Sequence record: MN850617.1 | From: Escherichia phage forsur | Length of the DNA: 42,476 bases | Strand: one strand, 5' to 3' | In this document: one piece after another, positions 1-42,476 of the stretch | How the letters are laid out: every line of letters begins with the position of its first letter | How positions within the stretch are numbered: the first letter of the stretch is position 1 | Translations under genes and position numbers: made by a program | The notes under the pieces: generated by a model | What the model saw: only the letters and a program-made list of their open reading frames with translations | What the model was told of the DNA's origin: nothing | Databases searched by the model: none

Positions 1-1
1 C

Positions 2-487
2 CGTATCATCTCCATGCTGTTGGAGAAGTTCCCGCAGGTTCACGTAGTGTGTGCCGAGGGCAACCACGATATGGCCAGCTCAATCTGGATGCGAGAGCTG
101 CTGCATGTACTGTACGCCGACGAGCCGCGTGTCACTGTTGACCGCAGCCCTGACCCGTACTACTGCTATGAGCATGGCGAGACGGCACTGTTCTTCCACC
201 ATGGTCACAAGCGTAAGGCTGAGCAACTGGAGACTGTGCTGGTTGCGAAGTTCCGCGAAGTGTATGGCCGAACCAAACATGCGTATGCACACGTTGGCCA
301 CCTGCATCACAAGAAGGTGCTGGAGTCTGCCGTCATGATTGTCGAGCAGCACCAGACGCTGGCAGCGAAAGATGCCTATGCTTCTCGTGGTGGTTGGCTG
401 AGCGAGCGCAGCGCGAGCGTGATTACTTACCACGCCCGGTACGGTGAGGTCGCACGATTCACCATTAGCCCGGAGATGTTGGAGTGA
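2..487 (+). CDS. C-terminal part of a calcineurin-like metallophosphoesterase. The gene is split by the window boundary; the N-terminal part is at 41839..42476
   Basis: The frame is open from position 2. GNHD, FHHGH and GHLHH metal-ligand motifs are present. It joins in frame with the ORF running off the right edge (..VAIRAQ-R-RIISMLLEKF..). Confidence 0.8.
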   Translation, partial: RIISMLLEKFPQVHVVCAEGNHDMASSIWMRELLHVLYADEPRVTVDRSPDPYYCYEHGETALFFHHGHKRKAEQLETVLVAKFREVYGRTKHAYAHVGHLHHKKVLESAVMIVEQHQTLAAKDAYASRGGWLSERSASVITYHARYGEVARFTISPEMLE

Positions 488-708
488 GTAGAACCCTGTA
501 CCAAGAAGATGTGGTGCAGCTCAAAGATGACGGCCTCTCGATAGACTGGGAGGCCAACACGCAGGTCGAGCTGTACAAAGATGGCACCGTCTGTATCTCG
601 CAGGAAGGGGAGCAGGTGTGGGTGCCGTGGGCATATGTCAAAGATATTATCTTCGCTCTTGAGGAAGCACACGATGCACATGAAAGACACCGTAGTAGTA
701 GACCTTGA
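484..708 (+). CDS. hypothetical protein (74 aa)
   Basis: ORF-track ORF. GTG start overlaps the upstream stop, with GGAG adjacent. No recognisable motif. Confidence 0.45.
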   Translation: MSRTLYQEDVVQLKDDGLSIDWEANTQVELYKDGTVCISQEGEQVWVPWAYVKDIIFALEEAHDAHERHRSSRP

Positions 709-1177
709 CGGCACACTGGCTGATGGCCGTTGGCGTCTGCACCTGCTGCCTCCACCGGAGCGTCGGCACCTTGATGAAGCGTGGGCCGAGTTCAACTTGG
801 CTGGCGCTGACGACCCAGCGTTTCAGGACACGATTGATATTGTGAACGCACTGGCCCTCACGTATCGCATTATCATCCTGACCGGACGCGGAGCCGTGGC
901 CCGTGAAGTAACCGAGCAGTGGCTCGATGACAATGGTGTGGTGTACGACAAGCTCATCATGCGTGAGATTGGCGACTGCCGCAAAGACACTGAGATGAAG
1001 CGTGCAGCGCTGGAAGACATTGGCATTGAGAATATTGTCTGTGCCTTTGATGACCTGCCGCACATCGTGGACTTCATGCGAAGCCTAGGCATTACCGTGT
1101 ATGAAGTTACCCGGTACGAGGACAACCATGAGTACGTCCACGCCAATGCGAAATACGATGGAGATAAAGATGCCTAA
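674..1177 (+). CDS. HAD-superfamily phosphatase (nucleotidase / polynucleotide-phosphatase-like)
   Basis: Start trimmed to ATG 674 (GAGGAA 7 nt upstream). VVVDLDGTL DxDxT nucleophile motif, then ILTGR and FDD motifs typical of the HAD fold. Confidence 0.7.
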   Translation: MHMKDTVVVDLDGTLADGRWRLHLLPPPERRHLDEAWAEFNLAGADDPAFQDTIDIVNALALTYRIIILTGRGAVAREVTEQWLDDNGVVYDKLIMREIGDCRKDTEMKRAALEDIGIENIVCAFDDLPHIVDFMRSLGITVYEVTRYEDNHEYVHANAKYDGDKDA

Positions 1178-1706
1178 ACGTGGTGACAAGTTCTGTCTGG
1201 ATATCAACCGTGAATACCACAACGCTCGGCTCAATGAGCTGCGCGATAACGGTGTCATCCTAACCTACGACGAGCCTTACGATGTACCGAATGACAGTCG
1301 TGATTACTACACCTGCGTGTACAACGGCAAGACTGAGGTGCTGGTGCTGGAACCATATGAGGTGCAGGAAGTGCAGACGGCATTCATCCCGGTAGAGCCG
1401 GAGGCCGGGCCGGGCGGTATGAAGTATGACGGCGGCAAGCCACGCATGGCCCTGCTGCTCGACGGCTGCCCGAATGCACTGGAGGCTGTGGCCAGCGTGC
1501 TGACCTTCGGCGCTCAGAAGTATGCAGCTCACTCATGGCAGACTGTGCCGGAAGGTGAGGAACGTTACAAGTCAGCGCTGCTCCGGCACCTGACTGCGGT
1601 GGGTAAGGGCGAAGAACTCGACCCGGAATCTGGCCTGCACCATCTGGCGCACGCCGCTTGCAACGCACTGTTCATTCTCGAACTGGCATTAAGGAAAACT
1701 AAATGA
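1170..1706 (+). CDS. MazG-like / dATP-dGTP diphosphohydrolase-type nucleotide pyrophosphohydrolase (178 aa)
   Basis: Start trimmed to ATG 1170 (GGAG 6 nt upstream). C-terminal pattern KYDGGKPRMALL..FGAQKY..RYKSALLRHL..ESGLHHLAHAACNALFILE matches that family as I recall it. Confidence 0.55.
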   Translation: MPKRGDKFCLDINREYHNARLNELRDNGVILTYDEPYDVPNDSRDYYTCVYNGKTEVLVLEPYEVQEVQTAFIPVEPEAGPGGMKYDGGKPRMALLLDGCPNALEAVASVLTFGAQKYAAHSWQTVPEGEERYKSALLRHLTAVGKGEELDPESGLHHLAHAACNALFILELALRKTK

Positions 1707-1882
1707 GTGCTTTACTTTATGTGATTGCTATGGCATGGTTCGTATACTTCACGCTGGGTTGCCTGAACGCCTGCAAGTCATACAACCTGAGCCACTACCC
1801 GCAACGCGCCGGGTCTGCTGGCTTCATCGTATGGCTGCTGGTAGCTGTGCTGCCAACGTGGTTCATTTGTTACTTAGCATAG
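1703..1882 (+). CDS. small membrane protein (59 aa, two hydrophobic segments)
   Basis: Below the ORF-track cutoff. ATG overlaps the upstream stop (ATGA), with AAGGA upstream. It fills an otherwise empty gap. Confidence 0.5.
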   Translation: MSALLYVIAMAWFVYFTLGCLNACKSYNLSHYPQRAGSAGFIVWLLVAVLPTWFICYLA

Positions 1883-1890
1883 GAGATACG

Positions 1891-2124
1891 ATGAGCAGAT
1901 ACCAACGAGCCATTGAGGATACCGTGGTCGAGAAAGGTGTGTGCGGGGAGTGCCACGGCTGTGGCACATTCACCAGCATGACCATTCGACACGAGCTTGT
2001 CCAAACTGAATGTGAAGCCTGTGGTGGCACAGGCGTGACTGACCCGGCACTGCAACGTTCAGTGCTGCGGGAACAAGGTATGCGCTGCCAAGTGCAGCCG
2101 GGCTATGACCAACCAACGGAGTAA
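1891..2124 (+). CDS. DnaJ-type zinc-finger protein (77 aa)
   Basis: AGGAG 5 nt upstream of ATG 1891. Two CxxCxGxG motifs (CGECHGCG, CEACGGTG). Confidence 0.65.
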   Translation: MSRYQRAIEDTVVEKGVCGECHGCGTFTSMTIRHELVQTECEACGGTGVTDPALQRSVLREQGMRCQVQPGYDQPTE

Positions 2125-4559
2125 TGATGGACTTACTTGCTGAGCAGATTCGACTGGAAGAAGAAGCGCGAGCCAGACACCGCGAGGGCTGGCTGGATAA
2201 TATCAGAGAGGCGTTGGCCGCTGGCCGGGCTGGTTCAGTACCATTGCTCCAGCGTATGATGGTTGAGGCGTATCCTCAAGTTGAAGCTGCGATGCAAGAA
2301 CTCCTGAATGAAACTGCCCGTGGCTATGGTGCGCAGTACCGGACATACATGCGGGAGCTGGGGCCGCGAGCTTGTGCCTCACTCGCGTTGAGCATGGCTG
2401 TGTCCGGTGCCGCTGCTGAGCAAGCAGTGCTTAACTTGCTCAAGGACATGGGCAAGGCTCTCATGGCTGAGGTGGTGTACCTTCGGGCCAAGGCTGCCGG
2501 GCCTGTGCAGGCTGCGTACATGGCCAAGGTTAAGACTGACGTTAAGCGCTCTCGTTCCAAGTCAGCTAACCATGTGTATAACAAGGCGAAAGCGTCGGCG
2601 TCTAACGTTGGCGTTGAGCTGGATATCCTGCCACAGCGTGCGCTCATCACCATTGGTAAGATGATGATGAAGTGCATCGAGCCTACTGGTCTGCTGGTCA
2701 CTATGCGTGTCGGCGGCAACCACCGTCAGCGCGGCACCGCGCACTTCGCACTGCATGAAGATGTGCTGGCAACGATGAAAGATTGGATGGACTTGCCACG
2801 GGCAGACGGCCTGTGCTGTCCTCCAATGATTATCCCGCCAGCGCAGATTGCACGCGATGGTCGTAGTGGTATGTGGCACTCGCCGGGGCAGGCTGCCATG
2901 TACCGGGCAATCAGCCGCATGAACCACCGTGGCTACCGTGCGCTGGGTGTTGACCCACTGCCCATCATAGAGCCGTGTATGATGCTCAGCAGCGTTCCGT
3001 ACCGAGTTAACCCAATGGTATTGGAGTTCCTGAGAACGAACCGTACAGGCGTTATGGGGCTGCCTGTGCCGCCTCGTGAGCCTAAGCTCCCGTTCACCAT
3101 CCCGGCTGGTGTCAGCTTCGCTCAGTACATTAGCAAGTTCCCACCAGAAATGCAGCAGCAGATGGAGTCGGAAGCCCACGAGTACAAGGTGAAGACCCGT
3201 CTGTATTACAACGAGCTGCGCAAGTTCACGTCACAAATGCTGGCGCTGAACGGTGCAGTCAAAGAGGCCGAGCGCTATGCGCCATACGATAGGGTATATC
3301 TCCCGACTTACGCCGATACGCGGGGCCGAATTTATTATTCTTCGACCCTTAACCCTCAGTCCATCGACGCGGTGCGAGCGCTGCTCGAACTTGCTGAACC
3401 AGTGGCTCTCGGAGACGAGGGGCTGTTCTGGCTCAAGGTACATGTTGCGAATTGTTTTGGATACGACGCCACCGACTTCGACGACCGGGCGGCGTGGACG
3501 GACAAAACACTCCCCCGACTACGTGAGGCGTGCCGTCTTCCAGAGGCATTTGATTCGTTCTGGTCAGAAGCCGATAGCCCTATCTCAGCGTGGGCTGCTG
3601 CTGTTGAACTCATTCGAGCTATCGACTCAGGAAGTCCTGAGACTTATCCCTGCCGAGTGGTTACGCAGTGGGACGCTACATGTTCAGGACTCCAGCACCT
3701 CAGTGCGATGCTACGCGATGAGGTTGGAGGTGCTGCTGTCAATCTTGTCGATAGCGTGGGAAGAAAAGCAGACATATATCTTAAGACGGCAGCAGCGGCG
3801 ATGCAGGCTCTTGAAGAAAGTGAAGCGGCTGCGCCGACGACAATGGGTTCGTGGCTTGTTTCCATCGGCATTGTTCGGGCTATGGCCAAGAAGCCAGTGA
3901 TGACCTACGTGTACGGGGCAACCCGGCACGGCATGGTTGACTACTACTGCCTGTATCTGCGTGAGAACCGGGTCAAGCTGCCGGAGGGTAAGAGCCTGCT
4001 GGAGTGTGCTCAGTTCATTGCTGAGTTTATGTGGGCTGCTATCCCCCGCGTCGTGCCGAAAGCTGCCGAGCTGATGGCATGGTTGCAGGCTATCGCAGTA
4101 GAGGCTGCGAGCATGGGTGAGTACGTGGAGTTCACTGCGCCGTCCGGTCTTCGTGTGGTCAATCTGTATCAGGCCAGCAAAGAGATTGCGCTGAACAACA
4201 TCAACCTCATGGGTATCCACGGCATCAAGCTGCGCGAGTATCTGGATAAGCCAGATGGTCGCAAGTGTGCCGCTGCGATTGCTCCGAATTTTGTACACGC
4301 CATGGATGCCAGTCACATGATGAAGGTTCTGTGGGAGATGTGGAATAACGGGGTATACATGGTATCCATCCACGACTCGTTCGGTGTAGCGGCAGCCCAT
4401 GCTGGGTTACTGCACAAGGTCATCCGTGAAAAGTTTGTGCAGATGTATGAGGAATGTGACCCTATTCAGCAACTTGCGTCAGCATATAACCGTGAAGCTC
4501 CAGCTCGCGGTAATCTGGACATCCAGCTTGTGAAGAAATCAAGCAAGTTCTTCTGCTGA
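2124..4559 (+). CDS. T7-like single-subunit DNA-dependent RNA polymerase (811 aa)
   Basis: KKPVMTYVYGATRHG (motif B-like) and SIHDSFG (motif C catalytic Asp). Size and position (just before the structural genes) fit phiKMV-type phages. Confidence 0.95.
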   Translation: MMDLLAEQIRLEEEARARHREGWLDNIREALAAGRAGSVPLLQRMMVEAYPQVEAAMQELLNETARGYGAQYRTYMRELGPRACASLALSMAVSGAAAEQAVLNLLKDMGKALMAEVVYLRAKAAGPVQAAYMAKVKTDVKRSRSKSANHVYNKAKASASNVGVELDILPQRALITIGKMMMKCIEPTGLLVTMRVGGNHRQRGTAHFALHEDVLATMKDWMDLPRADGLCCPPMIIPPAQIARDGRSGMWHSPGQAAMYRAISRMNHRGYRALGVDPLPIIEPCMMLSSVPYRVNPMVLEFLRTNRTGVMGLPVPPREPKLPFTIPAGVSFAQYISKFPPEMQQQMESEAHEYKVKTRLYYNELRKFTSQMLALNGAVKEAERYAPYDRVYLPTYADTRGRIYYSSTLNPQSIDAVRALLELAEPVALGDEGLFWLKVHVANCFGYDATDFDDRAAWTDKTLPRLREACRLPEAFDSFWSEADSPISAWAAAVELIRAIDSGSPETYPCRVVTQWDATCSGLQHLSAMLRDEVGGAAVNLVDSVGRKADIYLKTAAAAMQALEESEAAAPTTMGSWLVSIGIVRAMAKKPVMTYVYGATRHGMVDYYCLYLRENRVKLPEGKSLLECAQFIAEFMWAAIPRVVPKAAELMAWLQAIAVEAASMGEYVEFTAPSGLRVVNLYQASKEIALNNINLMGIHGIKLREYLDKPDGRKCAAAIAPNFVHAMDASHMMKVLWEMWNNGVYMVSIHDSFGVAAAHAGLLHKVIREKFVQMYEECDPIQQLASAYNREAPARGNLDIQLVKKSSKFFC

Positions 4560-4584
4560 ATAAAGCATTGTATTCCTTGCTTAT

Positions 4585-4607
4585 TTATGAAAGTGACTAT
4601 AGTGATA
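4585..4607 (+). promoter_or_regulatory. phage-RNAP promoter candidate P1 (TTATGAAAGTGACTATA|GTGATA)
   Basis: 23-nt motif with T7/SP6-like architecture (AT-rich -17..-13, CTATA at -5..-1, G at +1 = 4602). It lies in the gap after the RNAP gene at the head of the late operon. A perfect inverted copy is at 26463..26485 and near copies at 4852 and 33177. Confidence 0.6.
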
Positions 4608-4666
4608 GAATCACGCTACCGGTAGCCCCGTCAGTGGCGGGGGTGCTGCCACTCAGAGAGGATTGT

Positions 4667-4852
4667 ATGGGTAAAGAATCTCCATTAGATAGAGTAACAT
4701 TCACTAAAGCTCAGATAGCTCTACTGGAAAAGCACTTCGGTACATGGGTACAGGTAGGCAGAACAGTAACACCTGACACTAACCTACCACTGATTAACAG
4801 AGAAGCTGGTAAGCAGGATGTACTGGACTTCATCCGTGAAAGAGTGATTTGA
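4667..4852 (+). CDS. hypothetical protein (61 aa)
   Basis: Start trimmed to ATG 4667 (GAGAGG upstream). The track's TTG start at 4568 lies upstream of the predicted transcription start. Confidence 0.55.
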   Translation: MGKESPLDRVTFTKAQIALLEKHFGTWVQVGRTVTPDTNLPLINREAGKQDVLDFIRERVI

Positions 4853-4874
4853 AATGAAAGTGACTATTATGGGA
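4852..4874 (+). promoter_or_regulatory. weaker phage-promoter-like copy P2 (AAATGAAAGTGACTATT|ATGGGA)
   Basis: 14-nt identity (ATGAAAGTGACTAT) to P1, but -1/+1 diverge. It overlaps the start of the GNAT gene. Confidence 0.3.
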
Positions 4875-5273
4875 AATACAACGCACACGACTATGCCTCT
4901 TGACATTCGGCGTGCGGTGGCCGAGGGCATACAAGCCGAGCGGCCATGGTCAGACCTATCTCCCGATGTGATAGTCGAACGCATGTACGAGGCCACTGCC
5001 GCTGGTTGCGTTGACGTTTACATTACTGCCGACGACGATGGCCTCATGGCTGTTGCTCACATCGGCAGGTTATTCGATATTCATGTGGGCGAGATGGTGG
5101 TCATTATGGCCTCATACGTCTGGCCCCAGTACAGAAACCGTGGAGTGATGCGTGCCATCCTCCGTGTACTCAAAGACGTGGCCCGTTCCGAGGGTGTACG
5201 TTGGTGCGGTTACTCCCACATGGTGCGGCCTTACGTTCAGGAGTACCGCTTCATAGATTTGGAGAAACCGTAA
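4854..5273 (+). CDS. GNAT-family N-acetyltransferase (139 aa; alternative start 4869)
   Basis: VWPQYRNRGVMRAILRVL matches GNAT motif A (R-x-x-G-x-G/A acetyl-CoA loop), preceded by a beta-strand-rich segment. Confidence 0.7.
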   Translation: MKVTIMGNTTHTTMPLDIRRAVAEGIQAERPWSDLSPDVIVERMYEATAAGCVDVYITADDDGLMAVAHIGRLFDIHVGEMVVIMASYVWPQYRNRGVMRAILRVLKDVARSEGVRWCGYSHMVRPYVQEYRFIDLEKP

Positions 5274-5533
5274 TGGGTAGCGTAGGTAAAGTTTTCAAGG
5301 GGATTGGCTCGGTCTTTGGACTAGGTAGCCAGAAACCCCAGTACACGATTAAGACTGACCCGAATCAGGTCAAGGCTGAAACCTTGAATGCAAACTTGCA
5401 GGCTGATTTGGCGAACGATAACACCCCGACGATTCAGGCAGGTGGTCAGGTTACTTCGGCCTCCGACACTTTATCGAGCCGACGCCGCCGCACCGGAACG
5501 GGTGTAGCAAGCAACCTCGGCATCGGGAGTTAA
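5273..5533 (+). CDS. hypothetical small protein upstream of portal (86 aa), possibly virion-associated
   Basis: Start trimmed to ATG 5273 (GGAGAAACCGTAATG, overlapping the upstream stop). Gly/Ser-rich with a basic C-terminus. Confidence 0.55.
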   Translation: MGSVGKVFKGIGSVFGLGSQKPQYTIKTDPNQVKAETLNANLQADLANDNTPTIQAGGQVTSASDTLSSRRRRTGTGVASNLGIGS

Positions 5534-5536
5534 CGA

Positions 5537-7102
5537 ATGGCATACGACGCGCAGAACGTCAGCTATGAATCGCTCTGGCAAAAGTACCGGGACAGTAACG
5601 TAGTCACCAAGGCTCGTGAGTACAGTCGTTACACGTTGGCCAAGCTGGTCAGTGAATACGACCGCGCCGAGGTAGACGACATGAACCGCCAGCAGATTAC
5701 TCGTGACTACCAATCTGTCGGCGCTCTGCTCGTTAACAACCTCGTCGCTCGACTGGGTGAGTTCCTGTTCCCGGCATCAGCCCGGTTCGTAAAGCTGAAA
5801 CTCGATAAGGTGTCTGACCAACAGCGGCAGCAAATGTCCAAGGTCAATCAGGCACTCATCACTATTGAAAAGGGCATCGTAGACAAAGCCAAAGAGAACG
5901 GCGGCTACGCTGACCTGTTAATGACCATTGCCCAACAAGCAGTCACTGGTAACGCCGCGCTGTACCGCGATATGGAAACTGGAACGTACCGAGTGTACGG
6001 GCTGGAATCCTTCGTGGTGCAGCGCGACGGTCGTGGCGTTGTTACGGACGCCGTGGTCAAAGAACGCATCCAGTGGGATTCCCTCGACAAAGCGTTTCAG
6101 GACATGCTGAACGCCAAGGGCTTCCGCTGTGGTGGTAACAAACGTGTGTGGCTGTACACTCGCGTCCTCCGGGTTAGGAAGGACAGTGGGCTGTATGGCT
6201 ATGAAGTAACGCAGCAGGTGGGCAACTACCAAGGCTGTGTCTACACCCCCGGTAAAGATTACTACCCTGAAAAAGTCTGCCCTTGGATTTTCCCAGTGTG
6301 GTCTTTGAAGTCTGGCGAGCATTATGGTCGCGGGATTGTCGAAGACCACGCTGGGGATTTCGCACGTCTGTCGATGCTGTCTGAGCACTCTGCTCTGTAC
6401 ATGCAAGAGGCGCTGCGTGTCCTGTGGATGCTGACTGGTTCTGGCGGCAACGTCGATGACATTGAATCCGCGCAGACTGGGCAGGTCGTACCTCTCCAGA
6501 ATGGCACCACGCTGTCTGGTCTTGAGGTCGGGGATTACCAGAAAGTTCAACAGGCCCGTGACGAAATTAACCAGATTGTGCAGCGACTCGCGCAGGCGTT
6601 CATGTACACTGGTGAGTTCCGTGACTCGGAGCGTACCACCGCAACCGAAGTGCAGCAGGTAGCAACCAGCGCCGAACGTGGGCTGGGTGGCCCGTACTCA
6701 ATGCAGGCAAAGACCCTCCAGATTCCTCTGGCATACGTCTTGCTCGCAGAGATTGACGAGTCCTCCGTACCTGACATTGTGGGCGATATCCTGACGCTTC
6801 AAGTTGAAGCTGGTCTGGATGCCCTCGGTCGCAGCATCGAAGCTGAGACGCTGATTCGTGCGCTCTCTGATTCGCAGGCAGCAATGGTTGCTGTCCAAAA
6901 CATTAACGGCGTTGCCAACGTCATTGACCCTCAGAAGGTCATTGAGGTTATCTTCGCTTCCAACGGCGTCGCGCTTGATGACTATCGTAAGTCAGCGCAA
7001 GACCTCGCAAATGAAGGTCAGCAAATCGACAGAGCAGCAGCCGCTGCCGCAGGCGTACAGCCGGGCGCAGTCGATGTAGCGCCGAACGTCGCTCAGATTT
7101 AA
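5537..7102 (+). CDS. head-tail connector (portal) protein, T7 gp8-like (521 aa)
   Basis: Segments align by eye with T7 gp8 as I recall it (SFVVQRDGRG.. vs SYVVQRDAFG..; GEHYGRGIVEDHAGDF vs GESYGRSYIEEYLGDL; ERTTATEVQQVA..LQIPLAYVLL vs ERVTAEEIRYVA..LQLPLVRVLL). Confidence 0.93.
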   Translation: MAYDAQNVSYESLWQKYRDSNVVTKAREYSRYTLAKLVSEYDRAEVDDMNRQQITRDYQSVGALLVNNLVARLGEFLFPASARFVKLKLDKVSDQQRQQMSKVNQALITIEKGIVDKAKENGGYADLLMTIAQQAVTGNAALYRDMETGTYRVYGLESFVVQRDGRGVVTDAVVKERIQWDSLDKAFQDMLNAKGFRCGGNKRVWLYTRVLRVRKDSGLYGYEVTQQVGNYQGCVYTPGKDYYPEKVCPWIFPVWSLKSGEHYGRGIVEDHAGDFARLSMLSEHSALYMQEALRVLWMLTGSGGNVDDIESAQTGQVVPLQNGTTLSGLEVGDYQKVQQARDEINQIVQRLAQAFMYTGEFRDSERTTATEVQQVATSAERGLGGPYSMQAKTLQIPLAYVLLAEIDESSVPDIVGDILTLQVEAGLDALGRSIEAETLIRALSDSQAAMVAVQNINGVANVIDPQKVIEVIFASNGVALDDYRKSAQDLANEGQQIDRAAAAAAGVQPGAVDVAPNVAQI

Positions 7103-7114
7103 TTTGGAGATTAC

Positions 7115-8347
7115 ATGTCTGGTGAATACCAACCTACTGCCGCACCCGCTCCCCAAAACGTACCCGCTGGCCCGACCTATTCTCCCTCTGGTCACGGCGG
7201 TAATGATTATGGTGGAAGCCCACAGGTGGTACAGAACCCAGCGCTCGGACGCTTAGGCACGCCGATTGAACTGCCGCGAGGTGGTGCAACTCCGCAGCCG
7301 CAACAGCCGTTCGGTCAACAGCCGGGCCTGATTCCAAATCAGGAGTACAACCCGTATGCCCAACCGCAGCAGGGAAACCCAAGCCCTTACGCACCCGTAC
7401 CTCAGCAGAACCCGTATGGTGCTCCGCAACCGCAAAGCCCGTTTGCGGCACCACCTATTCCGATTAATGGGTATCCGCAACAGGGCTACACGCCTCCGGG
7501 CCAAGCGGCTCCGGCACAGCAGCCGGGCTTAGCACCGAACAACCCTGCGTATGGCTTCAACCCGTATGGGCAGCAGCCTCAGCAGCAGCAGCCGCAACAG
7601 CAGGCACCTCAGCAGCCGCAGCAGCCTTTCCAGCAGTTGCAGCCGCAGCCGGGCCAGCCGCCTCAGCAGTTCCAGAATCCGAACCTAACGGCAGAGAATC
7701 TGGCAAAGCAGGAAGGTGGACTGACCGCTGACCAAGTGGCTCAGATTTTCCCGGATGAAACCAGTCGTGCTGTGTTCCAAGGTATGGACACCATCGCCCG
7801 TGGCCAGAACATCGACCTGCTTGCAGCGTTCGGTTCTGCATACGAGCGTCGTGACCCTACTCTGGTGAATGAGCGCTATCTGGCGCAGTTCGACCCACAG
7901 ACTGTATCCATCCTCAAAGGTCAATTCGGCGCACTGGTTGCCGCTGGTCAGCAGCGCGATGCTGCAATCGAACAGCAGGTTTACCAGATGGCTGGTGGCC
8001 AAGAGCGTTGGGGTCTGGCAGTGCAGGCATTCAATACCGCTGCCGACAAAGGCACGATTGATGCTGTAGTAGCGGCTGTGAACTCCGGCGACCCTAATCA
8101 GGTACGTCTGGCAGTGAACACCATTCTCCAGTTTGCTGGTTCCCAAGGGAATATGATTCAGCGTTCTGGACAAAGTTTGACGCCTAATGGTGGCGGTCAA
8201 GCACCTCGTGACGTTATGACTAACGAGGCATTCCGTCAGCATCTTGGCTGGCTTGAGCAGGCGCATCCTGTTGGTTCCCCGGAATACAACAAGCATTACG
8301 CCGTACTGGTAGAGCAGCGCCGTCAGGCCAAAGCTCAAGGTTACTAA
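7115..8347 (+). CDS. scaffolding protein with a long N-terminal P/Q/N/Y-rich low-complexity region (410 aa)
   Basis: Lies between the portal and major capsid genes, as T7 gp9 does. The C-terminal half is helical and Ala/Gln-rich. Confidence 0.7.
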   Translation: MSGEYQPTAAPAPQNVPAGPTYSPSGHGGNDYGGSPQVVQNPALGRLGTPIELPRGGATPQPQQPFGQQPGLIPNQEYNPYAQPQQGNPSPYAPVPQQNPYGAPQPQSPFAAPPIPINGYPQQGYTPPGQAAPAQQPGLAPNNPAYGFNPYGQQPQQQQPQQQAPQQPQQPFQQLQPQPGQPPQQFQNPNLTAENLAKQEGGLTADQVAQIFPDETSRAVFQGMDTIARGQNIDLLAAFGSAYERRDPTLVNERYLAQFDPQTVSILKGQFGALVAAGQQRDAAIEQQVYQMAGGQERWGLAVQAFNTAADKGTIDAVVAAVNSGDPNQVRLAVNTILQFAGSQGNMIQRSGQSLTPNGGGQAPRDVMTNEAFRQHLGWLEQAHPVGSPEYNKHYAVLVEQRRQAKAQGY

Positions 8348-8368
8348 TTTCTTTCGTAAGGATTTCCC

Positions 8369-9361
8369 ATGGCCGACAACTACTATCAGCCGAATCAGTT
8401 CCGTCCACACTGGGGTGGTGCGAACTCTGATAACGACATTCACCTTGAGGTGTATGACCGTGATGTGCAGACCCAGTTCATCTACAACTCCATCTTCCGC
8501 AGCGGCCTGACCAACTTCAAGTCTGTTGCGAACCAGTCCAACACTTGGCGTGGCGACCGTCTCGGCTCCGTGTCTGTGAAGGGCCGTAAGTCTGGTCAGT
8601 CTCTGGACAACCAGCCAGTTCGCTCTGAGAAGCTGATTGTCACTGTGGATACCGTGTCTTACATCCGTATCCCGATTGACTATCAGGACGACTGGACTGC
8701 GCCGGACTTCCGTGCTGAGCTGACCCGTAACATGGGTACTGCACAGGCGAAAGCGTTCGACCAAGCGCACGTCATCCAGCTCCAGAAGTCTGCTGACTTC
8801 GTTCCTCCGACCTCTCTGGCAGGCGCGTTCAACTCCGGTATCAAGGAGAAAGTAACGCTGACTGGCACCGTGGCTTCTGAGGAAGACGATGCAAGCGCAC
8901 TGGTGCATGGTCACAAGAAAGTCATTGAGGCGTTCATTCGCCGCGACGCCGACCTTGGCCGTCTGGTAACGCTGATTGACCCGGCGTGGTTCAGCATCCT
9001 GCTGGAGCACAAGAAACTGATGAACGTTGAGTTCACTGGTGGTCGTGGTGTGAACGACTTCGCTATGCGTCGTGTTGCTTACGTGAACGGTATCCGTATC
9101 ATCGAGAGCAACGCATTCCCGCAGGCAGCAATCACCAACCACATCCTCGGTGCCGACTTCAACGTCACCGCCGAAGAAATCAAGCGTAAGATGATTATCT
9201 TCGACCCGTCTCTGGCTCTGGTCACTGTCGAAGCCCAACCGCTATTCAACCGCGTGTGGGATGACGAACGTGAACTGACCAACGTTCTGGACAGCTTCCA
9301 CATGTACACCGTGGGTCAGCGTCGTCCTGACGTGGTAGGCGTGGTTACTACCGAAGCCTAA
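8369..9361 (+). CDS. major capsid protein, T7 gp10-like (330 aa)
   Basis: Position and size fit. Block similarity to T7 gp10A as recalled (EKLIVTVDTVSY..DYQDDW vs EKVITIDGLL..DIEDAM; C-terminal YTVGQRRPDVVGVV vs YAMGHGGLRPEAAGAVV). Confidence 0.9.
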   Translation: MADNYYQPNQFRPHWGGANSDNDIHLEVYDRDVQTQFIYNSIFRSGLTNFKSVANQSNTWRGDRLGSVSVKGRKSGQSLDNQPVRSEKLIVTVDTVSYIRIPIDYQDDWTAPDFRAELTRNMGTAQAKAFDQAHVIQLQKSADFVPPTSLAGAFNSGIKEKVTLTGTVASEEDDASALVHGHKKVIEAFIRRDADLGRLVTLIDPAWFSILLEHKKLMNVEFTGGRGVNDFAMRRVAYVNGIRIIESNAFPQAAITNHILGADFNVTAEEIKRKMIIFDPSLALVTVEAQPLFNRVWDDERELTNVLDSFHMYTVGQRRPDVVGVVTTEA

Positions 9362-9371
9362 TGGTAAACTC

Positions 9372-9400
9372 GAAGCCCTTCATTGAGGGGCTTCTATGAT
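9372..9400 (+). terminator. stem-loop terminator candidate after the capsid gene (T7 T-phi analogue by position)
   Basis: GAAGCCC-TTCATTGA-GGGGCTTC hairpin (9372..9394) followed by TATGAT, immediately after the capsid stop. Confidence 0.5.
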
Positions 9401-9427
9401 TATCGTTACTCACCCAAAGGAGGGTGC

Positions 9428-9616
9428 ATGAAAGTCATTGTTGCTGATAACGCTGGTGTTTCCTACCACATACCTGAGAGTCACATCTTCTGCTACTACG
9501 CAGATGCCACTGACCCTACGAAGACCACCGTTGTCCACGCAGCGAACGGCACGCAAATCTACAAGAGCACCTTCGACGGTACGCCTGCGGATTTGGATGC
9601 CATACTTACCAGTTAA
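9428..9616 (+). CDS. hypothetical protein (62 aa)
   Basis: Start trimmed to ATG 9428 (AAGGAGGG upstream). Confidence 0.5.
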   Translation: MKVIVADNAGVSYHIPESHIFCYYADATDPTKTTVVHAANGTQIYKSTFDGTPADLDAILTS

Positions 9617-9628
9617 TGGAGACATGCT

Positions 9629-10177
9629 GTGACTCTACTCGAAGCAGTTAACATTGTTCTTCGGGCATTGTCTGAGCACACCGTATCATCCACAGAGATT
9701 CGTAACCCGTCCGTCACGCTTGCCCTTGACAAGATTAACGTGGCGACGGAGGAAGTTCTCACTGATGGCTGGTGGTTCAACAATATCCGAATCACCATTC
9801 CACGCGAGTCGGATGGTCGAGTCAAATATCCCGCAGACGCACTGAGCTTCATCCCCGATGGGTTTGAGTGTATTGTGCGAGGCGGGTATCTTTACAACGC
9901 GCAATCCCAAACCTTTGTTTTTACTGAGGATGTTCCGGGATTGGTTACTTATGATTTGGGGTGGGATGACCTACCGAGTCCTGTTCAACGACTCATTGCA
10001 TATCAAGCAGCTATCTCAGCTTACGCCGACGACATTGGGGATAACCCTCCGGCCAGCGTGACAGGCGGCTATGCCATGGCGTTGCAGCAGTGCCAGTCAA
10101 TCCATACCCGTCAACGTCGATTCAATGCACGCCAGCGTCAGAGCTGGTGGCGATATGAGAGTGCTCGGAGAGGATAA
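9629..10177 (+). CDS. tail tubular protein A, T7 gp11-like (182 aa)
   Basis: GTG start with GGAG 8 nt upstream. The N-terminus aligns with T7 gp11 as recalled (AVNIVLRALSE..LDKINVATEEVLTDGWWFN vs AVNDILASIGE..LNKINRQIQSRGWTFN). Confidence 0.88.
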   Translation: MTLLEAVNIVLRALSEHTVSSTEIRNPSVTLALDKINVATEEVLTDGWWFNNIRITIPRESDGRVKYPADALSFIPDGFECIVRGGYLYNAQSQTFVFTEDVPGLVTYDLGWDDLPSPVQRLIAYQAAISAYADDIGDNPPASVTGGYAMALQQCQSIHTRQRRFNARQRQSWWRYESARRG

Positions 10178-12621
10178 TGCCAGTATACCAAGGCGCTTAT
10201 AAATCCATCCTCGGCGGCGTGAGCCAGCAGGTCTATACTGACCGCCAGCTATCGCAGGTTGAGGAACAGGTCAATATGACCTCTGACACCGTGCGTGGCC
10301 TGCGTAAACGCCCCGGCACCCGCGACACTAAACTGGTGGACTCCACCAACGCCAGTGTCTGGAGCCTTGGTAACTTTGGCCACCTGCGCTTTTACACAAC
10401 CAACCTCGGATGGGGTGTCACTACCTTCGTGGTCAATACGCTGACCGGGTACGTCACCTCATTCGTTGAGACTGAGACTGTCCAATTCATGGGGCAGTCC
10501 AACTACCTGATTACCTCCAACCCTGACGACATTGTATTCACGACCGTGGGCAACACGATGTATGTGGCCAACTGTTCTAAGCTGCCTGTTTTGCTTGAGA
10601 ACGAAACGCGAATGAATCCGGGTCGCCGGGGTTACTTTTTCGTTTTGGCTGGTGCCTATGGCAAGCAGTACACTGTTCGCATCGAGACGAGCGGCGGCGC
10701 ATACAGTGCCACGTACACTACACCGGATGGTACAGACCCCGGTGACTCTACACAAGCCACACCAGAGTACATCATTGGTCAGTTGAAGACTCAGCTCGAT
10801 ACTGCCATCGGAGGCGCTACCGGGCTTGAGGTTGTGCAGACGGACGGGGCGTACATGTACCTCCAGACGACTGCCGCTTACACTGACCTGAACGTGTCCA
10901 CGAACACTGGCTCAACGTATGCCATCGCATCAAACACTCACAGGGTTGACCTGACCACCAAGCTCCCGGCACGCCTGCCGACTCAGGCTGGTGGCTTCAT
11001 CATGACCGTGGGTGATGACAGCTTTGCGCAATACTTCCAGTGGGATTACGCCAACTCGCGCTGGGTGGAGAAGGGTGCCTACGGCTCACCGACCGGGATT
11101 AACCCCAGTGGTATGCCGCTGGTATTCAACACGACCAGCACGCTCAATCAGCACTCGTTCGCTCAAGGCTCTTGGCCGGGGCGTACTGCTGGCGATGACA
11201 AGACCAACGCCATTCCTGCATTCACCGACGCCAATGGCGTGGGTATCACTGGGCTGGCATCGTTCCAAGGTCGCCTGATTATCTTCTCTGGCCCGTACAT
11301 CACCATGGGTTCCAGCGACAAGGATGACCGGACTAACTTCTTCCGCACCACTGTGACCCAGTTGCTGGAGAGTGACCGCATTGAGTTCACCGCGTCGAGC
11401 TTCGCTGGCGCATCGTTCCGGTATGGCATCCCGTTCAACTCTGACCTGATTCTGGCCAGTGAAGAACATCAGGCCGTCATCCCCGGACGTAACCAGATTC
11501 TGTCACCGAGCAACGCCACGGCTGTGCTCACCTCGACGTACCAGATGGACACTGGCGTAGCGCCGACCACCTCTGGCCGCAGCCTGTATTATTCGTACCC
11601 GCGTTCGAACAGCTCGTTCTCCATCAAGGAGATGCTGCCGTCCGGCTACACGGATTTGCAGTACGTGAGTCAGGACGTGACCGACCACCTGCCGACCTAT
11701 CTGGAAGGGGCTAACAGCTACATCTCTGCCAGCACCACGAACAACATCGTCGTGTTTGGCTCGACCACTGAGCGCTCGACACTGTACGTGAACGAGTACC
11801 TCTGGTCAGGGGATGAGAAGGTAATGTCCTCGTGGCATCGCTGGGAGCTGTACGGCACTATCCACGCAGCGTGGTTCGTCCGTGAGGTTCTGGTGGCGCT
11901 GGTTGAGCAGAATGGCCACATGCACATGCTCACGCTGTCTATGCGTGATTCACCAGACCCGACTGACCCAGCACGATTCCTGCCTGCGATGGACTATGCG
12001 CAGAACATGACCGTGACCAACCCAAGCACTGATAGCTCGTACATCCAGTTCGCTGCCGATGGCGTGCAGAAAGCGCTGTGGGATATTATTCAGGCCCGGT
12101 ATCTGGCCGATGGCAACACTGACTTCATGACCACGGTTGTGCCGTCCGGCGACTACATTGGTGCCGAGGTCGGTATCAAGTCAGTGGATACCACGAACCG
12201 CCGTCTGTACCTGCAACCATCTTATGGCTCCACAACTCTGTGGGTTGGCCTGCGCTTCACAGCACTGTTCAGTCCGACGCCGCCGCGCATCTTCAATGGT
12301 GACGGCTCGTACATGGACGTGAACAAGATGGTCGTGATGTTCTACAACTTCACCCTGCGGTACACCAGCCTGTTCAATATCACGGCGACTGACCGGGGAG
12401 CATACGACGCCTACAACATTGAGTCCAGCCCGATTCGTTACACCAGTAAGGAACTCGGATTGGAATCTGCAATGCTGGCGAAACGTGCGCACCTGAAAGT
12501 TCGCATGGGCCTTGAGGTCGAATCCAGCAGCATGGTCGTTGATTCGTCTACGGCTGGCGACCTGAATATTCAGGGGCTGGGTTATTACGTCAAGTTCTAC
12601 AATCGCACTCGGAGAATTTAA
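10177..12621 (+). CDS. tail tubular protein B, T7 gp12-like (814 aa)
   Basis: Size (T7 gp12 is 794 aa), ATGA-type coupling to gp11-like gene, conserved order. Confidence 0.85.
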   Translation: MPVYQGAYKSILGGVSQQVYTDRQLSQVEEQVNMTSDTVRGLRKRPGTRDTKLVDSTNASVWSLGNFGHLRFYTTNLGWGVTTFVVNTLTGYVTSFVETETVQFMGQSNYLITSNPDDIVFTTVGNTMYVANCSKLPVLLENETRMNPGRRGYFFVLAGAYGKQYTVRIETSGGAYSATYTTPDGTDPGDSTQATPEYIIGQLKTQLDTAIGGATGLEVVQTDGAYMYLQTTAAYTDLNVSTNTGSTYAIASNTHRVDLTTKLPARLPTQAGGFIMTVGDDSFAQYFQWDYANSRWVEKGAYGSPTGINPSGMPLVFNTTSTLNQHSFAQGSWPGRTAGDDKTNAIPAFTDANGVGITGLASFQGRLIIFSGPYITMGSSDKDDRTNFFRTTVTQLLESDRIEFTASSFAGASFRYGIPFNSDLILASEEHQAVIPGRNQILSPSNATAVLTSTYQMDTGVAPTTSGRSLYYSYPRSNSSFSIKEMLPSGYTDLQYVSQDVTDHLPTYLEGANSYISASTTNNIVVFGSTTERSTLYVNEYLWSGDEKVMSSWHRWELYGTIHAAWFVREVLVALVEQNGHMHMLTLSMRDSPDPTDPARFLPAMDYAQNMTVTNPSTDSSYIQFAADGVQKALWDIIQARYLADGNTDFMTTVVPSGDYIGAEVGIKSVDTTNRRLYLQPSYGSTTLWVGLRFTALFSPTPPRIFNGDGSYMDVNKMVVMFYNFTLRYTSLFNITATDRGAYDAYNIESSPIRYTSKELGLESAMLAKRAHLKVRMGLEVESSSMVVDSSTAGDLNIQGLGYYVKFYNRTRRI

Positions 12622-12623
12622 AT

Positions 12624-13358
12624 ATGGGTTGGGCAGCTTTTGCTAAAGCTGGTGCCGACGCCACGAACTCTTTCATCACCACCTATGCTCAAGGACGAGC
12701 AGAGCGTGCGCAGATGAAAGCTGTGCAGGCAGAGAACGAACGCCTGAACAAGCAGACGTGGCAGGCAATGGGCCAGCGCATCAACACCGTCAATCTCCAG
12801 CGTGGCCTACTCCGGCAGCAAACTGGCACCGACCTGTACAACATCAACAAGGAAGCTAACCGGGCAGCAGGTGCCAGCATCAACAACGCCGCCGCCGCTG
12901 GTATTGAAGGTGCATCGGTTGACGAATCAGTCAACGATATCAGTCGTCAGAATCAGGAAAGCCAAGCGCAGACCCGGTTCAATGAGCAGATTCAGGAGAT
13001 GAATCTGGACACGAGCATTGAGGATATTGTGAACACGGCAGTCGCCGCACAGCGATACTCTCAGAAACCTGCAAGCAACAGCATGATTGTTGGCCGCGCC
13101 ATCGGCGTGTCTGCAATGCAGTTCGCTTCCAGCCTCGCGCAGACCAGCTTCGACTACATGCCTACTGAGGGTGCCAAAGGCACAGGTACTCAGGGTGGTA
13201 GCGGATTGGGCGGCCTGTCCGGGAATACTGGTGCGAGCACGGTTCAGCTCGGTACTACCAATTGGATGCAGAAAGCTGGGGAATTTGACCCGGTTCCTGC
13301 TCAGTACAGTTCTAATCGCTACACGGGCTACAGCTCCGGTAGCTTGTTTGGGGGCTAA
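12624..13358 (+). CDS. internal virion protein A (244 aa)
   Basis: First of three genes between tail tubular B and the tail fiber, as in T7 gp14-16 / phiKMV gp35-37. Gln/Ala/Gly-rich. Confidence 0.65.
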   Translation: MGWAAFAKAGADATNSFITTYAQGRAERAQMKAVQAENERLNKQTWQAMGQRINTVNLQRGLLRQQTGTDLYNINKEANRAAGASINNAAAAGIEGASVDESVNDISRQNQESQAQTRFNEQIQEMNLDTSIEDIVNTAVAAQRYSQKPASNSMIVGRAIGVSAMQFASSLAQTSFDYMPTEGAKGTGTQGGSGLGGLSGNTGASTVQLGTTNWMQKAGEFDPVPAQYSSNRYTGYSSGSLFGG

Positions 13359-13360
13359 TC

Positions 13361-16057
13361 ATGCCAATTATGCGTGACCAGCGTGGCGCAAATCTCAACG
13401 CTGCGCAACAGGGCGTACCGAATGTGCAGCAGGCTCAGACTCCGTTTAGTCTCGCAGGCCGCGATACTCGCATCGACACGTTCCCTACTGAGTCCATCCA
13501 GCGCGTACTCAACATGGCCAGTCAGTTGGCTGGCCGTGTCACTGAGCGTGCTAACGAGGAAGAATATCTCAAAGGTGCCAACGCCGCCGCGAGCGGTAAG
13601 GCTGTTGAGGATTTGGATTCGAACTGGCTGACTGCACAGTTCCAGAAAGCTGGTTATAACGACCAATTCAAGCGTATGCAGATGGCTGGCGTAGCCTCTG
13701 AAATCTCGGCCAACATGACCGAGTACGCTAAAATGTCTCCGCAAGACTTCCTGAAAGTCATTGATGAGAAGACTACCGGGCTGTTCGACAATACCGATGG
13801 TATGACCCTTCGCGGTCGCCAGTCGCTGCTGGAGAACCAGCTCACGTTCAGCAACACCCTGATTCGCACGCAGGCTGCGCAGCACGGTAAGTATCTGGTT
13901 GAGCAGCGTGCAGCAATGTACAACTCTCAGGGTAACACTCTGGTTACTCTGGCGGCTCAGGCCAAAGCATCCGGCGACGGCGGTGCGTATGCAAACGCCA
14001 CGGCTGCTACCATGGCTTGGGCTAAGTCCATTCTGGCCGATGACAAGCTGCCGCTGGAAACCCGGCGCACGCAGGTCACGTCCATGATGGGCCTGATGCT
14101 TTCGCAGGATTTGCGTACCCCGGTCGAGACGGCGGTTAACTCCGGCCTGTTCAACGACCTGCCTGCTGAGGACTTGGCCAAGCTGCAAGGTCAGATTCGT
14201 GAATCCAAATCTCGTACCGAGGTTCAGGATAACATGGGTCTGCTGGAGGCAAAGGGTCAGCTTGATGCTCGTCAGGCTGTGTTTGGTGACGTTACGCCGG
14301 GCCAGTACGGTCAGGTGCTCCAGCAGTTGGTGGACAACAAGCTCATCACTGCTTCCGGGTACAGCTCTGCTATCGAGTCCTTCTACAAGGATTACGCCAA
14401 GCAAGCCAAGGCCAGCCAGCTCGGTCAGGCATATGCCACCGGGAACCAGACGTACATGCTCCAGCAGGGCGCGAGTGAGCAGGATGGTGCTGACGCATTC
14501 ATCAAAGCTCGCATGAAGCAGCCGGGCGCTACGGCCAGTTCTGTGGCATTCGACCTGCTGCAAGTTGGCGCACAGACTGGCTTCCCATCTGCGTACAAAT
14601 CCGCAGCCAAACTGATTGAGCCATCCCTGTCGAACTTCGGCACCGTGGATGAGATGAACCCGGATGCTGCCCGTACTGTCACTGGTCTGATTGACCGTGT
14701 GACTGTGGCAGAAAATCAGGGTGACAAGACCGCATGGACTAAACTCCTGTCCGGTCTGTCTGAGGAAAACCAAGAGAAGATGGTGTACATGCGCGAGCAG
14801 ATTAAAGCTGGCCGCACCATCGACCAAGCTGGTCAGGGTTACATCAAGCAGCAGCAGGACTACGCTGGCTTGACCCCTGCTCAGAAATCCCAAATCTTAA
14901 CACAGCGTCAATCTGACGTGAACAGTGTAGTCAACTCACTTGAGTCCCAAGGCTTCTTATCTCGCACTTGGCAGGGCTTAGCTGGTCTGTTCTCAGACAC
15001 TCAGCAGAACCTGTTCCAAGCTCGCGTCGCATCTGGTGACATTACTGCTGCTCAGGAAATGTCGGAGGTGTCTGCCGCGTACCGCGAAGAACTGCAAGCC
15101 GTGGTGCTCAAGAACCCGAACATCACGAAAGACGGTATGGAAGCGCTTGCGTCTGCGAAGCTGGCCAACCGCGTGCTGCGCGTCGGGGAGACTACGTTCA
15201 GTCCCGGCTCTGTGCTTATCGCTCCGAGAAACCAAACTGTTCAGTCTATGCTTGGCCTGCCTGCTGACGTGGCACCTGACCGTATCGGTCGCGCCATCGC
15301 CTCACTTGACCAGAGCAAGGCACCAGAAGGTTTCGAATCGTCGTACTCGTTTATGCCCGATGGCTCACTGAACGTTCAGTTCTTCAACAAGACGGGTGAC
15401 GTTTCCCCGAACAGCTACCGGATTACGCCGCAGGCTATTCAGGAACGTATCCGTGAAGACGACCGTGCAGCCGCCACCGCAAATAACGAAGTCTACGGTG
15501 ATGGGAAACTCTTTGTCGATAAGTCCAGCAACATCGGGATTCGTGTCAATGGCGTGAATACTGCCGGGGTTGATGAGCAGCGTATGCTCTATGCCCGTGG
15601 TAAGCTGATTGAGTTCGAAGGTATCCGCAACACCACGTATCGTGACAGCACTGGCGTCCAGACCAACGGCATCGGTATCTCTGACCGCAGCCCGTACTTC
15701 TCTGAGGGTCAGGCTTCTGGTATGCGCGGTGGTACTGAATGGTCGCCTCGTACAATTCACGACACGTTCGTCAATCACACCAACATGGTAGCCCGGCAGA
15801 TGCCCGGTACTGCGGCAGCGCTGGGGTGGAGTCGTGACAACGACGCCCAGTTCCAGTTCATGATGCAGATTGGTTATCAGGCTGGCGCAAGCTGGTATCG
15901 CAACGAGGGTGCGTACAGCAAGCTGGCTGATGCTATCCGTGTTGGCGACCGTGACAAGGCTGTTCAGGCTCTGGCTGCGACTCCGGCTTACAAGCTGTCG
16001 CAGGATGAGCGCAAGCAGTATTACGTCCAAACTCTACTCGCAGGTATGCAGGAATGA
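13361..16057 (+). CDS. internal virion protein B with a C-terminal GH24-type lysozyme domain (898 aa; phiKMV gp36-like)
   Basis: The C-terminal EGIRNTTYRDSTGVQTNGIG carries the E-x8-D-x5-T lysozyme catalytic triad. Same position as the phiKMV gp36 class. Confidence 0.85.
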   Translation: MPIMRDQRGANLNAAQQGVPNVQQAQTPFSLAGRDTRIDTFPTESIQRVLNMASQLAGRVTERANEEEYLKGANAAASGKAVEDLDSNWLTAQFQKAGYNDQFKRMQMAGVASEISANMTEYAKMSPQDFLKVIDEKTTGLFDNTDGMTLRGRQSLLENQLTFSNTLIRTQAAQHGKYLVEQRAAMYNSQGNTLVTLAAQAKASGDGGAYANATAATMAWAKSILADDKLPLETRRTQVTSMMGLMLSQDLRTPVETAVNSGLFNDLPAEDLAKLQGQIRESKSRTEVQDNMGLLEAKGQLDARQAVFGDVTPGQYGQVLQQLVDNKLITASGYSSAIESFYKDYAKQAKASQLGQAYATGNQTYMLQQGASEQDGADAFIKARMKQPGATASSVAFDLLQVGAQTGFPSAYKSAAKLIEPSLSNFGTVDEMNPDAARTVTGLIDRVTVAENQGDKTAWTKLLSGLSEENQEKMVYMREQIKAGRTIDQAGQGYIKQQQDYAGLTPAQKSQILTQRQSDVNSVVNSLESQGFLSRTWQGLAGLFSDTQQNLFQARVASGDITAAQEMSEVSAAYREELQAVVLKNPNITKDGMEALASAKLANRVLRVGETTFSPGSVLIAPRNQTVQSMLGLPADVAPDRIGRAIASLDQSKAPEGFESSYSFMPDGSLNVQFFNKTGDVSPNSYRITPQAIQERIREDDRAAATANNEVYGDGKLFVDKSSNIGIRVNGVNTAGVDEQRMLYARGKLIEFEGIRNTTYRDSTGVQTNGIGISDRSPYFSEGQASGMRGGTEWSPRTIHDTFVNHTNMVARQMPGTAAALGWSRDNDAQFQFMMQIGYQAGASWYRNEGAYSKLADAIRVGDRDKAVQALAATPAYKLSQDERKQYYVQTLLAGMQE

Positions 16058-19000
16058 TTACACAAGAATCGCTCGACAAGTTCATGGCTCCCAAGCAGGG
16101 GGCCAACGCCCCTACGCTGGTGATTCCAGCTCCCGTAAAAGCTGAGACGCTCAGCACTCCACTGCAAGACGCCACTCGTCAGGGTGCCGTTGAGCAGTTT
16201 GATAAGATGCAGGAACTGGAAGCGACACCAATCGCCACGGCTTTGAGCGCTTCTGTGAAGAACTGGGATACCACTCAGCTCTTTGATGCGGCACTCAACA
16301 AGCCTGTGTTTCAGGCTGACCCGAACTTCCACCCGAACGAGGCATTGCAGAATGTCCAGTTCCCGGTGACTGAGGATGACCGCACATTCCTGTTCAAGTC
16401 CAAATCAATGGACGAGTTCAACTGGCGTACACAGCAGCTCCAAGAGATGCGCGAACGTACCCAGTTGGCTCACACTGCGCCAGTGATGAACGCAGTGCTG
16501 CAATTCGCTGACCCGCTGTACCTCGCCACTGACCTGCTCTCGATGGGAGCAGGCACTGCCCTGAAACTTGGTCGCCTCGGAACCGCCGCTGTCGGTGCAG
16601 CTTCAACTGCTGCCACTATGACAGCGGTGGGTAACGAAGCACGCCCAGTGTCTCAGAACGAGATTATCTTTGCGGCTGCCCTGCACGGGGCGGCCACCAC
16701 TGCATTCTATCGCCCCGCCGCTGCGCCAGCCCGTCGCCTTGATGAGCTGTCGCCGGAGGAATTTGCGGCAGAGATGCAGCGCCGTAACGGTATTGACCCG
16801 AACAACCCTCCGCAGTTCGACCCGAACAATGCCATGTCTCCGCTGGCAATGTCACTGGGCTTCGGGCGTCGCGGTGCCATGGAGACTGACGAGGTTCCTG
16901 AATCCATCCGGGCTGCGGCTCAGCGTGGACTCGACCTCGCTCGCCGTGGTGAGCAGACCAACCCTAAGCGTCCATTCCTTGAGTGGTCACTGTTCAAGTC
17001 GTTCAGTCAGCATTCTGACGAAGCCAGTGCTCTGGCCGGGCGTCTGCTGGATGACCCGCTGAATCCGAACATGACCTCTGCTGCTGCAATCCAGCGCGAG
17101 ACTCAGGCTCGCTTCGGTGTGCTGCTGAACCAGTATGAAGACACCCTGCGTAACGCCCTGACCACTGATGGCTGGAGTAACCTCCGGCGCTTCCGTGACC
17201 CGGTAGGCTATCGCCGGGCGCAGCAGGAGTTCGAGGCTGCTGTTCGTCTTGAGCTGGACAAGCGCATGATTGACAACAACTTCCGTGGCGCTAACCCGAA
17301 TGTGGCCGCTGCCGCCGACCGACTGGGCGAATACTCTCGCGCCGTGGGCCGGGAGCTGGAACGCAAGGGGATGGTTGAGCCGGGCTTCGTGGAGAAGAAC
17401 CCGTACTACTACCCTCGCCGGATGAACGTGACCAAGATTGAGCAGGCTGAGCAGTTGCTCGGTAAGAAGCCATTCATGAAGCAGATGACGACTGCTGTGC
17501 AGCGCGGCATCGGTACTGACCGACCGACTGCCAACGTCATTGCCCATGCCATGGTAGAGCGTGCTCGCCGTAAGGGTTACGGTATTGACAACTCCGGTAT
17601 GATTATCAACAAGGAGGGCCGCGATGAGCTGCTCGAAATCATTGAGAACTCGAAAGGACTCGACGAGGCTGCCAAGGCCCGTGCTTCCGCACTCCTTCGT
17701 GAATCTGGCTCGGACGCTGGCCGACCGTCGATGCTCAAGAGTCGTATCAACATCGACATGATGCACCAGCTCGGCCCTAACTTGCAGGTGCGTGACCTAT
17801 TCGACGACAGCATCACCAGCATGATGGATGCGTACAACCGCCGCATTACCGGGCGACTGGCTCTGCATGAAGCTGGACTGGGTACTGACGCCGAACGCGC
17901 TGCTGCTCGTGAGGCTCTGGCCAAATCCATCAAGGATGGTACGGCTCGTCGTCAGGCGCTGGAGCAGTATGACAACATCATGGCTTATTATCAGGGTGCT
18001 CCGGTCGGTGAGGAAATGCCGCAGTTCATGCGCCAGCTCTCAGCACTGACTCAGGCTACTGGTCTGGCTGCATCCGGTCTGTGGCAGTTGGTGGAATACG
18101 GCACGATGATGCAACGTTTTGGGGCGGTCAATACATTTCGCGCCATGATGCGCACAATCCCGGAAGCACGCGCATTATTTAAGCAGATGAGAGTGACTAC
18201 TAAGGAAGGTCGTCAGTTGGCCTTGGATGCTGAGGAAGCTCTGACTGCTGCGGTGGCGAGCGATATTCGTATGCGTCCAATCATGCAGCACTATGACGAC
18301 ATGTTCTCTGCTGACAAGTCACCGTGGGTTATGCGTCTTGAGCACGCCCGTGACGCCACGATGTTCATCAACATGCAGAAATACATCCACTTCCACCAGA
18401 CTCGAACCAACGCAGCTCTCGTGATGCAGACGCTGCGCAAGGCAGCAGAAGGTGATGCCAAGGCTATTGCCGCGATGAAAACCTATGGTGCCAATGATGC
18501 GCTGCTGGCTGATATCCGTAAGCAGGTTGCCAAGTCCGGCACCAAGCCGGATGCGTGGGATGAGGGTGTGTTCAACCGTACCCGCATCGTCATGATTAAC
18601 GCCATGGATGACGCTATTGTTCGCGCCCGTGTGGGCGAGCTGCCTGCATTCGCAGAGTTCAGTACCCTCGGTAAGTTCCTGTTTACGTTCCGTCGATTCG
18701 TCGCGGCTACGCACAACAAGACTCTGGTTGGTACTTGGAATCGTGAGGGTGCCCGTGGCATGGCTACGCTCATGGCGTACCAGTATCCGCTGGCGATGAT
18801 GGCCACCGCTGCCAACAACGTGATTTCCGGTAAAGCATTCTCTGACCCGGAAACCATGGCACCTAACAAGCTGGCTAGTCAAGCGCTGAATTACCTTGGT
18901 GCTATCGGCTTTGCCTCTGAGTTCACTGGTGTCCTGACTGGTCAGCAGCGTAGCTTCGGTGCGCCGGGGCTGCTGTTCCTTGACCGCGCTTATGGTGTGG

Positions 19001-19161
19001 CGGGTGCAGCTACCAGCGCTGCTGGCGGCGTGCTGACTGGCGATACCGAGCAGGCAGTGTCCGGCGCTCGTAAAGCGGCAGGTAACATCATCCAAGCTAT
19101 CCCACTCATCTCAATCGTGCCGGGCGTCCGAGCACTCAACGAAGCAGTTAAGGGTGAATAA
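16054..19161 (+). CDS. internal virion (core/ejection) protein C, T7 gp16 analogue (1035 aa)
   Basis: Largest gene of the internal-protein trio. ATGA overlap with the upstream gene. Hydrophobic Ala/Gly-rich segments. Confidence 0.78.
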   Translation: MITQESLDKFMAPKQGANAPTLVIPAPVKAETLSTPLQDATRQGAVEQFDKMQELEATPIATALSASVKNWDTTQLFDAALNKPVFQADPNFHPNEALQNVQFPVTEDDRTFLFKSKSMDEFNWRTQQLQEMRERTQLAHTAPVMNAVLQFADPLYLATDLLSMGAGTALKLGRLGTAAVGAASTAATMTAVGNEARPVSQNEIIFAAALHGAATTAFYRPAAAPARRLDELSPEEFAAEMQRRNGIDPNNPPQFDPNNAMSPLAMSLGFGRRGAMETDEVPESIRAAAQRGLDLARRGEQTNPKRPFLEWSLFKSFSQHSDEASALAGRLLDDPLNPNMTSAAAIQRETQARFGVLLNQYEDTLRNALTTDGWSNLRRFRDPVGYRRAQQEFEAAVRLELDKRMIDNNFRGANPNVAAAADRLGEYSRAVGRELERKGMVEPGFVEKNPYYYPRRMNVTKIEQAEQLLGKKPFMKQMTTAVQRGIGTDRPTANVIAHAMVERARRKGYGIDNSGMIINKEGRDELLEIIENSKGLDEAAKARASALLRESGSDAGRPSMLKSRINIDMMHQLGPNLQVRDLFDDSITSMMDAYNRRITGRLALHEAGLGTDAERAAAREALAKSIKDGTARRQALEQYDNIMAYYQGAPVGEEMPQFMRQLSALTQATGLAASGLWQLVEYGTMMQRFGAVNTFRAMMRTIPEARALFKQMRVTTKEGRQLALDAEEALTAAVASDIRMRPIMQHYDDMFSADKSPWVMRLEHARDATMFINMQKYIHFHQTRTNAALVMQTLRKAAEGDAKAIAAMKTYGANDALLADIRKQVAKSGTKPDAWDEGVFNRTRIVMINAMDDAIVRARVGELPAFAEFSTLGKFLFTFRRFVAATHNKTLVGTWNREGARGMATLMAYQYPLAMMATAANNVISGKAFSDPETMAPNKLASQALNYLGAIGFASEFTGVLTGQQRSFGAPGLLFLDRAYGVAGAATSAAGGVLTGDTEQAVSGARKAAGNIIQAIPLISIVPGVRALNEAVKGE

Positions 19162-21533
19162 TGGCGAACAGCTATAACACTTACGTGGCGAACGGTTCGC
19201 AGACCGCGTTCCTCGTTACGTTTGAGCAGCGCGTGTTCACACAGATTCAGGTGTACCTCAACTCCGAACTCCAAACGAGCGGGTACACCTACAACTCTGT
19301 GACCAAACAGATTGTCTTTGACACCGCCCCGCTCGCCGGGGTGATTGTCCGTTTGCAACGCTACACCTCTGAGACTCTGCTGAACAAGTTCGGACAGGAC
19401 GCTGCCTTTACGGGCAGCAACCTCGACGAGAACTTCGAGCAGATTCTGTTCAAGGCTGAGGAAACTCAGGAAGCATGGCTCGCGCCGCTTGACCGCGCCG
19501 TCCGTGTCCCGAACTCCGAAGTCTCCATCAACGCATTACCGAACGTCGCTGGCCGCCGCAACAAGGCACTGGGCTTTGACAGCAATGGCCAGCCGTTCAT
19601 GATTCCTCTGGTTGATATCCCTGACTCCGCGCTGGCGATTGCTCTGGCAATGGCTGACGGCGGTAAGTGGATTGGTACACTGGGCGGCGGTACGTTCCTC
19701 GACCGTCAGGATACCGTGTGCCTGTCAGAGTTCACCAACAACACCGGGTATGCCTCTGTCGCCGCTGCGGTACAAGCGTGCTTCGATTATGCCAAGGCTA
19801 ACCACAAGACTGTGGATGCCCGTGGTTGGGTCGGTACTGTCAACTCTACTGTCCTGATGGACGGTATTGAGGTTGTCGGCGGCACTTGGAACGGTACGGC
19901 TGATATCCGGCTGCTGGATTCCACATTCCGCGACTTCAAAGCCTCCACTGTCCGTGTCTGTTACTGGGGTGGTAAGGTTCGCATCTCTGATTATGAGTTC
20001 ACTGGTGCGCCGTCGAACTCCAAAGTAGCGAGCATCCTGTTCCAAGGTAACATCGCCGGGGGCAGCTACGTTATTGAGAACGGTATCCACCGCAATGGCA
20101 AGTTCGGTATTCTCCAGCAGGGTACTGGTGAGGCTATCGACAACGGCGTTATCCGCAACATCGCTATGATGAATATGCTGGGTGACGGCATCGAGATGAA
20201 CGTAATCAACAAGCACTATGATGGTGGCCTGCTGATTGAGAACATCTACCTCGAAGACCTCGACGGTACGACCGCTCCTATCCCTCTGTCCAACTGGGGC
20301 ATCGGTATCGGTATCGCTGGTCAAGGCCCGTTCGGTTGGGATGCTGCTGAAACGCAGTACGCCAAGAACGTGGTTGTCCGTAACGTCCATGCTCCGCGTG
20401 GTGTGCGTCAGGTTGTCCACTTCGAAGTTACCCGCGACAGCGTGTGCGAGAACGTGTTCTGTAACCCTGACCTCGCTGTGTCAACTGGTACTGGCCTGAC
20501 GGCGGCAGGTGTAATCACCTACGGCTGCAAGCGAATGACCATTGACGGCGTGGCTGGTGAGCCAATCAACACTGGCGCAACCTCTCCTAACGCGATTCGT
20601 CTCGTTATGTTGGAGTGGGGTGCGAACCAAGCAGGTGCAGGCGGTACGCCGGGCGCGGCATGTCCTTCGTTTGACATGACTGTGCGCAACGTGCAGACCC
20701 GTACCGGACGCTTCTATGCTGGCGTTGGCTCTGATGACGTGAACAACAACACGTACCATCTGGAAAACATCCACTGCCATACGATGAGTCTGTTCGGCGT
20801 GGCAACGCTGCTGAATATGACCAACGTGACCGGGGTAGTGTTCGATGCTGTAGGCGATGACTCCAGCGGCGGTACTTCATCCAACGGCCTATACCCGCGT
20901 AAGAAGACTGTTCTCAACATGGTGAACGTGAACTTCTACGGCGATGGCATGACTGAGGGTGCGCTGTACAGTAAGGCTCGCTATTCGGATATCAGTACGC
21001 TGAACTCCAACGTGCGTGCTATCCCGTACACCAACATCCAAGGTAACGTAGGCGTCATCCTGTCTCCGGTCAACCGCATGTACACGCTGCCGAATAACCT
21101 TGCAACCCTGACTGGTGGGGAGTTCCCGACTGGTAAAGAGTTCTGTGAGGGGACGGTGCTGTTTAAGACTGACGGCTCTGGTGGCAACTTCATCGTGACT
21201 GGCTTCGGCGCGTACATCCCGGATGACGGGAACAACTTCAAGGTGCGTGCTGCTGCCGCTGGCCAGACGTATCTTGAGCAGAACCTGACTCCGGCTGGTA
21301 CTCAGGCTTCCACCTCGTGGCTGTACCATAAGCCTATCTCGGCTGGTACTCGTCTACAGGTGCCGGGCGCTGGCGCTGGTGGTGCGCCCTTGACGGTTAC
21401 GGTGGTTCGTGCGCCTTATCAGGTGGACAATAACATCGGGAACCCGGTACGCATCGACATTACCCCGGCGCTCGTGACGGCTATCCCTGCTGGGACTCAG
21501 CTCGCCGCGACGTACCCGGTCACTTATATCTAA
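19161..21533 (+). CDS. tail fiber/tailspike: T7 gp17-like N-terminal adaptor plus a probable right-handed beta-helix (depolymerase-like) body (790 aa)
   Basis: The N-terminal ~150 aa align with T7 gp17 as recalled (NGSQTAFLVTFE.., VRLQRYTSETLL..NLDENFEQILFKAEE). The central region has repetitive G/N-x-x-I/V rungs (VIENGIHRNGKFGILQQG..IRNIAMMNMLGDGIEMNVI). Confidence 0.82.
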   Translation: MANSYNTYVANGSQTAFLVTFEQRVFTQIQVYLNSELQTSGYTYNSVTKQIVFDTAPLAGVIVRLQRYTSETLLNKFGQDAAFTGSNLDENFEQILFKAEETQEAWLAPLDRAVRVPNSEVSINALPNVAGRRNKALGFDSNGQPFMIPLVDIPDSALAIALAMADGGKWIGTLGGGTFLDRQDTVCLSEFTNNTGYASVAAAVQACFDYAKANHKTVDARGWVGTVNSTVLMDGIEVVGGTWNGTADIRLLDSTFRDFKASTVRVCYWGGKVRISDYEFTGAPSNSKVASILFQGNIAGGSYVIENGIHRNGKFGILQQGTGEAIDNGVIRNIAMMNMLGDGIEMNVINKHYDGGLLIENIYLEDLDGTTAPIPLSNWGIGIGIAGQGPFGWDAAETQYAKNVVVRNVHAPRGVRQVVHFEVTRDSVCENVFCNPDLAVSTGTGLTAAGVITYGCKRMTIDGVAGEPINTGATSPNAIRLVMLEWGANQAGAGGTPGAACPSFDMTVRNVQTRTGRFYAGVGSDDVNNNTYHLENIHCHTMSLFGVATLLNMTNVTGVVFDAVGDDSSGGTSSNGLYPRKKTVLNMVNVNFYGDGMTEGALYSKARYSDISTLNSNVRAIPYTNIQGNVGVILSPVNRMYTLPNNLATLTGGEFPTGKEFCEGTVLFKTDGSGGNFIVTGFGAYIPDDGNNFKVRAAAAGQTYLEQNLTPAGTQASTSWLYHKPISAGTRLQVPGAGAGGAPLTVTVVRAPYQVDNNIGNPVRIDITPALVTAIPAGTQLAATYPVTYI

Positions 21534-21542
21534 GGAGAAACC

Positions 21543-21848
21543 ATGGCATCCGTGAACAAGCAGCTCGACGGGCTGCACCGGATGCTGGTGGAGTATCTGT
21601 CCGACCGCTTGGCCGACGCACGTAGGAAAGATGAGAACGGTAATATCATCGAACCTATGGCGGCGGCTGAGCTGTCCGTGCTTCGCCAGTTCCTGAAAGA
21701 CAACGGCATTCAGGCTGATAAAGACCACGCTGACGACCTGCTCGCGCTGCAAGAACAGCTCAACAACGAGAAGACCGAGGCTGGCCGCAAGGATATCATG
21801 ACTGCTGCCATCAACTCAATCGCAGAAGATAGCGGGATGATGCACTAA
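21543..21848 (+). CDS. terminase small subunit (DNA maturase A-like, 101 aa)
   Basis: Small helical protein immediately upstream of, and coupled to, the large terminase, as T7 gp18 is. Confidence 0.68.
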   Translation: MASVNKQLDGLHRMLVEYLSDRLADARRKDENGNIIEPMAAAELSVLRQFLKDNGIQADKDHADDLLALQEQLNNEKTEAGRKDIMTAAINSIAEDSGMMH

Positions 21849-23608
21849 TGGATTTACAACGCCGCATGGTGATGGCAGGAATCGTTCGCGCTCACTACGA
21901 GAACAACTTCCCGCTGTTCCTGCACGACTACTTCGCATGGCTGGGCTTTGACCTCACTGAAATGCAGCTCGACATTGGCCGCTACATGGCCGACCGGACG
22001 CTCAAGAACAAGTGCGTCATGGCGCAGCGTGGTGAGGCTAAGTCCACCATCGGCATTGCTCGCGCTCTGTACGAATTTGTGCAGATGCCGAACGCTACTG
22101 TCCTGCTCGTATCCGGTTCCGACGACTATGCTGGTACGCTGTCGCACGCTATCGTGTCGGCTATCATGCAATGGGACAGGTTGGAATGGTTACGCCCGGA
22201 GACTCGCGCTGGCGCACGTACATCGTACACCGATGGCTTCGACGTGCATCACGCATTCCGTATCCCTGACAAACAACCCTCTGTAAAAGCGGTCGGTATC
22301 TTCGGCCAGTTACAGGGGAACCACGTATCGCTGTTGATTGCCGATGACGTGGAGACTACCAGTAACGGTAGCTCTCCTGCCAACCGCGCCCGTATCAACA
22401 CCCTGACCAAAGAGTTCGCGGCTATCGCCAACGATGGTGCAGAGATTCTGTACCTCGGCACGCCACAGACTCAGGACTCCATCTACAACACGCTCCCGCA
22501 GCGTGGCTTCGACGTTCGCATCTGGCCCGGTCGTTTCCCAACGGTTGAGGAAGAAGAACGCTATGGCGGTTGTCTGGCCCCATGGATTAAGCAGAAGATG
22601 GAGGGCCACCCGGAACTTCGCACAGGCTACGGTATCCTTGGAAACCGTGGTGCGCAGACCGACCCGCAACGCTACTCCGAAGAAAAGCAGTTGCAGAACG
22701 AACGAGACTACCAGCAGGCAGGCTTCCAGTTGCAGTTCATGCTGGACACTTCTCTGTCGGATGCTCTCAAACAGACCTTGCATCTCAAGGACTTAATCTT
22801 CTTCCACGGCTCGCCTATCTCCGCGCCGGAAGTCTTGCATTGGTCGAATCACCCACGGCACGCCGCCGAGCTGCCACTGGATTTCCCACTCGCTCGTGCG
22901 CAGCTATTCTTGGCTGCTGATTTCTCGGACACTTATGTACCATTCGAAAATGCCTCGGCGTTTCTTGACCCTGCTGGTGGTGGGTCGGATGAATCAGTTA
23001 TCATCGTCACCGCTTCTATCGGCCCGTTTATCCACGTCCTTGGTATGCACGTCTACCACGGCGGCCAGACGGAGGAAAACATCCAGACGGCGGTGGCGTG
23101 GCTAGGTGAGCTGGGCTGCAAACGTCTCGTCATTGAGGACAACATGGGCCACGGCACCGTGACCAACATGTACCGAGGTGAGATTAAGCGGCAGAAGCTG
23201 ACCATGGGCTGCGAGGGTGTATACTCGTCCGGCCAGAAAGAGGTGCGTATCATCAACCGCCTCGGCCCAATCATGCAGCGCCACCGTGTGGTTATCCACT
23301 GGAGCGTTGTTGAAGAAGACCTGCGGTTATGCCGGGGTATGGCCAACGGTGGCCGTGAGTACAGCCTGTTCTGGCAGCTCCAGAACCTGACTCAAGACCG
23401 TCAATCCATCCCGCATGATGACCGAATTGAAACCTTAGCCGCTGCCGTGTACCTCCACGCCGAGGTGTTGCAGCAAGACGAAAACGAAGAAGCGGAGCGC
23501 CGTGCAGTCGCTGTGGCCAAAGAGTTCATCGCTAACCCTATGGGGTATGATGACCCGAAATGGCGCAGCCACAAGCCTGTACGCGGTACGCGACGGAGAA
23601 TTAGATAA
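21848..23608 (+). CDS. terminase large subunit (DNA maturase B, T7 gp19-like, 586 aa)
   Basis: Same length as T7 gp19. Walker A-like QRGEAKST and Walker B-like LLIADDVE, followed by a C-terminal nuclease-type region. Confidence 0.92.
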   Translation: MDLQRRMVMAGIVRAHYENNFPLFLHDYFAWLGFDLTEMQLDIGRYMADRTLKNKCVMAQRGEAKSTIGIARALYEFVQMPNATVLLVSGSDDYAGTLSHAIVSAIMQWDRLEWLRPETRAGARTSYTDGFDVHHAFRIPDKQPSVKAVGIFGQLQGNHVSLLIADDVETTSNGSSPANRARINTLTKEFAAIANDGAEILYLGTPQTQDSIYNTLPQRGFDVRIWPGRFPTVEEEERYGGCLAPWIKQKMEGHPELRTGYGILGNRGAQTDPQRYSEEKQLQNERDYQQAGFQLQFMLDTSLSDALKQTLHLKDLIFFHGSPISAPEVLHWSNHPRHAAELPLDFPLARAQLFLAADFSDTYVPFENASAFLDPAGGGSDESVIIVTASIGPFIHVLGMHVYHGGQTEENIQTAVAWLGELGCKRLVIEDNMGHGTVTNMYRGEIKRQKLTMGCEGVYSSGQKEVRIINRLGPIMQRHRVVIHWSVVEEDLRLCRGMANGGREYSLFWQLQNLTQDRQSIPHDDRIETLAAAVYLHAEVLQQDENEEAERRAVAVAKEFIANPMGYDDPKWRSHKPVRGTRRRIR

Positions 23609-24288
23609 TGTCCATCATCACCATCACTGATGCTCAGCGGTATGAGCTTGGTTATCGCTGCGGTATCGCAGCTAACGAGACTCAGCGCTTCATCAATGAC
23701 ACCCGTGCAGTGACGGCAGCTCAGGCTGCTGACATTGAAACGGCTATCACCAATCTGGTGGCGGCACTTGAGGCTGCTGGCTATGCTGGTACGCCGGAAG
23801 GTTCCGCTCTGCTGGCTGACGGCGCTACTGTATCTGTGGTCAACTCCGCAGGCAACGACGCGCACAATGCCACAGCCAACGTTACTGGCACCACGCTGGA
23901 TAATGTACAGCTCGTCCTGTCTACCGCAGCACTGGTAGACCACACTGACGCAACTGAGATTCGTCGCTTCGACGGCTCTATCCTTGGCATCACCACCGCT
24001 ACGGCCCGTGTAGCTGATGGTCTGCTGAGCAACGTGCGGCTCCCGGCCAACGCTGATGCAGTGGTTAACGGTACGGCTTATTCCGTCCGTAACTCTGCTG
24101 GCGCTGATGGCCACAACGCCACCGCTGTCGTGGCAAGCAACGGTGCTCTCTCCGGCTTCAACCTCGCCGCTACTGTGGCTATGGTGGATAACGGTGATGC
24201 ACTGGCAATCCCGGTCACTGGCACGTACACCAACACCGTGACCTTCGCTGTTTCCGCTGGTGCAATCACTGGCATTACCCTCTCTTAA
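23608..24288 (+). CDS. hypothetical protein with an internal ~80-aa tandem duplication (226 aa)
   Basis: ATGA-type coupling to terminase. Two repeats share VxNSAGxDxHNATAxV..(V/M)VD. Ala/Thr/Gly/Asn-rich like fiber or decoration proteins. Confidence 0.6.
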   Translation: MSIITITDAQRYELGYRCGIAANETQRFINDTRAVTAAQAADIETAITNLVAALEAAGYAGTPEGSALLADGATVSVVNSAGNDAHNATANVTGTTLDNVQLVLSTAALVDHTDATEIRRFDGSILGITTATARVADGLLSNVRLPANADAVVNGTAYSVRNSAGADGHNATAVVASNGALSGFNLAATVAMVDNGDALAIPVTGTYTNTVTFAVSAGAITGITLS

Positions 24289-24299
24289 TAGGAGTCTTT

Positions 24300-24485
24300 A
24301 TGGCACTTGTAGATTCTACCGCAGCCGAACGTGCAGAGTTCGTGGCAGCCTGTAATATGGCGGCTAAGTACCTGAACGTGTGGACTGAGGACTACTTCTT
24401 CGATACCACCAACACCACTCTGGTGGCGGCGTATCAGGCGTATGTCACTCGTGTGTCCAACGCGCTCACTGCGCTGACCAACTAA
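24300..24485 (+). CDS. hypothetical protein (61 aa)
   Basis: AGGAG upstream. No hydrophobic segment. Confidence 0.5.
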   Translation: MALVDSTAAERAEFVAACNMAAKYLNVWTEDYFFDTTNTTLVAAYQAYVTRVSNALTALTN

Positions 24486-24494
24486 GGGGTCAAT

Positions 24495-24983
24495 ATGAAA
24501 CTGTCTCGGCTTATGGCCGGGGCAGTCCTGTCACTGTCCTTGACTTTGACGGGCTGCTCCGCAACAAGCGCACTGTCTGCTGTAACCTCGGCTGTCTCTC
24601 CCAATAAGCCGGAACTAACGGCACAGGTTGGCGCAGAGAACACGAAACAGGGCATCGGCTTGACTGCGAAACAGTCCGACGAAACGAAGGTCGGTGACGT
24701 ATCTGGTAACGCGCAAGTGGATACCGCTAAACAGGGTAGTGATTCGACGACTGTGAAGGACGTCACAGGAGGCTCTGTAAACGCTTCTAAGCAGGGTTCG
24801 CAGATTACCAATGGAAACGTGCAGGCTAAGACTATCGTGGTCTCTCAGAGCGACCCACGCAGTCTCCTGTGGGCATTTGGCATGGGCCTTACTTGTATCT
24901 TAGGTCTGGTGATGTGGTTTGTACCATCTCCGTGGAAGAAGAAGGTGAAAGATGACGGAAGCAAAGAAGGAGCCAGCTCCTAA
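24495..24983 (+). CDS. outer-membrane lipoprotein with a C-terminal transmembrane anchor: unimolecular spanin (u-spanin) candidate (162 aa)
   Basis: Signal peptide plus lipobox LTG|C (residues 18-21) and a C-terminal TMD LLWAFGMGLTCILGLVMWFV followed by KKK. Adjacent to the endolysin. Confidence 0.6.
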   Translation: MKLSRLMAGAVLSLSLTLTGCSATSALSAVTSAVSPNKPELTAQVGAENTKQGIGLTAKQSDETKVGDVSGNAQVDTAKQGSDSTTVKDVTGGSVNASKQGSQITNGNVQAKTIVVSQSDPRSLLWAFGMGLTCILGLVMWFVPSPWKKKVKDDGSKEGASS

Positions 24984-25335
24984 CATCCACTCGCGTATGG
25001 GCGCTGTGGAGGCTCGTATGCAATCCGTAGAAACACGCCTCGACAAACACGAGATTCAAATCGCCAACCTTGAGAAAGGTGACGCTGCTATGCTGGCCAA
25101 GCTATCGGAGAACGACTCCCGGTGGCTGGAGATTCAGCAGCAGCTCCGTGTCGTCGAGCAAATTCAGGACATTCAAAAGACTATGAGCCACATCGGTAAG
25201 CTGTTCTCTTACGCGGCTCACGCCGTCAAGTGGTGTCTCCTGACCGCTTCACTCGTTAGCGGTATCTATCTTGCGGTCAAGGCTGGCGACCTAACGGCGC
25301 TCCAGTCCTTTATCACAACGATTATGGGGATGTAA
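24952..25335 (+). CDS. membrane protein, holin candidate (127 aa; N-terminal coiled coil, single C-terminal TMD)
   Basis: GAAGGTGAAAG upstream of ATG 24952. TMD VKWCLLTASLVSGIYLAV. Lies immediately upstream of the endolysin and coupled to it (ATGTAATG). Confidence 0.45.
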   Translation: MTEAKKEPAPNIHSRMGAVEARMQSVETRLDKHEIQIANLEKGDAAMLAKLSENDSRWLEIQQQLRVVEQIQDIQKTMSHIGKLFSYAAHAVKWCLLTASLVSGIYLAVKAGDLTALQSFITTIMGM

Positions 25336-25871
25336 TGACTAACTTTGAAATCTGTATGAAGTTCACCGGGCTGGCCGAGGGTGGATACACCAAGCTGCCC
25401 GGTGACACTGGAGGGGAAACCAACCATGGAATTAGTGACGCTCGTGATGGGAAGCTGGATGGCAGAGCTTGTGGTGTCCCTACTGGGCTTGGCGGCACTG
25501 TGTGCGTGCCTATCAAAGACCTCACCAAAGAGCAAGCCGAGGCAATCTATCGCCGGGACTACTACAGCCCCATCAGAGGTGACGAGCTTCACCCTGCGAT
25601 TGCATGTGCCGTGTTTGATTACGGCGTCAACTCCGGCATCTCCCGTGCTGCTAAAGCTCTACAGCGGGTATGCGGCGTTGCACAGGACGGGGACATTGGT
25701 ACTGTCACCTTGGAAGCAGCACAACGTCTGGAACCTCACGCCGCAGCAGCAGCCATCTGTGACCTTCGTATTGCGTTCCTAAAGGCTTCTAAAGCCCCGA
25801 CAGTCGTTCGGTATAGGGATGCCTTGGTTGCTCGTGCAAAACGCTGTAGCGCTTACTGTGCGACGCTGTAG
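25335..25871 (+). CDS. endolysin, GH108-type muramidase with a PG_binding_3-like C-terminal domain (178 aa)
   Basis: N-terminal GLAEGGYTKLPGDTGGETNHGIS (the EGGY..D.GG.T..GI signature) and a later QDGDIGTVTLEAA motif. No signal or SAR segment. Confidence 0.85.
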   Translation: MTNFEICMKFTGLAEGGYTKLPGDTGGETNHGISDARDGKLDGRACGVPTGLGGTVCVPIKDLTKEQAEAIYRRDYYSPIRGDELHPAIACAVFDYGVNSGISRAAKALQRVCGVAQDGDIGTVTLEAAQRLEPHAAAAAICDLRIAFLKASKAPTVVRYRDALVARAKRCSAYCATL

Positions 25872-25900
25872 GGGCATCTGAAAGCTGACACATTGAACAG

Positions 25901-25930
25901 GCCGTGGGTGCAATACCCCGGCTTGAAAAT
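25901..25930 (+). terminator. stem-loop after the last late gene (weak terminator candidate)
   Basis: GCCGtGGG-TGCAATA-CCCCGGC (25901..25922) followed by TTGAAAATTG. Confidence 0.35.
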
Positions 25931-25939
25931 TGAACGTTT

Positions 25940-26455
25940 ATGCGTGGGCCTCCCTCGACCCGAATGACCGCGCGTACCCCCATGACGTGTGCGCGGATTA
26001 GCCTCGCGACGTGCGCGATATTGCTCGCGTGCGCTGCGCGGCGCGTCAAGAGGATTGCCTGCGTGCGGTATAGCTCGTGCGTGTCGCGTTTCATCGTCTG
26101 CCGTGTGGCGTGCTGTGCGCTGTCCTGCTGGCTGTGCTGTGCGGTGCTGTCCTATGGGGACGCTCTGCGCTGGCTGTGCTGTGCTGCGTGCTGCGCTCGG
26201 TCGGGCGGGTATCTGTCTCTTTTGCCGTGGTACGCTCTGCGCCGTGGTGGTGCTGTGTGGTGGTGGTGCTGCCGTGGTGCTGTCCTGTCTGCTGGTCTAC
26301 TGTCTGCGCCGCCAGCTCTGCGCGTCATGCTCTGCTACCTGCTGCTACTGTCCTACTGCGTTCACTGGCTGCCGCCTGTCATCCTGTCGGATTCCATCCG
26401 TTGCCGTTCCGCGCTCGCTTGTTTCGGCTGCGCCGCGCTCGCTCTGCGTATCTAG
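25940..26455. repeat. GC-rich, A-depleted (+ strand) low-complexity tract with short degenerate direct repeats; probable location of the collapsed terminal repeat / concatemer junction
   Basis: By hand count there are about 15 A in 26101..26450, with A-free runs of 53, 50 and 66 nt. Recurring GCTGTGCTGTGC, GGTGCTGTCCTG, GCCGTGGT and CGCTCTGCGC units. Confidence 0.7.
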
Positions 26456-26462
26456 CGATACA

Positions 26463-26485
26463 TATCACTATAGTCACTTTCATAA
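26463..26485 (-). promoter_or_regulatory. phage-RNAP promoter candidate P3, inverted (leftward) perfect copy of P1
   Basis: The reverse complement of 26463..26485 equals TTATGAAAGTGACTATAGTGATA, identical to 4585..4607. Predicted +1 is the G complementary to 26468, transcribing toward 25940. Confidence 0.5.
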
Positions 26486-26622
26486 TTATCTATTGATATC
26501 AGTAACTTATAACCTATCTGATAACGGTATCTATCCTATGCAATAACCTATTCAATCAAATATTTATTCCTAATGATTACAGTAACTTATCCACTATTTG
26601 AGCTATTCAGTGAAAATAAATC

Positions 26623-26651
26623 TTGCAATGCTGTTTGTGATTTGCTGTAAT
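26623..26651 (+). promoter_or_regulatory. sigma70 early promoter candidate PE0
   Basis: TTGCAA (26623-26628), 17-nt spacer, extended -10 TGcTGTAAT (TGTAAT at 26646-26651). Confidence 0.55.
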
Positions 26652-26726
26652 TCTCATCGCCGGGTAGCAGAACATCGCTACACGGTGGCAAGACGGTAAC
26701 ACTGCTCTTTAACAATCTGGAGTGTA

Positions 26727-26755
26727 TTGACAAGGCAAGCTCACTATGCTGTAAT
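26727..26755 (+). promoter_or_regulatory. sigma70 early promoter PE1
   Basis: Consensus TTGACA (26727-26732), 17-nt spacer, extended -10 TGcTGTAAT (26750-26755). Confidence 0.8.
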
Positions 26756-26863
26756 GCTTCCAGTCAGCCAGACAAGCCAAACAGTCATGGATAAAGACGT
26801 TAAAACCCGCGCAGGCTAACTGGTACGGATTATTCATCTCAGAATGGGCGCTGAATAAAACGG

Positions 26864-26892
26864 TTGACAGGATGAAACGAGTATGCTGTAAT
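26864..26892 (+). promoter_or_regulatory. sigma70 early promoter PE2
   Basis: TTGACA (26864-26869), 17-nt spacer, TGcTGTAAT (26887-26892). Confidence 0.8.
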
Positions 26893-26944
26893 ACGCTCCA
26901 GATTGACAGGGCAAGCAAGCCTGACAGTCAGTAGTAAAAAGTAG

Positions 26945-26973
26945 TTGACAAGCTGAATACACTGTGTTGTAAT
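26945..26973 (+). promoter_or_regulatory. sigma70 early promoter PE3
   Basis: TTGACA (26945-26950), 17-nt spacer, TGtTGTAAT (26968-26973). Confidence 0.8.
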
Positions 26974-27451
26974 CAGCACCGAGTTGGAAGGATGCAAAAC
27001 ATCCTGCTCTGAGTGAACGCAAACTGGCCGCGTAGTGTCACGGCTCACTGGGTATCCGCCGCAGGTTGGAACTGGGTGAGGCATCGCCGAAAGGCAACGG
27101 TATCGCAACAATGCTAACGCCGTAGGGGTAGCGCCTGATGCAAGGTAACGGAGAAGCGCGATAGACGCAGCGCAGTATCAGTACAATACCAAACGTCTTA
27201 TAAGGCGCGGAGTATAGCGGGTAGGTAGTCAAACGGCTTGTTAGCTGGCAACGGTGAGCAAGATACGCGACGGACTGCTGGAAGACTCCTGAGAGTGGAT
27301 GCAGACAATATCCACAGCGCGAAATGGGCGGGGCGATTTTTCAGGGTAGTGAATCCGACAAGCCAATCAATGCCACTGAGTGCAGACTGTACGGCGCGTC
27401 ACAATGGGTTCACTATCCACCTGAAAATAGCCAACAACTGGAGAAATAACT

Positions 27452-27844
27452 ATGTACCGTATCTATGCAAGCGCATATCGTCAGAACAACGCTGAGTGTG
27501 TTAATCTGGCGCTTCATTGCAAGGCACTGCGAACGGTGCAGGATATGTTCGGAGTGATTCCGGTCACACTGACAGGCAAGTTCGACAATGCGTATGAGTT
27601 AAGCATGGTCTTTCCTGTCGATGGAATCTACGAAATCAGACAGGCTGTTAAGCTGTTCTGTAAAGCCTTTGAACAGGACTGCATCATGGTAGTGACCGAT
27701 GACAATGATGCAATCTTCATGGATTCACCATATCCGGGCAAGCCTGCTGGCAAGTTTGTCAGCAAGACAGAAGCGGAGATGGAAGCCGGGCAGTTCACTG
27801 CTTGGACTTACGATGGTGAGCAATTTTGGGTAGTGGAGGCGTAA
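27452..27844 (+). CDS. first early protein, T3 gp0.3-like SAM hydrolase/lyase candidate (130 aa)
   Basis: GGAG upstream. Block resemblance to T3 SAMase as I recall it (ASAYRQNNAECVNL.. vs VSAFRSNLCDEVNM..; FCKAFEQDCIMVV vs ACNEWEQDCVLVY). Occupies the first early gene position. Confidence 0.5.
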   Translation: MYRIYASAYRQNNAECVNLALHCKALRTVQDMFGVIPVTLTGKFDNAYELSMVFPVDGIYEIRQAVKLFCKAFEQDCIMVVTDDNDAIFMDSPYPGKPAGKFVSKTEAEMEAGQFTAWTYDGEQFWVVEA

Positions 27845-27845
27845 T

Positions 27846-27917
27846 ATGTTCACTGCACTCTGTGTGATAGCGGCGGCGTGCTGGCTGATTGACCAGCGCC
27901 TGTCTAAGCGAGCCTGA
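27846..27917 (+). CDS. micro-ORF, 23-aa hydrophobic peptide
   Basis: Strong GGAGG 6 nt upstream. MFTALCVIAAACWLIDQRLSKRA. Confidence 0.4.
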   Translation: MFTALCVIAAACWLIDQRLSKRA

Positions 27918-27918
27918 T

Positions 27919-28002
27919 ATGTGGGACTTACTGGTAGCGTTGTTCTGGTTTGTCTTTGCAGGCTTGTGGATTTACTGGTTGACTCGTCCCAAATTATGGT
28001 GA
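27919..28002 (+). CDS. micro-ORF, 27-aa hydrophobic peptide
   Basis: ATG 1 nt after the previous stop. MWDLLVALFWFVFAGLWIYWLTRPKLW (single TMD). Confidence 0.4.
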   Translation: MWDLLVALFWFVFAGLWIYWLTRPKLW

Positions 28003-28008
28003 CTGCCT

Positions 28009-28030
28009 AATGCGTCTTGCGAGGCGCATT
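28009..28030 (+). repeat. intergenic stem-loop, UUGCGA-loop family (copy 1; no GGCAAT box)
   Basis: AATGCGTC-TTGCGA-GGCGCATT, 8-bp stem. Confidence 0.7.
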
Positions 28031-28066
28031 GTGAAGTAACCAACCAACAACCCGACGAGGTGTATC

Positions 28067-28594
28067 ATGACTACTGTTAAATATACTGCATTCAAAGATG
28101 CTGCGGCGCTGGACAAAGCTATCGAAGCGACTGTCAAAAAGGCGCACTCACTCCGTAACGATATTCAGAATGTTGCGGTCGGTATTATCCTGCACGCTTA
28201 CCATCACGGCGACTACACTCGTGCTGAGTCGTTCACTCACCAACTGGGTGATGGCGTCCGTGGTAAGGCACTGGTTGACTGGTTCGTCCAGTTCGGCGGC
28301 CTGATTGTGGGTGAGCATGAAGATGGCAAGTCCGGCTTCGTTGGCTGGAAGGGTGCCGACTTCATCAAAGAGAACATCGACAAGGCGAAAGCCACGATGT
28401 GGTGGACTTGCAAGCCAGAAGCGGCCTTTGATGGCTTCGACCTGCAAGATGCGCTCGAAAAGCTGATTGCCAAAGCTGAAAAGGCAATGAACAAGGCGAA
28501 CGAGCTGCGCCACGAAGGGCGCGATGAGGATGCGAACAAGGTTGTCGTGCCTCAGAACGTGCTGGACGGCCTGCGCAAGCTGAAAGCTGCGTAA
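28067..28594 (+). CDS. hypothetical early protein (175 aa)
   Basis: GAGG upstream. Helical and Lys/Ala-rich, with no recognisable motif. Confidence 0.7.
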   Translation: MTTVKYTAFKDAAALDKAIEATVKKAHSLRNDIQNVAVGIILHAYHHGDYTRAESFTHQLGDGVRGKALVDWFVQFGGLIVGEHEDGKSGFVGWKGADFIKENIDKAKATMWWTCKPEAAFDGFDLQDALEKLIAKAEKAMNKANELRHEGRDEDANKVVVPQNVLDGLRKLKAA

Positions 28595-28607
28595 GCGGGA
28601 TTGACTC

Positions 28608-28644
28608 AAGCCATCTTGCGAGGTGGCTTTATGGCAATTCTGCC
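28608..28644 (+). repeat. intergenic stem-loop (UUGCGA loop) plus GGCAATTCTGCC box (copy 2)
   Basis: AAGCCATC-TTGCGA-GGTGGCTT. The box starts 11 nt after the loop. Confidence 0.7.
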
Positions 28645-28667
28645 CCAACAATTACGGAGTATCATCC

Positions 28668-28952
28668 ATGACCACTAAAACTGTTCTGGCCTACGTCACC
28701 AAGAAAGGCGAAGAAGTGTACGGCTATGCTGTGTCTATCGACGGCGGCCACAACTACCTGCATCACGTTCGTGAAGAAGGTGAACCGACTGACCACGATG
28801 GCATTCTGGAAACGCTGAAAGGCATCCCGCTGCCGCACGAAATCATCTGTATGCTGGCTGGCCAGACGGAAGATGACCTGCAACTGCGTCACGGCGACGA
28901 CCTGACCATTCAGGGTATCGGCAGCTTCGAAGCTGACGTAGACGACGAATAA
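28668..28952 (+). CDS. acidic early protein ending ..GSFEADVDDE (94 aa)
   Basis: Start trimmed to ATG 28668 (ACGGAG upstream). The track's start at 28623 lies inside the conserved hairpin/box element. Confidence 0.65.
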   Translation: MTTKTVLAYVTKKGEEVYGYAVSIDGGHNYLHHVREEGEPTDHDGILETLKGIPLPHEIICMLAGQTEDDLQLRHGDDLTIQGIGSFEADVDDE

Positions 28953-28963
28953 GCGTTGTCCTG

Positions 28964-29000
28964 CTGCATCCTTGCGAGGGTGCAGCGTGGCAATACTGCC
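28964..29000 (+). repeat. intergenic stem-loop (UUGCGA loop) plus GGCAATACTGCC box (copy 3)
   Basis: CTGCATCC-TTGCGA-GGGTGCAG. The box starts 11 nt after the loop. Confidence 0.7.
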
Positions 29001-29025
29001 TTATTCCAATCTGAGGATTAATCCT

Positions 29026-29106
29026 ATGTCTACACTGAAACTGGTACTGATTTCTAACATCGCTGCTGACGCTTTCGACGCTGATGACGTGGACTTCTCT
29101 GCGTGA
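29026..29106 (+). CDS. 26-aa acidic mini-ORF (MSTLKLVLISNIAADAFDADDVDFSA), resembling the C-terminal tail of the neighbouring paralogs
   Basis: TGAGGA upstream. Preceded by the same hairpin/box element as the full-length genes. Confidence 0.4.
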   Translation: MSTLKLVLISNIAADAFDADDVDFSA

Positions 29107-29112
29107 TACCTT

Positions 29113-29150
29113 ACTGCCTCGTTGCGACGGGGCAGTGCGGCAATCATGCC
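29113..29150 (+). repeat. intergenic stem-loop (UUGCGA loop) plus GGCAATCATGCC box (copy 4)
   Basis: ACTGCCTCG-TTGCGA-CGGGGCAGT. The box starts 11 nt after the loop. Confidence 0.7.
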
Positions 29151-29171
29151 CAACCTAACTGGAGATTTACC

Positions 29172-29453
29172 ATGGCTACAATCAACGTGTATTCCCTGAG
29201 CAACGGCGGTCTGGCATTCATCGCTGGTGATAAGGTAGACGAAGCGCCGTCGCTGGGCGTGACGCCGAAACCGGAGGCCAGCCGTGATGATGTTATCGCG
29301 GAAGTCAAGGGTGCGCTGGAAGACCTCGGCGGTCTGCTGTTCGTCCTGAATGGTGGCAAGCTGTCGGTTGAAAAGCTGGACGCGCTGGAACCTGTCTTTG
29401 TTGAGAGCTTCGAAGCTGACAACATCGACCTCGCTGCTTTCGCTGACGCCTAA
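29172..29453 (+). CDS. acidic early protein, paralog A (93 aa, MATINVY.. ..ESFEADNIDLAAFADA)
   Basis: Start trimmed to ATG 29172 (TGGAGA upstream). Clear paralog of 29791..30099. Confidence 0.75.
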   Translation: MATINVYSLSNGGLAFIAGDKVDEAPSLGVTPKPEASRDDVIAEVKGALEDLGGLLFVLNGGKLSVEKLDALEPVFVESFEADNIDLAAFADA

Positions 29454-29491
29454 GCATAACCCGAAACCCACAACCAAAGAGGACAATCAAC

Positions 29492-29722
29492 ATGGCTAAG
29501 TTTGAACTGGTACGCTTCATTGACCCGAACGATGGCGAAGAAACCTTCGCGCAGTTTGCTGATGACCGCTCGCTGGTCGCCATCTACAACACTGAGCGCA
29601 CGGCGCGGCGCTGGTTCAAGGAAGACGACGACATGGACAGCATCGAAGAAGCGCTGGCTATGCCGGGCTACGCTGAGGCTGTCGAGGCAGCACTGAAAGG
29701 CGAAGTCGTAGCGACTGCGTGA
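29492..29722 (+). CDS. acidic early protein (76 aa)
   Basis: AAGAGGA upstream. Confidence 0.65.
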   Translation: MAKFELVRFIDPNDGEETFAQFADDRSLVAIYNTERTARRWFKEDDDMDSIEEALAMPGYAEAVEAALKGEVVATA

Positions 29723-29729
29723 TTTCTGT

Positions 29730-29768
29730 CAGCCCATCCATAGCGGTGGGCTGTAGGGCAATCATGCC
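29730..29768 (+). repeat. intergenic stem-loop (CAUAGC loop) plus GGCAATCATGCC box (copy 5)
   Basis: CAGCCCATC-CATAGC-GGTGGGCTG. The box starts 12 nt after the loop. Confidence 0.65.
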
Positions 29769-29790
29769 ACAACAACTGAGGGTATACACC

Positions 29791-30099
29791 ATGGCAACTA
29801 TCAACGTCTACAAAACTATCACTGGCTCACTGGTATTCGTAGTGGGTGAACTGCGTGAAGATGCACCAATCGTTGGCGTGTCTCTGCGTGAAGGGGCAAC
29901 CGAGGCTGACGCCATCGCTGAGATTCGTCAGAACATTGAGAACCTCGGCGGCCTGTTCTTCCTGCTGCAAGGTGGCAGCCTGAACCTCGCTAAGTTGCAG
30001 GAGCATGAGCCTGTACTCGTGACCAGCTTCGAAGCGGAAGATGTAGACGCCAGTGACTTCGAAGCCAGCCGCGCTGACGAAGAAGAAGCAGGCGAGTAA
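29791..30099 (+). CDS. acidic early protein, paralog B (102 aa, MATINVY.. ..TSFEAEDVDASDFEASRADEEEAGE)
   Basis: Start trimmed to ATG 29791 (TGAGGG upstream). Aligns along its full length with 29172..29453. Confidence 0.75.
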   Translation: MATINVYKTITGSLVFVVGELREDAPIVGVSLREGATEADAIAEIRQNIENLGGLFFLLQGGSLNLAKLQEHEPVLVTSFEAEDVDASDFEASRADEEEAGE

Positions 30100-30212
30100 T
30101 GAGCGCCATCGAGGTGGCACTGATGTTGGGCTGTCATGCAGGTATTGGCAGCCTCGTCATCTACATCGTTGGCGCGGCACGCAAATCATACGATAGGAGA
30201 ACCAAGCTATGA
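30099..30212 (+). CDS. micro-ORF, 37-aa membrane peptide
   Basis: TAATG overlap with the upstream stop. One TMD (GIGSLVIYIVGAA) followed by a basic tail. Confidence 0.4.
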   Translation: MSAIEVALMLGCHAGIGSLVIYIVGAARKSYDRRTKL

Positions 30213-30385
30213 AGTTTGCAGTATCGCGCAGCGGTGCAAGCCATGCGGCACACAAGTTGCACTTCCTGTTCCACTCGCTGTACCTTACAGCGGCTGCGAT
30301 GGAGGGTCACTTGTTCTATAGCCTCATGGCTGGCGGCACCTTACTGTTCATGGTTGGCACGGCGGTGCTGGGCAATGAACATTAA
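30209..30385 (+). CDS. small membrane protein (58 aa)
   Basis: AGGAGA about 9 nt upstream, ATGA overlap. Below the ORF-track cutoff. Preferred over the track's 30136 and 30216 frames, which lack an RBS. Confidence 0.45.
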   Translation: MKFAVSRSGASHAAHKLHFLFHSLYLTAAAMEGHLFYSLMAGGTLLFMVGTAVLGNEH

Positions 30386-30548
30386 TCTGTTACAACGGGT
30401 CAAGGGTATGGAGCGTCGGCACTGGGAGACGGCCATCATCCTTAAGGTAAGCATAAGCGCTGGACTGGCTGCTGCTTATTTCCTGCCAACCACCGCAGCA
30501 ATAGCCGTTGGTATCAGCACCAACCTGCTATGGTTGTGGAAGTTGTAA
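30375..30548 (+). CDS. small membrane protein (57 aa)
   Basis: Internal ATG of track ORF 30216..30548. Two hydrophobic segments. The upstream part of the track ORF is Cys/Arg-rich, out-of-frame-looking sequence. Confidence 0.45.
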   Translation: MNINLLQRVKGMERRHWETAIILKVSISAGLAAAYFLPTTAAIAVGISTNLLWLWKL

Positions 30549-30562
30549 GCAGTGGATTACTC

Positions 30563-30589
30563 AAGGCTGTCCAGCGGGTAGCCTTTTTG
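30563..30589 (+). terminator. rho-independent terminator candidate within the early region
   Basis: AAGGCT-(11-nt loop)-AGCCTT followed by a TTTTT run (30584-30588). Confidence 0.5.
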
Positions 30590-30612
30590 AAATCCATTGA
30601 CGAGAGGGGAGC

Positions 30613-30951
30613 ATGGCACTACATCGAGTGAAGGTAATGCGTGGGCCTGACTTCGAAGACGGGCAAGAGATTGCTGCATTGCAGTACCGCTTGCCGTCCG
30701 GTCAGGAGGGGCTGGTCATCATTGACCAGATTGAAATCATGGGTGAGCACATGCTGATTGCTGATGCCACCGATGAGCAAATCATTGAGCGCTGCAAGGC
30801 ATACGCCGGGGGCAGACCGTTCATCATCGACCTGATGAATGACCAGCACATCAATGCTGATGGTTCGCTGCTGTTCAAGGCATGGCTTTATGCTCTCACA
30901 ACAATCTACGAAGGGGAGATGTATCTCTTTGGCGTAGACAACGAGGGTTAA
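30613..30951 (+). CDS. hypothetical early protein (112 aa)
   Basis: GAGAGGGGAG upstream. Confidence 0.7.
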   Translation: MALHRVKVMRGPDFEDGQEIAALQYRLPSGQEGLVIIDQIEIMGEHMLIADATDEQIIERCKAYAGGRPFIIDLMNDQHINADGSLLFKAWLYALTTIYEGEMYLFGVDNEG

Positions 30952-30954
30952 ATC

Positions 30955-31269
30955 ATGAAGGTAAGCAAAGGATATCTGTTCGTGCTGTTGATGCTGGCCA
31001 CCCTGTATCTCAGCACCGTGCATGTGGCACTGGCAGCCACTGTGGAGAAGGTGCATTTGGATGCGTATGACGTACCGCTGGGCGCACCTGATGGACAGGT
31101 GTACTCTGCTTGCGTCATTGACCTACGCAAAGGCGGCACTGTCAGCACACTGGCCTACGTTGGTGAGTGTGAGGATGTGCTGCCACACCTGAAAGAAAAG
31201 CTGGAGCATGATGGCGTGACCACCATCGTGACTCTCTCAATCAACGGTCATAACATCAACCTAACGTGA
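30955..31269 (+). CDS. secreted/periplasmic early protein (104 aa)
   Basis: N-terminal signal peptide MKVSKGYLFVLLMLATLYLSTVHVALA|AT. GAGGG upstream. Confidence 0.7.
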   Translation: MKVSKGYLFVLLMLATLYLSTVHVALAATVEKVHLDAYDVPLGAPDGQVYSACVIDLRKGGTVSTLAYVGECEDVLPHLKEKLEHDGVTTIVTLSINGHNINLT

Positions 31270-31277
31270 GGTTTTAT

Positions 31278-31529
31278 ATGAGCACTCAAGCTAAGATTGT
31301 AATTCTGCGCAACGACTATGGCCGTCCTACTCCGTTCGGCACCTTCTGTCCGTTCCTCGATACCATTGAGGGTAAAGAGTACGATGTACTCATCCTTGAG
31401 CCGGGCGAAGTGGACGCCGAAGGGGATGAAGTTGACAAGCGCTCGGTCAGTTTCCGCGATGAAGTGGGTGACTTAGCTGGCGCACACATTGACTACCATG
31501 AAGGTAAGTCATTCAAGTTCGTCGAGTAA
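31278..31529 (+). CDS. hypothetical acidic early protein (83 aa)
   Basis: Start trimmed to ATG 31278 (GAGG 6 nt upstream). Confidence 0.65.
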   Translation: MSTQAKIVILRNDYGRPTPFGTFCPFLDTIEGKEYDVLILEPGEVDAEGDEVDKRSVSFRDEVGDLAGAHIDYHEGKSFKFVE

Positions 31530-31535
31530 TAATCT

Positions 31536-31571
31536 ACAGCCTCTGCTTGCTGGGGCTGTGTCACTATCAAA
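31536..31571 (+). repeat. intergenic stem-loop plus GTGTCACTATCAAA box (second family, copy 1)
   Basis: ACAGCCTC-(8-nt loop)-GGGGCTGT, then a box shared with 31840..31876. Confidence 0.6.
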
Positions 31572-31587
31572 TAAACGAGAGGCAAAC

Positions 31588-31833
31588 ATGGCTAAGTATG
31601 ACGTATACAAAGACGGTGAGGGTGACTGGACTATCGTACCGGAAGGGCAGCAGATTGTAGCCCCGGTCGATGTGATTGCAATGAACGGCGCGGCGGCTGA
31701 GACACTGGCTGATGTGCAGCGCATCGCAACCACCAAGCGTGCAGGCTTCGAAGCTAACCGCACGCATGTCAAGTCGCAGGCTGTCATCAATCGCTTCGGC
31801 CCGTATGAACTGGCCGGGACTATTGAAGTGTGA
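31588..31833 (+). CDS. hypothetical early protein (81 aa)
   Basis: Start trimmed to ATG 31588 (GAGAGG upstream). Confidence 0.65.
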   Translation: MAKYDVYKDGEGDWTIVPEGQQIVAPVDVIAMNGAAAETLADVQRIATTKRAGFEANRTHVKSQAVINRFGPYELAGTIEV

Positions 31834-31839
31834 TAAGCT

Positions 31840-31876
31840 ACTGCCCCTGCGTGCCGGGGGCAGTGTCATTATCAAA
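31840..31876 (+). repeat. intergenic stem-loop plus GTGTCATTATCAAA box (second family, copy 2)
   Basis: ACTGCCCCT-(7-nt loop)-GGGGGCAGT, then the box. Confidence 0.6.
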
Positions 31877-31890
31877 CGATGGAGGTGGGT

Positions 31891-32175
31891 ATGGTACTGG
31901 CATCTGAATCAATCATTGAACACGCTGCTGATATCCGGGCGGCGGTTGAAAAGCGCGGGGTCGCAGCTACCCGTGGTCATCTCTCTGGCAACGGTGGCCT
32001 GCGTGGTCACAGCGTAGGCGGTGTGTTTCCCTGCGTTATCTTTGCTCGTGGCAATCCTAATGTGAAGCTCGACTGGTGCTTCCTCACACCAGCGGGTGAT
32101 GAGTTCGATGGCTTCATTAGTTATGAGGATGCGTATGCAGCCGCGCAGGAATGGCTGGAGAAAAGAGAGGTGTAA
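31891..32175 (+). CDS. hypothetical early protein (94 aa)
   Basis: Start set at the second ATG, 31891 (GGAGGTGGGT upstream). Confidence 0.6.
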   Translation: MVLASESIIEHAADIRAAVEKRGVAATRGHLSGNGGLRGHSVGGVFPCVIFARGNPNVKLDWCFLTPAGDEFDGFISYEDAYAAAQEWLEKREV

Positions 32176-32176
32176 C

Positions 32177-32470
32177 ATGAGCAGAAGTGCTAAGTGGGAT
32201 GCGCTGGTACAGTGGGTGAAGGATAGCTTCGGGCCACCGCCTACCCCTGACCACGATGACTCGCCGTTCCAATACGTCGAGAAGAAAACGCAGGAGCTTA
32301 AGCTGGGCGACTACGTTGTAGCATACGGTGGATACATCCAGCGCATCGGTGCCGTTGAATATGATGGCAGCCGACTGGTTGTAACCAAGCTGGGGCATGG
32401 CCCTGAACGTGAATGGCAGGCGTTTGAAGACGACGAGTTCACAATCCGCACACTGAAAGAAGGAAAGTAA
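32177..32470 (+). CDS. hypothetical early protein (97 aa)
   Basis: Start trimmed to ATG 32177 (GAGAGG upstream). Confidence 0.65.
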   Translation: MSRSAKWDALVQWVKDSFGPPPTPDHDDSPFQYVEKKTQELKLGDYVVAYGGYIQRIGAVEYDGSRLVVTKLGHGPEREWQAFEDDEFTIRTLKEGK

Positions 32471-32472
32471 TC

Positions 32473-32988
32473 ATGGCTATTGACTTTAAATTATTCAACG
32501 CCGAGCAACTTGAAACTGTCAAGTCTCTGGCTGAGTTCATCGACAACCACCCGGAGCTGAGCGAACTGGTTGAGTTCAAGGGTGGCTACCTGCCGAAGCA
32601 AAGTTACATCGGCGCGGTGCGTAAAGGTCGTGAAGGTATGCTGGATATTATTCCGCAGACCAGAACCGGGGCGCTGCTGGCACGCAACGTCAGCGTGCTG
32701 ATTGGCATGAACGTGAAGCGTGCCAGTGAGCAGGGCAATGCGGCTGAGGTTGAGACGCTGCGCCTGACAGGTACGCTCGCAGCTAAGGCCATGTCGGAAC
32801 CGGACATTGCCGAGCGCTATCATGACTGGTACATGGCGTGCGCTAATGTGCCAAGCGATATCAGTGAGACGACGCTGGGCCTGCTGTTCGTAGGTGAGTT
32901 CATCGACGCAACCATCCGTGCAGTCAGCGGTCAGGTGGGTGAATTAATTCAGGCAATGCAGCAGGCCAAGAATGCAACACGTCACTAA
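32473..32988 (+). CDS. hypothetical early protein (171 aa)
   Basis: ORF-track ORF, tightly packed with its neighbours. Confidence 0.7.
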   Translation: MAIDFKLFNAEQLETVKSLAEFIDNHPELSELVEFKGGYLPKQSYIGAVRKGREGMLDIIPQTRTGALLARNVSVLIGMNVKRASEQGNAAEVETLRLTGTLAAKAMSEPDIAERYHDWYMACANVPSDISETTLGLLFVGEFIDATIRAVSGQVGELIQAMQQAKNATRH

Positions 32989-33142
32989 GCTCACCGTAAC
33001 CAAATCACCCACCGGATTATTCTGGTGGGTAGTTGATAAGCTGCAACCAAATAAACCTTTGGCTGTGCGTGATACAAAGTGGGAAGCCGAGAGTAAACTC
33101 GAAGACCTTCAACGTATTATGCGGAATGTTATTCCAGCTTAG
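32972..33142 (+). CDS. possible small protein (56 aa)
   Basis: Below the track cutoff, with only a weak RBS. It fills the gap before P4. An internal 9-bp hairpin (33007..33030) could instead be a regulatory stem-loop. Confidence 0.35.
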   Translation: MQHVTKLTVTKSPTGLFWWVVDKLQPNKPLAVRDTKWEAESKLEDLQRIMRNVIPA

Positions 33143-33176
33143 CCATCTACTCATGCCAGTTATTATTTAGCTGGCA

Positions 33177-33199
33177 TTATGAAGGTGACTATATTGGAC
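33177..33199 (+). promoter_or_regulatory. phage-RNAP promoter candidate P4 (TTATGAAGGTGACTATA|TTGGAC)
   Basis: 16 of 17 identity to P1 over -17..-1. Intergenic, at the head of the replication module. Directly preceded by the hairpin ATGCCAG-(11 nt)-CTGGCAT (33153..33177). Confidence 0.55.
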
Positions 33200-33213
33200 A
33201 ACCCGGAGGAAAT

Positions 33214-33381
33214 ATGTTTCGTGTATTAATGTTATTCGTACTCGTCGTTATATTGTGGGGCGCGTTATGGGTAGGCGTTGCCTATTTAATTCAGCCTTAC
33301 ATTGGCGAACAGCTTACCTCTGTAATTGGTACGCTGCTTGGGCTTTGTTGTTGGCGCAGTTGGTATGTCCAAGTGCATTGA
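33214..33381 (+). CDS. small membrane protein (55 aa)
   Basis: GGAGGA 4 nt upstream. Two hydrophobic segments. Below the track cutoff. Confidence 0.55.
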   Translation: MFRVLMLFVLVVILWGALWVGVAYLIQPYIGEQLTSVIGTLLGLCCWRSWYVQVH

Positions 33382-33408
33382 CATTGGCTGGAGTAAGGGG
33401 TGGATTAA

Positions 33409-33849
33409 ATGGTAAAGCCAAAGTACAAAGTCGGGGATGAAATCGTGGGCGACGATGGCACTGGCACCCGGTCGGGTAAGCTGGGTATCATCGCATGGGT
33501 TAACCCTGACCGCCGAGCGTGGGAACGCAGCGGGGAAACTCGTTACATCGTGAGCTGGATTGGCGAGCGCTTGAATGCGCAGCCGGATATCAGCCACTAC
33601 AAATCTGACTGGCTGGAGGACAACACCAGTCTGGTCAGTACCCCGGCGCAGAAGCGCGGTCGGTTCATGTGTCTGCTTGAGGGCGGCAGCACGCCGCCGA
33701 AGATTGAACACATCACTGAACGTGAAGCGCGTGATGAAGCTGAGCGTCTGGCAGAACGCCACGGTGGTACTGTCCGTGTGCTGCAAGTTGTGGCCAGCGT
33801 GAAGATGAAGAAGAAGATTCAGTACATACCGGACTGGGATAACGAATGA
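33409..33849 (+). CDS. hypothetical protein (146 aa)
   Basis: AAGGGG upstream. Confidence 0.7.
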   Translation: MVKPKYKVGDEIVGDDGTGTRSGKLGIIAWVNPDRRAWERSGETRYIVSWIGERLNAQPDISHYKSDWLEDNTSLVSTPAQKRGRFMCLLEGGSTPPKIEHITEREARDEAERLAERHGGTVRVLQVVASVKMKKKIQYIPDWDNE

Positions 33850-34556
33850 TGAAATCAGTGAGCAACGACGAGTGGCCGGAGCTGGCGAAGCGTCTGCCTG
33901 TAGGACAAAAGCGAAGGACGTTTCACAGTTGCTCGCGGTCATTCAACAAGACCAACTTCGAGTATGGCCGTGCGCCGGATTACATCTGGTGCAAGTGCCA
34001 CCGCTGTGGGTACAGCCAGAAGCGTGACCTGACTCACGCTGTGTATGTGCCGCCAGCCGAGGTGCAGGTGAAGGTGCCGACTGATGTGGTGCCTATCACT
34101 GAGGTGATTGCCAAGCAGCCACGACTGCTGCTGCCAGTGCTGGAGCGGGAGAACCTGATGCCGCACCTGTCACTCCTGACTGCAAGCCCAACGTATGGCA
34201 GGCTGTATCTGCCGGACGACACGGGCAGCTACTGTGGTCTGGACTACACCGGGCGGCAGTTCATCCCGTGGCGCTCGCCGCATAAGCATAGCTTGGCGAT
34301 GAAGGTCAGTCCTCGTGGTGACGCGGAGACTAACTGCCTCTGGATTTATGGTGAGGTGGATGAGTATCTCCAGCAGGTGCGCGATGGTGGTAACTGTGCA
34401 TTCGTTCCGAACGTGGATGATGCAACGTTGCAGGCTCTGGTCAGTGTGACGCTGGCGTATGGGTACAACCTCGTAGTCGTCTGCCACCACCCAAGCGCCC
34501 AACGTATCCGCAGGGAGCTGCGTATTGTGGGGCGTGTGCAAATCGTAGGAGAGTGA
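33846..34556 (+). CDS. DNA primase candidate (zinc-ribbon plus TOPRIM-like; 236 aa)
   Basis: HSCS..(x20)..CKCHRCG zinc-ribbon-like ligands. WIYGEVDEY and PNVDDA resemble the TOPRIM E and DxD motifs. Directly upstream of the helicase. Confidence 0.5.
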   Translation: MMKSVSNDEWPELAKRLPVGQKRRTFHSCSRSFNKTNFEYGRAPDYIWCKCHRCGYSQKRDLTHAVYVPPAEVQVKVPTDVVPITEVIAKQPRLLLPVLERENLMPHLSLLTASPTYGRLYLPDDTGSYCGLDYTGRQFIPWRSPHKHSLAMKVSPRGDAETNCLWIYGEVDEYLQQVRDGGNCAFVPNVDDATLQALVSVTLAYGYNLVVVCHHPSAQRIRRELRIVGRVQIVGE

Positions 34557-34557
34557 T

Positions 34558-35823
34558 GTGCTTGACAAGCTGTTGTTAACGGTGATGCGCGAGCGCGGGA
34601 AGTTCAACTCCCTGCGACACGCCATCCCGGAAGATACGATGAGCCAGACCACGAGCTATATGCTCAAGGCTTACGGCTCATACTTTGATGCGTTCCCGGA
34701 CAGTGACTACATTGACATTGACACGCTGGGTACGCACGTTCGTTTAAAGACAGGCAGCACGCCTGAACAGATGGCAGCCTTTGATTCGTTGTGCTCGCAG
34801 CTTCGAGAGTACAAGCCAACGAAGGAACAGAAGGAAGGTGTGCTTGACCAGCTCGTCGAGTTGGATACCGCTGGCCGTGCTAACCTGCTAATGCAGAGGT
34901 ACGACAATGGTGAGGAACTGGATATTATCTATGAGCTGGGCCGTCTTGCTGAGGGCGCACGTCGCAGCCGGGGGCAGTCATCTGTCACTGATTACGTGGA
35001 CGATGATGTGGTTGATATTCTCAACCGGACGGATGATAATCACGGCCTCAAGTTCGGTCTGCTCTGCTTGCAAGACAGCGTTCGCGTACTTCTACCCGGC
35101 GACTCCGTTGCCATCGGTGCTCGACCTGACAGCGGAAAGACTTCCTTCATCGCGTTTAACCTTACGCGAATGGCGGCGACAGCAGCGAAGCTCTATCCGG
35201 GCAGGCCAATCCTCTGGTTCAACAACGAGGGGCAGGGCATCAACATCATCCCGCGCATCTACCAAGCGGCGCTCAACTGCACGCTCCCAGAACTGAAAGA
35301 ACTGGGAGAGGACAGGGCTAAGCTGCACGCTGCGTATGCCAAAGCGCTGGGTGCGCCAGCCAACATCATTCGTGTGAAGGATATGCACGGCGCATCGCTG
35401 GCGAAAGCTGAGCAGGTTATCGAAGCGATGAACCCATGCGTTGTGGTGTGGGATATGCTGGCGAACTTCAAGCTGTCTGTCTCCGATGCCAACAGCAACA
35501 AGGCGTCGCAGGTTGAGCAGCTATGGCAGGAGGTACGTGAGCTGGCTGTGCGCCATGACTTCGTATCAATGGCCACGGTGCAGGTATCAGCCGATGGCAA
35601 GGATGATATGTTCCCTGCGCTGGATGCACTCAAGGATTCCAAGACTGGTATCCAAGGTGCGACTGATGTTATCGTCATGCTCGGCAGCGTGGATGACCCA
35701 TCGCTGGCAGCACGGCGCGGCGTCAGCACCCCAAAGAACAAACGCCAGATTGCTGGGCGTCCATCCAACGTGCGGTCACAGGTTCACTTCTTTGCTGACC
35801 GCTGCCAATTCGAGGATATGTAA
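34558..35823 (+). CDS. DnaB-like replicative DNA helicase (421 aa)
   Basis: GTG start with AGGAG 5 nt upstream. Walker A GARPDSGKTSF, Walker B-like VVVWDML, RecA-fold C-terminal region. Confidence 0.85.
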   Translation: MLDKLLLTVMRERGKFNSLRHAIPEDTMSQTTSYMLKAYGSYFDAFPDSDYIDIDTLGTHVRLKTGSTPEQMAAFDSLCSQLREYKPTKEQKEGVLDQLVELDTAGRANLLMQRYDNGEELDIIYELGRLAEGARRSRGQSSVTDYVDDDVVDILNRTDDNHGLKFGLLCLQDSVRVLLPGDSVAIGARPDSGKTSFIAFNLTRMAATAAKLYPGRPILWFNNEGQGINIIPRIYQAALNCTLPELKELGEDRAKLHAAYAKALGAPANIIRVKDMHGASLAKAEQVIEAMNPCVVVWDMLANFKLSVSDANSNKASQVEQLWQEVRELAVRHDFVSMATVQVSADGKDDMFPALDALKDSKTGIQGATDVIVMLGSVDDPSLAARRGVSTPKNKRQIAGRPSNVRSQVHFFADRCQFEDM

Positions 35824-36176
35824 TGAGCGTGATTAAGGTAGGCGACCGAGTTCGTAACTGTGACACCAAGAGCGTACACTATGGCGCGACTGGTACTGTG
35901 GTTGATATCGACAGCAAGTGTATCAGCATCAAGCGCGACGATGGCTCTCGCGGTTCCGGTATCTATGGCTCGTGGACTGCGCGGCCTGAGTGCTGGGAGC
36001 TGCTGGTTGAGGTAGCCGAGGTGCCGGAGCCGACGACCACTGACGAGGACTGGAGCTACGCTGAGGCTGAGCGTCTGTATCAGGCAGCGTGTGATGCGAT
36101 GGCCAAGTACAATCAGTACGTTGAGCGTAAGCCAACGACCAGCTACCTGCCCGGTAGCAAGCCGAGTAAGTGGTGA
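35823..36176 (+). CDS. hypothetical protein (117 aa)
   Basis: ATGTAATG-type coupling. The N-terminal KVGDRV..GTVVDI segment is SH3/KOW-like. Confidence 0.65.
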   Translation: MSVIKVGDRVRNCDTKSVHYGATGTVVDIDSKCISIKRDDGSRGSGIYGSWTARPECWELLVEVAEVPEPTTTDEDWSYAEAERLYQAACDAMAKYNQYVERKPTTSYLPGSKPSKW

Positions 36177-36340
36177 AGGGGCGCAGCTATCGCCGTTGCT
36201 CTTGCGGCGGCTGCCTGCTGGTTGAGCAGGTCAAGGGCAAAGCCACTGGCAAACCGCTGGTGATTTACGAGTGTGAAAAGTGTGGAGCTAAGCAGTATGG
36301 AAGACAAGGTGTATCGAGCAGCACCCTTAACCCAGCGTGA
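36173..36340 (+). CDS. possible zinc-ribbon protein (55 aa)
   Basis: GTG in a GTGA overlap. CSCGGC..(x20)..CEKCG four-Cys pattern. Below the track cutoff. Overlaps the next ORF by 44 nt. Confidence 0.35.
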   Translation: MKGRSYRRCSCGGCLLVEQVKGKATGKPLVIYECEKCGAKQYGRQGVSSSTLNPA

Positions 36341-36488
36341 ACAAGACACCATCCGGGCGCAGTACCGGAAGGGTGATGCGTTCCGTGGGGAAGAAGCATT
36401 GGGTGAGCGCTACAATGTGGCACCCGAAGATATCGTGGCTGTGGTTAACTTCACCTACCGTAAGGGGAAACAGAAGCATGATAAGTAA
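36297..36488 (+). CDS. hypothetical protein (63 aa)
   Basis: Start trimmed to ATG 36297 (GGAG about 10 nt upstream). Confidence 0.5.
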   Translation: MEDKVYRAAPLTQREQDTIRAQYRKGDAFRGEEALGERYNVAPEDIVAVVNFTYRKGKQKHDK

Positions 36489-37161
36489 TGCCGAAGCTAA
36501 GCGCGTGTGGGCAGAAGACATCTGCCGTCTGCTGCAATCCGAAGAACTGAACTTCGTGGTTGCCGGGGGAGGGGCAAGGGATACCGCGTTGGGTGTTGAG
36601 CCGAAGGACTACGACATTGTGGTCTTTGGTTGGGGTGGTGATGTGAGCCGTGTGGCTGGCCGACTGGACTGGCTGGACTCCAGACTGGAGGACTATGCCA
36701 AGCAGCACGAGCTGTCGTATGAATACATGCCGAGCTATCACGATGCAGCAGAGGGTGGCGACTTCGGCTCCCGGCTGTGGGGTGTGTATAAGATTGGCCC
36801 GGTCGATGTGATTATCAGTAAGTGTGGGTGCTGGTCACAGGTACTGAACGAGTTCGACTTCAACCTGAACCAGTTCTACTTCCCGTCCAGTATCCCGCGT
36901 TACTCCGGCCAGTACAGCCGTGACCCCGGCGAGTTCATGGCGTATCCGTATGAGCCGAACCTCACTGCCGAAGATGTGCAGTGGTTCCCGGCGCTGGCCA
37001 GCCTGGTAGAAAGCTATGATGACCTGCTGACTCTCCGTGTCTGCCGACCGGATGCCAGCCTGAGTCGTGTGGCTTACATGCTGGAGAAGCACGAGAAGTA
37101 TCTGCCAGCCATTGAAGCATACGTTAATCGTATGCCCGACCACTTAGGTGGCAAAGCATAG
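36478..37161 (+). CDS. Pol-beta-superfamily nucleotidyltransferase, CCA-adding/poly(A)-polymerase head-domain-like (227 aa)
   Basis: Start trimmed to ATG 36478. VAGGGARDTALGVEPKDYDIVV matches the GGxxRDxxLGxxxxDxD signature. Confidence 0.65.
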   Translation: MISNAEAKRVWAEDICRLLQSEELNFVVAGGGARDTALGVEPKDYDIVVFGWGGDVSRVAGRLDWLDSRLEDYAKQHELSYEYMPSYHDAAEGGDFGSRLWGVYKIGPVDVIISKCGCWSQVLNEFDFNLNQFYFPSSIPRYSGQYSRDPGEFMAYPYEPNLTAEDVQWFPALASLVESYDDLLTLRVCRPDASLSRVAYMLEKHEKYLPAIEAYVNRMPDHLGGKA

Positions 37162-37171
37162 CGGGGGATTG

Positions 37172-39637
37172 ATGGCTATTCGAGCACAGATTATCGACGT
37201 TGAAACTGAGAACCATGAGTGGTATGGGGAGCTGGCATCACCTCGCTGCCCTGACAACTACGTGGTGATGCAGGGACAGCGCGACTGTGTGCTGACCAAG
37301 GATGGCTGGGAGTTCTACAAGCGTGAGGAATATCGGTACGCATCCCGTGAGGATTGGCTGGCGAACAAGAGCCTGCACCTCCACCCGGATACGAACATAC
37401 TGGTTGCACACAACGCGCCGTATGAACTGAGCTGGTGGTTCGAGCATTACGGTGACGAGTTCAAGGCATTCCTCTTACGAGGTGGCCGCGTATTCTGTAC
37501 CGCTTATGCTGAGTATCTGCTGACACACCAGCAATCCCAGTACCCATCCTTGAACGAGACAGCACCGAAGTATGGTGGTACTCACAAGGTGGATGCAGTC
37601 AAGGCAATGTGGGAGTCAGGTTATCTGACCAGCCAGATTGACGCTGAGCTGCTGAGCGAGTATCTGTCCGGGCCGTCCGGCGATATCGAGAACACGACCA
37701 AGCTGTTCGTTGGTCAGTGGGCAGAGCTGACGAAGCAGGGCATGTTGCAGATGGCACTGACCCGGTTCGAAGGTATGCTCATGTGGGCGTACATGATGCA
37801 CTCCGGTCTGCACGTTGACCGTGAGGTAGCAGAGCGTAACCGCCGTGAGTTGCAGGATTCAATCAGTGGGTTAACCGAGACACTGATGGGCTACCTGCCT
37901 GCCGACATGCCGAGTGAAGCGCGTGAGCAATTCAAGTTCACGTCTGCATATCACATGAGCGCGTTCGTGTTCGGCGGCGTGATGAAGTACAAGGCGCGGG
38001 TCGAGCGCCGGGATGCCGATGGCAATCTCATTTACGTGAAGGTGGATGCACCACTGTTCAAGCGTGGCAAGGACAAGTGGCTCAAGCATACCAGCGAGTG
38101 CGTGTGGGATGATGAGACTGGGTTGTGGTATGACCCGGTTGAGAAGGTACACCAGACTATCTACTCCAGCGGCAAGCACAAAGGCGAGCCGAAGTTTGAG
38201 AAGCTGGCGACCGATGAGGTGGACACTAAGTGGGGTGAGGTACTGTTCCGGCTGCCCGGTCTGCTGCGTGTGCAGGACAGACGGGCGCGGGAGATTGCCG
38301 ACAACCTTGAGTGGGAAGACCCGAAGCGTCCGGGTGAATATCTCCGGCGCACTGGTGACTGGGTAGGTAAGCGCAAGCTGGCTGACGGTTCTCCTGTATT
38401 CAGTACGGCGGGTGAGGTGCTGGACATTCTGGCAGCTCGTAAGATTCCCGGCGTCGTGGAGATTGCTGACCGGGCCAAGGCGCAGAAAGACCTAGGCACC
38501 TACTACCTCAGCGAGACGTTTGATGAGGATGGCAACGTGACTGGCCAGTCGGGGATGATGCAGTTCATCCAGCCGGACAGTATCGTACACCACACCATCA
38601 ACATGACCGCGACTGAGACGACACGCTTGTCGTCGCAGCGACCGAACAGCCAGAACCTGCCGCGTAAAGGTACGAGTAAAGTTAAGCAGATGTTCACCTC
38701 CCGCTTTGGCGAAGGTGGCCGCATCGTTGAGGCTGACTACTCGGCACTGGAAGTGGTGGGGTTGGCCGGGTTCAGTAAGGACAAGAACCTGATTCGTGCA
38801 TTGCTCGATGGTATCGACATGCACTGTATGCGATTGTCTGCTCAACTCAATGAGCCATACGAGGACGTGCTTAAGAAGTGCAAGGATGAGTCCCATCCTG
38901 ACCATGCACGATACAGTCAGATGCGTACTGACATCAAGCCCAAGGCGTTCTCCTATCAGTATGGTGCAACAGCGCGGGGCATTGCCTACTCGACTGGTTG
39001 CTCGGAGGAAGAAGCACAGGCGTTCATCGACAACGAGAAGGGTCTGTTCCCGGAAGTTGAAGAATGGTTCGACGCTGTAATCTTCCCCGCCGTTGAGCGT
39101 AGTGGACAGAGCAACGTGTTCAAGGAACAAGATGAGAACGGACGGTGGCAGGTGTATCGCCGTGGTCACTTCCGCTCGCCGGGTGGAACTTGTTATTCAT
39201 TCCGTCAGTACGAGAAATGGAACAAGGCGGCGCGTGCTTATCTGATGGAATACAAACCAACCCAAATGCGTAACTATCCTATTCAGGGTGAGACAGCGTT
39301 TTGGGTACAGGGAATTGGTGGGCTGCTGTTCCGCTGGCTGCTGGCCAATGACTTCTTTGGTGGGCGTGTGGTTCCCATCAACCAAGTGCATGACGCATTC
39401 TATTTCGACGTGGCACCTGACTGCCCTCACGAGTTCTTCGTTGGACTCAAGGCAATCATGGAATCCATACCGGAATACTACAACCACATCTGGCCTGAAT
39501 ATAACCTGACAGTTCCGTTTCCGGCAGAGGTAGAAGCTGGGCCAAGCATGTACGAAAAGCATCACGTAGAGACGACAGCCGAAGAAGTGCTGGAGTTCAA
39601 ACGTAACTTCCTGACGAGTAAGGGTATTAGCATATGA
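37172..39637 (+). CDS. family-A DNA polymerase with 3'-5' exonuclease domain (821 aa)
   Basis: Start trimmed to ATG 37172 (GGGGGA upstream). Exo I IIDVETEN, motif A EADYSALEVV, motif B RTDIKPKAFSYQYG, motif C NQVHDAF. Confidence 0.93.
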   Translation: MAIRAQIIDVETENHEWYGELASPRCPDNYVVMQGQRDCVLTKDGWEFYKREEYRYASREDWLANKSLHLHPDTNILVAHNAPYELSWWFEHYGDEFKAFLLRGGRVFCTAYAEYLLTHQQSQYPSLNETAPKYGGTHKVDAVKAMWESGYLTSQIDAELLSEYLSGPSGDIENTTKLFVGQWAELTKQGMLQMALTRFEGMLMWAYMMHSGLHVDREVAERNRRELQDSISGLTETLMGYLPADMPSEAREQFKFTSAYHMSAFVFGGVMKYKARVERRDADGNLIYVKVDAPLFKRGKDKWLKHTSECVWDDETGLWYDPVEKVHQTIYSSGKHKGEPKFEKLATDEVDTKWGEVLFRLPGLLRVQDRRAREIADNLEWEDPKRPGEYLRRTGDWVGKRKLADGSPVFSTAGEVLDILAARKIPGVVEIADRAKAQKDLGTYYLSETFDEDGNVTGQSGMMQFIQPDSIVHHTINMTATETTRLSSQRPNSQNLPRKGTSKVKQMFTSRFGEGGRIVEADYSALEVVGLAGFSKDKNLIRALLDGIDMHCMRLSAQLNEPYEDVLKKCKDESHPDHARYSQMRTDIKPKAFSYQYGATARGIAYSTGCSEEEAQAFIDNEKGLFPEVEEWFDAVIFPAVERSGQSNVFKEQDENGRWQVYRRGHFRSPGGTCYSFRQYEKWNKAARAYLMEYKPTQMRNYPIQGETAFWVQGIGGLLFRWLLANDFFGGRVVPINQVHDAFYFDVAPDCPHEFFVGLKAIMESIPEYYNHIWPEYNLTVPFPAEVEAGPSMYEKHHVETTAEEVLEFKRNFLTSKGISI

Positions 39638-40521
39638 CCGCATCAGTATTGAACCGCATGAACTCCATCGTCGAACAGTATGTTGACGAGGAAGAACTTG
39701 ACTTTAACGAAGCCACGTCTGGTGGTGGTAAGCTCCTGCCGGAAGGTAAGGCGCTGGCCCGTCTGGTTGGCTACGTTGAGGTGGGGCCGCACGCCACTAA
39801 GCAGGCACCGGACAAACCGCCAGTCAATAAGTTCTTCCTCCAGTTCGCACTGTGGGGCAAGGCCAAGAACGGCGAGACTTACCACGAAGTTGTCAATGGT
39901 AAGATGGTGCCGGGCAAAGTTCGCACGCAGTTCATCGCTGTGAAGAAAGACCTGAACAGTAAGTCCGGCGCTTACAAATTGTTCAAGCGCATGAACCCGG
40001 ACAAGACTGCGAAGCACTTCGCGCAGTTGCTGAACCACACGTTCATCGTTCCGATTACCCACAACGAATCTGGTGAGGGTGATAACAAGAAGGTGTATGC
40101 GAACATCGACCTTGAGAACATCATGCTCGCTGTTGACCCGGTAACTGACCAGCCGTACCCGGTGCCGGAAGTCGAAGACGAGACGCTGTTCAAGCTGTTC
40201 CTGTGGAACCGTCCGACCAAGGAAGACTGGGAATCGCTGTACATCGACGGCAAGAACGACGATGGTAAATCCAAGAACTGGATTCAGGACAAGCTGCTTG
40301 AGTCTCCTGAGTTCCCCGGCTCACCGCTCGACCTGCTGCTCAATGGTGCTGGCGCTGGCTCTGCCATCGCTGAGCTGCCGGAGCTGGGTGATGCAGGCCA
40401 GCCGGAGGAAGTGAAGGAAGTCAAGCAGGAAGTCGCTGAGCTTCCGGTGAAGGGTGAAGCCGACAGCAAGAAAGAGCCGGACGTGACTGGCGAAGCTGAC
40501 TTCGGTTTGCCTAGCCTGTAA
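39634..40521 (+). CDS. hypothetical protein with an acidic C-terminal tail; ssDNA-binding protein candidate (295 aa)
   Basis: ATGA coupling to the polymerase. The last ~70 aa are Glu/Asp/Pro-rich and end in ..EADFGLPSL. Confidence 0.6.
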   Translation: MTASVLNRMNSIVEQYVDEEELDFNEATSGGGKLLPEGKALARLVGYVEVGPHATKQAPDKPPVNKFFLQFALWGKAKNGETYHEVVNGKMVPGKVRTQFIAVKKDLNSKSGAYKLFKRMNPDKTAKHFAQLLNHTFIVPITHNESGEGDNKKVYANIDLENIMLAVDPVTDQPYPVPEVEDETLFKLFLWNRPTKEDWESLYIDGKNDDGKSKNWIQDKLLESPEFPGSPLDLLLNGAGAGSAIAELPELGDAGQPEEVKEVKQEVAELPVKGEADSKKEPDVTGEADFGLPSL

Positions 40522-40557
40522 GACTGGTGGCCACAGGGACGTGGCCGGAGGACAACG

Positions 40558-41532
40558 ATGAGTAGACTTCAACGCTTACTCCACAATGCAGAGGAACTTG
40601 ATGACCAGTTTGATGGTTACGTGTCTGGTCGTATCTTGCTGTGCGATGCTGACTCCACGGTCTACGTCGCGGCAGCAACCACGAAGAACATCGAGACAGC
40701 GAAGACACGATTCTGTTCCGGGGTACTGACCGCCAAGTTCCTCGCCAATGCTCAGTCAGTTCGTATCGAGTTGACCGCTGCGGAGTGTACGAAAGCTGGA
40801 CGGTACAAGCTGCGTGGGGCCAAGCTGTACCAAGGCAACCGAGACAAAGACCGCAAGCCCGGTCTGGTCGAACCGTTGCGTAAAGCAATTGGCCGGAACA
40901 TGTTCAACGTCCCGGATGGTGAGGACTGGTACGTCCACCTGAACTTTGAGTTCGAGGCAGACGATACCTTAATCATGGATGCGTGGACGATTGGCATTAA
41001 CGATGCAGTAATCTACAGCGCGGATAAAGACCTGCGTTGTTGGCCGGGCAGATTCCTTGACCCGTATGACAACAAGGTGCTGGAGCCGTGCGTTGGTATT
41101 GGCAGGCTGTGGTGGCATGAAACGAAAAGCGACAAGTCGCTGGTCGGCCATGGGCCTATCTTCTTTTGGGCGCAGATGTTGATGGGCGACACCGCCGACA
41201 ACATTGCTGGCGTGAAGAAGGTTGGTAAGCAGACTGCCTACGACATGCTGGTTGATTATCAAGAGATTGATGATGAATCAGTGGTTGCGGAATTGGTGCT
41301 GCGTGAGTACATGCAGCGTGACCAGAACCCGTGGCCGGAGGCAGTGGCGCTGTGGCTGTACCGCACGCCGACCTACTCATTCGCAGCCCACTTGAACACG
41401 CTGACCTTGAGCAAGGAGCTGCGTGTCTGGCTGCATAAGAAACTGGGTGAGGAATGGTATGCGGAAAGTGACTGGCGCGACTCTGTTGCAGCTTCGGAAG
41501 AATGCGATGGGTTGCAACTGCCCACTCTGTGA
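40558..41532 (+). CDS. 5'-3' exonuclease (FEN/T7 gp6-like, 324 aa)
   Basis: PIN-like acidic clusters (LCDADS, ADDTLI, SADKDL) and the H3TH motif MGDTADNIAGVKKVGKQTAYDML. Confidence 0.88.
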   Translation: MSRLQRLLHNAEELDDQFDGYVSGRILLCDADSTVYVAAATTKNIETAKTRFCSGVLTAKFLANAQSVRIELTAAECTKAGRYKLRGAKLYQGNRDKDRKPGLVEPLRKAIGRNMFNVPDGEDWYVHLNFEFEADDTLIMDAWTIGINDAVIYSADKDLRCWPGRFLDPYDNKVLEPCVGIGRLWWHETKSDKSLVGHGPIFFWAQMLMGDTADNIAGVKKVGKQTAYDMLVDYQEIDDESVVAELVLREYMQRDQNPWPEAVALWLYRTPTYSFAAHLNTLTLSKELRVWLHKKLGEEWYAESDWRDSVAASEECDGLQLPTL

Positions 41533-41839
41533 TGAGCCGATGGTTGACCTCAAGCTCATGGTGGTTGACCACGACCATGTGACTGGAGAGATTCGCGGTG
41601 TTATCTGCCGCTGGTGTAATGCTCAGCTCGGTAAGGTGGAGAACTCTGCCAACCGAGCAAAGCGCCAGCGCACAGTGGATGACTGGTTGGATAGCGCCAT
41701 CGAGTGGCGACGTAAGCAGCACACTGGTCTGATGTATCCGACACATAAGACAGAGGCTGAGAAGAAAGCGGCAGCAGCCGACAGACGTAAAAAGGCAGCA
41801 GCAGCTAAAGCGCGTGCCATAATCACTAAGGGGAAATGA
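41459..41839 (+). CDS. recombination endonuclease VII (126 aa)
   Basis: Start trimmed to ATG 41459 (GAGGA upstream). CNCPLC..VDHDHVTGEIRGVICRWCNAQLG signature. Overlaps the exonuclease gene by 74 nt. Confidence 0.85.
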   Translation: MRKVTGATLLQLRKNAMGCNCPLCDEPMVDLKLMVVDHDHVTGEIRGVICRWCNAQLGKVENSANRAKRQRTVDDWLDSAIEWRRKQHTGLMYPTHKTEAEKKAAAADRRKKAAAAKARAIITKGK

Positions 41840-42476
41840 TGACGAAGTTAAGTAACGCACAGCTCAAGGCAGATATCGCTGAGGGTCTTGGCACCACTGA
41901 GATTGCTGAGAAGCATGACATGACCACGGGTGCCATTCGATACCGGAAGCGCCAGCTTGCCAAGAGCGGCTGGAGTCCTGAGCACGACATGACCAAGGAA
42001 GTGCCGGAGCCGTATGCGGTTAAGGGTACGTCCACGCTGTATGATAAGGACGGCAACGTGGTCATGCAGTGGGTGAAGACTGCGCTCGACCGTGAGCAGG
42101 AGCTGGCCCTGCTGCAAGAGGCAGTGGATGCAATCAGCGAAACCATTACCCCGGAAGTGGCCCGGCCATTCAGCGGTGGCCCGGCACCTGCTGAGCTGCT
42201 GAACCTGTTCATCCTCACTGACTACCACCTCGGTATGCTGGCGTGGTCAGAGGAAACTGGTGATGACTGGGATATGAAGATTGCCGAAGACCTGCTGGTC
42301 AAGTGGTTCGCGGCAGCCATTGCCAGTGCGCCACCAGCACAGGTTGCTATCTTCGGACAGCTCGGTGACTTCCTACACTGGGATGGGTTAGATGCAGTGA
42401 CGCCATCGAGTGGGCATGTGCTGGATGCTGACACGCGATTCCAGAAGCTGGTGCGTGTGGCTATCCGGGCGCAGCG
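41839..42476 (+). CDS. N-terminal part of the HTH-containing calcineurin-like metallophosphoesterase (continues at 2..487; about 374 aa in total)
   Basis: AAGGGG 5 nt upstream of ATG 41839 (alternative ATG 41836). N-terminal HTH-like GLGTTEIAEKHDMTTGAIRYRKRQL, then LTDYHLG (DxH) and GQLGDFLHWD (GD) motifs. No stop before the window end. Confidence 0.8.
   Translation, partial: MTKLSNAQLKADIAEGLGTTEIAEKHDMTTGAIRYRKRQLAKSGWSPEHDMTKEVPEPYAVKGTSTLYDKDGNVVMQWVKTALDREQELALLQEAVDAISETITPEVARPFSGGPAPAELLNLFILTDYHLGMLAWSEETGDDWDMKIAEDLLVKWFAAAIASAPPAQVAIFGQLGDFLHWDGLDAVTPSSGHVLDADTRFQKLVRVAIRAQ

What the first reader, a model, noticed from the sequence alone, without database searches (positions are those of the whole stretch)
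4585..4607. T7/SP6-style promoter family TTATGAARGTGACTATA defining the late and replication operons
Seen in sequence: the copies are 4585 (+, after the RNAP gene), 33177 (+, one mismatch, before the replication module), 4852 (+, weaker) and 26485 (-).

Eleven of the 17 upstream positions match the T7 consensus TAATACGACTCACTATA when aligned on CTATA. P1 and P3 also have G at +1, and both transcripts begin with a small 5' hairpin (P1: GTGAT-AGA-ATCAC).

Inference: phiKMV-type phages are generally described as lacking a strongly conserved phage promoter, so a crisp T7-like consensus combined with phiKMV-like gene order is notable. It also gives a testable promoter for this RNAP.
Basis: partly seen in the sequence, partly recalled or inferred. 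Interest (0 to 1): 0.5.

Follow-up and report, generated by a model that had tools for sequence, protein, structure and literature searches.

The report
Phage RNA polymerase promoter family
The repeated 17-base motif is almost certainly the promoter read by this phage's own RNA polymerase. That is ordinary for this virus family, but promoter and polymerase have changed together in close relatives, and a chromosomal island in E. coli carries the same promoters.

Summary
TTATGAARGTGACTATA occurs exactly at 4585(+), 33177(+) and 26485(-), with a weaker copy at 4852(+); 0.06 matches are expected by chance. I found a fifth copy at 18185(+), inside an internal-virion-protein gene.

The window is a circularly permuted Bonnellvirus genome, 97.9% identical to Escherichia phage glasur. 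In ten relatives the copies sit at the same sites. In the four lineages tested, all five copies change together: GTGACTATA here, GCTACTATA in usur and Kc261, GTGTCTATA in megetsur and altidsur. J8-65 has its own variant, GTAACTGTA. None of the other 25 GTGACT hexamers in the window does this. The RNA polymerase specificity loop changes in parallel. This is strong indirect evidence for promoters of the phage polymerase.

The novelty claim is overstated. LIMEzero's GenBank record already annotates two syntenic phage promoters. LUZ19 transcriptomics mapped a similar layout: two promoters after the polymerase gene, one among the structural genes, one antisense at the left end.

So this is a new member of a known kind. 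It also supplies a natural set of closely related polymerase–promoter pairs.

In passing, I found a 15-kb E. coli tRNA-Leu island. It carries this promoter, a bonnellvirus-like capsid gene and terminus-like sequences, so it may be a satellite.

The parts
4585..4607 (+). P1, a consensus promoter (-17 to +6: TTATGAAAGTGACTATAGTGATA). It starts 26 nt after the stop codon of the RNA polymerase gene and lies ahead of the late (structural) genes. The predicted start is G at 4602.
   Evidence: Exact match. The site is syntenic in all bonnellviruses and changes in concert with the other copies. LIMEzero annotates a phage promoter at the same place.
4602..4614 (+). Small 5' stem-loop (GTGAT-AGA-ATCAC) at the predicted start of the P1 transcript.
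   Evidence: Visible in the sequence. A stem is kept with different sequences in relatives. Folding energy is not significant.
4852..4868 (+). P4, a weaker promoter copy (AAATGAAAGTGACTATT). It overlaps the stop codon of gene 4667-4852 and the start codon and first codons of the GNAT-like gene 4854-5273 (MKVTI...).
   Evidence: Three mismatches. It changes in concert in every lineage, at the cost of amino-acid changes: MKVTI, MKATT, MKVST, MKVSV. Pfam assigns the gene to GNAT. LIMEzero has the equivalent copy on the ATG of ORF36.
18185..18201 (+). P5, an internal weaker promoter copy (AGATGAGAGTGACTACT) inside internal-virion-protein gene 16054-19161. It lies about 1 kb upstream of the tailspike, terminase and lysis genes.
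   Evidence: Five mismatches to the consensus. Its GTGACT changes to GCTACT in usur and Kc261 and to GTGTCT in megetsur and altidsur, exactly like the four other copies, changing the protein from QMRVTTK to QMRATTK or QMRVSTK. It is analogous to LUZ19 P009.
26463..26485 (-). P(-), a consensus promoter on the minus strand, identical to P1 from -17 to +6. It fires leftward toward the inferred terminal repeat and left genome end. It is the counterpart of the LUZ19 antisense promoter P001.
   Evidence: Exact match. Conserved in all bonnellviruses and in LIMEzero at 652(-). In J8-65 it lies at 534-550(-), 275 nt inside the annotated 259-bp terminal repeat. LUZ19 P001 is described in PMC10914365.
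33177..33193 (+). P2, a promoter (TTATGAAGGTGACTATA, with T at +1). It lies ahead of the small gene 33214-33381 and of the primase, helicase and DNA-polymerase genes, which run on to the RNA polymerase gene.
   Evidence: Match. Syntenic and changing in concert. LIMEzero annotates a phage promoter at the equivalent site, 7294-7313, preceded by a terminator.
33153..33177 (+). Stem-loop (ATGCCAG-N11-CTGGCAT) abutting P2. It probably marks the 3' end of the early, host-transcribed unit.
   Evidence: Visible in the sequence. There is a compensatory change in megetsur and altidsur (ATGCCTG...CAGGCAT) and a different 7-bp stem in J8-65 and Lidtsur. LIMEzero annotates a terminator at this place.
2124..4559 (+). 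Gene for the 811-aa single-subunit RNA polymerase, the presumed reader of the motif.
   Evidence: Pfam PF00940, E 7.7e-84. T7 RNA polymerase structures match at E 5e-57. It is 99.8% identical to the glasur polymerase.
4182..4238 (+). Specificity loop of the polymerase, residues 687-705 (EIALNNINLMGIHGIKLRE). T7 R746, N748, Q754, R756 and Q758 align with N692, N694, G700, K702 and R704.
   Evidence: Alignment to T7. The loop differs between promoter lineages: ESPM-HLHLMGVHQIKLRE, ETMLNNINLMGIHSIKLRE, ETTM-GIKLMGVHAIKLRE. Against usur it is the most diverged 20-aa stretch of the protein, hypergeometric P = 4.8e-5.
25955..26223 (+). Target region of P(-). It holds the inferred left genome terminus (TCGACCCG at 25955), the inferred terminal repeat (about 25955-26199) and the conserved TATCTGTCTCTTTT (26210-26223) just beyond the repeat. 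The region is GT-rich and non-coding.
   Evidence: Alignment with the annotated ends of J8-65. Indels that are not multiples of three separate the window from 97.9%-identical glasur. The motif is unique in the window. T7 class II signals share ATCTGTT in the non-template strand, and one lies at the concatemer junction (bioRxiv 10.1101/2021.01.11.426313).

Best explanation
The motif is the promoter of this bonnellvirus's own T7-type single-subunit RNA polymerase (gene 2124-4559).

There are five copies. Three match the consensus: P1 at 4585, P2 at 33177 and P(-) at 26485. Two weaker copies lie in coding sequence: P4 at 4852 and P5 at 18185.

Inferred programme:
- Host RNA polymerase starts at three sigma-70-type promoters near 26727-26973 and transcribes the early genes, and by read-through the replication module and the polymerase gene.
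- The phage polymerase then re-initiates at P2, which boosts replication genes and its own gene.
- P1 and P4 drive the late structural genes.
- P5 gives an extra start ahead of the tailspike, terminase and lysis genes.
- P(-) sends transcripts leftward through the terminal repeat and, in concatemers, across the junction.

Recognition follows the T7 scheme. TTATG (-17 to -13) is the upstream AT-rich contact. Positions -9 to -5 are read by the specificity loop. CTATA|G is the melting and initiation region.

What is shown: the copies, their conservation at the same sites, their concerted change, and the parallel change in the loop. What is inferred: the start sites, the relative strengths, the temporal programme, and which loop residue reads which base.
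For: 1. The motif is far above chance.

2. The genome encodes a T7-family polymerase.

3. All five sites are syntenic in glasur, ROV85, RZ4, usur, Kc261, megetsur and altidsur. Most are also present in J8-65, Lidtsur and LIMEzero.

4. Concerted evolution. Of the 30 GTGACT hexamers in the window, exactly the five motif copies become GCTACT in usur and Kc261 and GTGTCT in megetsur and altidsur. The other 25 do not. In P4 and P5 this costs amino-acid changes.

5. The polymerase specificity loop, aligned to T7 R746-Q758, differs between the promoter lineages, while the whole polymerases are about 90% identical. Against usur it is the most diverged 20-aa stretch, P = 4.8e-5.

6. The 3' half, ACTATAG, is identical to the T7, SP6 and K11 initiation region.

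7. LIMEzero's record annotates phage promoters at the P1 and P2 sites.

8. LUZ19 start-site mapping shows two promoters after the polymerase gene, one in the structural region and one antisense at the left end (PMC10914365).
Against: - There are no transcription data for any bonnellvirus, so no start site is known.
- P2 has T and P4 has A at the position where T7-type polymerases usually start with G.
- P4 and P5 lie in coding sequence and have 3 and 5 mismatches to the consensus.
- For megetsur the loop differs at only 3 residues and is not the most diverged part of the protein.
- Residue-to-base assignments rest on alignment to T7, at about 30% identity and covering only the C-terminal half.
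- The 5' hairpins are not statistically supported.
Confidence: 0.88

Rival explanations
1. The motif is the binding or cutting site of some other phage factor rather than a promoter. Candidates are a replication or packaging protein, a regulator, or a site-specific nick like those described in phiKMV relatives.
For: The KP34-like genus paper raised site-specific nicks as an alternative reading for a conserved motif (PMC4411677). One copy sits next to the genome end, and two lie in coding sequence.
Against: The co-varying protein segment is precisely the polymerase loop that determines promoter specificity in T7. The ACTATAG half equals the T7/SP6 initiation region. P1 and P2 lie in intergenic gaps at operon starts. 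The layout matches promoters mapped by start-site sequencing in LUZ19.
Confidence: 0.05
2. This rival concerns the role of P(-) only. P(-) would be mainly a transcriptional roadblock. Its antisense transcription would collide with late rightward read-through across the concatemer junction and keep it out of the early genes. This is the hypothesis proposed for LUZ19 P001.
For: PMC10914365 proposes this for LUZ19. P(-) faces the end of the late operon, and no conserved ORF lies downstream of it.
Against: A separate conserved sequence resembling a T7 class II pause or termination signal (TATCTGTCTCTTTT, 26210-26223) already lies in the rightward orientation just past the inferred terminal repeat. 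It could do that job. P(-) plus about 135 nt downstream is kept at 94.5% identity in an E. coli island whose other shared DNA is much more diverged (capsid gene about 68%). That conservation suggests a cis-acting replication or packaging element, as with T7 origin promoters. The two roles are not exclusive.
Confidence: 0.3
3. The repeats reflect protein-level or duplication history, for example a recurring MKVT-type N-terminal peptide, and have no role in transcription.
For: P4 and P5 encode M-K/R-V-T. A similar ATGAAGGTATCTACTAAGGAG occurs in the island.
Against: P1, P2 and P(-) are intergenic, and P(-) is on the other strand. Flanking sequence is not shared between copies. The nucleotide changes are concerted even where they alter the protein.
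Confidence: 0.01

Closest known systems
Putative phage-specific promoters annotated in Pantoea phage LIMEzero (NC_015585; Waewaevirus)
   Same: LIMEzero has a related polymerase (70% identical) and the same gene order. Promoters are annotated at the two equivalent sites: right after the polymerase gene, and before the primase gene following a terminator. It shares the TTAT.AAAG 5' half. I also found unannotated copies on the ATG of ORF36 and on the minus strand at the left end.
   Different: The LIMEzero core is GGCAAGCACTA(A/T)G, which resembles T3's CACTAA and is two bases longer. Its specificity loop differs (RLNLLGVHAIQLRE). Only 2 of its 4 copies are annotated.
Phage-specific promoters of Pseudomonas phage LUZ19 and other Phikmvvirus species (ONT-cappable-seq, PMC10914365)
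   Same: There are few promoters. Two lie directly after the polymerase gene, one lies in the structural region, and one is antisense near the left end with transcripts running toward the right end. The layout is conserved across the genus. The TTATG element is shared.
   Different: The LUZ19 motif is GgtTATGTCACacACAnnGG, with no CTATAG. The polymerases are only about 31% identical. No pre-replication promoter like P2 was reported for LUZ19. The LUZ19 sites are experimentally mapped, whereas these are not.
T7, SP6 and K11 promoters, with the T7 class II / class III distinction
   Same: The element spans -17 to +6 and has an identical ACTATAG initiation region. It matches T7 at 11 of 17 positions. 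Its specificity region co-varies with the polymerase specificity loop. Consensus copies (P1 and P(-), identical to +6) coexist with divergent copies (P2, P4, P5). From my own knowledge, this resembles T7 class III versus class II promoters.
   Different: There are only 5 copies, against 17 or more in T7. The polymerase gene sits at the end of the middle region, not among the early genes. Positions -13 to -7 differ. T7 has no leftward promoter at its left end; its phiOL promoter fires rightward (own knowledge).
Experimentally defined promoters of KP34 (TAATGTTACAGGAGTA|GGG) and Dev-CD-23823 (AATGTATACCCCTATATACAC)
   Same: These polymerases come from phages with phiKMV-like gene order. The promoters share (T/A)ATG at the 5' end. 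CD23823 shares the ATG-N7-CTATA skeleton.
   Different: The cores differ. The polymerases are about 31-32% identical. CD23823 starts at an A. The related cronosvirus Kc318 has five plus-strand copies of TGAATTGGCACCCCTATAG.

Membership tests
Promoters of T7-supergroup single-subunit RNA polymerases | A cognate single-subunit RNA polymerase gene lies in the same genome. | tested here: met
   Gene 2124-4559: PF00940 at E 7.7e-84; T7 RNA polymerase chains at E 5e-57.
Promoters of T7-supergroup single-subunit RNA polymerases | There are several near-identical copies of an element about 17-23 bp long, well above chance. | tested here: met
   Four matches against 0.06 expected. P1 and P(-) are identical over 23 nt. 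A fifth copy was found by co-variation.
Promoters of T7-supergroup single-subunit RNA polymerases | The element has three parts: an AT-rich upstream part, a specificity part (about -12 to -5), and a TATA-like initiation part followed by a purine at +1. | tested here: met
   TTATG / AAAGTGAC / TATA|G, with 11 of 17 matches to T7 and ACTATAG identical. The purine at +1 holds for P1, P(-), P4 and P5, but not for P2, which has T.
Promoters of T7-supergroup single-subunit RNA polymerases | The promoter specificity region co-varies with the polymerase specificity loop. | tested here: met
   GTGA, GCTA, GTGT and GTAA promoter lineages correspond to loops with N692/N694/G700, H/H/Q, N/N/S and G/K/A at the aligned positions.
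Promoters of T7-supergroup single-subunit RNA polymerases | The cognate polymerase initiates transcription at +1. | not testable with these tools
   This needs 5'-end mapping or in vitro transcription.
phiKMV-like promoter layout (as mapped in LUZ19) | There are two promoters directly downstream of the polymerase gene, one in the structural region, and one antisense near the left end. | tested here: met
   4585 and 4852; 18185; 26485(-).
phiKMV-like promoter layout (as mapped in LUZ19) | The sequence motif is GgtTATGTCACacACAnnGG. | tested here: not met
   Only TTATG is shared. This is the same layout but not the same promoter family.
T7 class II pause/termination signal at the concatemer junction (for 26210-26223) | ATCTGTT lies in the non-template strand, is followed by a T-run, and sits just beyond the terminal repeat. 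| tested here: inconclusive
   The window has TATCTGTC+TCTTTT, matching 6 of 7. J8-65 and Lidtsur have ATCTATC. The position is about 10 nt past the repeat boundary inferred from J8-65. Whether this polymerase responds to it cannot be tested here.
Phage satellite (PICI-like), for the E. coli tRNA-Leu island | The element is integrative, with an integrase and att repeats. It is about one third of the helper genome in size and lacks a full virion gene set. | tested here: met
   A tyrosine integrase is present. tRNA-Leu 3'-end repeats lie 15,061 bp apart, against a 42.5-kb phage. The only recognisable virion gene is a capsid homologue.
Phage satellite (PICI-like), for the E. coli tRNA-Leu island | A helper phage induces the element and packages it. 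| not testable with these tools
   Indirect evidence only: bonnellvirus-type promoters, and sequence homologous to both sides of the phage terminal region.

The most novel reading that the evidence does not exclude
The rapid switching of promoter and polymerase specificity among bonnellviruses is driven by an arms race with a chromosomal satellite or defence island that the helper's own RNA polymerase switches on.

The island is 15 kb, sits at tRNA-Leu, and occurs in about 1% of complete E. coli genomes, including EPEC E2348/69. It has no polymerase gene. It carries:
- a perfect leftward P(-)-type promoter plus its downstream 135 nt;
- an upstream array of three rightward promoter-like sites, whose specificity triplets (GCTA, GTAT or GTGT, GTGA or GCAT) cover the known bonnellvirus polymerase types;
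- a bonnellvirus-like capsid gene;
- the sequence found at the phage's inferred terminase cut site.

If this reading is right, it would be a satellite of an Autographiviridae phage that senses its helper through promoter mimicry. P(-) would then be a cis-acting replication or packaging element.
Probability: 0.3. Interest if true: 0.8.

Novelty: new member of a known kind. Interest (0 to 1): 0.42.

Why it matters
- Regulatory map. This gives genus Bonnellvirus a promoter map. The two genus papers I could read do not mention promoters.
- Transcription programme. It points to a five-promoter programme that parallels the one mapped in LUZ19.
- Orthogonal pairs. The genus holds at least three or four polymerases that are about 90% identical, or 76% for J8-65. 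Their promoters differ only at -8, -7 and -6 and their specificity loops differ at a handful of residues. This natural experiment can be tested directly as orthogonal polymerase–promoter pairs, and it can be used to read the loop-to-base recognition code outside T7.
- Left-end element. P(-), the terminal repeat and the class II-like signal together offer a handle on how phiKMV-type phages insulate, replicate or package across the concatemer junction.
- The island. If it proves to be a satellite triggered by the helper's polymerase, that would matter much more than the promoter annotation.

Tried and rejected
- IMG/VR scan with TTATGAAAGNNNCTATAGTGATA: one contig only, a bonnellvirus fragment.
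- Metagenome scan with ATGAARGNNNCTRTAGTGNTA: the pattern was too loose. About 110 of 120 loci are chance matches. It also used the only metagenome scan, so I could not recover polymerase genes for the new GCAT promoter type.
- Search of cronosvirus Kc318 for the validated CD23823 promoter: no match within 6 mismatches. Its own family is TGAATTGGCACCCCTATAG.
- RNA folding of the 5' leaders: not distinguishable from shuffled sequence.
- The built-in sigma-70 scan missed the three obvious early promoters (TTGACA-N17-TGTAAT), because it requires A at position 2 of the -10 hexamer.
- The terminator scan found nothing at P1 or P2, because the loop of the P2 hairpin is too long for its rule.
- The LIMEzero paper (PMC3126476) and the supplements of the PhageProm paper are not held. 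I could not check whether bonnellvirus promoters are listed there.
- Candidates at 4448(+) and 4690(-), each with 5 mismatches: rejected, because they do not co-vary.
- The plus-strand ORF 25940-26455 and the minus-strand ORF annotated as glasur_55: rejected as genes. The region has indels that are not multiples of three between near-identical genomes, and it spans the inferred terminal repeat.
- Matches of 12-13 of 17 to lineage consensus sequences are common by chance, about 20 per 27 kb. The island's rightward sites therefore rest on their clustering, their contiguous cores, and variation between island variants concentrated in the triplet. They do not rest on match score.

Full report
**What the window is.** The 42,476-base window is a circularly permuted genome of a Bonnellvirus (Autographiviridae). 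A 3.9-kb stretch (2124-6000: the polymerase gene and the first late genes) is 97.9% identical in DNA to Escherichia phage glasur. Its length equals that listed for phage forsur in the paper that described these phages (PMC7552041), so it is probably forsur; I could not verify this. All genes are on the plus strand.
- The 811-aa single-subunit RNA polymerase is encoded at 2124-4559. Pfam PF00940 matches at E 7.7e-84, and T7 RNA polymerase structures match at E 5e-57.
- The structural, packaging and lysis genes run from 4667 to 25871.
- Three strong sigma-70-type promoters (TTGACA-N17-TGTAAT) lie at 26727-26973.
- The early and replication genes run from about 27.2 kb round to the polymerase gene.

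**The observation.** The degenerate 17-mer occurs exactly at 4585(+), 33177(+) and 26469-26485(-), and with three mismatches at 4852(+). Chance gives 0.06.
- The count of 11 of 17 matches to T7 is right.
- G follows TATA only at 4585 and at the minus-strand copy. These two are identical from -17 to +6.
- The small 5' stem at 4602-4614 exists and is kept in altered form in relatives. It is not statistically supported.

**Comparative evidence.** I fetched ten related genomes: glasur, ROV85, RZ4, usur, Kc261, megetsur, altidsur, J8-65, Lidtsur and LIMEzero. The motif is at the same sites in all of them, and its core differs by lineage:

| Lineage | Promoter core |
|---|---|
| window, glasur, ROV85, RZ4 | GTGACTATA |
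| usur, Kc261 | GCTACTATA |
| megetsur, altidsur | GTGTCTATA |
| J8-65 | GTAACTGTA |

Within each genome every copy carries that lineage's variant. This includes the weak copy at 4852, which overlaps the start codon of a GNAT-like gene. Its product changes accordingly: MKVTI, MKATT, MKVST, MKVSV.

As a control I followed all 30 GTGACT hexamers of the window into usur, Kc261, megetsur and altidsur. Exactly five make the concerted changes, and the other 25 do not. The five are the four known copies and a fifth at 18185-18201. That copy lies inside the internal-virion-protein gene 16054-19161, where the protein changes from QMRVTTK to QMRATTK or QMRVSTK. The other candidates with five mismatches, 4448(+) and 4690(-), do not co-vary.

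**The polymerase changes in step.** I aligned the polymerase to T7. T7 R746, N748, Q754, R756 and Q758 correspond to N692, N694, G700, K702 and R704. The loop sequence differs by lineage:

| Lineage | Specificity loop |
|---|---|
| window type | EIALNNINLMGIHGIKLRE |
| usur, Kc261 | ESPM-HLHLMGVHQIKLRE |
| megetsur, altidsur | ETMLNNINLMGIHSIKLRE |
| J8-65 | ETTM-GIKLMGVHAIKLRE |
| Lidtsur | EAAM-GLNLMGVHGIKIRE |
| LIMEzero | ETSM-RLNLLGVHAIQLRE |

- The whole polymerases of the first three groups are about 90% identical.
- Between the window and usur, this loop is the most diverged 20-residue stretch. It holds 9 of the 82 differences, hypergeometric P = 4.8e-5.
- For megetsur only three loop residues differ, and the loop is not the most diverged part of the protein.
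- The invariant K702 and R704 go with the invariant G at -9.

Together with the ACTATAG initiation region shared with T7, SP6 and K11, this makes recognition by the phage polymerase the only well-supported reading. Gene conversion between 17-bp copies with unrelated flanks is an unlikely alternative.

**Layout and likely programme.**
- P2 (33177) abuts a conserved stem-loop at 33153-33177. The stem shows a compensatory change in megetsur and altidsur. P2 precedes the replication genes.
- P1 (4585) and P4 (4852) follow the polymerase gene.
- P5 (18185) lies about 1 kb ahead of the tailspike gene.
- P(-) points leftward.

In J8-65 the ends are annotated, with a 259-bp terminal repeat. There P(-) lies at 534-550(-), 275 nt inside the repeat. 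Aligning the ends places the window's left terminus at about 25955 (TCGACCCG) and the repeat at about 25955-26199. The region from there to P(-) is GT-rich and has indels that are not multiples of three between near-identical genomes. It is therefore non-coding, and the ORFs called there are spurious.

Just beyond the inferred repeat lies a conserved TATCTGTCTCTTTT at 26210-26223, unique in the window. It resembles the T7 class II pause/termination signal ATCTGTT, one copy of which lies at the T7 concatemer junction (bioRxiv 10.1101/2021.01.11.426313). Whether this polymerase responds to it is unknown.

**Comparison with what is known.**
- LIMEzero's GenBank record already annotates putative phage promoters at the P1 and P2 sites. 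I found two more copies there: one on the ATG of ORF36 and one on the minus strand at the left end.
- ONT-cappable-seq of LUZ19 mapped four phage promoters: two after the polymerase gene, one in the structural region, and one antisense at the left end whose transcripts run to the right end. Near-identical motifs occur in 15 other Phikmvvirus species (PMC10914365).
- The KP34 and Dev-CD-23823 polymerases have validated promoters.
- A 2025 survey predicted promoters for hundreds of such phages (PMC11880802).

On the other hand, the two bonnellvirus papers I could read never mention promoters. The window's polymerase is only about 31% identical to the LUZ19-type and KP34-type enzymes, and the core sequence differs from theirs. 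The element is a new member of a known kind. Its 5' half (TTATG) resembles phiKMV and KP34 promoters, and its 3' half is T7-like.

**Seen in passing: a chromosomal island.** A loose metagenome scan returned mostly noise. Ten loci, however, carry the P(-) module with different triplets: GTGA, GTGT, GCTA and a new GCAT.

These loci are a 15,061-bp island at a tRNA-Leu gene of E. coli. It is bounded by repeats of the tRNA 3' end and carries a tyrosine integrase. It is present in 62 of 5,426 complete genomes, including EPEC E2348/69. It has no polymerase gene. It encodes a small serine recombinase, a DEAD/DEAH helicase, about nine small ORFs, an HNH endonuclease, an endonuclease VII-like protein and an AbiTii protein. 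It also encodes a major capsid protein whose closest relatives are bonnellvirus capsids, at 54-56% identity.

It shares with the phage:
- P(-) plus about 135 nt downstream, at 94.5% identity, much higher than the capsid gene's roughly 68%;
- the sequence CCGGCTTGAAAA(A)TTG...CCCTCCC|TCGAC, which abuts the inferred phage terminus.

Upstream of the helicase operon lie three rightward promoter-like sites: TTTTAAAAGCTACTAAT, TAATGAAGGTATCTACT and TTTTGAAAGTGACTATT. Each is followed by AAGG. At the second and third sites the triplets differ between island variants (GTAT to GTGT; GTGA to GCAT or GTAA), with some changes in the flanks as well; the first site is GCTA in every variant.

Matches of 13 of 17 are common by chance. 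These sites therefore rest on their clustering, their contiguous cores and this pattern of variation, and I regard them as suggestive only.

The island looks like a satellite, or a defence island triggered by the phage polymerase, of bonnellviruses. Two literature searches found no description of such an element. It also suggests that P(-) is a cis-acting replication or packaging element, and not only a transcriptional roadblock.

**Verdict.** The interpretation as promoters of the phage polymerase is strongly supported by indirect evidence, with confidence 0.88. The claim of unusualness is not supported. The interest of the finding as given is moderate. The concerted promoter and loop variation, and the island, are the parts worth following up.

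Noticed in passing
L133 (E. coli E2348/69, NC_011601.1) about 6074-21192; also L015, L017, L023, L025, L035, L048, L090, L095, L107, L122. Shares window 26348-26510 and 25917-25959.: A 15,061-bp integrative island sits at tRNA-Leu in 62 of 5,426 complete E. coli genomes. It has no RNA polymerase gene. It carries a perfect bonnellvirus P(-)-type promoter plus about 135 nt downstream (94.5% identical), three rightward promoter-like sites with different specificity triplets ahead of a helicase operon, a capsid gene closest to bonnellvirus capsids (54-56%), HNH, endonuclease VII-like and AbiTii genes, and the sequence found at the phage's inferred terminus. It is a candidate satellite or polymerase-triggered defence island. 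Two literature searches found no description.
   Followed up: partly
window 26210-26223 (+): A conserved TATCTGTCTCTTTT lies about 10 nt past the inferred terminal-repeat boundary. J8-65 has TATCTATCTTTTTT there. It resembles the T7 class II pause/termination signal ATCTGTT, one copy of which lies at the T7 concatemer junction. It is oriented to stop rightward late transcription before the early region.
   Followed up: partly
window 25940-26455 (+), and the minus-strand ORFs in the same region: The 171-aa ORF here is very probably spurious, as are the genes annotated in relatives (glasur_55 on the minus strand, a Kc261 CDS, Lidtsur gp55). The region is GT-rich and low in complexity, spans the inferred terminal repeat, and has indels that are not multiples of three between 98%-identical genomes.
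   Followed up: yes
window 26727-26755, 26864-26892, 26945-26973 (+): Three near-identical host-type early promoters (TTGACA-N17-TGTAAT, each with TG upstream of the -10 hexamer) are conserved in relatives. The built-in sigma-70 scan missed them because of its rule requiring A at position 2.
   Followed up: partly
window 4869 (+): The predicted start of P4 is the A of an in-frame ATG (ATTATGGGAAAT), five codons into the GNAT-like gene. A transcript from P4 could be a leaderless mRNA for a protein five residues shorter. The ATG is kept in the window, usur and megetsur lineages. J8-65 has GTG there, and Lidtsur and LIMEzero have no start codon.
   Followed up: no
L004 (ROV85) 2435-2459; L005 (RZ4), L008 (megetsur) and L010 (altidsur) at the equivalent place: In several relatives the sequence just upstream of P1 (AATAGTGATATGTATCATTGACTT) repeats the initially transcribed TAGTGATATGTATCA found just downstream of the same promoter. 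This may be a remnant of a promoter duplication. The window does not have it.
   Followed up: no
L011 (Kosakonia virus Kc318, Cronosvirus): 11751, 19405, 22854, 34150, 41822 (+), and an inverted copy near 19348-19368: This phage has its own five-copy promoter-like family, TGAATTGGCACCCCTATAG(C/T)AACTAAACG. It is related to the validated Dev-CD-23823 promoter and also ends in CTATAG. A divergent inverted copy lies just after the polymerase gene.
   Followed up: no
L095 7936 (+); L107 (third rightward site): A promoter triplet seen in none of the sequenced bonnellviruses I examined (GCATCTATA) occurs in island variants. This implies a polymerase specificity that has not yet been sampled.
   Followed up: no

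What the first reader, a model, noticed from the sequence alone, without database searches (positions are those of the whole stretch)
7172..7685. About 170-aa prion-like P/Q/N/Y-rich low-complexity region at the N-terminus of the scaffolding protein
Seen in sequence: residues ~20-190 are dominated by Pro, Gln, Asn, Tyr and Gly (NPYAQPQQGNPSPYAPVPQQNPYGAPQPQ.. QQPQQQQPQQQAPQQPQQPFQQLQPQPGQPPQQFQNPN). They are encoded by CAG/CCG-rich quasi-repeats around 7560-7680.

As I recall, T7 gp9 (307 aa) has no such region.

Inference: this may be an intrinsically disordered, possibly condensate-forming extension of a scaffold. The repetitive DNA could make its length variable between isolates.
Basis: partly seen in the sequence, partly recalled or inferred. 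Interest (0 to 1): 0.5.

Follow-up and report, generated by a model that had tools for sequence, protein, structure and literature searches.

The report
Disordered Pro/Gln-rich arm of phage scaffold
The first ~200 residues of this phage's head-scaffolding protein form an uncharged, proline/glutamine/tyrosine-rich disordered arm that is conserved and carries a repeated Asn-Pro-Tyr-type motif; it is an enlarged version of an arm that related scaffolds also have, and its job has not been tested.

Summary
ORF 7115..8347 (410 aa) lies between the portal and major capsid genes. It is identical to the annotated scaffolding protein of Escherichia phage forsur (Bonnellvirus). Residues 20-190 (nt 7172..7684) are P 25%, Q 24%, G 12%, N 7%, Y 6%, with only 5 charged residues.

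This is not a random low-complexity stretch:
- It is under purifying selection (omega 0.23, against 0.08 for the helical C-domain).
- The ORF is intact in every relative examined.
- It carries an array of [NS]P[YF] motifs: 5 copies against 0.37 expected.
- Eight aromatic positions stay aromatic down to ~50% identity.

An exhaustive HMMER search found 140 related scaffolds (phiKMV/KP34 type). They also have disordered N-arms, typically Pro/Ala-rich, but these are 40-143 aa long, poor in aromatic residues and lack the motif. The 169-205 aa arm is specific to the Bonnellvirus/LIMEzero clade.

"Prion-like" holds for composition only. PLAAC already flagged the J8-65 orthologue in 2017. Proline occurs about every 4 residues, which argues against amyloid. 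Length varies only from 401 to 416 aa, almost all of it in the Q-tract.

Condensate-like cohesion inside the procapsid is plausible but untested. This is a moderately interesting new variant of a known kind.

The parts
7106..7109 (+). Shine-Dalgarno GGAG, 5 nt upstream of the scaffold ATG. The portal stop TAA is at 7100-7102.
   Evidence: Read directly from the sequence. All 15 Bonnellvirus relatives fetched use the same ATG. nt 7067-7246 are 97-98% identical to J8-65.
7115..8347 (+). Head scaffolding protein gene (410 aa, 43.9 kDa). The product is identical to QHR71813.1 of Escherichia phage forsur.
   Evidence: (phrog_36307, E 1e-217, full length).
7115..7726 (+). Whole N-terminal disordered arm, aa 1-204 (21.5 kDa; 9 charged residues, net charge about -3).
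   Evidence: AF2 pLDDT is below 50 for aa 1-38 and 44-203. On the charge-hydropathy plot, <H> is 0.376, below the boundary of 0.419. The generic scaffold profile phrog_1018 aligns only from aa 155 onward.
7172..7684 (+). The reported P/Q/G/N/Y-rich low-complexity region, aa 20-190.
   Evidence: Composition. Omega is 0.23, indicating purifying selection.
7226..7276 (+). Conserved short motif VVQNPALGRLGTPIELP (aa 38-54).
   Evidence: V39, N41, P42, A43, L44, G45 and P54 are at least 90% conserved in alignment A1, down to ~50% identity. This is the only part of the arm where AF2 places any secondary structure, and it does so at low confidence.
7346..7570 (+). Aromatic motif array, aa 78-152. [NS]P[YF] at aa 79, 90, 99, 108 and 149, plus NPAY at 143. 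Conserved aromatic residues at 81, 92, 101, 110, 120, 146, 148 and 151.
   Evidence: Motif enrichment against shuffles. These columns are aromatic in 17-19 of 19 sequences. There are 3-7 motif copies in 17/17 long arms, against a mean of 0.04 in 140 short arms. The NPY unit is also a degenerate DNA repeat (family D3, 3 copies).
7565..7684 (+). Gln-rich tract, aa 151-190 (Q 51%, P 27%), encoded by imperfect CAG/CCG repeats. It is the indel hot spot.
   Evidence: TRF result. 45 of 51 gapped columns among 54 sequences fall here. The longest perfect repeat is (CAG)4. The PFQQLQ core inside the tract is conserved.
7727..8344 (+). Folded all-helical scaffold core, aa 205-410, homologous to phiKMV/KP34/LIMElight-type scaffolds.
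   Evidence: AF2 predicts helices at pLDDT 65-86. tblastn gives 21-31% identity to 370 annotated scaffolds. Foldseek against BFVD returns scaffolds at E 1e-26 to 1e-4. Omega is 0.08.
8222..8335 (+). C-terminal helix-loop-helix (aa 370-383 and 389-407) with invariant R402 and K406. This is the presumed coat-binding element.
   Evidence: AF2 secondary structure and invariant columns. The coat-binding role is inferred by analogy with the P22 and T7 scaffold helix-turn-helix (PMC12005531).

Best explanation
The region is the intrinsically disordered N-terminal arm of the phage's head scaffolding protein. It is a clade-specific, roughly two-fold expansion of the Pro-rich arm that phiKMV-type scaffolds carry.

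Proposed mechanism:
1. The helical C-domain (aa 205-410), with its terminal basic helix-loop-helix, docks on the inner face of the coat shell.
2. About 100-140 uncharged arms of ~200 residues project into the procapsid lumen.
3. Eight conserved Tyr/Phe residues, mostly in [NS]P[YF] turns and separated by P/Q spacers, act as weak multivalent contact points. They bind each other and possibly the portal or internal core.
4. These contacts concentrate scaffold-coat complexes during nucleation and form a cohesive, hydrated filling of the procapsid.
5. About 25% proline keeps the chain from locking into amyloid, so it stays fluid and can be expelled through the shell when DNA is packaged.

Shown here: the gene's identity, predicted disorder, purifying selection, the conserved motif array and its restriction to one clade.

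Inferred: the inward projection, the cohesive (condensate-like) behaviour and the role of proline.
For: Scaffold identity: gene order portal-scaffold-capsid; phrog_36307 full length; 370 annotated scaffolds hit by the C-domain; Foldseek BFVD hits are all scaffolds.

Disorder: AF2 pLDDT is below 50 over aa 1-203, against 65-86 for the helical C-domain. The charge-hydropathy plot gives the same split.

Functional constraint:
- Omega is 0.23 for aa 20-190 and 0.12 for aa 1-59.
- The ORF is intact in all 16 Bonnellvirus genomes and in 54 full-length database members.
- The one 305-aa relative is a gene-calling artefact; the real ORF is 397 aa.
- Aromatic columns are conserved in 17-19 of 19 sequences down to ~50% identity.

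The motif array is non-random and clade-specific.

The arm is a family trait of variable make-up. 140 relatives have arms of 40-143 aa, typically P/A-rich. T7 gp9 has an acidic arm.

The arm is not a size ruler. Short-arm phiKMV/KP34 phages have the same 41-44 kb genomes.

Amyloid is unlikely. The longest Pro-free stretch is 11 residues, and 2fP+fG is 0.61.

A rough calculation gives 80-175 g/L of arm mass and 60-130 mM aromatic side chains in a T=7 lumen. This rests on copy numbers and radii assumed from T7, recalled from memory. That range matches the dense phase of protein condensates.

Precedent for condensate-assisted capsid assembly: adenovirus 52K (PMC10897327).
Against: There is no experimental evidence for any member of this clade. 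No paper was found on the function of these arms.

Aromatic spacing is not significantly more even than random (P = 0.14). The aromatic fraction (7.8%) is lower than in classic phase-separating prion-like domains.

Very high proline content can also mean a purely extended, non-cohesive spacer.

Relatives assemble capsids of the same size with arms half as long and almost no aromatic residues. Cohesion through aromatic residues therefore cannot be essential to the family's assembly mechanism.

Conservation of exact motif positions fits a specific binding partner at least as well as it fits generic stickiness.
Confidence: 0.5

Rival explanations
1. The arm is a specific docking array. The conserved VVQNPALG..LP motif and the [NS]P[YF] repeats would be short linear motifs, each binding a defined pocket on a partner. 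Candidate partners are portal subunits, the internal core proteins, the coat inner surface or a host chaperone. The arm would recruit or count these components during procapsid nucleation rather than sticking to itself.
For: Motif positions and order are conserved down to ~50% identity, while the spacers drift. A subset of short-arm relatives carries other conserved motifs in its arms: GFxVPP near residue 11 in 30/139 and PGFVxP near residue 40 in 24/139, against 4.7 and 1.0 expected. In P22 the scaffold recruits the portal and minor proteins (PMC12005531).
Against: No partner was identified. There is no Pfam, PDB or other database match for the arm. No other protein in the window has a matching P/Q-rich region. 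Five or six near-identical motifs per chain, times more than 100 chains, is far more valency than 12 portal subunits would need.
Confidence: 0.25
2. The arm is an inert entropic spacer or brush. A hydrated, non-interacting, proline-stiffened chain would fill the lumen. It would keep scaffold cores apart, exclude cytoplasmic proteins or oppose premature shell collapse, without specific or cohesive contacts.
For: P is 25% and net charge is near zero. Related scaffolds work with P/A-rich arms that have almost no aromatic residues. Omega is higher than in the C-domain. Small indels are tolerated in the Q-tract.
Against: A pure spacer would not need eight aromatic positions that are invariantly aromatic, or a conserved 17-residue motif. 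Length is held within 401-416 aa. Omega is only 0.12-0.13 in aa 1-59 and in the Q-tract.
Confidence: 0.12
3. The region is neutral low-complexity DNA produced by replication slippage. It would be tolerated in the protein, without function, and hypervariable.
For: There are imperfect CAG/CCG repeats. Indels concentrate in aa 150-190. The NPY unit is a degenerate DNA repeat, which suggests origin by duplication.
Against: Omega is 0.23 and the frame is intact in more than 70 sequences. The longest perfect repeat is only 4 units. Length varies by less than 4%. Motifs are conserved between sequences that are saturated at synonymous sites (dS about 1).
Confidence: 0.05
4. The region is a true prion or amyloid-forming domain that templates scaffold polymerisation.
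For: PLAAC gives an LLR of 32.4 for the J8-65 orthologue and 40.1 for an unnamed LIMEzero protein, possibly its scaffold (PMC5694896 supplement). Q+N is 31% with few charged residues.
Against: Proline occurs every ~4 residues. The longest Pro-free stretch is 11 residues and is Gly-rich, and stretches are 5 or fewer in the Q-rich part. 2fP+fG is 0.61, which falls in the elastomer-like rather than the amyloid-prone regime (the threshold is recalled from Rauscher et al. 2006). Scaffolds of T7-like phages must leave the shell intact and be reusable, which is incompatible with stable amyloid (established knowledge of the T7 and P22 pathways).
Confidence: 0.03
5. The region is not part of the main product. 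Either translation starts downstream, giving a ~270-305 aa scaffold, or the DNA encodes something else in another frame.
For: Some annotators called shorter CDSs: RZ4 at 277 aa and a JGI contig at 305 aa.
Against: Those start codons are lineage-specific Met residues that are absent from the window, which has no Met between M1 and M224. A strong GGAG-N5-ATG sits 12 nt after the portal stop in all relatives. Selection acts on this reading frame. Alternative-frame ORFs are no longer than in codon-shuffled controls and differ between relatives.
Confidence: 0.02

Closest known systems
phiKMV / KP34 / LIMElight-type head scaffolding proteins (Autographivirales; PHROG 1018)
   Same: The helical C-domain is homologous (21-31% identity) and the gene sits in the same position between portal and capsid. 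These proteins also have a low-complexity N-terminal arm.
   Different: Their arms are 40-143 aa, typically P/A-rich, with ~2% aromatic residues and essentially no [NS]P[YF] motifs (mean 0.04). Here the arm is 204 aa, with Q 22%, 7.8% aromatic residues and 5 motifs.
Pantoea phage LIMEzero gp39 and Escherichia phage J8-65 scaffolding protein (same clade)
   Same: They have the same long arm with the same motif order. J8-65 is 84% identical at the DNA level. LIMEzero is 75% identical in the C-domain.
   Different: Only small indels and substitutions in the Q-tract separate them. LIMEzero's arm is 181 aa and richer in Q (36%). The J8-65 GenBank note says only the C-terminal half resembles LIMEzero gp39, but alignment A1 shows the arm motifs are shared too.
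T7 gp9 scaffolding protein
   Same: The layout is the same: a disordered N-terminal arm followed by a helical core that contacts the coat. Profile similarity of the cores is weak (hhalign E 0.0018, probability 15%).
   Different: The T7 arm (aa 1-~125) is strongly acidic (D+E 30%, P+Q 7%), whereas this arm is uncharged and P/Q/Y-rich. Homology between the two was not established with confidence.
P22 gp8 scaffolding protein
   Same: Functional analogue. A C-terminal helix-turn-helix binds the coat, the N-terminal parts are flexible, and the protein recruits the portal and exits intact (PMC12005531; preprint 10.1101/539965).
   Different: No sequence or fold match was found. P22 gp8 is largely helical and charged, with no P/Q-rich arm.
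PLAAC-defined prion-like domains in phage proteins (Tetz and Tetz 2017)
   Same: The J8-65 orthologue is listed with an LLR of 32.4. Scaffolds of Acinetobacter phages AB3, Fri1 and phiAB6 are also listed.
   Different: That survey is a composition catalogue only. It gives no motif, conservation or mechanistic analysis, and the proline content argues against prion behaviour.
Condensate-forming assembly factors: adenovirus L1-52/55K, the Ty1 Gag prion-like domain, and carboxysome CsoS2 (the last from memory)
   Same: Each is a disordered, multivalent region of an assembly protein that concentrates shell components (PMC10897327 and PMC10466094).
   Different: They are unrelated in sequence. Their condensation has been shown experimentally, whereas here it is inferred only.
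Elastomeric P/G/Q/Y-rich proteins: HMW glutenin, resilin, flagelliform silk (from memory)
   Same: Composition and local motifs are similar. For example, NGYPQQGYTPPGQ here resembles GYYPTSPQQ/PGQGQQ, and PYGAP resembles the resilin SYGAP. The 2fP+fG value is about 0.6.
   Different: This is a compositional resemblance only. There is no homology, and the comparison was not tested with any tool here.

Membership tests
Autographivirales (phiKMV/T7-type) head scaffolding protein | The gene lies between the portal and major capsid genes on the same strand. | tested here: met
   Portal at 5537..7102 (PF12236), scaffold at 7115..8347, capsid at 8369..9361 (phrog_267), then tail tube A and B.
Autographivirales (phiKMV/T7-type) head scaffolding protein | Sequence or fold homology to known scaffolds. 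| tested here: met
   phrog_36307 at E 1e-217 and phrog_1018 at E 1e-14. tblastn matches 389 phage records, nearly all annotated as scaffolding. Foldseek BFVD returns scaffolds at E 1e-26 to 1e-4. There is no Pfam model for this family.
Autographivirales (phiKMV/T7-type) head scaffolding protein | Helical core ending in a basic helix-loop-helix that binds the coat. | tested here: inconclusive
   AF2 predicts helices at 370-383 and 389-407, with invariant R402 and K406. Binding itself cannot be tested here.
Autographivirales (phiKMV/T7-type) head scaffolding protein | Present in procapsids, absent from mature virions, and required for assembly. | not testable with these tools
   No proteomic or genetic data for this clade were found.
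Prion-like domain (PLAAC sense) / bona fide prion | Q/N-rich composition with few charged and few hydrophobic residues, scoring positive in PLAAC. | tested here: inconclusive
   Q 24%, N 7%, 3% charged. PLAAC was not run here. The orthologue J8-65 scores an LLR of 32.4 in PMC5694896.
Prion-like domain (PLAAC sense) / bona fide prion | A sequence able to form a self-templating cross-beta core, i.e. long Pro-poor stretches. | tested here: not met
   P is 25%. The longest Pro-free stretch is 11 residues and is Gly-rich; stretches are 5 or fewer in the Q-rich part.
Sticker-and-spacer phase-separating disordered region | Intrinsic disorder with low net charge. | tested here: met
   AF2 pLDDT is below 50 for aa 1-203. 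<H> is 0.376 against a boundary of 0.419, and net charge per residue is 0.015.
Sticker-and-spacer phase-separating disordered region | Multiple conserved aromatic stickers, evenly distributed. | tested here: inconclusive
   There are 16 aromatic residues in 204 aa, 8 of them conserved as aromatic. Spacing is not significantly more even than random (coefficient of variation 0.68 against 0.88, P = 0.14).
Sticker-and-spacer phase-separating disordered region | Demixing in vitro or in vivo. | not testable with these tools
   This needs purified protein or imaging.
Slippage-driven hypervariable (contingency) repeat | Long perfect tandem repeats with on/off or large length polymorphism between isolates. 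| tested here: not met
   The longest perfect repeat is (CAG)4. Lengths are 401-416 aa in 54 sequences, always in frame.

The most novel reading that the evidence does not exclude
The Bonnellvirus/LIMEzero clade may have converted the ordinary Pro-rich scaffold arm into a cohesive aromatic-sticker domain, the [NS]P[YF] array in a P/Q matrix. Under this reading the scaffold demixes into a liquid-like core on which the T=7 shell is built and from which it is later expelled. That would be the first phage procapsid assembled around a scaffold condensate.
Probability: 0.2. Interest if true: 0.65.

Novelty: new variant of a known kind. Interest (0 to 1): 0.38.

Why it matters
How the flexible parts of scaffolding proteins contribute to nucleation, portal incorporation and exit from the shell is still poorly resolved, even for P22 and T7. 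These parts are invisible in cryo-EM maps.

This clade offers a natural experiment. The C-domain, capsid size and genome size are the same as in phiKMV-type phages, but the arm is twice as long, uncharged and carries a conserved array of aromatic motifs. The arm could be swapped, truncated or point-mutated in easily handled E. coli K-12 phages.

A phenotype for the aromatic residues would show whether weak multivalent cohesion, a specific partner or mere bulk is what the arm supplies.

There is also a practical point. Gene callers repeatedly truncate this arm, so scaffold lengths in databases are unreliable.

Tried and rejected
1. Searching for the arm outside scaffolds gave nothing. Tried: the word-indexed search with aa 36-152 (no hit at E <= 0.01, probably because of composition correction), phmmer against PDB, Pfam at E <= 10, and tblastn against phages, which found only the 19 Bonnellvirus records.

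2. Structural matches for the whole model in PDB: none (Foldseek best E 2.7). A profile search against PDB sequences also found none.

3. The word-indexed homologue search with the C-domain alone returned only 4 proteins. The exhaustive HMMER search was needed.

4. Overlapping genes were rejected. Alternative-frame ORFs in the arm (for example - strand 7134..7454 and 7557..7841, + strand 7551..7688) are no longer than in codon-shuffled controls, and their extent changes between relatives.

5. An internal start producing a short scaffold was rejected. The shorter CDSs in RZ4 and in a JGI contig start at lineage-specific Met codons, and the full ORFs are open.

6. The very low synonymous divergence of the first ~59 codons (dS 0.19-0.24, against ~1 elsewhere) looked like a nucleotide-level element. 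However, comparable 90-100% identity patches occur throughout the portal and capsid genes, so it was not treated as special.

7. Even spacing of aromatic residues was not significant.

8. Homology between the arm's QPGLIP and the PGFVxP motif of short arms could not be supported. The motif is confined to Bonnellvirus within the long-arm clade.
Full report
**What is there**

ORF 7115..8347 (+ strand, 410 aa) starts at an ATG 5 nt after a GGAG and 12 nt after the stop codon of the portal gene (5537..7102, PF12236). It is followed by the major capsid gene (8369..9361, phrog_267) and the tail tube genes A and B. It matches PHROG 36307, "head scaffolding protein", over its full length (E 1e-217). 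The generic Autographiviridae scaffold profile phrog_1018 aligns only from aa 155 onward.

The window is a Bonnellvirus, a group of phiKMV-like podophages of Enterobacterales. It is 96.8% identical to phage glasur over this gene, 84% to J8-65 and 78% to Lidtsur. The protein is identical to QHR71813.1, "scaffolding protein [Escherichia phage forsur]". That protein's contig is 42,476 bp, the length of the window. The gene is therefore already in GenBank with this annotation.

**Checking the observation**

Residues 20-190 correspond exactly to nt 7172..7684. Their composition is P 25%, Q 24%, G 12%, A 8%, N 7% and Y 6%, with 5 charged residues out of 171. The last 40 residues are 51% Q and 27% P.

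The underlying DNA has imperfect CAG/CCG repeats at 7570-7625. The longest perfect run is only (CAG)4. No other frame of the whole window contains a comparable P/Q-rich stretch.

**It is a disordered arm, and it is under selection**

AlphaFold2, run with a 19-sequence alignment, gives pLDDT below 50 for aa 1-38 and 44-203, with essentially no secondary structure there. It predicts an all-helical domain at pLDDT 65-86 for aa 205-345 and 370-410, ending in a helix-loop-helix at 370-383 and 389-407. A charge-hydropathy calculation agrees: the arm has <H> 0.376, below the boundary of 0.419, while the C-domain has 0.454.

Across 16 Bonnellvirus genomes the ORF is always intact, at 406-411 aa. Nei-Gojobori omega values are:
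- 0.23 for aa 20-190
- 0.12 for aa 1-59
- 0.39 for aa 60-150
- 0.13 for aa 151-190
- 0.08 for the C-domain

The arm is less constrained than the folded core but is clearly under purifying selection.

In a wider alignment reaching ~50% identity, which includes Pantoea phage LIMEzero gp39, several short motifs inside the arm are 90% or more conserved:
- VVQNPALGxLGTPIxLP (aa 38-54)
- NPY (79-81)
- SPY (90-92)
- NPY (99-101)
- SP[FY]AAPP (108-114)
- PPGQ (127-130)
- NPAYxFNPY (143-151)

[NS]P[YF] occurs 5 times against 0.37 expected from shuffling the region, with 0 of 20,000 shuffles reaching 5. The aromatic columns 81, 92, 101, 110, 120, 146, 148 and 151 are aromatic in 17-19 of 19 sequences. 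The NPY unit also shows up as a degenerate direct DNA repeat (family D3), which suggests that the array grew by internal duplication.

**How special is it within the family?**

An exhaustive HMMER search of 1.84 billion representative proteins, using the full-length profile, gave 254 hits. Only three 50%-identity clusters cover profile positions 1-100. All the others are scaffolds of 250-340 aa that match from about profile position 105-230. One apparent short member of the clade (305 aa) is a gene-calling artefact: the ORF is 397 aa and starts 12 nt after the portal stop.

I measured the arm in front of the conserved core in 168 proteins:

| Group | Members | Arm length | Typical composition |
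|---|---|---|---|
| Short-arm | 140 | 40-143 aa | P ~20%, A ~20%, Q ~10%, aromatic ~2% |
| Long-arm clade | 18 | 169-205 aa | P 17-24%, Q 18-36%, aromatic 7-8%, charged 4% or less |

The [NS]P[YF] motif is present in 3-7 copies in 17 of 17 long arms. Its mean is 0.04 copies in the short arms.

A subset of short arms has its own conserved motifs: GFxVPP near residue 11 and PGFVxP near residue 40. However, its first 130 residues are an acidic low-complexity arm (D+E 30%), and its core aligns only weakly with this family (hhalign E 0.0018, probability 15%).

The disordered N-arm is thus a general feature of these scaffolds, with lineage-specific chemistry. The Bonnellvirus/LIMEzero version is the longest. 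Among those examined it is the only one consistently rich in Q and carrying an aromatic motif array. Genome size, and hence capsid size, is the same (41-44 kb) in short-arm phiKMV/KP34 phages. Arm length is therefore not a capsid-size ruler.

**Length variation**

Among 54 full-length sequences from isolates and metagenomes the length is 401-416 aa. 45 of 51 gapped alignment columns fall in aa 150-190, the Q-tract. The frame is never lost, and the PFQQLQ core inside the tract is conserved.

**"Prion-like"?**

The composition would score in PLAAC. The J8-65 orthologue is listed with an LLR of 32.4 in the supplement of Tetz and Tetz 2017. An unnamed LIMEzero protein (LLR 40.1) and several Acinetobacter podophage scaffolds are listed too (PMC5694896). 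That part is therefore already catalogued, though without any follow-up.

Proline occurs on average every fourth residue. The longest Pro-free stretch is 11 residues and is Gly-rich, and stretches are 5 or fewer in the Q-rich part. 2fP+fG is 0.61, which, as I recall from Rauscher et al. 2006, lies in the elastomer-like rather than the amyloid-prone regime. A self-templating amyloid would also conflict with the need for T7- and P22-type scaffolds to leave the shell intact.

**Most likely mechanism**

The following is inferred unless marked otherwise.
- The C-domain, with its basic terminal helix-loop-helix (invariant R402 and K406), binds the coat inner surface. This is as seen for the P22, T7, SPP1 and 80alpha scaffolds (PMC12005531).
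- The arms point into the lumen. I assumed 100-140 copies and a 19-22 nm inner radius; these are T7-like values recalled from memory. On that basis the arms alone would reach 80-175 g/L, with 60-130 mM aromatic side chains.
- At such densities, conserved Tyr/Phe residues in an uncharged P/Q matrix are expected to make weak, reversible, multivalent contacts. These would help scaffold-coat complexes to coalesce at nucleation and form a cohesive but fluid core.
- Proline would prevent the chain from locking into beta-structure, so it can be expelled on DNA packaging.

I put this at about 0.5.

The main rival, at about 0.25, is that the conserved motifs dock on a specific partner such as the portal, the core proteins, the coat or a chaperone. 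Exact motif order is conserved, which a purely compositional mechanism does not require. The remaining readings, in decreasing likelihood:
- an inert entropic brush (0.12)
- neutral slippage products (0.05)
- a real prion (0.03)
- a product that lacks the region (0.02)

For the last reading: there is no Met between M1 and M224, the shorter annotated CDSs use lineage-specific Met codons, and alternative-frame ORFs are compositional artefacts.

**Comparison with what is known, and novelty**

Membership in the phiKMV-type scaffold family is met on gene position, sequence and fold. The arm has no match in Pfam, PDB or elsewhere.

I found no paper on the function of these arms. The nearest "works-like" precedents are adenovirus 52K condensates and the Ty1 Gag prion-like domain.

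I rate this a new variant of a known kind. Disordered scaffold arms are known, and the prion-like composition of this very orthologue group is already listed. To my knowledge the clade-specific expansion, the conserved [NS]P[YF] array and the family-wide comparison have not been described.

Interest is moderate (0.38). A specialist would not be very surprised, but the clade is a convenient natural experiment on what scaffold arms do.

Noticed in passing
window 1..42476: The window is very probably the complete genome of Escherichia phage forsur (Bonnellvirus). Its scaffold protein is identical to QHR71813.1, whose contig is 42,476 bp. Forsur itself did not appear among the megablast hits in the phage collection.
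   Followed up: partly
L003 (Cronobacter phage RZ4) 503..1336; L021 3001..3918; cluster members KLQ40409.1 and P0197: Gene callers and annotators repeatedly truncate the low-complexity arm, giving CDSs of 277, 305, 372 and 368 aa. Where I checked the DNA (RZ4 and L021), the full ~400-aa ORF is open from an ATG 12 nt after the portal stop. Scaffold lengths in databases are therefore unreliable for this clade.
   Followed up: yes
cluster members (Enterobacter kobei, E. bugandensis, E. coli, Cutibacterium acnes entries): Several copies of this phage protein are filed as bacterial hypothetical proteins. Those from Enterobacter kobei, E. bugandensis and E. coli lie on ~42-kb contigs, i.e. whole podophage genomes inside bacterial assemblies. 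This could be contamination or carrier state. The C. acnes entry is a partial fragment on a 773-bp contig and looks like contamination.
   Followed up: no
window 7067..7246: A block spanning the portal 3' end, the 12-nt spacer and the first ~45 scaffold codons is 97-98% identical to J8-65 at the DNA level. Its dS is 0.19-0.24, against ~1 for the rest of the gene. Similar 90-100% identity patches occur in the portal and capsid genes, so this may reflect mosaic recombination, or translation-initiation or codon constraints.
   Followed up: partly
window 7685..9238 (- strand): There is a 517-aa antisense ORF across the scaffold 3' half and the capsid gene. Relatives have a stop-free antisense run covering the whole capsid gene, but with different extents. 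It looks like a codon-composition artefact of a highly biased gene rather than a real gene.
   Followed up: partly
short-arm scaffold homologues P0042, P0045, P0049, P0050, P0053, P0084 and others (first 50 residues): A subset of short-arm phiKMV-type scaffolds shares two conserved N-terminal motifs. GFxVPP lies near residue 11 (30/139 against 4.7 expected) and PGFVxP near residue 40 (24/139 against 1.0 expected). These are absent from the long-arm clade. They suggest that scaffold arms in this family generally carry lineage-specific short linear motifs.
   Followed up: partly
L002 (phage usur) 1956..2005: The GenBank record of phage usur annotates a 50-nt 'repeat_region' inside the scaffold gene, at the position of the CAG/CCG-rich Q-tract. 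The submitters' pipeline therefore noticed the DNA repeat.
   Followed up: no

What the first reader, a model, noticed from the sequence alone, without database searches (positions are those of the whole stretch)
24495..24983. Unimolecular spanin candidate instead of the Rz/Rz1 pair expected in T7/phiKMV-like lysis cassettes
Seen in sequence: there is one polypeptide with a lipoprotein signal (lipobox LTGC) and a C-terminal TMD. This is the T1 gp11 architecture, which bridges the outer and inner membranes. No embedded or overlapping Rz1-like lipoprotein ORF was seen elsewhere in the cassette.

The periplasmic part has three loose repeats centred on (T/A/S)KQG.

Established knowledge: u-spanins are much rarer than two-component spanins.
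Basis: partly seen in the sequence, partly recalled or inferred. Interest (0 to 1): 0.5.

Follow-up and report, generated by a model that had tools for sequence, protein, structure and literature searches.

The report
Known T1-type single-protein phage spanin
This gene encodes a single protein anchored in both bacterial membranes that the phage uses to break the outer membrane at lysis; it is real, but its 91%-identical counterpart in phage J8-65 was catalogued as this type in 2018, so it is ordinary.

Summary
The ORF at 24495..24983 (+, 162 aa) is real and under purifying selection (dN/dS about 0.10-0.15).

- **Architecture:** it has a lipoprotein signal (LTGC, Cys21, Ser at +2), a Cys-free periplasmic part of about 100 aa, and a C-terminal transmembrane helix followed by KKKVK.
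- **Homology:** BLASTP against T1 gp11 gives E=5e-16, and both proteins fall in PHROG 1804. It is 91% identical to J8-65 gp45.
- **Prior knowledge:** Kongari et al. 2018 (PMC6139136) list J8-65 gp45, together with LIMEzero, as a T1-gp11-family u-spanin.
- **Source:** the window is Escherichia phage forsur (Bonnellvirus). There the gene is deposited as 'hypothetical protein forsur_25'.
- **No second spanin:** I found no Rz/Rz1 pair. The one alternative-frame pseudo-lipoprotein ORF, inside the endolysin gene, is not conserved in LIMEzero.
- **Gene order:** u-spanin, holin candidate, endolysin. This matches KP34-like and Phimunavirus phages, so a u-spanin here is not unexpected.
- **Repeats:** the KQG repeats are real, with two clear ~20-aa units and one degenerate motif. 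Copy number (1, 2 or 3) explains the family's length classes of about 129, 162 and 188 aa. I did not find this small point stated in the literature I read.

The parts
24484..24489 (+). Shine-Dalgarno-like AAGGGG, 5 nt upstream of the ATG
   Evidence: Read directly from the sequence.
24495..24983 (+). u-spanin gene (162 aa plus stop), T1 gp11 family; equals forsur_25
   Evidence: ORF. PHROG 1804 at E=2e-37. BLASTP against T1 gp11 E=5e-16. 91% identical to J8-65 gp45. Exact match to QHR71826.1. dN/dS 0.10-0.15.
24495..24557 (+). Lipoprotein signal peptide (aa 1-20) with lipobox LTGC; the Cys21 codon TGC is at 24555-24557
   Evidence: Lipobox rule. L18 and C21 are invariant in alignments A1 and A2. 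121 of 122 homologues keep a lipobox. AF2 helix at 4-19.
24618..24653 (+). Family signature block TAQVGAENTKQG (aa 42-53), the best-conserved periplasmic segment, shared with T1 gp11
   Evidence: Invariant columns T42 A43 Q44 V45 G46 N49 K51 Q52. Aligned identically to T1 gp11.
24684..24746 (+). Repeat unit A (aa 64-84, TKVGDVSGNAQVDTAKQGSDS)
   Evidence: Unit-HMM hit at 27.8 bits. Pairwise score of unit 2 against unit 3 is 35. Absent from the 129-aa homologues and from T1 gp11.
24750..24806 (+). Repeat unit B (aa 86-104, TVKDVTGGSVNASKQGSQI)
   Evidence: Unit-HMM hit at 27.2 bits. Present in all length classes.
24858..24929 (+). C-terminal transmembrane domain (aa about 122-145)
   Evidence: Kyte-Doolittle maximum 2.01. 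AF2 helix 121-142 with the highest pLDDT of the model. Present in 122 of 122 homologues.
24930..24980 (+). Basic cytoplasmic tail (SPWKKKVKDDGSKEGASS); its last 29 nt and the stop codon overlap the next gene
   Evidence: Sequence. The positive-inside rule places this end in the cytoplasm (inference).
24952..25335 (+). Holin candidate (127 aa): one long helix that includes a single TMD at about 91-109. It overlaps the u-spanin gene by 32 nt. A second possible start lies at ATG 25018.
   Evidence: It is the only other membrane protein of the cassette. AF2 helix 12-110 at pLDDT 85. XhlA-like only below threshold. PHROG 35530, function unknown. Distant relatives also sit between a u-spanin and a GH24 lysozyme.
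25335..25871 (+). Soluble GH108 endolysin (178 aa), no SAR or signal sequence
   Evidence: PF05838 at E=4.9e-22. PHROG 315 endolysin. No hydrophobic segment.

Best explanation
The ORF encodes a unimolecular spanin of the T1 gp11 family, the last-step lysis protein of Escherichia phage forsur (Bonnellvirus, Autographiviridae).

Inferred pathway:
1. The precursor is exported by Sec.
2. It is lipidated on Cys21 and cleaved by signal peptidase II.
3. [quoted passage not shown]
4. The C-terminal helix (about 122-145) stays in the inner membrane, with the KKKVK tail in the cytoplasm.
5. Each molecule therefore threads the peptidoglycan mesh and ties the two membranes together through a Cys-free, Ser/Thr/Val/Gly/Gln-rich periplasmic segment of about 100 aa. 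That segment comprises a short helix, the TAQVGAENTKQG block, two ~20-aa units and a final strand-like stretch.
6. The adjacent 127-aa single-TMD protein (holin candidate) permeabilises the inner membrane, and the soluble GH108 endolysin then destroys the murein.
7. The spanin is no longer held apart. It collapses or oligomerises, pulls the membranes together and fuses or disrupts them, releasing virions.

Shown here: the ORF, its signals, its conservation, its homology to T1 gp11, its position in the cassette, and the absence of Rz/Rz1.
Shown by others for T1 gp11 only: complementation of lambda Rz/Rz1.
Inferred: processing, topology, holin identity and the fusion mechanism.
For: ORF and signals.

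Homology: BLASTP against T1 gp11 gives 36% identity over 141 aa, E=5e-16. The window protein and T1 gp11 both hit only PHROG 1804 'Rz-like spanin' (E=2e-37; 9.7e-45). The window protein is 91% identical to J8-65 gp45.

Literature: PMC6139136 Table 5 lists 'Limezero, J8-65' in the T1 u-spanin family. Its supplement lists 'J8-65 USP 163' with a 102-aa periplasmic domain, 14.7% predicted helix and 34.3% predicted beta. The same paper reports that T1 gene 11 complements lambda RzRz1 and that no u-spanin has a periplasmic Cys.

Family features: conserved in 122 homologues; invariant L18, C21 and the TAQVG..N.KQ block. Purifying selection.

Synteny: TerL, two small ORFs, u-spanin, holin, endolysin is shared with PhiM1, KpV74, LIMEzero and metagenomic relatives.

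Breadth: tblastn finds 537 phage records with homologues, some annotated 'U-spanin'. PPWS1 names its homologue 'RzlA (u-spanin)'.

No two-component spanin.
Against: There is no experimental test of this protein or of any Bonnellvirus orthologue.

The AlphaFold2 monomer model gives pLDDT below 50 and no beta strands for the periplasmic part. The beta-rich feature is therefore not reproduced here; it rests on secondary-structure predictions in PMC6139136.

There is no Pfam or NCBIfam model and no solved structure.

LipoP and SignalP could not be run; the signal call rests on a rule-based scan.

The holin partner is assigned only by position and topology.

The mechanism of u-spanins is itself unresolved (PMC6139136, PMC7830690).
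Confidence: 0.9

Rival explanations
1. It is an o-spanin (Rz1-type outer-membrane lipoprotein), as the database names 'Rz1A protein' and 'putative Rz1-like lysis protein' imply. It would work with a separate inner-membrane partner, for instance the adjacent 127-aa protein acting as i-spanin.
For: UniRef and GenBank names of cluster members. The next gene overlaps it by 32 nt and encodes a long helical, coiled-coil-like membrane protein.
Against: The protein carries its own conserved C-terminal TMD (122 of 122 homologues), which o-spanins lack.

The homologous T1 gp11 alone complements lambda Rz/Rz1 (PMC6139136).

The 127-aa protein has the wrong topology for an i-spanin. Its TMD is C-terminal, and its 90-aa charged N-terminal part has no export signal, with the more basic flank on the N side.

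There are no periplasmic Cys.

In PhiM1, KpV74 and T1 the same spanin family sits next to small pinholin-type holins instead.
Confidence: 0.04
2. It is a membrane-tethered lipoprotein with a non-lysis role, such as superinfection exclusion or receptor masking (like Cor or Llp lipoproteins), and merely lies next to the lysis genes.
For: Phage lipoproteins with exclusion roles exist (general knowledge). Function has not been tested in this genus.
Against: It shows direct homology to a functionally tested spanin.

Its position immediately upstream of holin and endolysin, with overlapping reading frames, is conserved across several genera.

No other candidate for outer-membrane disruption exists in the genome.
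Confidence: 0.03
3. A hidden two-component spanin exists elsewhere, for example the alternative-frame ORF 25402..25782 inside the endolysin gene with 'LLGLAALCAC', and the 162-aa protein is redundant.
For: That ORF passes a loose lipobox rule. It is open in HHU8, mellemsur and J8-65. It has GGAGG 10 nt upstream of an internal ATG.
Against: In LIMEzero the same frame has no Cys in that segment and is cut by stops. In the metagenomic relative L011 the downstream sequence is unrelated.

The -1 residue alternates between Ala and Val among close relatives, and acidic residues lie in the n and h regions.

The GGAGG and ATG arise from the conserved GH108 motif GGETNHG.

No i-spanin-like partner exists.

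Long open alternative frames are common in this GC-rich genome.
Confidence: 0.02

Closest known systems
Escherichia phage J8-65 gp45 (YP_009101394.1) and Pantoea phage LIMEzero gp53, u-spanins of the T1 gp11 family (Kongari et al. 2018, PMC6139136, Table 5)
   Same: Orthologues: 91% identity over the full length to J8-65 gp45 and 67% to LIMEzero gp53. They share the lipobox LTGC, the signature block and the TMD. They sit in the same cassette, with an XhlA-like single-TMD protein and a GH108 endolysin rather than pinholin plus SAR endolysin.
   Different: A few substitutions only against J8-65. LIMEzero has a third copy of the ~20-aa unit (188 aa) and a divergent TMD and tail. In the forsur and usur GenBank records the gene is labelled 'hypothetical protein'.
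Phage T1 gp11 (YP_003934.1), the prototype u-spanin
   Same: Homologous: E=5e-16, 36% identity, same PHROG 1804. Both have an N-terminal lipobox (LSGC against LTGC), the TAQVGAENTKQ block, a Cys-free periplasmic domain and a C-terminal TMD with a basic tail.
   Different: T1 gp11 is 133 aa and lacks one ~20-aa unit, seen as a 16-residue gap. It is the last gene of a holin, SAR-endolysin, spanin cassette in a siphovirus. Here the spanin comes first and the endolysin is soluble GH108.
KP34-like (Drulisvirus) and Phimunavirus u-spanins of Autographiviridae (PMC4411677; PhiM1 gp42, KpV74 gp53)
   Same: Same family (51% and about 34% identity). Same gene order TerL ... u-spanin, holin, endolysin, with the spanin 3' end overlapping the holin start.
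   Different: These proteins are 128-134 aa with at most one repeat unit: PhiM1 has one, and KpV74 none by the unit HMM. They are paired with an 83-88-aa holin and an endolysin bearing an N-terminal hydrophobic SAR-like segment.
Lambda Rz/Rz1 and phiKMV Rz/Rz1 two-component spanins
   Same: Same presumed job: linking the inner and outer membranes and disrupting the outer membrane after murein degradation.
   Different: No sequence similarity. Those are two proteins, with a coiled-coil i-spanin, a proline-rich o-spanin and periplasmic Cys. None of these features is present here.

Membership tests
T1 gp11-family unimolecular spanin | N-terminal lipoprotein signal with a lipobox [LVI][ASTVI][GAS]C | tested here: met
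   LTGC with Cys21, K2 and R5 in the n-region. C21 and L18 are invariant. 121 of 122 homologues keep a lipobox. LipoP and SignalP were not available.
T1 gp11-family unimolecular spanin | Outer-membrane sorting: no Asp at position +2 after the lipidated Cys | tested here: met
   Ser22 in the window protein. In the family the residue is S 103, A 16, G 2, and never D.
T1 gp11-family unimolecular spanin | C-terminal transmembrane domain anchoring the same polypeptide in the inner membrane | tested here: met
   Kyte-Doolittle 2.01 at residues 122-145 followed by KKKVK. AF2 helix 121-142. Present in 122 of 122 homologues.
T1 gp11-family unimolecular spanin | Detectable sequence homology to T1 gp11 | tested here: met
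   BLASTP E=5e-16. Both proteins hit only PHROG 1804.
T1 gp11-family unimolecular spanin | No periplasmic cysteine | tested here: met
   The only Cys are C21 (lipidation site) and C134 (in the TMD). None of 122 homologues has a periplasmic Cys. PMC6139136 states this for all 58 u-spanins.
T1 gp11-family unimolecular spanin | Periplasmic domain with a short helix followed by four or more beta elements | tested here: inconclusive
   AF2 gives a short helix at 24-30, but pLDDT below 50 and no strands for residues 31-120. The supplement of PMC6139136 predicts 34% beta and 15% helix for the J8-65 orthologue.
T1 gp11-family unimolecular spanin | Encoded in the lysis cassette next to holin and endolysin | tested here: met
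   Gene order is u-spanin, 127-aa TMD protein, GH108 endolysin, with overlapping or abutting frames. The order is conserved in relatives.
T1 gp11-family unimolecular spanin | Complements the lambda Rz/Rz1 lysis defect; needed for outer-membrane disruption | not testable with these tools
   Shown only for T1 gene 11 (PMC6139136).
Two-component spanin (Rz/Rz1 type) | An i-spanin with an N-terminal TMD and a periplasmic coiled coil, plus a small o-spanin lipoprotein gene that is embedded, overlapped or adjacent | tested here: not met
   The six-frame lipobox scan finds no conserved second lipoprotein ORF. The only N-terminal-TMD protein (30955..31269) is an early-region protein with a cleavable-looking signal and no adjacent lipoprotein ORF.
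XhlA (PF10779), considered for the neighbouring 127-aa holin candidate | Score above the Pfam gathering threshold (34.7 bits) | tested here: not met
   18.8 bits, E=0.0018. Distant relatives score 13.8-18.8 bits. It resembles XhlA in layout (coiled coil plus C-terminal TMD) but is not a demonstrable member.

The most novel reading that the evidence does not exclude
The T1 gp11 family contains a modular ~20-aa unit, consensus roughly TVKDV(S/T)G(N/G)(A/S)xV(D/N)x(A/S)KQGxxS. It occurs once in the 126-142-aa proteins, twice in the 161-167-aa Bonnellvirus proteins and three times in the 184-190-aa LIMEzero clade.

If unit number tunes the reach or the collapse and oligomerisation of the beta-type periplasmic domain, these natural variants would be a ready-made length series for dissecting how u-spanins fuse membranes.

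A second uncharacterised item is the partner 127-aa protein. Its TMD is the end of a single ~100-residue helix, and it may represent an undescribed holin type with two conserved start codons.
Probability: 0.2. Interest if true: 0.35.

Novelty: already known. Interest (0 to 1): 0.12.

Why it matters
Little changes for the field. The gene family, its presence in this phage genus and its unusual pairing with a non-SAR endolysin were all reported in 2018.

Practical value is limited to three points:
1. The 'hypothetical protein' label on forsur_25, usur_3 and similar entries, and the misleading 'Rz1A' names, can be replaced by 'u-spanin (T1 gp11 family)'.
2. The 1/2/3 copy-number series of the ~20-aa unit gives a simple handle for experiments on the still unknown u-spanin mechanism.
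3. The adjacent 127-aa protein is an unannotated holin candidate that appears only with u-spanins in the loci I examined.

Tried and rejected
**Family and structure libraries**
- Pfam and NCBIfam have no family for the u-spanin.
- A PDB profile search gave only a chance hit at E=0.44.
- The AlphaFold2 monomer from a 39-sequence alignment had mean pLDDT 51.7, with the periplasmic part unmodelled. I ran no fold search because the result would be meaningless.

**Repeats at the DNA level**
- In the window gene and in LIMEzero only 12-19-nt matches appear. The duplications are therefore old, and nothing suggests recent slippage.

**Other ORFs tested and rejected**
- The alternative-frame pseudo-lipoprotein ORF 25402..25782 is not conserved in LIMEzero or L011.
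- The minus-strand 109-aa ORF 24482..24811 has a stop in mellemsur.
- The Cys-rich ORFs at 25940..26546 lie in a non-coding G/T-rich region just before where the J8-65 terminal repeat begins.

**Signals**
- The promoter and terminator scan of 21500-27300 found nothing above shuffles.

**Errors and dead ends**
- I recalled accession FQ482083 for LIMEzero from memory. It is Erwinia phage phiEa104. The correct record, FR751545.1, was reached through the protein.

**The 127-aa protein**
- XhlA membership is below threshold.
- The large HMM search found only about seven full-length distant relatives; the other hits were coiled-coil noise.

**Repeat number and cassette type**
- A link between repeat number and holin/endolysin type is not strict. 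The 134-aa u-spanin in L014 also pairs with the XhlA-like protein.

Full report
**What is there**

The window carries an ORF at 24495..24983 on the + strand (162 aa). A Shine-Dalgarno-like AAGGGG lies 5 nt upstream of its ATG.

The product starts MKLSRLMAGAVLSLSLTLTGC. This gives a basic n-region, a hydrophobic core and a canonical lipobox L-T-G-C, with Cys21 followed by Ser.

Residues 22-121 are hydrophilic and rich in Ser, Thr, Val, Ala, Gly, Gln and Lys, with no Cys. Residues about 122-145 form the strongest hydrophobic segment (Kyte-Doolittle 2.01) and are followed by KKKVKDD. AlphaFold2 models helices at 4-19, 24-30 and 121-142. It leaves the periplasmic part unmodelled, at pLDDT below 50.

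The gene is under purifying selection. dN/dS is 0.073/0.504 against mellemsur and 0.043/0.448 against J8-65. The 109-aa ORF on the opposite strand acquires a stop in mellemsur.

**Where the window comes from**

The protein is an exact match to QHR71826.1, 'hypothetical protein forsur_25', on a 42,476-bp contig, which is the length of the window. The next protein is an exact match to forsur_26.

The cassette region is 99% identical to phage usur. It is 84-94% identical to J8-65, mellemsur, HHU8, Lidtsur and others, which are Bonnellvirus or unclassified Autographiviridae.

**What it is**

The protein hits one profile, PHROG 1804 'Rz-like spanin', at E=2e-37. T1 gp11, the prototype unimolecular spanin, hits the same single profile at E=9.7e-45.

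The two proteins align directly: 36% identity over 141 residues, E=5e-16. The alignment includes the lipobox and the block TAQVGAENTKQ. The window protein is 91% identical to J8-65 gp45.

Kongari et al. 2018 (PMC6139136) list 'Limezero, J8-65' as members of the 28-member T1 u-spanin family. They remark that these two are 'unusually long' and the least similar members. They also note that these are the only members not associated with a pinholin and SAR endolysin. Their supplement lists 'J8-65 USP 163'.

The same paper records three further points:
- T1 gene 11 complements the lambda Rz/Rz1 defect.
- No u-spanin has a periplasmic Cys.
- u-spanins number 58, against 528 two-component systems.

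**Family-level test**

A search of the 5.8-billion-protein collection returned 183 relatives, of which the best 120 were listed. I analysed 122 full-length sequences: the 118 listed hits of at least 120 aa, plus the window protein, T1 gp11, KpV74 and PhiM1. Results:
- 121 have a lipobox by my regex; the exception has LMGC.
- All 122 have a C-terminal TMD.
- None has a periplasmic Cys.
- None has Asp at +2.

L18, C21, T42-G46, N49, K51, Q52, G55, A111 and others are invariant. tblastn finds homologues in 537 phage records: Klebsiella 279, Escherichia 126, Pectobacterium 51. Several are annotated 'U-spanin'.

**Is there a hidden Rz/Rz1?**

A six-frame scan of all 2412 start-to-stop candidates with a PROSITE-like lipobox rule gave 17 hits. 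Apart from the u-spanin, they fall into three groups:
- spurious frames;
- the non-coding G/T-rich stretch at about 25,940-26,550;
- one alternative-frame ORF inside the endolysin gene (25402..25782, '...LLGLAALCAC...').

That last ORF is open in three close relatives. In LIMEzero, however, the same frame has no Cys there and is cut by stops, and in a metagenomic relative the sequence is unrelated. Its apparent GGAGG-ATG comes from the conserved GH108 motif GGETNHG.

No protein in the genome has i-spanin architecture.

**The cassette**

The gene order is:
1. TerL (21848..23608)
2. a 226-aa ORF
3. a 61-aa ORF
4. the u-spanin
5. a 127-aa protein (24952..25335, overlapping the spanin by 32 nt)
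6. a GH108 endolysin (25335..25871; PF05838 at E=4.9e-22; no hydrophobic N-terminus)

The same spanin-holin-endolysin order occurs in Phimunavirus PhiM1 and Drulisvirus KpV74. It was described for KP34-like phages in contrast to phiKMV's holin-endolysin-Rz-Rz1 (PMC4411677). A u-spanin is thus the normal state in this part of Autographiviridae, not an exception.

What differs in Bonnellvirus and LIMEzero is the partner module. PhiM1, KpV74 and T1 have small holins and endolysins with N-terminal hydrophobic SAR-like segments. Here the endolysin is soluble.

The only other membrane protein of the cassette is the 127-aa protein:
- AlphaFold2 gives it one continuous helix 12-110 (pLDDT 85) whose end is the TMD.
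- It resembles XhlA only below threshold.
- It belongs to a small, unannotated family.
- Two distant relatives sit in the same position, between a T1-family u-spanin and a GH24 lysozyme. This supports a lysis role independent of endolysin type.

I take it to be the holin. This is inference from position and topology.

**The repeats**

KQG occurs at residues 51, 79 and 99. Self-similarity of the periplasmic part is significant: score 64 against 32.8 +/- 6.8, with none of 500 shuffles reaching it. The clear pair is residues 64-84 and 86-104. The first TKQG is part of the invariant family block.

Across the family the unit count tracks the length classes:

| Length class | Unit count | Proteins |
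|---|---|---|
| 126-142 aa | one | 88 of 93 |
| 161-167 aa | two | 22 of 24 |
| 184-190 aa | three | 5 of 5 |

T1 gp11 lacks the extra unit, seen as a 16-residue gap. At the DNA level the units are barely similar, so the duplications are old.

This explains why Kongari et al. found J8-65 and LIMEzero 'unusually long'. I did not find that explanation in the papers I read, though my literature access is partial.

**Mechanism and confidence**

The best-supported mechanism is the published u-spanin model:
1. Sec export, lipidation at Cys21 and Lol sorting to the outer membrane (Ser at +2).
2. Retention of the C-terminal TMD in the inner membrane, so each molecule spans the periplasm through the murein mesh.
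3. After holin triggering and GH108 digestion of the wall, collapse or oligomerisation of the periplasmic domain brings the membranes together and disrupts the outer membrane (PMC6139136, PMC7830690).

Architecture, conservation, homology and context are shown here. Function is shown only for T1 gp11. Processing, topology, holin identity and fusion are inferred. My confidence that this is a functional T1-type u-spanin is 0.9.

**Verdict**

The finding is already known, so interest is low (0.12). The residual value lies in correcting the annotation, in the repeat-number series and in the uncharacterised holin candidate.

Noticed in passing
window 24952-25335 (+): The 127-aa protein between u-spanin and endolysin is unannotated in every record. 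AF2 models a single ~100-residue helix whose last 20 residues are the only TMD (pLDDT 85). It resembles XhlA only below threshold, and its family is small. Distant relatives also sit between a T1-type u-spanin and a GH24 lysozyme (L013, L014). It is a likely holin of an undescribed family.
   Followed up: partly
window 24952 and 25018 (+): The holin candidate has two conserved in-frame starts: ATG 24952 (AAGGTG upstream) and ATG 25018, which is Met23 (GGAGG 5 nt upstream). Residues 11-23 are invariant across the family. Changes between the window and J8-65 in that stretch are synonymous only, so the long form is translated. The GenBank records of J8-65 and LIMEzero annotate the short form. This could be a holin/antiholin dual-start arrangement.
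   Followed up: partly
window 23608-24288 and 24300-24485 (+): The 226-aa and 61-aa ORFs between TerL and the spanin share an N-terminal ~58-aa module; both match PHROG 9732 positions 1-58. The 226-aa protein also has an internal duplication (two matched stretches). In HHU8 the 226-aa gene is replaced by two short ORFs. Function is unknown.
   Followed up: no
window 25900-26550: A non-coding, strongly G/T-rich stretch with short GCTGTGCTG-type repeats generates long Cys-rich spurious ORFs. It lies right after the endolysin, where J8-65 has its terminal repeat. The window is therefore a circularly permuted whole genome, with the physical ends near here.
   Followed up: partly
window 25402-25782 (+, alternative frame inside the endolysin gene): A 126-aa alternative-frame ORF with a pseudo-lipobox (LCAC) and an upstream GGAGG is open in three close relatives. 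It is disrupted and lacks the Cys in LIMEzero, so I judge it spurious.
   Followed up: yes
window 30955-31269 (+): An early-region 104-aa protein has a cleavable-looking Sec signal (…VHVALA/ATVEK). It may be a secreted or periplasmic early protein. It is not spanin-like and has no adjacent lipoprotein ORF.
   Followed up: no
L013 1170-1673 and L014 1064-1468: Metagenomic contigs carry further T1-family u-spanins with lipoboxes LWGC and LSAC. The one in L013 was missed by the gene caller and overlaps the next gene by 83 nt.
   Followed up: partly

What the first reader, a model, noticed from the sequence alone, without database searches (positions are those of the whole stretch)
25940..26455. 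0.5-kb strand-asymmetric tract almost devoid of A on the + strand
Seen in sequence: by hand count only about 15 A occur in 26101..26450 (about 4 percent). A-free runs are 26101-26153, 26161-26210 and 26233-26298. The tract is built from degenerate short direct repeats (GCTGTGCTGTGC, GGTGCTGTCCTG, GCCGTGGT, and CGCTCTGCGC near 26161, 26233, 26315 and 26441). The 5' part (25940-26100) is CG-dinucleotide-rich.

Because every stop codon contains A, all three + frames are open at once. The track ORFs of 171, 185 and 139 aa are therefore a compositional artefact rather than genes.

Inference: the tract sits exactly where T7-like genomes have their terminal repeat and concatemer junction, between the last late gene and the early promoters. 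RNA made from the - strand would be U-poor and purine-rich, which favours stable RNA:DNA hybrids. A role in end formation, packaging or replication priming is therefore plausible.
Basis: partly seen in the sequence, partly recalled or inferred. Interest (0 to 1): 0.65.

Follow-up and report, generated by a model that had tools for sequence, protein, structure and literature searches.

The report
A-free phage genome-end repeat region
The almost adenine-free half-kilobase is real and non-coding: it is the terminal repeat, plus the stretch just inside the left end, of a T7-type (phiKMV-like) E. coli phage, and related phages keep the odd composition even where the sequence has changed beyond recognition.

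Summary
There are 15 A in 26101-26450 (4.3%). This is the lowest value in the window, 6 sd below the mean. The four longest A-free runs in the window all lie here.

The three + strand ORFs are not genes:
- indels between close relatives are almost never multiples of 3;
- variable sites show no codon periodicity;
- there is no Pfam hit above the cut-off.

The window is a Bonnellvirus genome, a phiKMV-like member of the T7 supergroup. By homology with phage J8-65 (annotated 259-bp repeat) and with LKA1, LIMElight and KP34, the direct terminal repeat runs from about 25952-25955 to about 26198-26213.

- The left boundary carries a terminus signature shared across the family.
- The right boundary carries a conserved TATCTGTCTCTTTTGCC element. 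It sits where T7, T3 and SP6 have the ATCTGTT polymerase pause signal.
- The rest of the tract (to 26455) is an array of A-less short repeats, in the position of the short-repeat array that follows T7's terminal repeat.

Adenine poverty persists in LIMEzero, LKA1 and phiKMV although their sequences no longer align, and variants within the tract avoid A. The composition therefore looks selected.

The R-loop idea based on minus-strand RNA has no support. This is a new variant of a known kind, of moderate interest.

The parts
25898..25925 (+). Hairpin after the endolysin stop codon, a possible late-transcript terminator or stabiliser. It lies outside the A-poor tract.
   Evidence: The fold is. 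Kc261, altidsur and aldrigsur carry a paired extra G and extra C that keep the stem. The hairpin is absent from the J8-65 subgroup.
25918..25964 (+). Left-terminus signal: CCCGGCTTGAAAATTG, a 13-nt spacer, then GGCCTCCC|TCGACCCGAA. The genome's left end is predicted at 25952-25955.
   Evidence: The signal is invariant in 15 Bonnellvirus genomes and is kept in LIMEzero and in IMG/VR relatives L023, L024 and L025. The J8-65 record starts at TCGACCC. The spacing to CCCCCAT (25977-25983) matches the physical left ends of T7, SP6, KP34, phiKMV and LKA1.
25952..26213 (.). Predicted direct terminal repeat, present once in this circularly permuted assembly. The right end is at 26198 by analogy with J8-65, or at 26213 by analogy with LKA1, LIMElight and KP34.
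   Evidence: No second copy exists in the window.
25956..26095 (.). CpG-rich block of the repeat, rich in alternating purine-pyrimidine steps. It holds three AT(T/A)GCYYGYGTGCG units at 26020, 26054 and 26070.
   Evidence: It has the highest CpG density and the highest alternating-step density of the window. It is 93-99% identical among close relatives whose flanks are 80-90% identical. GCTCGCGTGCG also occurs in the repeats of J8-65, LKA1 and LIMElight.
26094..26210 (+). G/T-rich A-free block inside the repeat (2 A in 105 nt), with an invariant island GGACGCTCTGCGCTGGCTG at 26158-26176.
26207..26226 (+). Right-boundary element GGGTATCTGTCTCTTTTGCC. It occupies the position of the T7, T3 and SP6 ATCTGTT concatemer-junction pause signal.
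   Evidence: It is nearly invariant in 15 genomes amid hypervariable flanks. Homologous elements are CTACCTCTTTTCGC, CAATCTCTTTTGC and CATACCTTTTTGC in distant relatives. TGCCTCTTTTGCC, TGCCTTTTGTC and TGCCTTGCTTATTTTGC directly follow the annotated repeat ends of LKA1, LIMElight and KP34. ATCTGTT sits at the repeat end in T7, T3 and SP6.
26224..26455 (+). Unique A-poor array of degenerate short repeats just inside the left end. It is G/T-rich up to about 26300 and C/T-rich after that. It is the positional equivalent of the short-repeat array that follows T7's terminal repeat.
   Evidence: Unit-sized indels of 8-11 and 20 nt separate close relatives. Conserved islands are CCAGCTCTGCGCGTCA (26312-26327) and CCGCGCTCGC...GCGTATCTAGCGATAC (26410-26460).
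26456..26640 (+). AT-rich, G-poor block (10% G) with a 32-nt direct repeat at 26490-26521 and 26570-26601. It separates the tract from the early promoters.
26623..26973 (+). Four rightward early promoter-like elements, TTG(A/C)(A/C)A-N17-TGTAAT, at 26623, 26727, 26864 and 26945, plus a boxA-like GCTCTTTAACAATCTGG at 26704-26720. This is context that fixes the orientation of the module.
   Evidence: The same 17-mer occurs in T7 at 815-831 and in T3.

Best explanation
The tract is the non-coding genome-end module of a Bonnellvirus, a phiKMV-like podovirus of the T7 supergroup.

**Anatomy.** Its first half is the direct terminal repeat, from about 25952-25955 to about 26198-26213. The repeat has three parts:
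- a family-wide left-terminus signature;
- a strongly conserved CpG-rich block with GCTCGCGTGCG-type repeats;
- an A-free G/T-rich block.

At the right edge of the repeat lies a conserved pyrimidine and T-run element, TATCTGTCTCTTTTGCC. The second half, to 26455, is unique DNA made of A-less degenerate short repeats. It leads into an AT-rich block and then the host-type early promoters.

**How it most likely works.** This part is inferred by analogy with T7.
- In replicating concatemers this is the junction where terminase recognises and cuts the two boundaries and the repeat is duplicated.
- The right-edge element acts like the T7 concatemer-junction signal. It would be a pause or stop for rightward phage transcription, a cleavage landmark, or both.
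- In the virion the tract is the first DNA to enter the cell, ahead of the early promoters and the anti-restriction SAMase gene.

**The adenine poverty.**
- It comes from arrays of short A-less units (GTGCTG, CTGCGC, GGTGGTG and similar) that turn over by gain and loss of units.
- The three-letter composition itself is held by selection.
- Why it is selected is not shown. My best guess is that the units are strand-specific protein-binding or pausing signals.
- A side effect is a region with no promoters, no start or stop codons and almost no restriction or Dam sites.
For: **Identity and position**
- The closest relatives are all Bonnellvirus.
- The tract lies between the endolysin gene (ends 25871) and the early promoters and SAMase gene.

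**Terminal repeat**
- J8-65 has identical 259-bp copies at both record ends, starting at the equivalent of 25955.
- The isolating authors noted excess read depth in the non-coding ends.
- The left-end signature is shared with physical ends of T7, SP6, KP34, phiKMV, LKA1 and LIMElight.

**Boundary element**
- It is nearly invariant in 15 genomes and recognisable in relatives whose large terminase is 42-85% identical.
- A near-identical TGCCTCTTTTGCC begins right after the annotated repeat of LKA1, with similar elements in LIMElight and KP34.
- ATCTGTT begins at the repeat end in T7, T3 and SP6.

**Non-coding**
- Indels are almost never multiples of 3.
- Variable sites fall 32/36/41 over the three phases (p 0.57). 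The endolysin control gives 19/11/58 (p 4e-10).
- There is no Pfam or Rfam hit.

**Composition selected**
- A stays at 2-10% in all 15 genomes while identity falls to 44-56%.
- Phages that no longer align are still A-poor: LIMEzero 7.3%, phiKMV 1-700 7.3%, LKA1 201-450 4.0%, LIMElight 101-350 6.8%.
- Only 13 of 87 biallelic columns involve A (p 9e-5). A/G columns number 6 against 29 C/T (p 0.006).

**Repeat turnover**
- Indels of 8-11 and 20 nt separate close relatives, and there is a lag-5 periodicity.
Against: - No reads or physical end mapping exist for this genome, so the repeat boundaries rest on homology. They differ by about 15 nt depending on the reference phage.
- The method behind the J8-65 repeat annotation is not stated in its paper.
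- The boundary element is not an exact T7 class II signal. It reads ATCTGTC here and ATCTATC in J8-65. The ATCTGT part is not the conserved part in more distant relatives, where CTCTTTT is conserved. phiKMV itself has no such motif.
- Nothing here shows which protein binds the short repeats, or that any does.
- A-less units spreading by slippage could give much of the asymmetry without selection on composition.
- Single-strand folding energies do not differ from shuffled sequence, so no structural role is indicated.
Confidence: 0.72

Rival explanations
1. The composition is a by-product. The tract is a microsatellite-like array of A-less units that expands and contracts by replication slippage. 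Its strand asymmetry has no function beyond spacing the terminal signals from the promoters.
For: - Unit-sized indels of 8-11 and 20 nt separate close relatives.
- There is a lag-5 periodicity and a few k-mers dominate: GTGCTG occurs 9 times and CTG 36 times.
- The A-poor blocks are the most variable part of the region, 60-99% identical, whereas the CpG block is 93-99% identical.
Against: - A-poverty persists in phiKMV, LKA1, LIMElight and LIMEzero, whose repeat units differ and whose sequences do not align.
- Point variants inside the tract avoid A (13/87, p 9e-5). G-to-A transitions are about three times rarer than expected from the number of C/T transitions.
Confidence: 0.18
2. The tract is a shield against restriction and host defence on the leading DNA. 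The first 500 bp to enter the cell lacks A, so almost no restriction, Dam or type I sites can occur before the SAMase is made.
For: - The whole genome avoids restriction targets to an extreme degree. It has 0 GATC (157 expected), 1 CCWGG, and 36 of 64 six-base palindromes absent.
- The first gene is an anti-restriction SAMase.
- The tract holds no six-base palindrome between 26094 and 26455.
Against: - The rest of the genome achieves the same avoidance without any shift in base composition, so removing all A is unnecessary.
- GCGC and CGCG are abundant in the tract.
- Two palindromes that are otherwise absent from the genome, CGCGCG and TCGCGA, occur only inside the repeat.
- Few sites would be expected in 500 bp anyway.
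Confidence: 0.06
3. One reading: leftward transcription gives U-poor, purine-rich RNA that forms stable R-loops, which prime replication or end formation.
For: - The - strand would be 62% purine.
- T7 and T3 do have a leftward host promoter (A0) in this region.
- The G-rich first half has a GC skew of +0.21.
Against: - No leftward promoter-like site was found near the tract.
- A -10 hexamer cannot exist inside A-free DNA on either strand.
- All genes and early promoter-like elements are rightward.
- Rightward RNA is pyrimidine-rich (38% purine).
- The GC skew reverses to -0.18 in the second half.
Confidence: 0.04
4. One of the open frames encodes a real small protein, as several GenBank records annotate (Kc261, HHU8, Lidtsur, ROV85 on the + strand; glasur on the - strand).
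For: - ORFs of 139-185 aa exist.
- Automatic annotation called genes here in 5 of about 15 relatives.
- There is a weak HTH_23 match below the cut-off (17.6 bits against 24.6).
Against: - The annotations disagree on frame, strand and extent, and most records annotate nothing.
- Frameshifting 1-nt indels separate genomes that are 91-99% identical.
- There is no codon periodicity.
- Open frames are forced by the lack of A.
Confidence: 0.02

Closest known systems
Bacteriophage T7, T3 and SP6 terminal repetition and concatemer junction, including the class II pause signal ATCTGTT
   Same: - The same place in the genome map: last late gene, repeat, signal at the right edge of the repeat, short-repeat leader, AT-rich block, host early promoters, boxA-like motif, anti-restriction gene.
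- A shared left-terminus signature, C4-5(A/G)T about 25 nt from the end.
- SP6's GGGCGTGGGCTATCTGTTCGTTTGC closely resembles the window's GGGCGGGTATCTGTCTCTTTTGC.
- The last 40 nt of T7's repeat is also A-poor, with 2 A.
   Different: - The 7-base signal is not exact here (ATCTGTC). For T7 polymerase any base change is reported to abolish the effect.
- The polymerase here is a distant phiKMV-type enzyme.
- The conserved core in this clade is CTCTTTT(G/C)(C/G), not ATCTGTT.
- The repeat is longer (about 245-260 bp against 160-231 bp) and CpG-rich.
The short-repeat array that follows T7's terminal repeat (T7 nt 161-360, CCTAAAG units)
   Same: A non-coding array of degenerate short direct repeats directly to the right of the terminal repeat, strongly skewed between strands, and ending before the early promoters.
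   Different: - T7's units are A/C-rich and the depleted base is G (about 11%). Here the units are G/C/T only and the depleted base is A (4-5%).
- In the window, normal composition resumes to the left of the repeat.
Annotated direct terminal repeats of phiKMV-like phages (phiKMV 414 bp, LKA1 298 bp, LIMElight 277 bp, KP34 216 bp, J8-65 259 bp)
   Same: - Same clade and same map position.
- The same A-poor repeat plus leader: phiKMV 7.3% A over 700 nt, and LKA1 4.0% over 201-450.
- The same T-run element right after the repeat.
- A shared GCTCGCGTGCG motif with LKA1, LIMElight and J8-65.
   Different: - The A-depletion is most extreme in this Bonnellvirus subgroup.
- No paper found in the searched library describes the composition or the boundary element.

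Membership tests
T7-supergroup direct terminal repeat / concatemer junction | Lies between the last late gene and the host-type early promoters of a genome transcribed in one direction | tested here: met
   The endolysin gene ends at 25871. Promoter-like elements run from 26623, and the SAMase ORF is at 27452.
T7-supergroup direct terminal repeat / concatemer junction | The same sequence is present at both physical ends of virion DNA | not testable with these tools
   The window is a permuted assembly with one copy. The support is indirect: J8-65 has identical 259-bp ends, and the isolating authors made a read-depth remark.
T7-supergroup direct terminal repeat / concatemer junction | Conserved left-terminus signature at the start of the repeat | tested here: met
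   CCCTCGACCC...CCCCCAT aligns with the first 30 nt of the T7, SP6, KP34, phiKMV, LKA1, LIMElight and J8-65 records.
T7 class II (concatemer-junction) pause/termination signal | Exact ATCTGTT preceded by A, C or T | tested here: not met
   The window has TATCTGTC (6 of 7) and J8-65 has TATCTATC (5 of 7). The strictness of the motif is described.
T7 class II (concatemer-junction) pause/termination signal | Located at the right boundary of the terminal repeat | tested here: met
   T7 has it at 161, T3 at 232 and SP6 at 174. The window element lies 0-12 nt from the predicted boundary.
T7 class II (concatemer-junction) pause/termination signal | The phage RNA polymerase pauses or terminates there | not testable with these tools
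   This needs in vitro transcription with the Bonnellvirus polymerase.
T7-type short-repeat array flanking the terminal repeat | Array of degenerate short direct repeats directly adjoining the repeat, non-coding | tested here: met
T7-type short-repeat array flanking the terminal repeat | Unit related to CCTAAAG | tested here: not met
   The units here are GTGCTG, CTGCGC, GCCGTGGT and GCTCTGCG. None contains A.
Protein-coding gene | Frame-preserving indels and third-position excess of substitutions among relatives | tested here: not met
   Almost all indels are not multiples of 3. Variable sites fall 32/36/41 (p 0.57), against 19/11/58 in the endolysin control.
Protein-coding gene | Match to a known protein family | tested here: not met
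   There is no Pfam family above its cut-off.
R-loop-forming or transcription-primed origin | A promoter that drives RNA of the proposed sense through the tract | tested here: not met
   No leftward promoter-like site was found. The T7-promoter-like CACTATAG at 26466 is a single copy with no family in the genome.
R-loop-forming or transcription-primed origin | Sustained G-richness of the non-template strand | tested here: inconclusive
   The GC skew is +0.21 in 26094-26300 but -0.18 in 26301-26455.

The most novel reading that the evidence does not exclude
Near-exclusion of adenine from one strand of the terminal repeat and its leader may be a selected, clade-wide cis signal of phiKMV-like phages. 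Together with the conserved CTCTTTT(G/C)(C/G) element at the right edge of the repeat, it would direct a strand-specific step in duplicating the terminal repeat, such as polymerase pausing, strand-specific nicking or terminase loading. If so, it would give a defined, mutable sequence handle on how T7-type phages generate exact terminal repeats, which a 2026 review calls less well understood than cos or headful packaging.
Probability: 0.2. Interest if true: 0.6.

Novelty: new variant of a known kind. Interest (0 to 1): 0.38.

Why it matters
- Exact terminal repeats of T7-type phages are cut and duplicated by a mechanism that is still poorly defined.
- This tract shows that a whole clade (Bonnellvirus, LIMEzero-like phages, LKA1, phiKMV, LIMElight) keeps two features at the repeat that I did not find described in the papers searched:
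  - a three-letter (C, G, T) composition on one strand;
  - a conserved T-run element exactly at the right boundary of the repeat.
- Both features are short, defined and easy to mutate, so they are practical entry points for experiments on end formation.
- On the practical side, gene callers repeatedly annotate false 'hypothetical proteins' here, in 5 of about 15 public records.
- The boundary motifs allow the physical ends of permuted assemblies of these phages to be predicted from sequence alone.

Tried and rejected
- **Chi or Chi-like protection from RecBCD.** There is no exact Chi in the tract. Matches of 7/8 and 6/8 are no more frequent than in dinucleotide shuffles, in six genomes.
- **A phiOL-like phage promoter at GATACATATCACTATAG (26457-26473).** No second copy or related family exists in the window. 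The motif is not conserved in the J8-65 subgroup.
- **Z-DNA in the CpG block.** The density of alternating steps is the highest in the window, but the longest run is only 11 nt. This was left as a remark.
- **Structured or deliberately unstructured single strands.** DNA and RNA folds give z scores of 0.7-1.35 against shuffles.
- **Known RNA families.** There were no hits.
- **The phiKMV-type single-strand nick consensus.** Matches occur at chance level only.
- **Exclusion of T7-type primase sites from the - strand.** T7's own repeat carries GACCC and GACC, so the idea has no support from the one phage whose primase specificity is known.
- **Collecting more relatives with AAAATTG-N12-20-CCCTCGAC in IMG/VR.** The scan returned only chance matches: 0 of 119 had an A-poor stretch downstream. 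The loci were reused as a background set.
- **The LIMEzero paper (PMC3126476).** It was not available.

Full report
**1.

- Region 26101-26450 contains exactly 15 A in 350 bases (4.3%), with C 31%, G 34% and T 31%.
- The whole flagged interval 25940-26455 has 36 A (7.0%).
- For 350-nt windows the mean A fraction of the window is 22.9% (sd 3.0%). The global minimum, 4.0%, lies at 26094-26443.
- The four longest A-free runs of the window all lie here: 26094-26153, 26161-26210, 26233-26298 and 26397-26449. They are 50-66 nt long, and the next longest anywhere is 35 nt.
- In 1.09 Mb of unrelated viral contigs, no 350-nt window had any base at or below 5%.
- The quoted short repeats are present at the quoted places. 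The tract has a pentamer periodicity (lag 5, z 3.7) and strongly avoids identical neighbouring bases (lag 1, z -6.3).
- The 5' part is the most CpG-dense stretch of the window: 27 CpG per 140 nt at 25956-26095, against 10.3 +/- 3.0.
- The three ORFs exist as stated.

**2. What the window is**

- The nearest relatives are all members of the genus Bonnellvirus. These are Autographiviridae with phiKMV-like gene order that infect E. coli, Kosakonia, Cronobacter, Pantoea and Enterobacter. They are 84-96% identical across this region.
- The length of 42,476 bp equals that listed for Escherichia phage forsur.
- The tract lies between the endolysin gene (25335-25871) and a set of rightward promoter-like elements. 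The anti-restriction SAMase gene (27452-27844) follows.
- The window is a circularly permuted assembly that holds one copy of the region.

**3. It is not coding**

- Between the window and relatives that are 91-99% identical in the tract, the indels have lengths 1, 8, 9, 10, 11 and 20. Almost none is a multiple of three: 2/2 for glasur, 4/4 for Kc261, 11/12 for altidsur and 21/26 for J8-65.
- Variable sites are spread evenly over the three phases (32/36/41, p 0.57). The neighbouring endolysin gene, tested the same way, gives 19/11/58 (p 4e-10).
- No Pfam family passes its cut-off and no Rfam family matches.
- Public records disagree about genes here. Most annotate nothing, four annotate different + strand ORFs and one annotates a - strand ORF.
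- The open frames follow directly from the lack of A.

**4. It is the terminal repeat plus the leader inside the left end**

- Phage J8-65 carries an annotated repeat of 259 bp that is identical at both record ends.
  - In a 15-genome alignment its first base, the T of TCGACCC, corresponds to window 25955.
  - Its last base corresponds to about 26198.
- The left boundary sits in an invariant motif, GGCCTCCC|TCGACCC. The motif is also kept in LIMEzero and in metagenomic relatives.
- The first 30 nt of the T7, SP6, KP34, phiKMV, LKA1, LIMElight and J8-65 records all share a C4-5(A/G)T run at about positions 23-30. The window's CCCCCAT at 25977-25983 therefore places the end at 25952-25955.

**5. 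The right boundary carries a conserved element**

- GGGTATCTGTCTCTTTTGCC (26207-26226) is nearly invariant among 15 genomes, although the DNA on both sides is the most variable of the region.
- Relatives whose large terminase is only 42-85% identical have CTACCTCTTTTCGC, CAATCTCTTTTGC or CATACCTTTTTGC at the same relative place.
- In three phages with annotated repeats, the base after the repeat begins TGCCTCTTTTGCC (LKA1), TGCCTTTTGTC (LIMElight) or TGCCTTGCTTATTTTGC (KP34). By that analogy the window's repeat ends at 26213.
- In T7, T3 and SP6 the class II pause signal ATCTGTT begins at position 161, 232 and 174, at the end of repeats of 160, 231 and 174 bp. SP6's version, GGGCGTGGGCTATCTGTTCGTTTGC, closely resembles the window's.
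  - The window's ATCTGTC is therefore not a member of that signal class.
  - The part conserved in this clade is the T-run, not ATCTGT.
- The shared position supports a similar role. The role itself is inferred, not shown.

**6. Anatomy of the tract**

- 25956-26095: the CpG-rich block. It is 93-99% identical among close relatives, better conserved than the flanks. It holds three AT(T/A)GCYYGYGTGCG units. The core GCTCGCGTGCG recurs in the repeats of J8-65, LKA1 and LIMElight.
- 26094-26210: G/T-rich, with 2 A in 105 nt, around an invariant island at 26158-26176.
- 26207-26226: the boundary element.
- 26224-26455: A-less short repeats, G/T-rich at first and C/T-rich later.
- 26456-26640: an AT-rich, G-poor block, followed by the early promoters.
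- T7 has the same order of parts, including a short-repeat array after its repeat. There the depleted base is G and the unit is CCTAAAG.

**7. Composition is conserved and sequence is not**

- Across the 15 genomes, A stays at 2-6% in the in-repeat block and 5-10% in the post-repeat block. Identity to the window falls to 44-56% for the J8-65 subgroup.
- Phages that no longer align remain A-poor while T stays at 24-35%:
  - LIMEzero, 22 A in 300 nt;
  - phiKMV, 51 A in its first 700 nt;
  - LKA1, 10 A in 201-450;
  - LIMElight, 17 A in 101-350;
  - KP34 is only mildly depleted.
- Within the close group, 91 of 303 gap-free columns vary. Only 13 of the 87 biallelic columns involve A (p 9e-5 against one third).
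- There are 29 C/T columns and 6 A/G columns (p 0.006). The flanking AT-rich block gives 20 and 24.
- This points to selection against A, or to a very local strand-specific mutation bias, on top of repeat turnover.

**8. Mechanism: what is shown and what is inferred**

- Shown: the location, the non-coding nature, the boundary islands, the conserved composition and the repeat turnover.
- Inferred from T7 biology:
  - the two islands guide the cuts that create the ends;
  - the right-edge element acts on rightward phage transcription or on cleavage at the concatemer junction;
  - the tract is the first DNA to enter the host.
- Unknown: why adenine is excluded. My best guess is that the A-less units are strand-specific binding or pausing signals.
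- Tested and unsupported:
  - Chi-like sites;
  - single-strand structure;
  - a phage promoter at 26466;
  - restriction avoidance as the main cause. The whole genome already avoids restriction sites by other means, and the only CGCGCG and TCGCGA of the genome lie inside the repeat.

**9.

- The placement and the verdict that the ORFs are artefacts are correct.
- The R-loop argument depends on - strand RNA, for which there is no promoter and no precedent in this genome. Rightward RNA would be 38% purine.

**10. Verdict**

- The feature is real and striking in composition. It belongs to a known kind of element: the T7-type terminal repeat with its flanking short-repeat leader.
- The A-free composition across phiKMV-like phages and the conserved T-run at the repeat's right edge appear to be undescribed in the papers I could search.
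- Novelty: new variant of a known kind. Interest: moderate.

Noticed in passing
window 1-42476: The whole genome has no GATC at all (157 +/- 11 expected) and a single CCWGG. 36 of the 64 six-base palindromes are absent, against 5.3% of non-palindromic hexamers. There are 225 palindromic hexamers where 684 are expected. This is extreme avoidance of restriction and Dam/Dcm sites.
   Followed up: partly
window 25969 and 26004: The only CGCGCG and the only TCGCGA of the genome both lie inside the predicted terminal repeat. These are palindromes that the rest of the genome avoids.
   Followed up: no
window 26704-26720: GCTCTTTAACAATCTGG is identical to T7 nt 815-831 and is also present in T3; SP6 has GCTCTTTAACAATATGG. 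From my own knowledge it matches the ribosomal-operon boxA antitermination motif (GCTCTTTAACAA). It lies after the first early promoter and is invariant in nearly all of the 15 relatives.
   Followed up: partly
window 26623-26973: There are four rightward TTG(A/C)(A/C)A-N17-TGTAAT elements, each preceded by TGC or GTT. The -10-like hexamer has G where sigma-70 promoters almost always have A, so the standard consensus scan missed them.
   Followed up: partly
window 26456-26640: An AT-rich block has only 10% G and includes the longest G-free run of the window (26541-26574). It also holds a 32-nt direct repeat (26490-26521 and 26570-26601) containing TGAT(A/T)(T/A)CAGTAACTTAT. It could be an origin, an UP element or a binding site.
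   Followed up: no
window 25898-25925: A hairpin follows the endolysin gene. Kc261, altidsur and aldrigsur carry a matched extra G and extra C that preserve the stem. The hairpin is deleted in the J8-65 subgroup.
   Followed up: partly
window, whole: Chi (GCTGGTGG) occurs 8 times on the + strand and once on the - strand, where 0.65 per strand is expected. This is probably a by-product of CTG-GTG codon use on the single coding strand.
   Followed up: no
window 7294-7696: This is the T-poorest stretch of the window (12.9% T). It is a coding region made of GCAGCCGCAACAGCCG-type repeats that encode a Gln/Pro-rich repeat.
   Followed up: no
window 26500-42476 and 1-7000: Cumulative GC skew rises steadily through the early and middle genes and is flat across about 7000-26000. 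The two halves of the genome differ in G-over-C bias although all genes are on one strand.
   Followed up: no
L100 (phiKMV 1-700), L222 (LKA1 1-450), L224 (LIMElight 101-350): The type phages of related genera have the same A-poor terminal repeat plus leader, at 7.3%, 6.9% and 6.8% A. The feature is therefore clade-wide and not special to this window.
   Followed up: partly

What the first reader, a model, noticed from the sequence alone, without database searches (positions are those of the whole stretch)
26211..26224. T7 class-II pause/termination-like signal inside the A-depleted tract
Seen in sequence: ATCTGTCTCTTTTG is one of the few A-containing islands within the A-free blocks.

Established knowledge: T7 RNAP class-II signals (the PTH terminator and the CJ site in the T7 terminal repeat) share ATCTGTT followed by a T-run. 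Pausing at CJ is linked to concatemer processing.

Inference: here 6 of 7 core positions match and a T4 run follows, in the orientation met by rightward late transcription. This looks like a CJ analogue and supports placing the concatemer junction here.
Basis: partly seen in the sequence, partly recalled or inferred. Interest (0 to 1): 0.5.

Follow-up and report, generated by a model that had tools for sequence, protein, structure and literature searches.

The report
Conserved pause-like signal beside phage terminal repeat
A 15-base sequence in the non-coding junction of this T7-family phage genome is conserved in all its relatives and sits just to the right of the terminal repeat, as the RNA-polymerase pause site of T7, T3 and SP6 does. 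It is therefore most likely this phage group's version of that known packaging signal, not something new.

Summary
The sequence is real: ATCTGTCTCTTTTG is at 26211-26224. The window is a circularly permuted Bonnellvirus genome (T7-type RNA polymerase, all genes on +).

Genome-wide, the heptamer is no commoner than chance. The extended motif TATCT[G/A]TCT[C/T]TTTT[G/C] is different:
- It is unique in the genome.
- It is the second most conserved 15-mer of the junction across 17 relatives, although the tract is only about 51% identical to the J8-65 clade.
- It is non-coding and has no hairpin.

In J8-65, the only relative with a terminal repeat (DTR) in its record (259 bp), the motif starts 12 nt after the repeat's right end. 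In T7, T3 and SP6, ATCTGTT lies exactly at that boundary. SP6's junction (GGGCTATCTGTTCGTTTGC) resembles this one (GGGTATCTGTCTCTTTTGC). The predicted DTR in the window is 25956 to about 26197.

Strict membership of the T7 class II signals fails. Position 7 is C, and more distant relatives have ATCTATC or ATCAATC, changes reported to abolish termination by T7 RNAP. Pausing by the phage's own RNAP is untested.

Verdict: a concatemer-junction signal of the known T7/SP6 kind in a lineage where I found no description of it.

Unexpected extra: an exact phage-promoter copy on the minus strand (26463-26485) points left at the motif. It co-varies with each relative's own promoters.

The parts
26210..26224 (+). 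Junction motif TATCTGTCTCTTTTG. It has a CJ-like core TATCTGTC (7 of 8 matches to TATCTGT(T/A)) followed by a pyrimidine/T-run. It is the finding itself plus one base on the 5' side.
   Evidence: Sequence read. Unique in the genome. Present in all 16 Bonnellvirus records and in IMG/VR locus L019 as TATCT[G/A]TCT[C/T]TTTT[G/C]. Second most conserved 15-mer of the junction. The most pyrimidine-rich 15-mer of the tract starts at 26212 (13 of 15); the motif window itself has 12 of 15, which puts it in the top 0.5% of the genome. No significant hairpin.
26198..26209 (+). G-rich spacer (cggtcgggcggg) between the predicted right end of the terminal repeat and the motif.
   Evidence: A G-rich run precedes the motif in all Bonnellvirus sequences and in LIMEzero. 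In J8-65 the matching 11 nt, GGGCGCGGGGC, lie between the repeat end (259) and the motif (271). SP6 has GGGCGTGGGC before TATCTGTT.
25956..26197 (.). Predicted direct terminal repeat, present as one collapsed copy in this permuted assembly. The left genome end is predicted at TCGACCCGAA. The right boundary is uncertain by about 15 nt.
   Evidence: Homology to the J8-65 repeat 1-259, which starts TCGACCCGAAGG and ends ...ATCGGTGGCT. The left-end block CTCCCTCGACCCGAA is among the most conserved in the junction. It is shared with LIMEzero, L022 and L023.
25917..25932 (+). Invariant 16-mer CCCGGCTTGAAAATTG, 24 nt left of the predicted left genome end. Candidate packaging or cutting box of the junction.
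   Evidence: The most conserved 15-mer in the alignment (1.0 identity). Unique in the genome. Similar A/T boxes lie within about 30 nt upstream of the left end in KP34, phiKMV and SP6.
26225..26445 (+). A-poor (5% A), highly variable spacer between the motif and the leftward promoter.
   Evidence: Composition. Many indels whose lengths are not multiples of three (gap length mod 3: 99 with remainder 1, 14 with remainder 2, 22 with remainder 0), so the tract is non-coding.
26463..26485 (-). Leftward phage-RNAP promoter copy TTATGAAAGTGACTATAGTGATA. The predicted start is near 26468, pointing at the motif (244 nt away) and the repeat.
   Evidence: Identical over 23 nt to the promoter-like site just after the RNAP gene. 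It co-varies with each phage's own promoters in Kc261, J8-65 and LIMEzero. It was the only minus-strand copy found in these genomes.
4585..4607 (+). Rightward phage promoter-like site after the RNAP gene. It is the reference copy and a likely source of late transcription that can reach the junction in concatemers.
   Evidence: Its position matches LIMEzero's annotated phage promoter after the RNAP gene.
33177..33199 (+). Second rightward phage promoter-like site (ATGAAGGTGACTATATTGGAC). It follows a hairpin and lies upstream of the replication genes.
   Evidence: It parallels LIMEzero's annotated terminator-plus-promoter pair at 7255-7313.
2124..4559 (+). Single-subunit T7-family RNA polymerase gene (811 aa). 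This enzyme is the proposed reader of the signal.
   Evidence: PF00940, E = 7.7e-84. T7 RNAP structures match at E = 5e-57 over the catalytic domain; the N-terminal domain is barely alignable.
21543..23608 (+). T7-type small (21543..21848) and large (21848..23608) terminase genes. Their products are the proposed partners in junction cutting.
   Evidence: PF11123 DNA_Packaging_2 and PF22530 Terminase-T7_RNaseH-like.

Best explanation
The motif is this phage group's concatemer-junction (CJ) signal.

Proposed mechanism (inferred, not shown):
1. In replicating concatemers, one copy of the terminal repeat (about 25956-26197) joins successive genomes.
2. The phage's T7-type RNA polymerase transcribes rightward out of the last late gene and through the repeat.
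3. It then meets G-rich run + TATCTGTC + TCTTTT on the non-template strand.
4. It pauses, and partly terminates, a few bases downstream in the U-run, where the RNA:DNA hybrid is pyrimidine-rich and weak.
5. As proposed for T7, the stalled polymerase marks the right edge of the repeat for the T7-type terminase, so cutting and repeat duplication start there.
6. A secondary effect would be to limit late read-through into the early region.

Shown: the sequence, its uniqueness, its conservation, its position relative to a DTR carried in a relative's record, the same position in T7, T3 and SP6, and the presence of T7-type RNAP and terminase genes.
For: 1. The window is a Bonnellvirus (Autographiviridae) genome with all genes on the + strand. 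The motif lies in the 1.58-kb non-coding gap between the last late gene (endolysin, ends 25871) and the early genes.
2. J8-65 has a 259-bp DTR, and the homologous motif TATCTATCTTTTTTC is at 271-285.
3. ATCTGTT is at T7 161-167 (directly after the 160-bp repeat, whose length I take from memory), at T3 232-238 (after the 231-bp repeat) and at SP6 174-180 (across the 174-bp repeat boundary).
4. SP6 gggcgtgggcTATCTGTTCGTTTGC resembles window gtcgggcgggTATCTGTCTCTTTTGC.
5. The motif is conserved in 17 of 17 Bonnellvirus sequences, although identity to the J8-65 clade over the tract is only about 51% with many indels.
6. The TCTCTTTT[G/C] part persists in more distant Stentvirinae. L022 has it twice in tandem, and LIMEzero has CTCTTTTC.
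7. It is unique in the genome, as I recall the CJ site being in T7 (not checked here).
8. It has no hairpin, so it is not a class I terminator. No intrinsic-terminator-like site lies upstream that would stop late transcripts first.
9. T7-family RNAP, gp18-like TerS and gp19-like TerL are encoded.
10. Literature: TATCTGTT is a T7 RNAP pause site. [quoted passage not shown]
11. Chance placement of TATCTGT within about 20 nt of the boundary: 0.75%.
Against: - No pausing or termination data exist for any Bonnellvirus RNAP.
- The T7 heptamer is reported to tolerate no substitutions, yet position 7 is C here, position 5 is A in the J8-65 clade, and only 4 of 7 positions match in L022 (ATCAATC). What is conserved subfamily-wide is the pyrimidine/T-run, not the T7 core.
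- KP34 and phiKMV, in the same family, have pyrimidine-rich elements but no ATCTGT at their repeat boundary.
- In J8-65 the repeat ends 11 nt before the motif rather than abutting it. How its ends were mapped is not described.
- The RNAP N-terminal domain, which in T7 is implicated in class II recognition, is barely alignable.
- The endolysin is GH108, not a T7-lysozyme-type amidase. The T7 polymerase-lysozyme partnership is therefore not evident, though other ORFs were not screened.
- Conservation alone fits a DNA-level terminase site equally well.
Confidence: 0.55

Rival explanations
1. The motif is a DNA-level recognition or cutting site for the terminase (TerS/TerL) or a nicking activity. 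It defines the right boundary of the terminal repeat, and RNA polymerase pausing plays no part.
For: - It lies 11-12 nt from the right end of the repeat in the J8-65 record.
- The other strongly conserved blocks of the junction are also boundary-associated: the left end CTCCCTCGACCCGAA and the box CCGGCTTGAAAATTG.
- KP34 and phiKMV keep a pyrimidine-rich element directly at their repeat boundary without any ATCTGT core. That fits a cutting or fill-in signal that differs by lineage.
- T7-type terminase genes are present.
Against: - My recollection is that genetics in T7 tie recognition of this boundary sequence by RNAP to concatemer processing. [quoted passage not shown]
- The similarity to the RNAP pause octamer (7 of 8), the strand, and the downstream T-run are features of a transcription signal. 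A terminase site does not require them.
- The two ideas are not exclusive.
Confidence: 0.22
2. The motif works with the leftward promoter at 26463-26485. The leftward transcript has little U and is purine-rich. It would form a stable RNA:DNA hybrid over the A-poor spacer and stop or be processed at the polypurine stretch GCAAAAGAGACAGA, which is the complement of the motif. That would leave a primer for leftward DNA synthesis through the terminal repeat, for repeat duplication or as a replication origin.
For: - An exact 23-nt copy of the phage promoter lies on the minus strand 244 nt to the right of the motif.
- It co-varies with each phage's own promoters in four genomes and was the only minus-strand copy found.
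- The spacer top strand is 5% A and 64% pyrimidine, so the leftward RNA would be about 64% purine and 5% U.
[quoted passage not shown] KP34 has a copy of a sequence that also follows its RNAP gene, about 260 nt from the repeat.
- From memory, phiOL is a secondary replication origin in T7.
Against: - The promoter copies at this location in T7, T3 and KP34 point rightward, so the leftward arrangement has no tested precedent.
- An A-run in the RNA is not a known stop signal for T7-type polymerases. The T-run orientation fits rightward termination.
- No RNA 3' ends or RNA-DNA junctions are known here.
- Promoter activity is inferred from sequence only.
Confidence: 0.12
3. The motif is a plain transcription terminator or insulator. 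It stops late read-through from entering the early region on concatemers and has no role in DNA maturation.
For: - The T-run follows a pyrimidine-rich stretch.
- No other terminator-like site lies between the last late gene and the early promoters.
- L022 carries two tandem copies 26 nt apart, start to start, as engineered tandem terminators do.
Against: - It has no hairpin.
- It is not reused at other ends of transcription units in the genome.
- Its fixed position next to the repeat boundary in J8-65, and the parallel in T7, T3 and SP6, point to a junction-specific role.
Confidence: 0.08
4. It is a chance resemblance in a low-complexity tract, kept only by recent common ancestry.
For: - The heptamer is no more frequent than expected genome-wide.
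- Most available relatives are closely related.
Against: - The motif is retained in the J8-65 clade at about 51% tract identity, and partly in L022 and LIMEzero, while the flanks carry many indels.
- It ranks 2 of 418 windows for conservation.
- Positional chance is 0.75%.
Confidence: 0.03

Closest known systems
T7/T3 concatemer-junction (CJ) class II pause site, TATCTGTT
   Same: - It lies on the non-template strand of rightward transcription, just right of the terminal repeat: T7 161-167 and T3 232-238. Here it lies 11-12 nt right of the predicted repeat end.
- I recall it being single-copy in T7 (not checked here); here the motif is single-copy.
- TATCTGT is identical.
- It is preceded by T, and no hairpin is involved.
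- The phage encodes a T7-family RNAP and gp18/gp19-type terminase.
   Different: - The last core base is C rather than T, and other members of the subfamily have ATCTATC or ATCAATC. Such substitutions are reported to abolish termination by T7 RNAP.
- It is followed by a T-run, which T7 and T3 CJ lack.
- An 11-nt G-rich spacer separates it from the repeat end.
- The RNAP N-terminal domain is very divergent, and no T7-lysozyme-type amidase was seen.
- No biochemical data exist.
SP6 junction element (GGGCTATCTGTTCGTTTGC at the 174-bp repeat boundary)
   Same: It is the closest sequence match: a G-rich run, TATCTGT, a pyrimidine, then TTT(T)GC. The promoter style is also similar. My recollection of the SP6 promoter is ATTTAGGTGACACTATAG; here it is TTATGAAAGTGACTATAG.
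   Different: - SP6 keeps the canonical heptamer, and the repeat boundary falls inside it.
- SP6 belongs to a different lineage (Molineuxvirinae). Newer records place Bonnellvirus in Autoscriptoviridae/Stentvirinae.
[quoted passage not shown]
   Same: A sequence-specific, hairpin-independent signal made of the core plus a downstream U-run. In those signals the U-run is reported to facilitate termination, and termination occurs 6-8 nt after the core. Applied here, that would place RNA 3' ends in or just after TCTTTTG.
   Different: Those signals are accidental sequences in non-phage DNA, and they carry the exact heptamer. This one is a natural, conserved phage element with a variant core.
Repeat-boundary elements of KP34 (TGCCTTGCTTATTTTGCG) and phiKMV (CCTTGCCTCT, with related copies)
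   Same: They are in the same family. A pyrimidine-rich element, with a T-run in KP34, lies directly right of the repeat and is preceded by a G-rich run. The repeat regions are also A-poor.
   Different: They have no ATCTGT core. In these phages the elements have no described function that I could find.
T7/T3 phiOL promoter (phage promoter just right of the terminal repeat)
   Same: A phage-RNAP promoter lies roughly 140-270 nt to the right of the repeat: T7 at 405, T3 at 366-388 and a promoter-like copy in KP34 at about 477. Here it is at 26463-26485.
   Different: Here, and in Kc261, J8-65 and LIMEzero, it is on the opposite strand, pointing left toward the repeat.

Membership tests
T7 RNAP class II (sequence-specific) pause/termination signal | Exact 7-bp core ATCTGTT in the non-template strand. 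Any substitution is reported to abolish termination by T7 RNAP. | tested here: not met
   The window has ATCTGTC. The J8-65 clade has ATCTATC, L022 has ATCAATC and LIMEzero has ACTCTACC. The strictness of the core is stated in the papers read.
T7 RNAP class II (sequence-specific) pause/termination signal | The core is immediately preceded by A, C or T. | tested here: met
   T at 26210, invariant in all 17 aligned sequences. The rule is stated.
T7 RNAP class II (sequence-specific) pause/termination signal | It acts without an RNA hairpin. | tested here: met
   Folds of the upstream 47-96 nt in five phages give z-scores from -1.27 to +0.94. No conserved stem abuts the T-run. No intrinsic-terminator-like site was found.
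T7 RNAP class II (sequence-specific) pause/termination signal | A downstream U-run that facilitates termination. | tested here: met
   TCTCTTTTG directly follows the core. J8-65 has T6. The T-run is kept in L022 and LIMEzero.
T7 RNAP class II (sequence-specific) pause/termination signal | The cognate single-subunit RNAP pauses or terminates 6-8 nt downstream. | not testable with these tools
   This needs in vitro transcription or in vivo 3'-end mapping. What can be shown is that the phage encodes a T7-family RNAP.
Concatemer-junction (CJ) signal of T7-like phages | [quoted passage not shown] | tested here: met
   J8-65 has repeat 1-259 and motif 271-285, and the motif is absent from the right-end copy. 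The motif is unique in the window. The window's own ends are inferred by homology, not measured.
Concatemer-junction (CJ) signal of T7-like phages | It matches the octamer TATCTGT(T/A), which I recall being reported as conserved at the junction of T7-like phages (Zhang and Studier 2004; that paper could not be read here). | tested here: inconclusive
   7 of 8 positions match in the window and most relatives (TATCTGTC), and 6 of 8 in the J8-65 clade (TATCTATC). TATCTGTT as a pause site is confirmed.
Concatemer-junction (CJ) signal of T7-like phages | It is required for concatemer processing and packaging, through RNAP-terminase interplay. | not testable with these tools
   Homologues of T7 gp18 and gp19 are present. 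The T7 mechanism is quoted. No genetics exist for this phage.
Class I (intrinsic, hairpin plus U-run) terminator | A stable G+C-rich stem-loop directly followed by a U-run. | tested here: not met
Protein-coding sequence (relatives annotate ORFs across this tract) | Reading frame preserved among relatives. | tested here: not met
   Indel lengths mod 3 are 99 with remainder 1, 14 with remainder 2 and 22 with remainder 0. The long ORFs arise because an A-poor strand has almost no stop codons.

The most novel reading that the evidence does not exclude
The junction may be a two-sided transcription module not described for T7-like phages. On one side is a rightward pause/termination signal at the right edge of the terminal repeat. 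On the other is a conserved, co-evolving leftward phage promoter 244 nt away. Between them lies an A-free spacer.

In this reading, the leftward RNA (little U, purine-rich) stays hybridised to the pyrimidine-rich top strand. It ends at the polypurine complement of the motif. It then primes leftward DNA synthesis through the repeat. Repeat duplication, or origin firing, would then be RNA-primed, and the motif would work in both orientations.
Probability: 0.1. Interest if true: 0.7.

Novelty: new member of a known kind. Interest (0 to 1): 0.38.

Why it matters
1. It locates the physical genome ends for a whole genus. Only J8-65's record carries the terminal repeat; the other Bonnellvirus records examined start at other, mutually inconsistent points, and the one other complete record checked (Kc261) has no repeat. 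The predicted repeat here is 25956 to about 26197. It also explains why several deposited 'hypothetical proteins' over this tract are probably artefacts.
2. It extends the T7/SP6 junction signal into the phiKMV-type lineage with a naturally varied core (TATCTGTC, TATCTATC, ATCAATC). That gives a ready-made series for asking what single-subunit RNA polymerases really recognise at class II sites. It could also yield compact terminators for non-T7 phage polymerases.
3. The leftward promoter next to the signal suggests that transcription from both sides takes part in end formation or replication. This can be tested.

Tried and rejected
- Genome-wide enrichment of the heptamer: none. The argument therefore rests on position and conservation.
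- Class I terminator: no hairpin and no terminator-like site.
- Known RNA family: no Rfam match at E <= 1 in 25800-27500.
- Coding sequence: rejected because of frame-breaking indels.
- Sigma-70 promoter overlapping the motif, as reported for T7 CJ: a TGgTACGCT lies downstream in the window, but that segment is not conserved.
- Phage promoter at the conserved box CCGGCTTGAAAATTG: no other copy in the genome.
- LIMEzero's annotated promoter consensus has no match in the window. The window's own promoter was found instead from the homologous position.
- More diverse relatives: IMG/VR gave only five loci.
- Papers not held: the LIMEzero paper and Zhang and Studier 2004. The J8-65 paper does not say how the ends were mapped.
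- A leftward promoter copy near the phiKMV junction: not found with a crude scan.
- One broad literature search returned only RNA polymerase II papers.

Full report
**What the window is.**
BLAST of 25400-27400 finds 19 phage records. Those whose taxonomy was retrieved and classified to genus are Bonnellvirus (Autographiviridae; newer records say Autoscriptoviridae/Stentvirinae), at 86-96% identity. The gene order matches J8-65 and Kc261, with all genes on the + strand.
- The RNA polymerase is 2124..4559 (PF00940; T7 RNAP structures at E = 5e-57 over the catalytic domain, with the N-terminal domain barely alignable).
- TerS and TerL are T7 gp18/gp19 types.
- The last late gene is a GH108 endolysin, 25335..25871. 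The first early gene (SAMase-like) starts at 27452.
- The finding therefore lies in a 1.58-kb non-coding gap of a circularly permuted assembly.
- The window length, 42,476 bp, equals that listed for Escherichia phage forsur in the paper that described these phages. I infer identity but did not verify it.

**The observation.**
ATCTGTCTCTTTTG is at 26211-26224. The tract is strongly A-poor, with 15 A's in 26085-26445. A26211 is one of four A's invariant across 17 aligned relatives.
- The heptamers are not enriched genome-wide: ATCTGTC 5 against 5.75 expected, and ATCTGTT 4 against 4.3.
- The 14-mer TATCTRTCTYTTTT has no other match with 2 or fewer mismatches.
- The most pyrimidine-rich 15-mer of the tract starts at 26212 (13 of 15). 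The motif window itself (12 of 15) is in the top 0.5% of the genome.

**Conservation.**
All 16 Bonnellvirus records and IMG/VR locus L019 carry TATCT[G/A]TCT[C/T]TTTT[G/C] at the homologous place.
- The window's tract is about 51% identical (gaps counted) to the J8-65, Lidtsur and smaasur clade. It has many indels, mostly not multiples of three (99, 14 and 22 for remainders 1, 2 and 0). It is therefore non-coding, and the ORFs annotated over it in several records are probably artefacts of a stop-free composition.
- In a sliding 15-nt scan, the motif block ranks second of 418. It comes after the box CCGGCTTGAAAATTG and next to the left-end block CTCCCTCGACCCGAA.
- Further out, L022 (endolysin 78% identical) has gtcgTATCAATCTCTTTTGc and a second copy, TCAATCTCTTTTGc, starting 26 nt further on. 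LIMEzero has gggggcTACTCTACCTCTTTTCg.
- So the G-rich run and the pyrimidine/T-run are conserved across the subfamily. The T7-like core is conserved only within the genus.

**Position relative to the genome ends.**
J8-65 is the only relative whose record carries a terminal repeat. It is 259 bp, confirmed as prefix = suffix.
- The repeat starts at TCGACCCGAAGG, which corresponds to window 25956.
- It ends ...ATCGGTGGCT. Then come 11 G-rich bases and TATCTATCTTTTTTC at 271-285.
- By alignment, the window's repeat is 25956 to about 26197, and the motif begins 12-13 nt later.
- In T7, ATCTGTT is at 161-167, directly after the repeat (160 bp, from memory). In T3 it is at 232-238, after the annotated 231-bp repeat. 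In SP6 it is at 174-180, across the 174-bp boundary.
- SP6's gggcgtgggcTATCTGTTCGTTTGC is notably like the window's gtcgggcgggTATCTGTCTCTTTTGC.
- Shuffling the tract puts TATCTGT within about 20 nt of the boundary in 0.75% of trials.
- KP34 (216-bp repeat) and phiKMV (414 bp) also have a G-rich run followed by a pyrimidine-rich element at the boundary, but no ATCTGT.

**What is known.**
- The class II core is described as strictly conserved. It must be preceded by A, C or T, and any change abolishes termination by T7 RNAP. Termination occurs 6-8 nt downstream, and a U-run helps.
- TATCTGTT is used as a pause site.
- From memory (Zhang and Studier 2004; not readable here), the junction consensus of T7-like phages is TATCTGT(T/A).

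**Interpretation.**
The motif meets the positional, strand, no-hairpin, preceding-base and U-run features of a CJ-type class II signal. No terminator-like site lies upstream that would stop late transcripts first.
- It fails the strict heptamer test, so it should not be filed as a T7-RNAP class II site. T7 RNAP would probably ignore it.
- The best reading is a lineage-specific version of the junction pause/termination signal, read by the phage's own polymerase (confidence about 0.55).
- The main rival is a DNA-level terminase or nicking site (about 0.22). The two readings are not exclusive.

**An unexpected neighbour.**
While looking for phage promoters, I found TTATGAAAGTGACTATAGTGATA after the RNAP gene (4585-4607, +) and a related site at 33177-33199 (+). 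An exact 23-nt copy lies on the minus strand at 26463-26485.
- The junction copy tracks each phage's own promoter sequence: Kc261 has GCTACTATAG, J8-65 has GTAACTGTAG and LIMEzero has GGCAAGCACTAAGG. It was the only minus-strand copy found.
- It would start transcription near 26468, heading left across the A-poor spacer, the motif and the repeat. The RNA would be about 5% U and 64% purine.
- T7 and T3 have phiOL at a comparable distance from the repeat, pointing right. KP34 has, about 260 nt right of its repeat and on the + strand, a copy of a sequence that also follows its RNAP gene.
- This opens a less conventional reading: RNA-primed repeat duplication, or an origin. I rate it at about 0.1.

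**Verdict.**
Canonical class II membership is not met. The function remains untested. This is a new member of a known kind of signal, of moderate interest. Its most useful by-products are the predicted genome ends and the leftward promoter.

Noticed in passing
window 26463-26485 (-); also 4585-4607 (+) and 33177-33199 (+): An exact 23-nt copy of the phage-RNAP promoter-like sequence lies on the minus strand at the right edge of the A-poor tract, pointing left at the motif and the repeat. It co-varies with each phage's own promoters in Kc261, J8-65 and LIMEzero, and it was the only minus-strand copy found in genomes whose genes are all on +. The corresponding sites in T7 and T3 (phiOL) and a promoter-like copy in KP34 point right.
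   Followed up: partly
window 25917-25932: The invariant 16-mer CCCGGCTTGAAAATTG lies 24 nt left of the predicted left genome end. It is unique in the genome. Similar A/T boxes lie within about 30 nt upstream of the left end in KP34 (CCTGAAATTTATT), phiKMV (CCAATTTTGATAT) and SP6 (CAAAATTTTGATAT). It may be a packaging or cutting box.
   Followed up: partly
window 26704-26720: The 17-mer GCTCTTTAACAATCTGG looks like a boxA (antitermination) element, going by my recollection of the rrn boxA sequence. It lies among the early sigma-70 promoters. The identical 17-mer is in T7 at 813-829, downstream of promoter A3.
   Followed up: partly
window 26623, 26727, 26864, 26945 (+): Four early host-type promoters of the form TTG(A/C)(C/A)A-N17-TGTAAT, most preceded by TGC, recall T7's A1-A3. 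The simple scan missed them because the -10 element has G at position 2.
   Followed up: no
window 26200-26540: TATCT occurs five times on the + strand here (26210, 26449, 26487, 26515, 26528), the densest cluster in the genome. Genome-wide, TATCT shows a strong strand bias: 57 on + against 12 on -. The cluster may be a repeat array like those I recall flanking the T7 terminal repeat.
   Followed up: no
window 26490-26521 and 26570-26601: Two 32-nt direct repeats (CTAWTGATWWCAGTAACTTAT..., 78% identical) lie 80 nt apart in the AT-rich block between the leftward promoter and the early promoters (family D5). This could be an origin or a protein-binding array.
   Followed up: no
L022 about 3412-3460 (IMGVR_UViG_2228664000_000004): This more distant relative carries the motif twice in tandem, TATCAATCTCTTTTG and TCAATCTCTTTTG. 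By the shared TCTCTTTTGC core, the copies start 26 nt apart.
   Followed up: partly
L031 (metagenome contig Ga0172378_10199202, 1589 bp): This Bonnellvirus-like contig ends at ...ggtcgggcgggT, one base into the motif. That is where the repeat ends in T7 and T3 (CCCT|ATCTGTT). It may reflect a physical DNA end, or it may be chance.
   Followed up: no
window 25940-26546 and homologous tracts in relatives: Several deposited genomes annotate 'hypothetical proteins' across the A-poor tract on either strand: ROV85_21 to 23, an HHU8 CDS, glasur_55, Lidtsur gp55 and a Kc261 CDS. The composition removes stop codons, and the indels break the frame, so these are probably not genes.
   Followed up: partly
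whole window: The window length of 42,476 bp equals that listed for Escherichia phage forsur (MN850617) in Olsen et al. 2020. No 100% match appeared in the phage collection searched.
   Followed up: no
window 9372-9405 and 33144-33172: Hairpins followed by TATGATTATCG or TATGAAGG lie after the capsid gene and before the replication genes. They parallel LIMEzero's annotated terminators, which are followed by TTTGATTATG or TTTATTAT. They may be class I terminators of the phage RNAP that lack a classical T-run.
   Followed up: no
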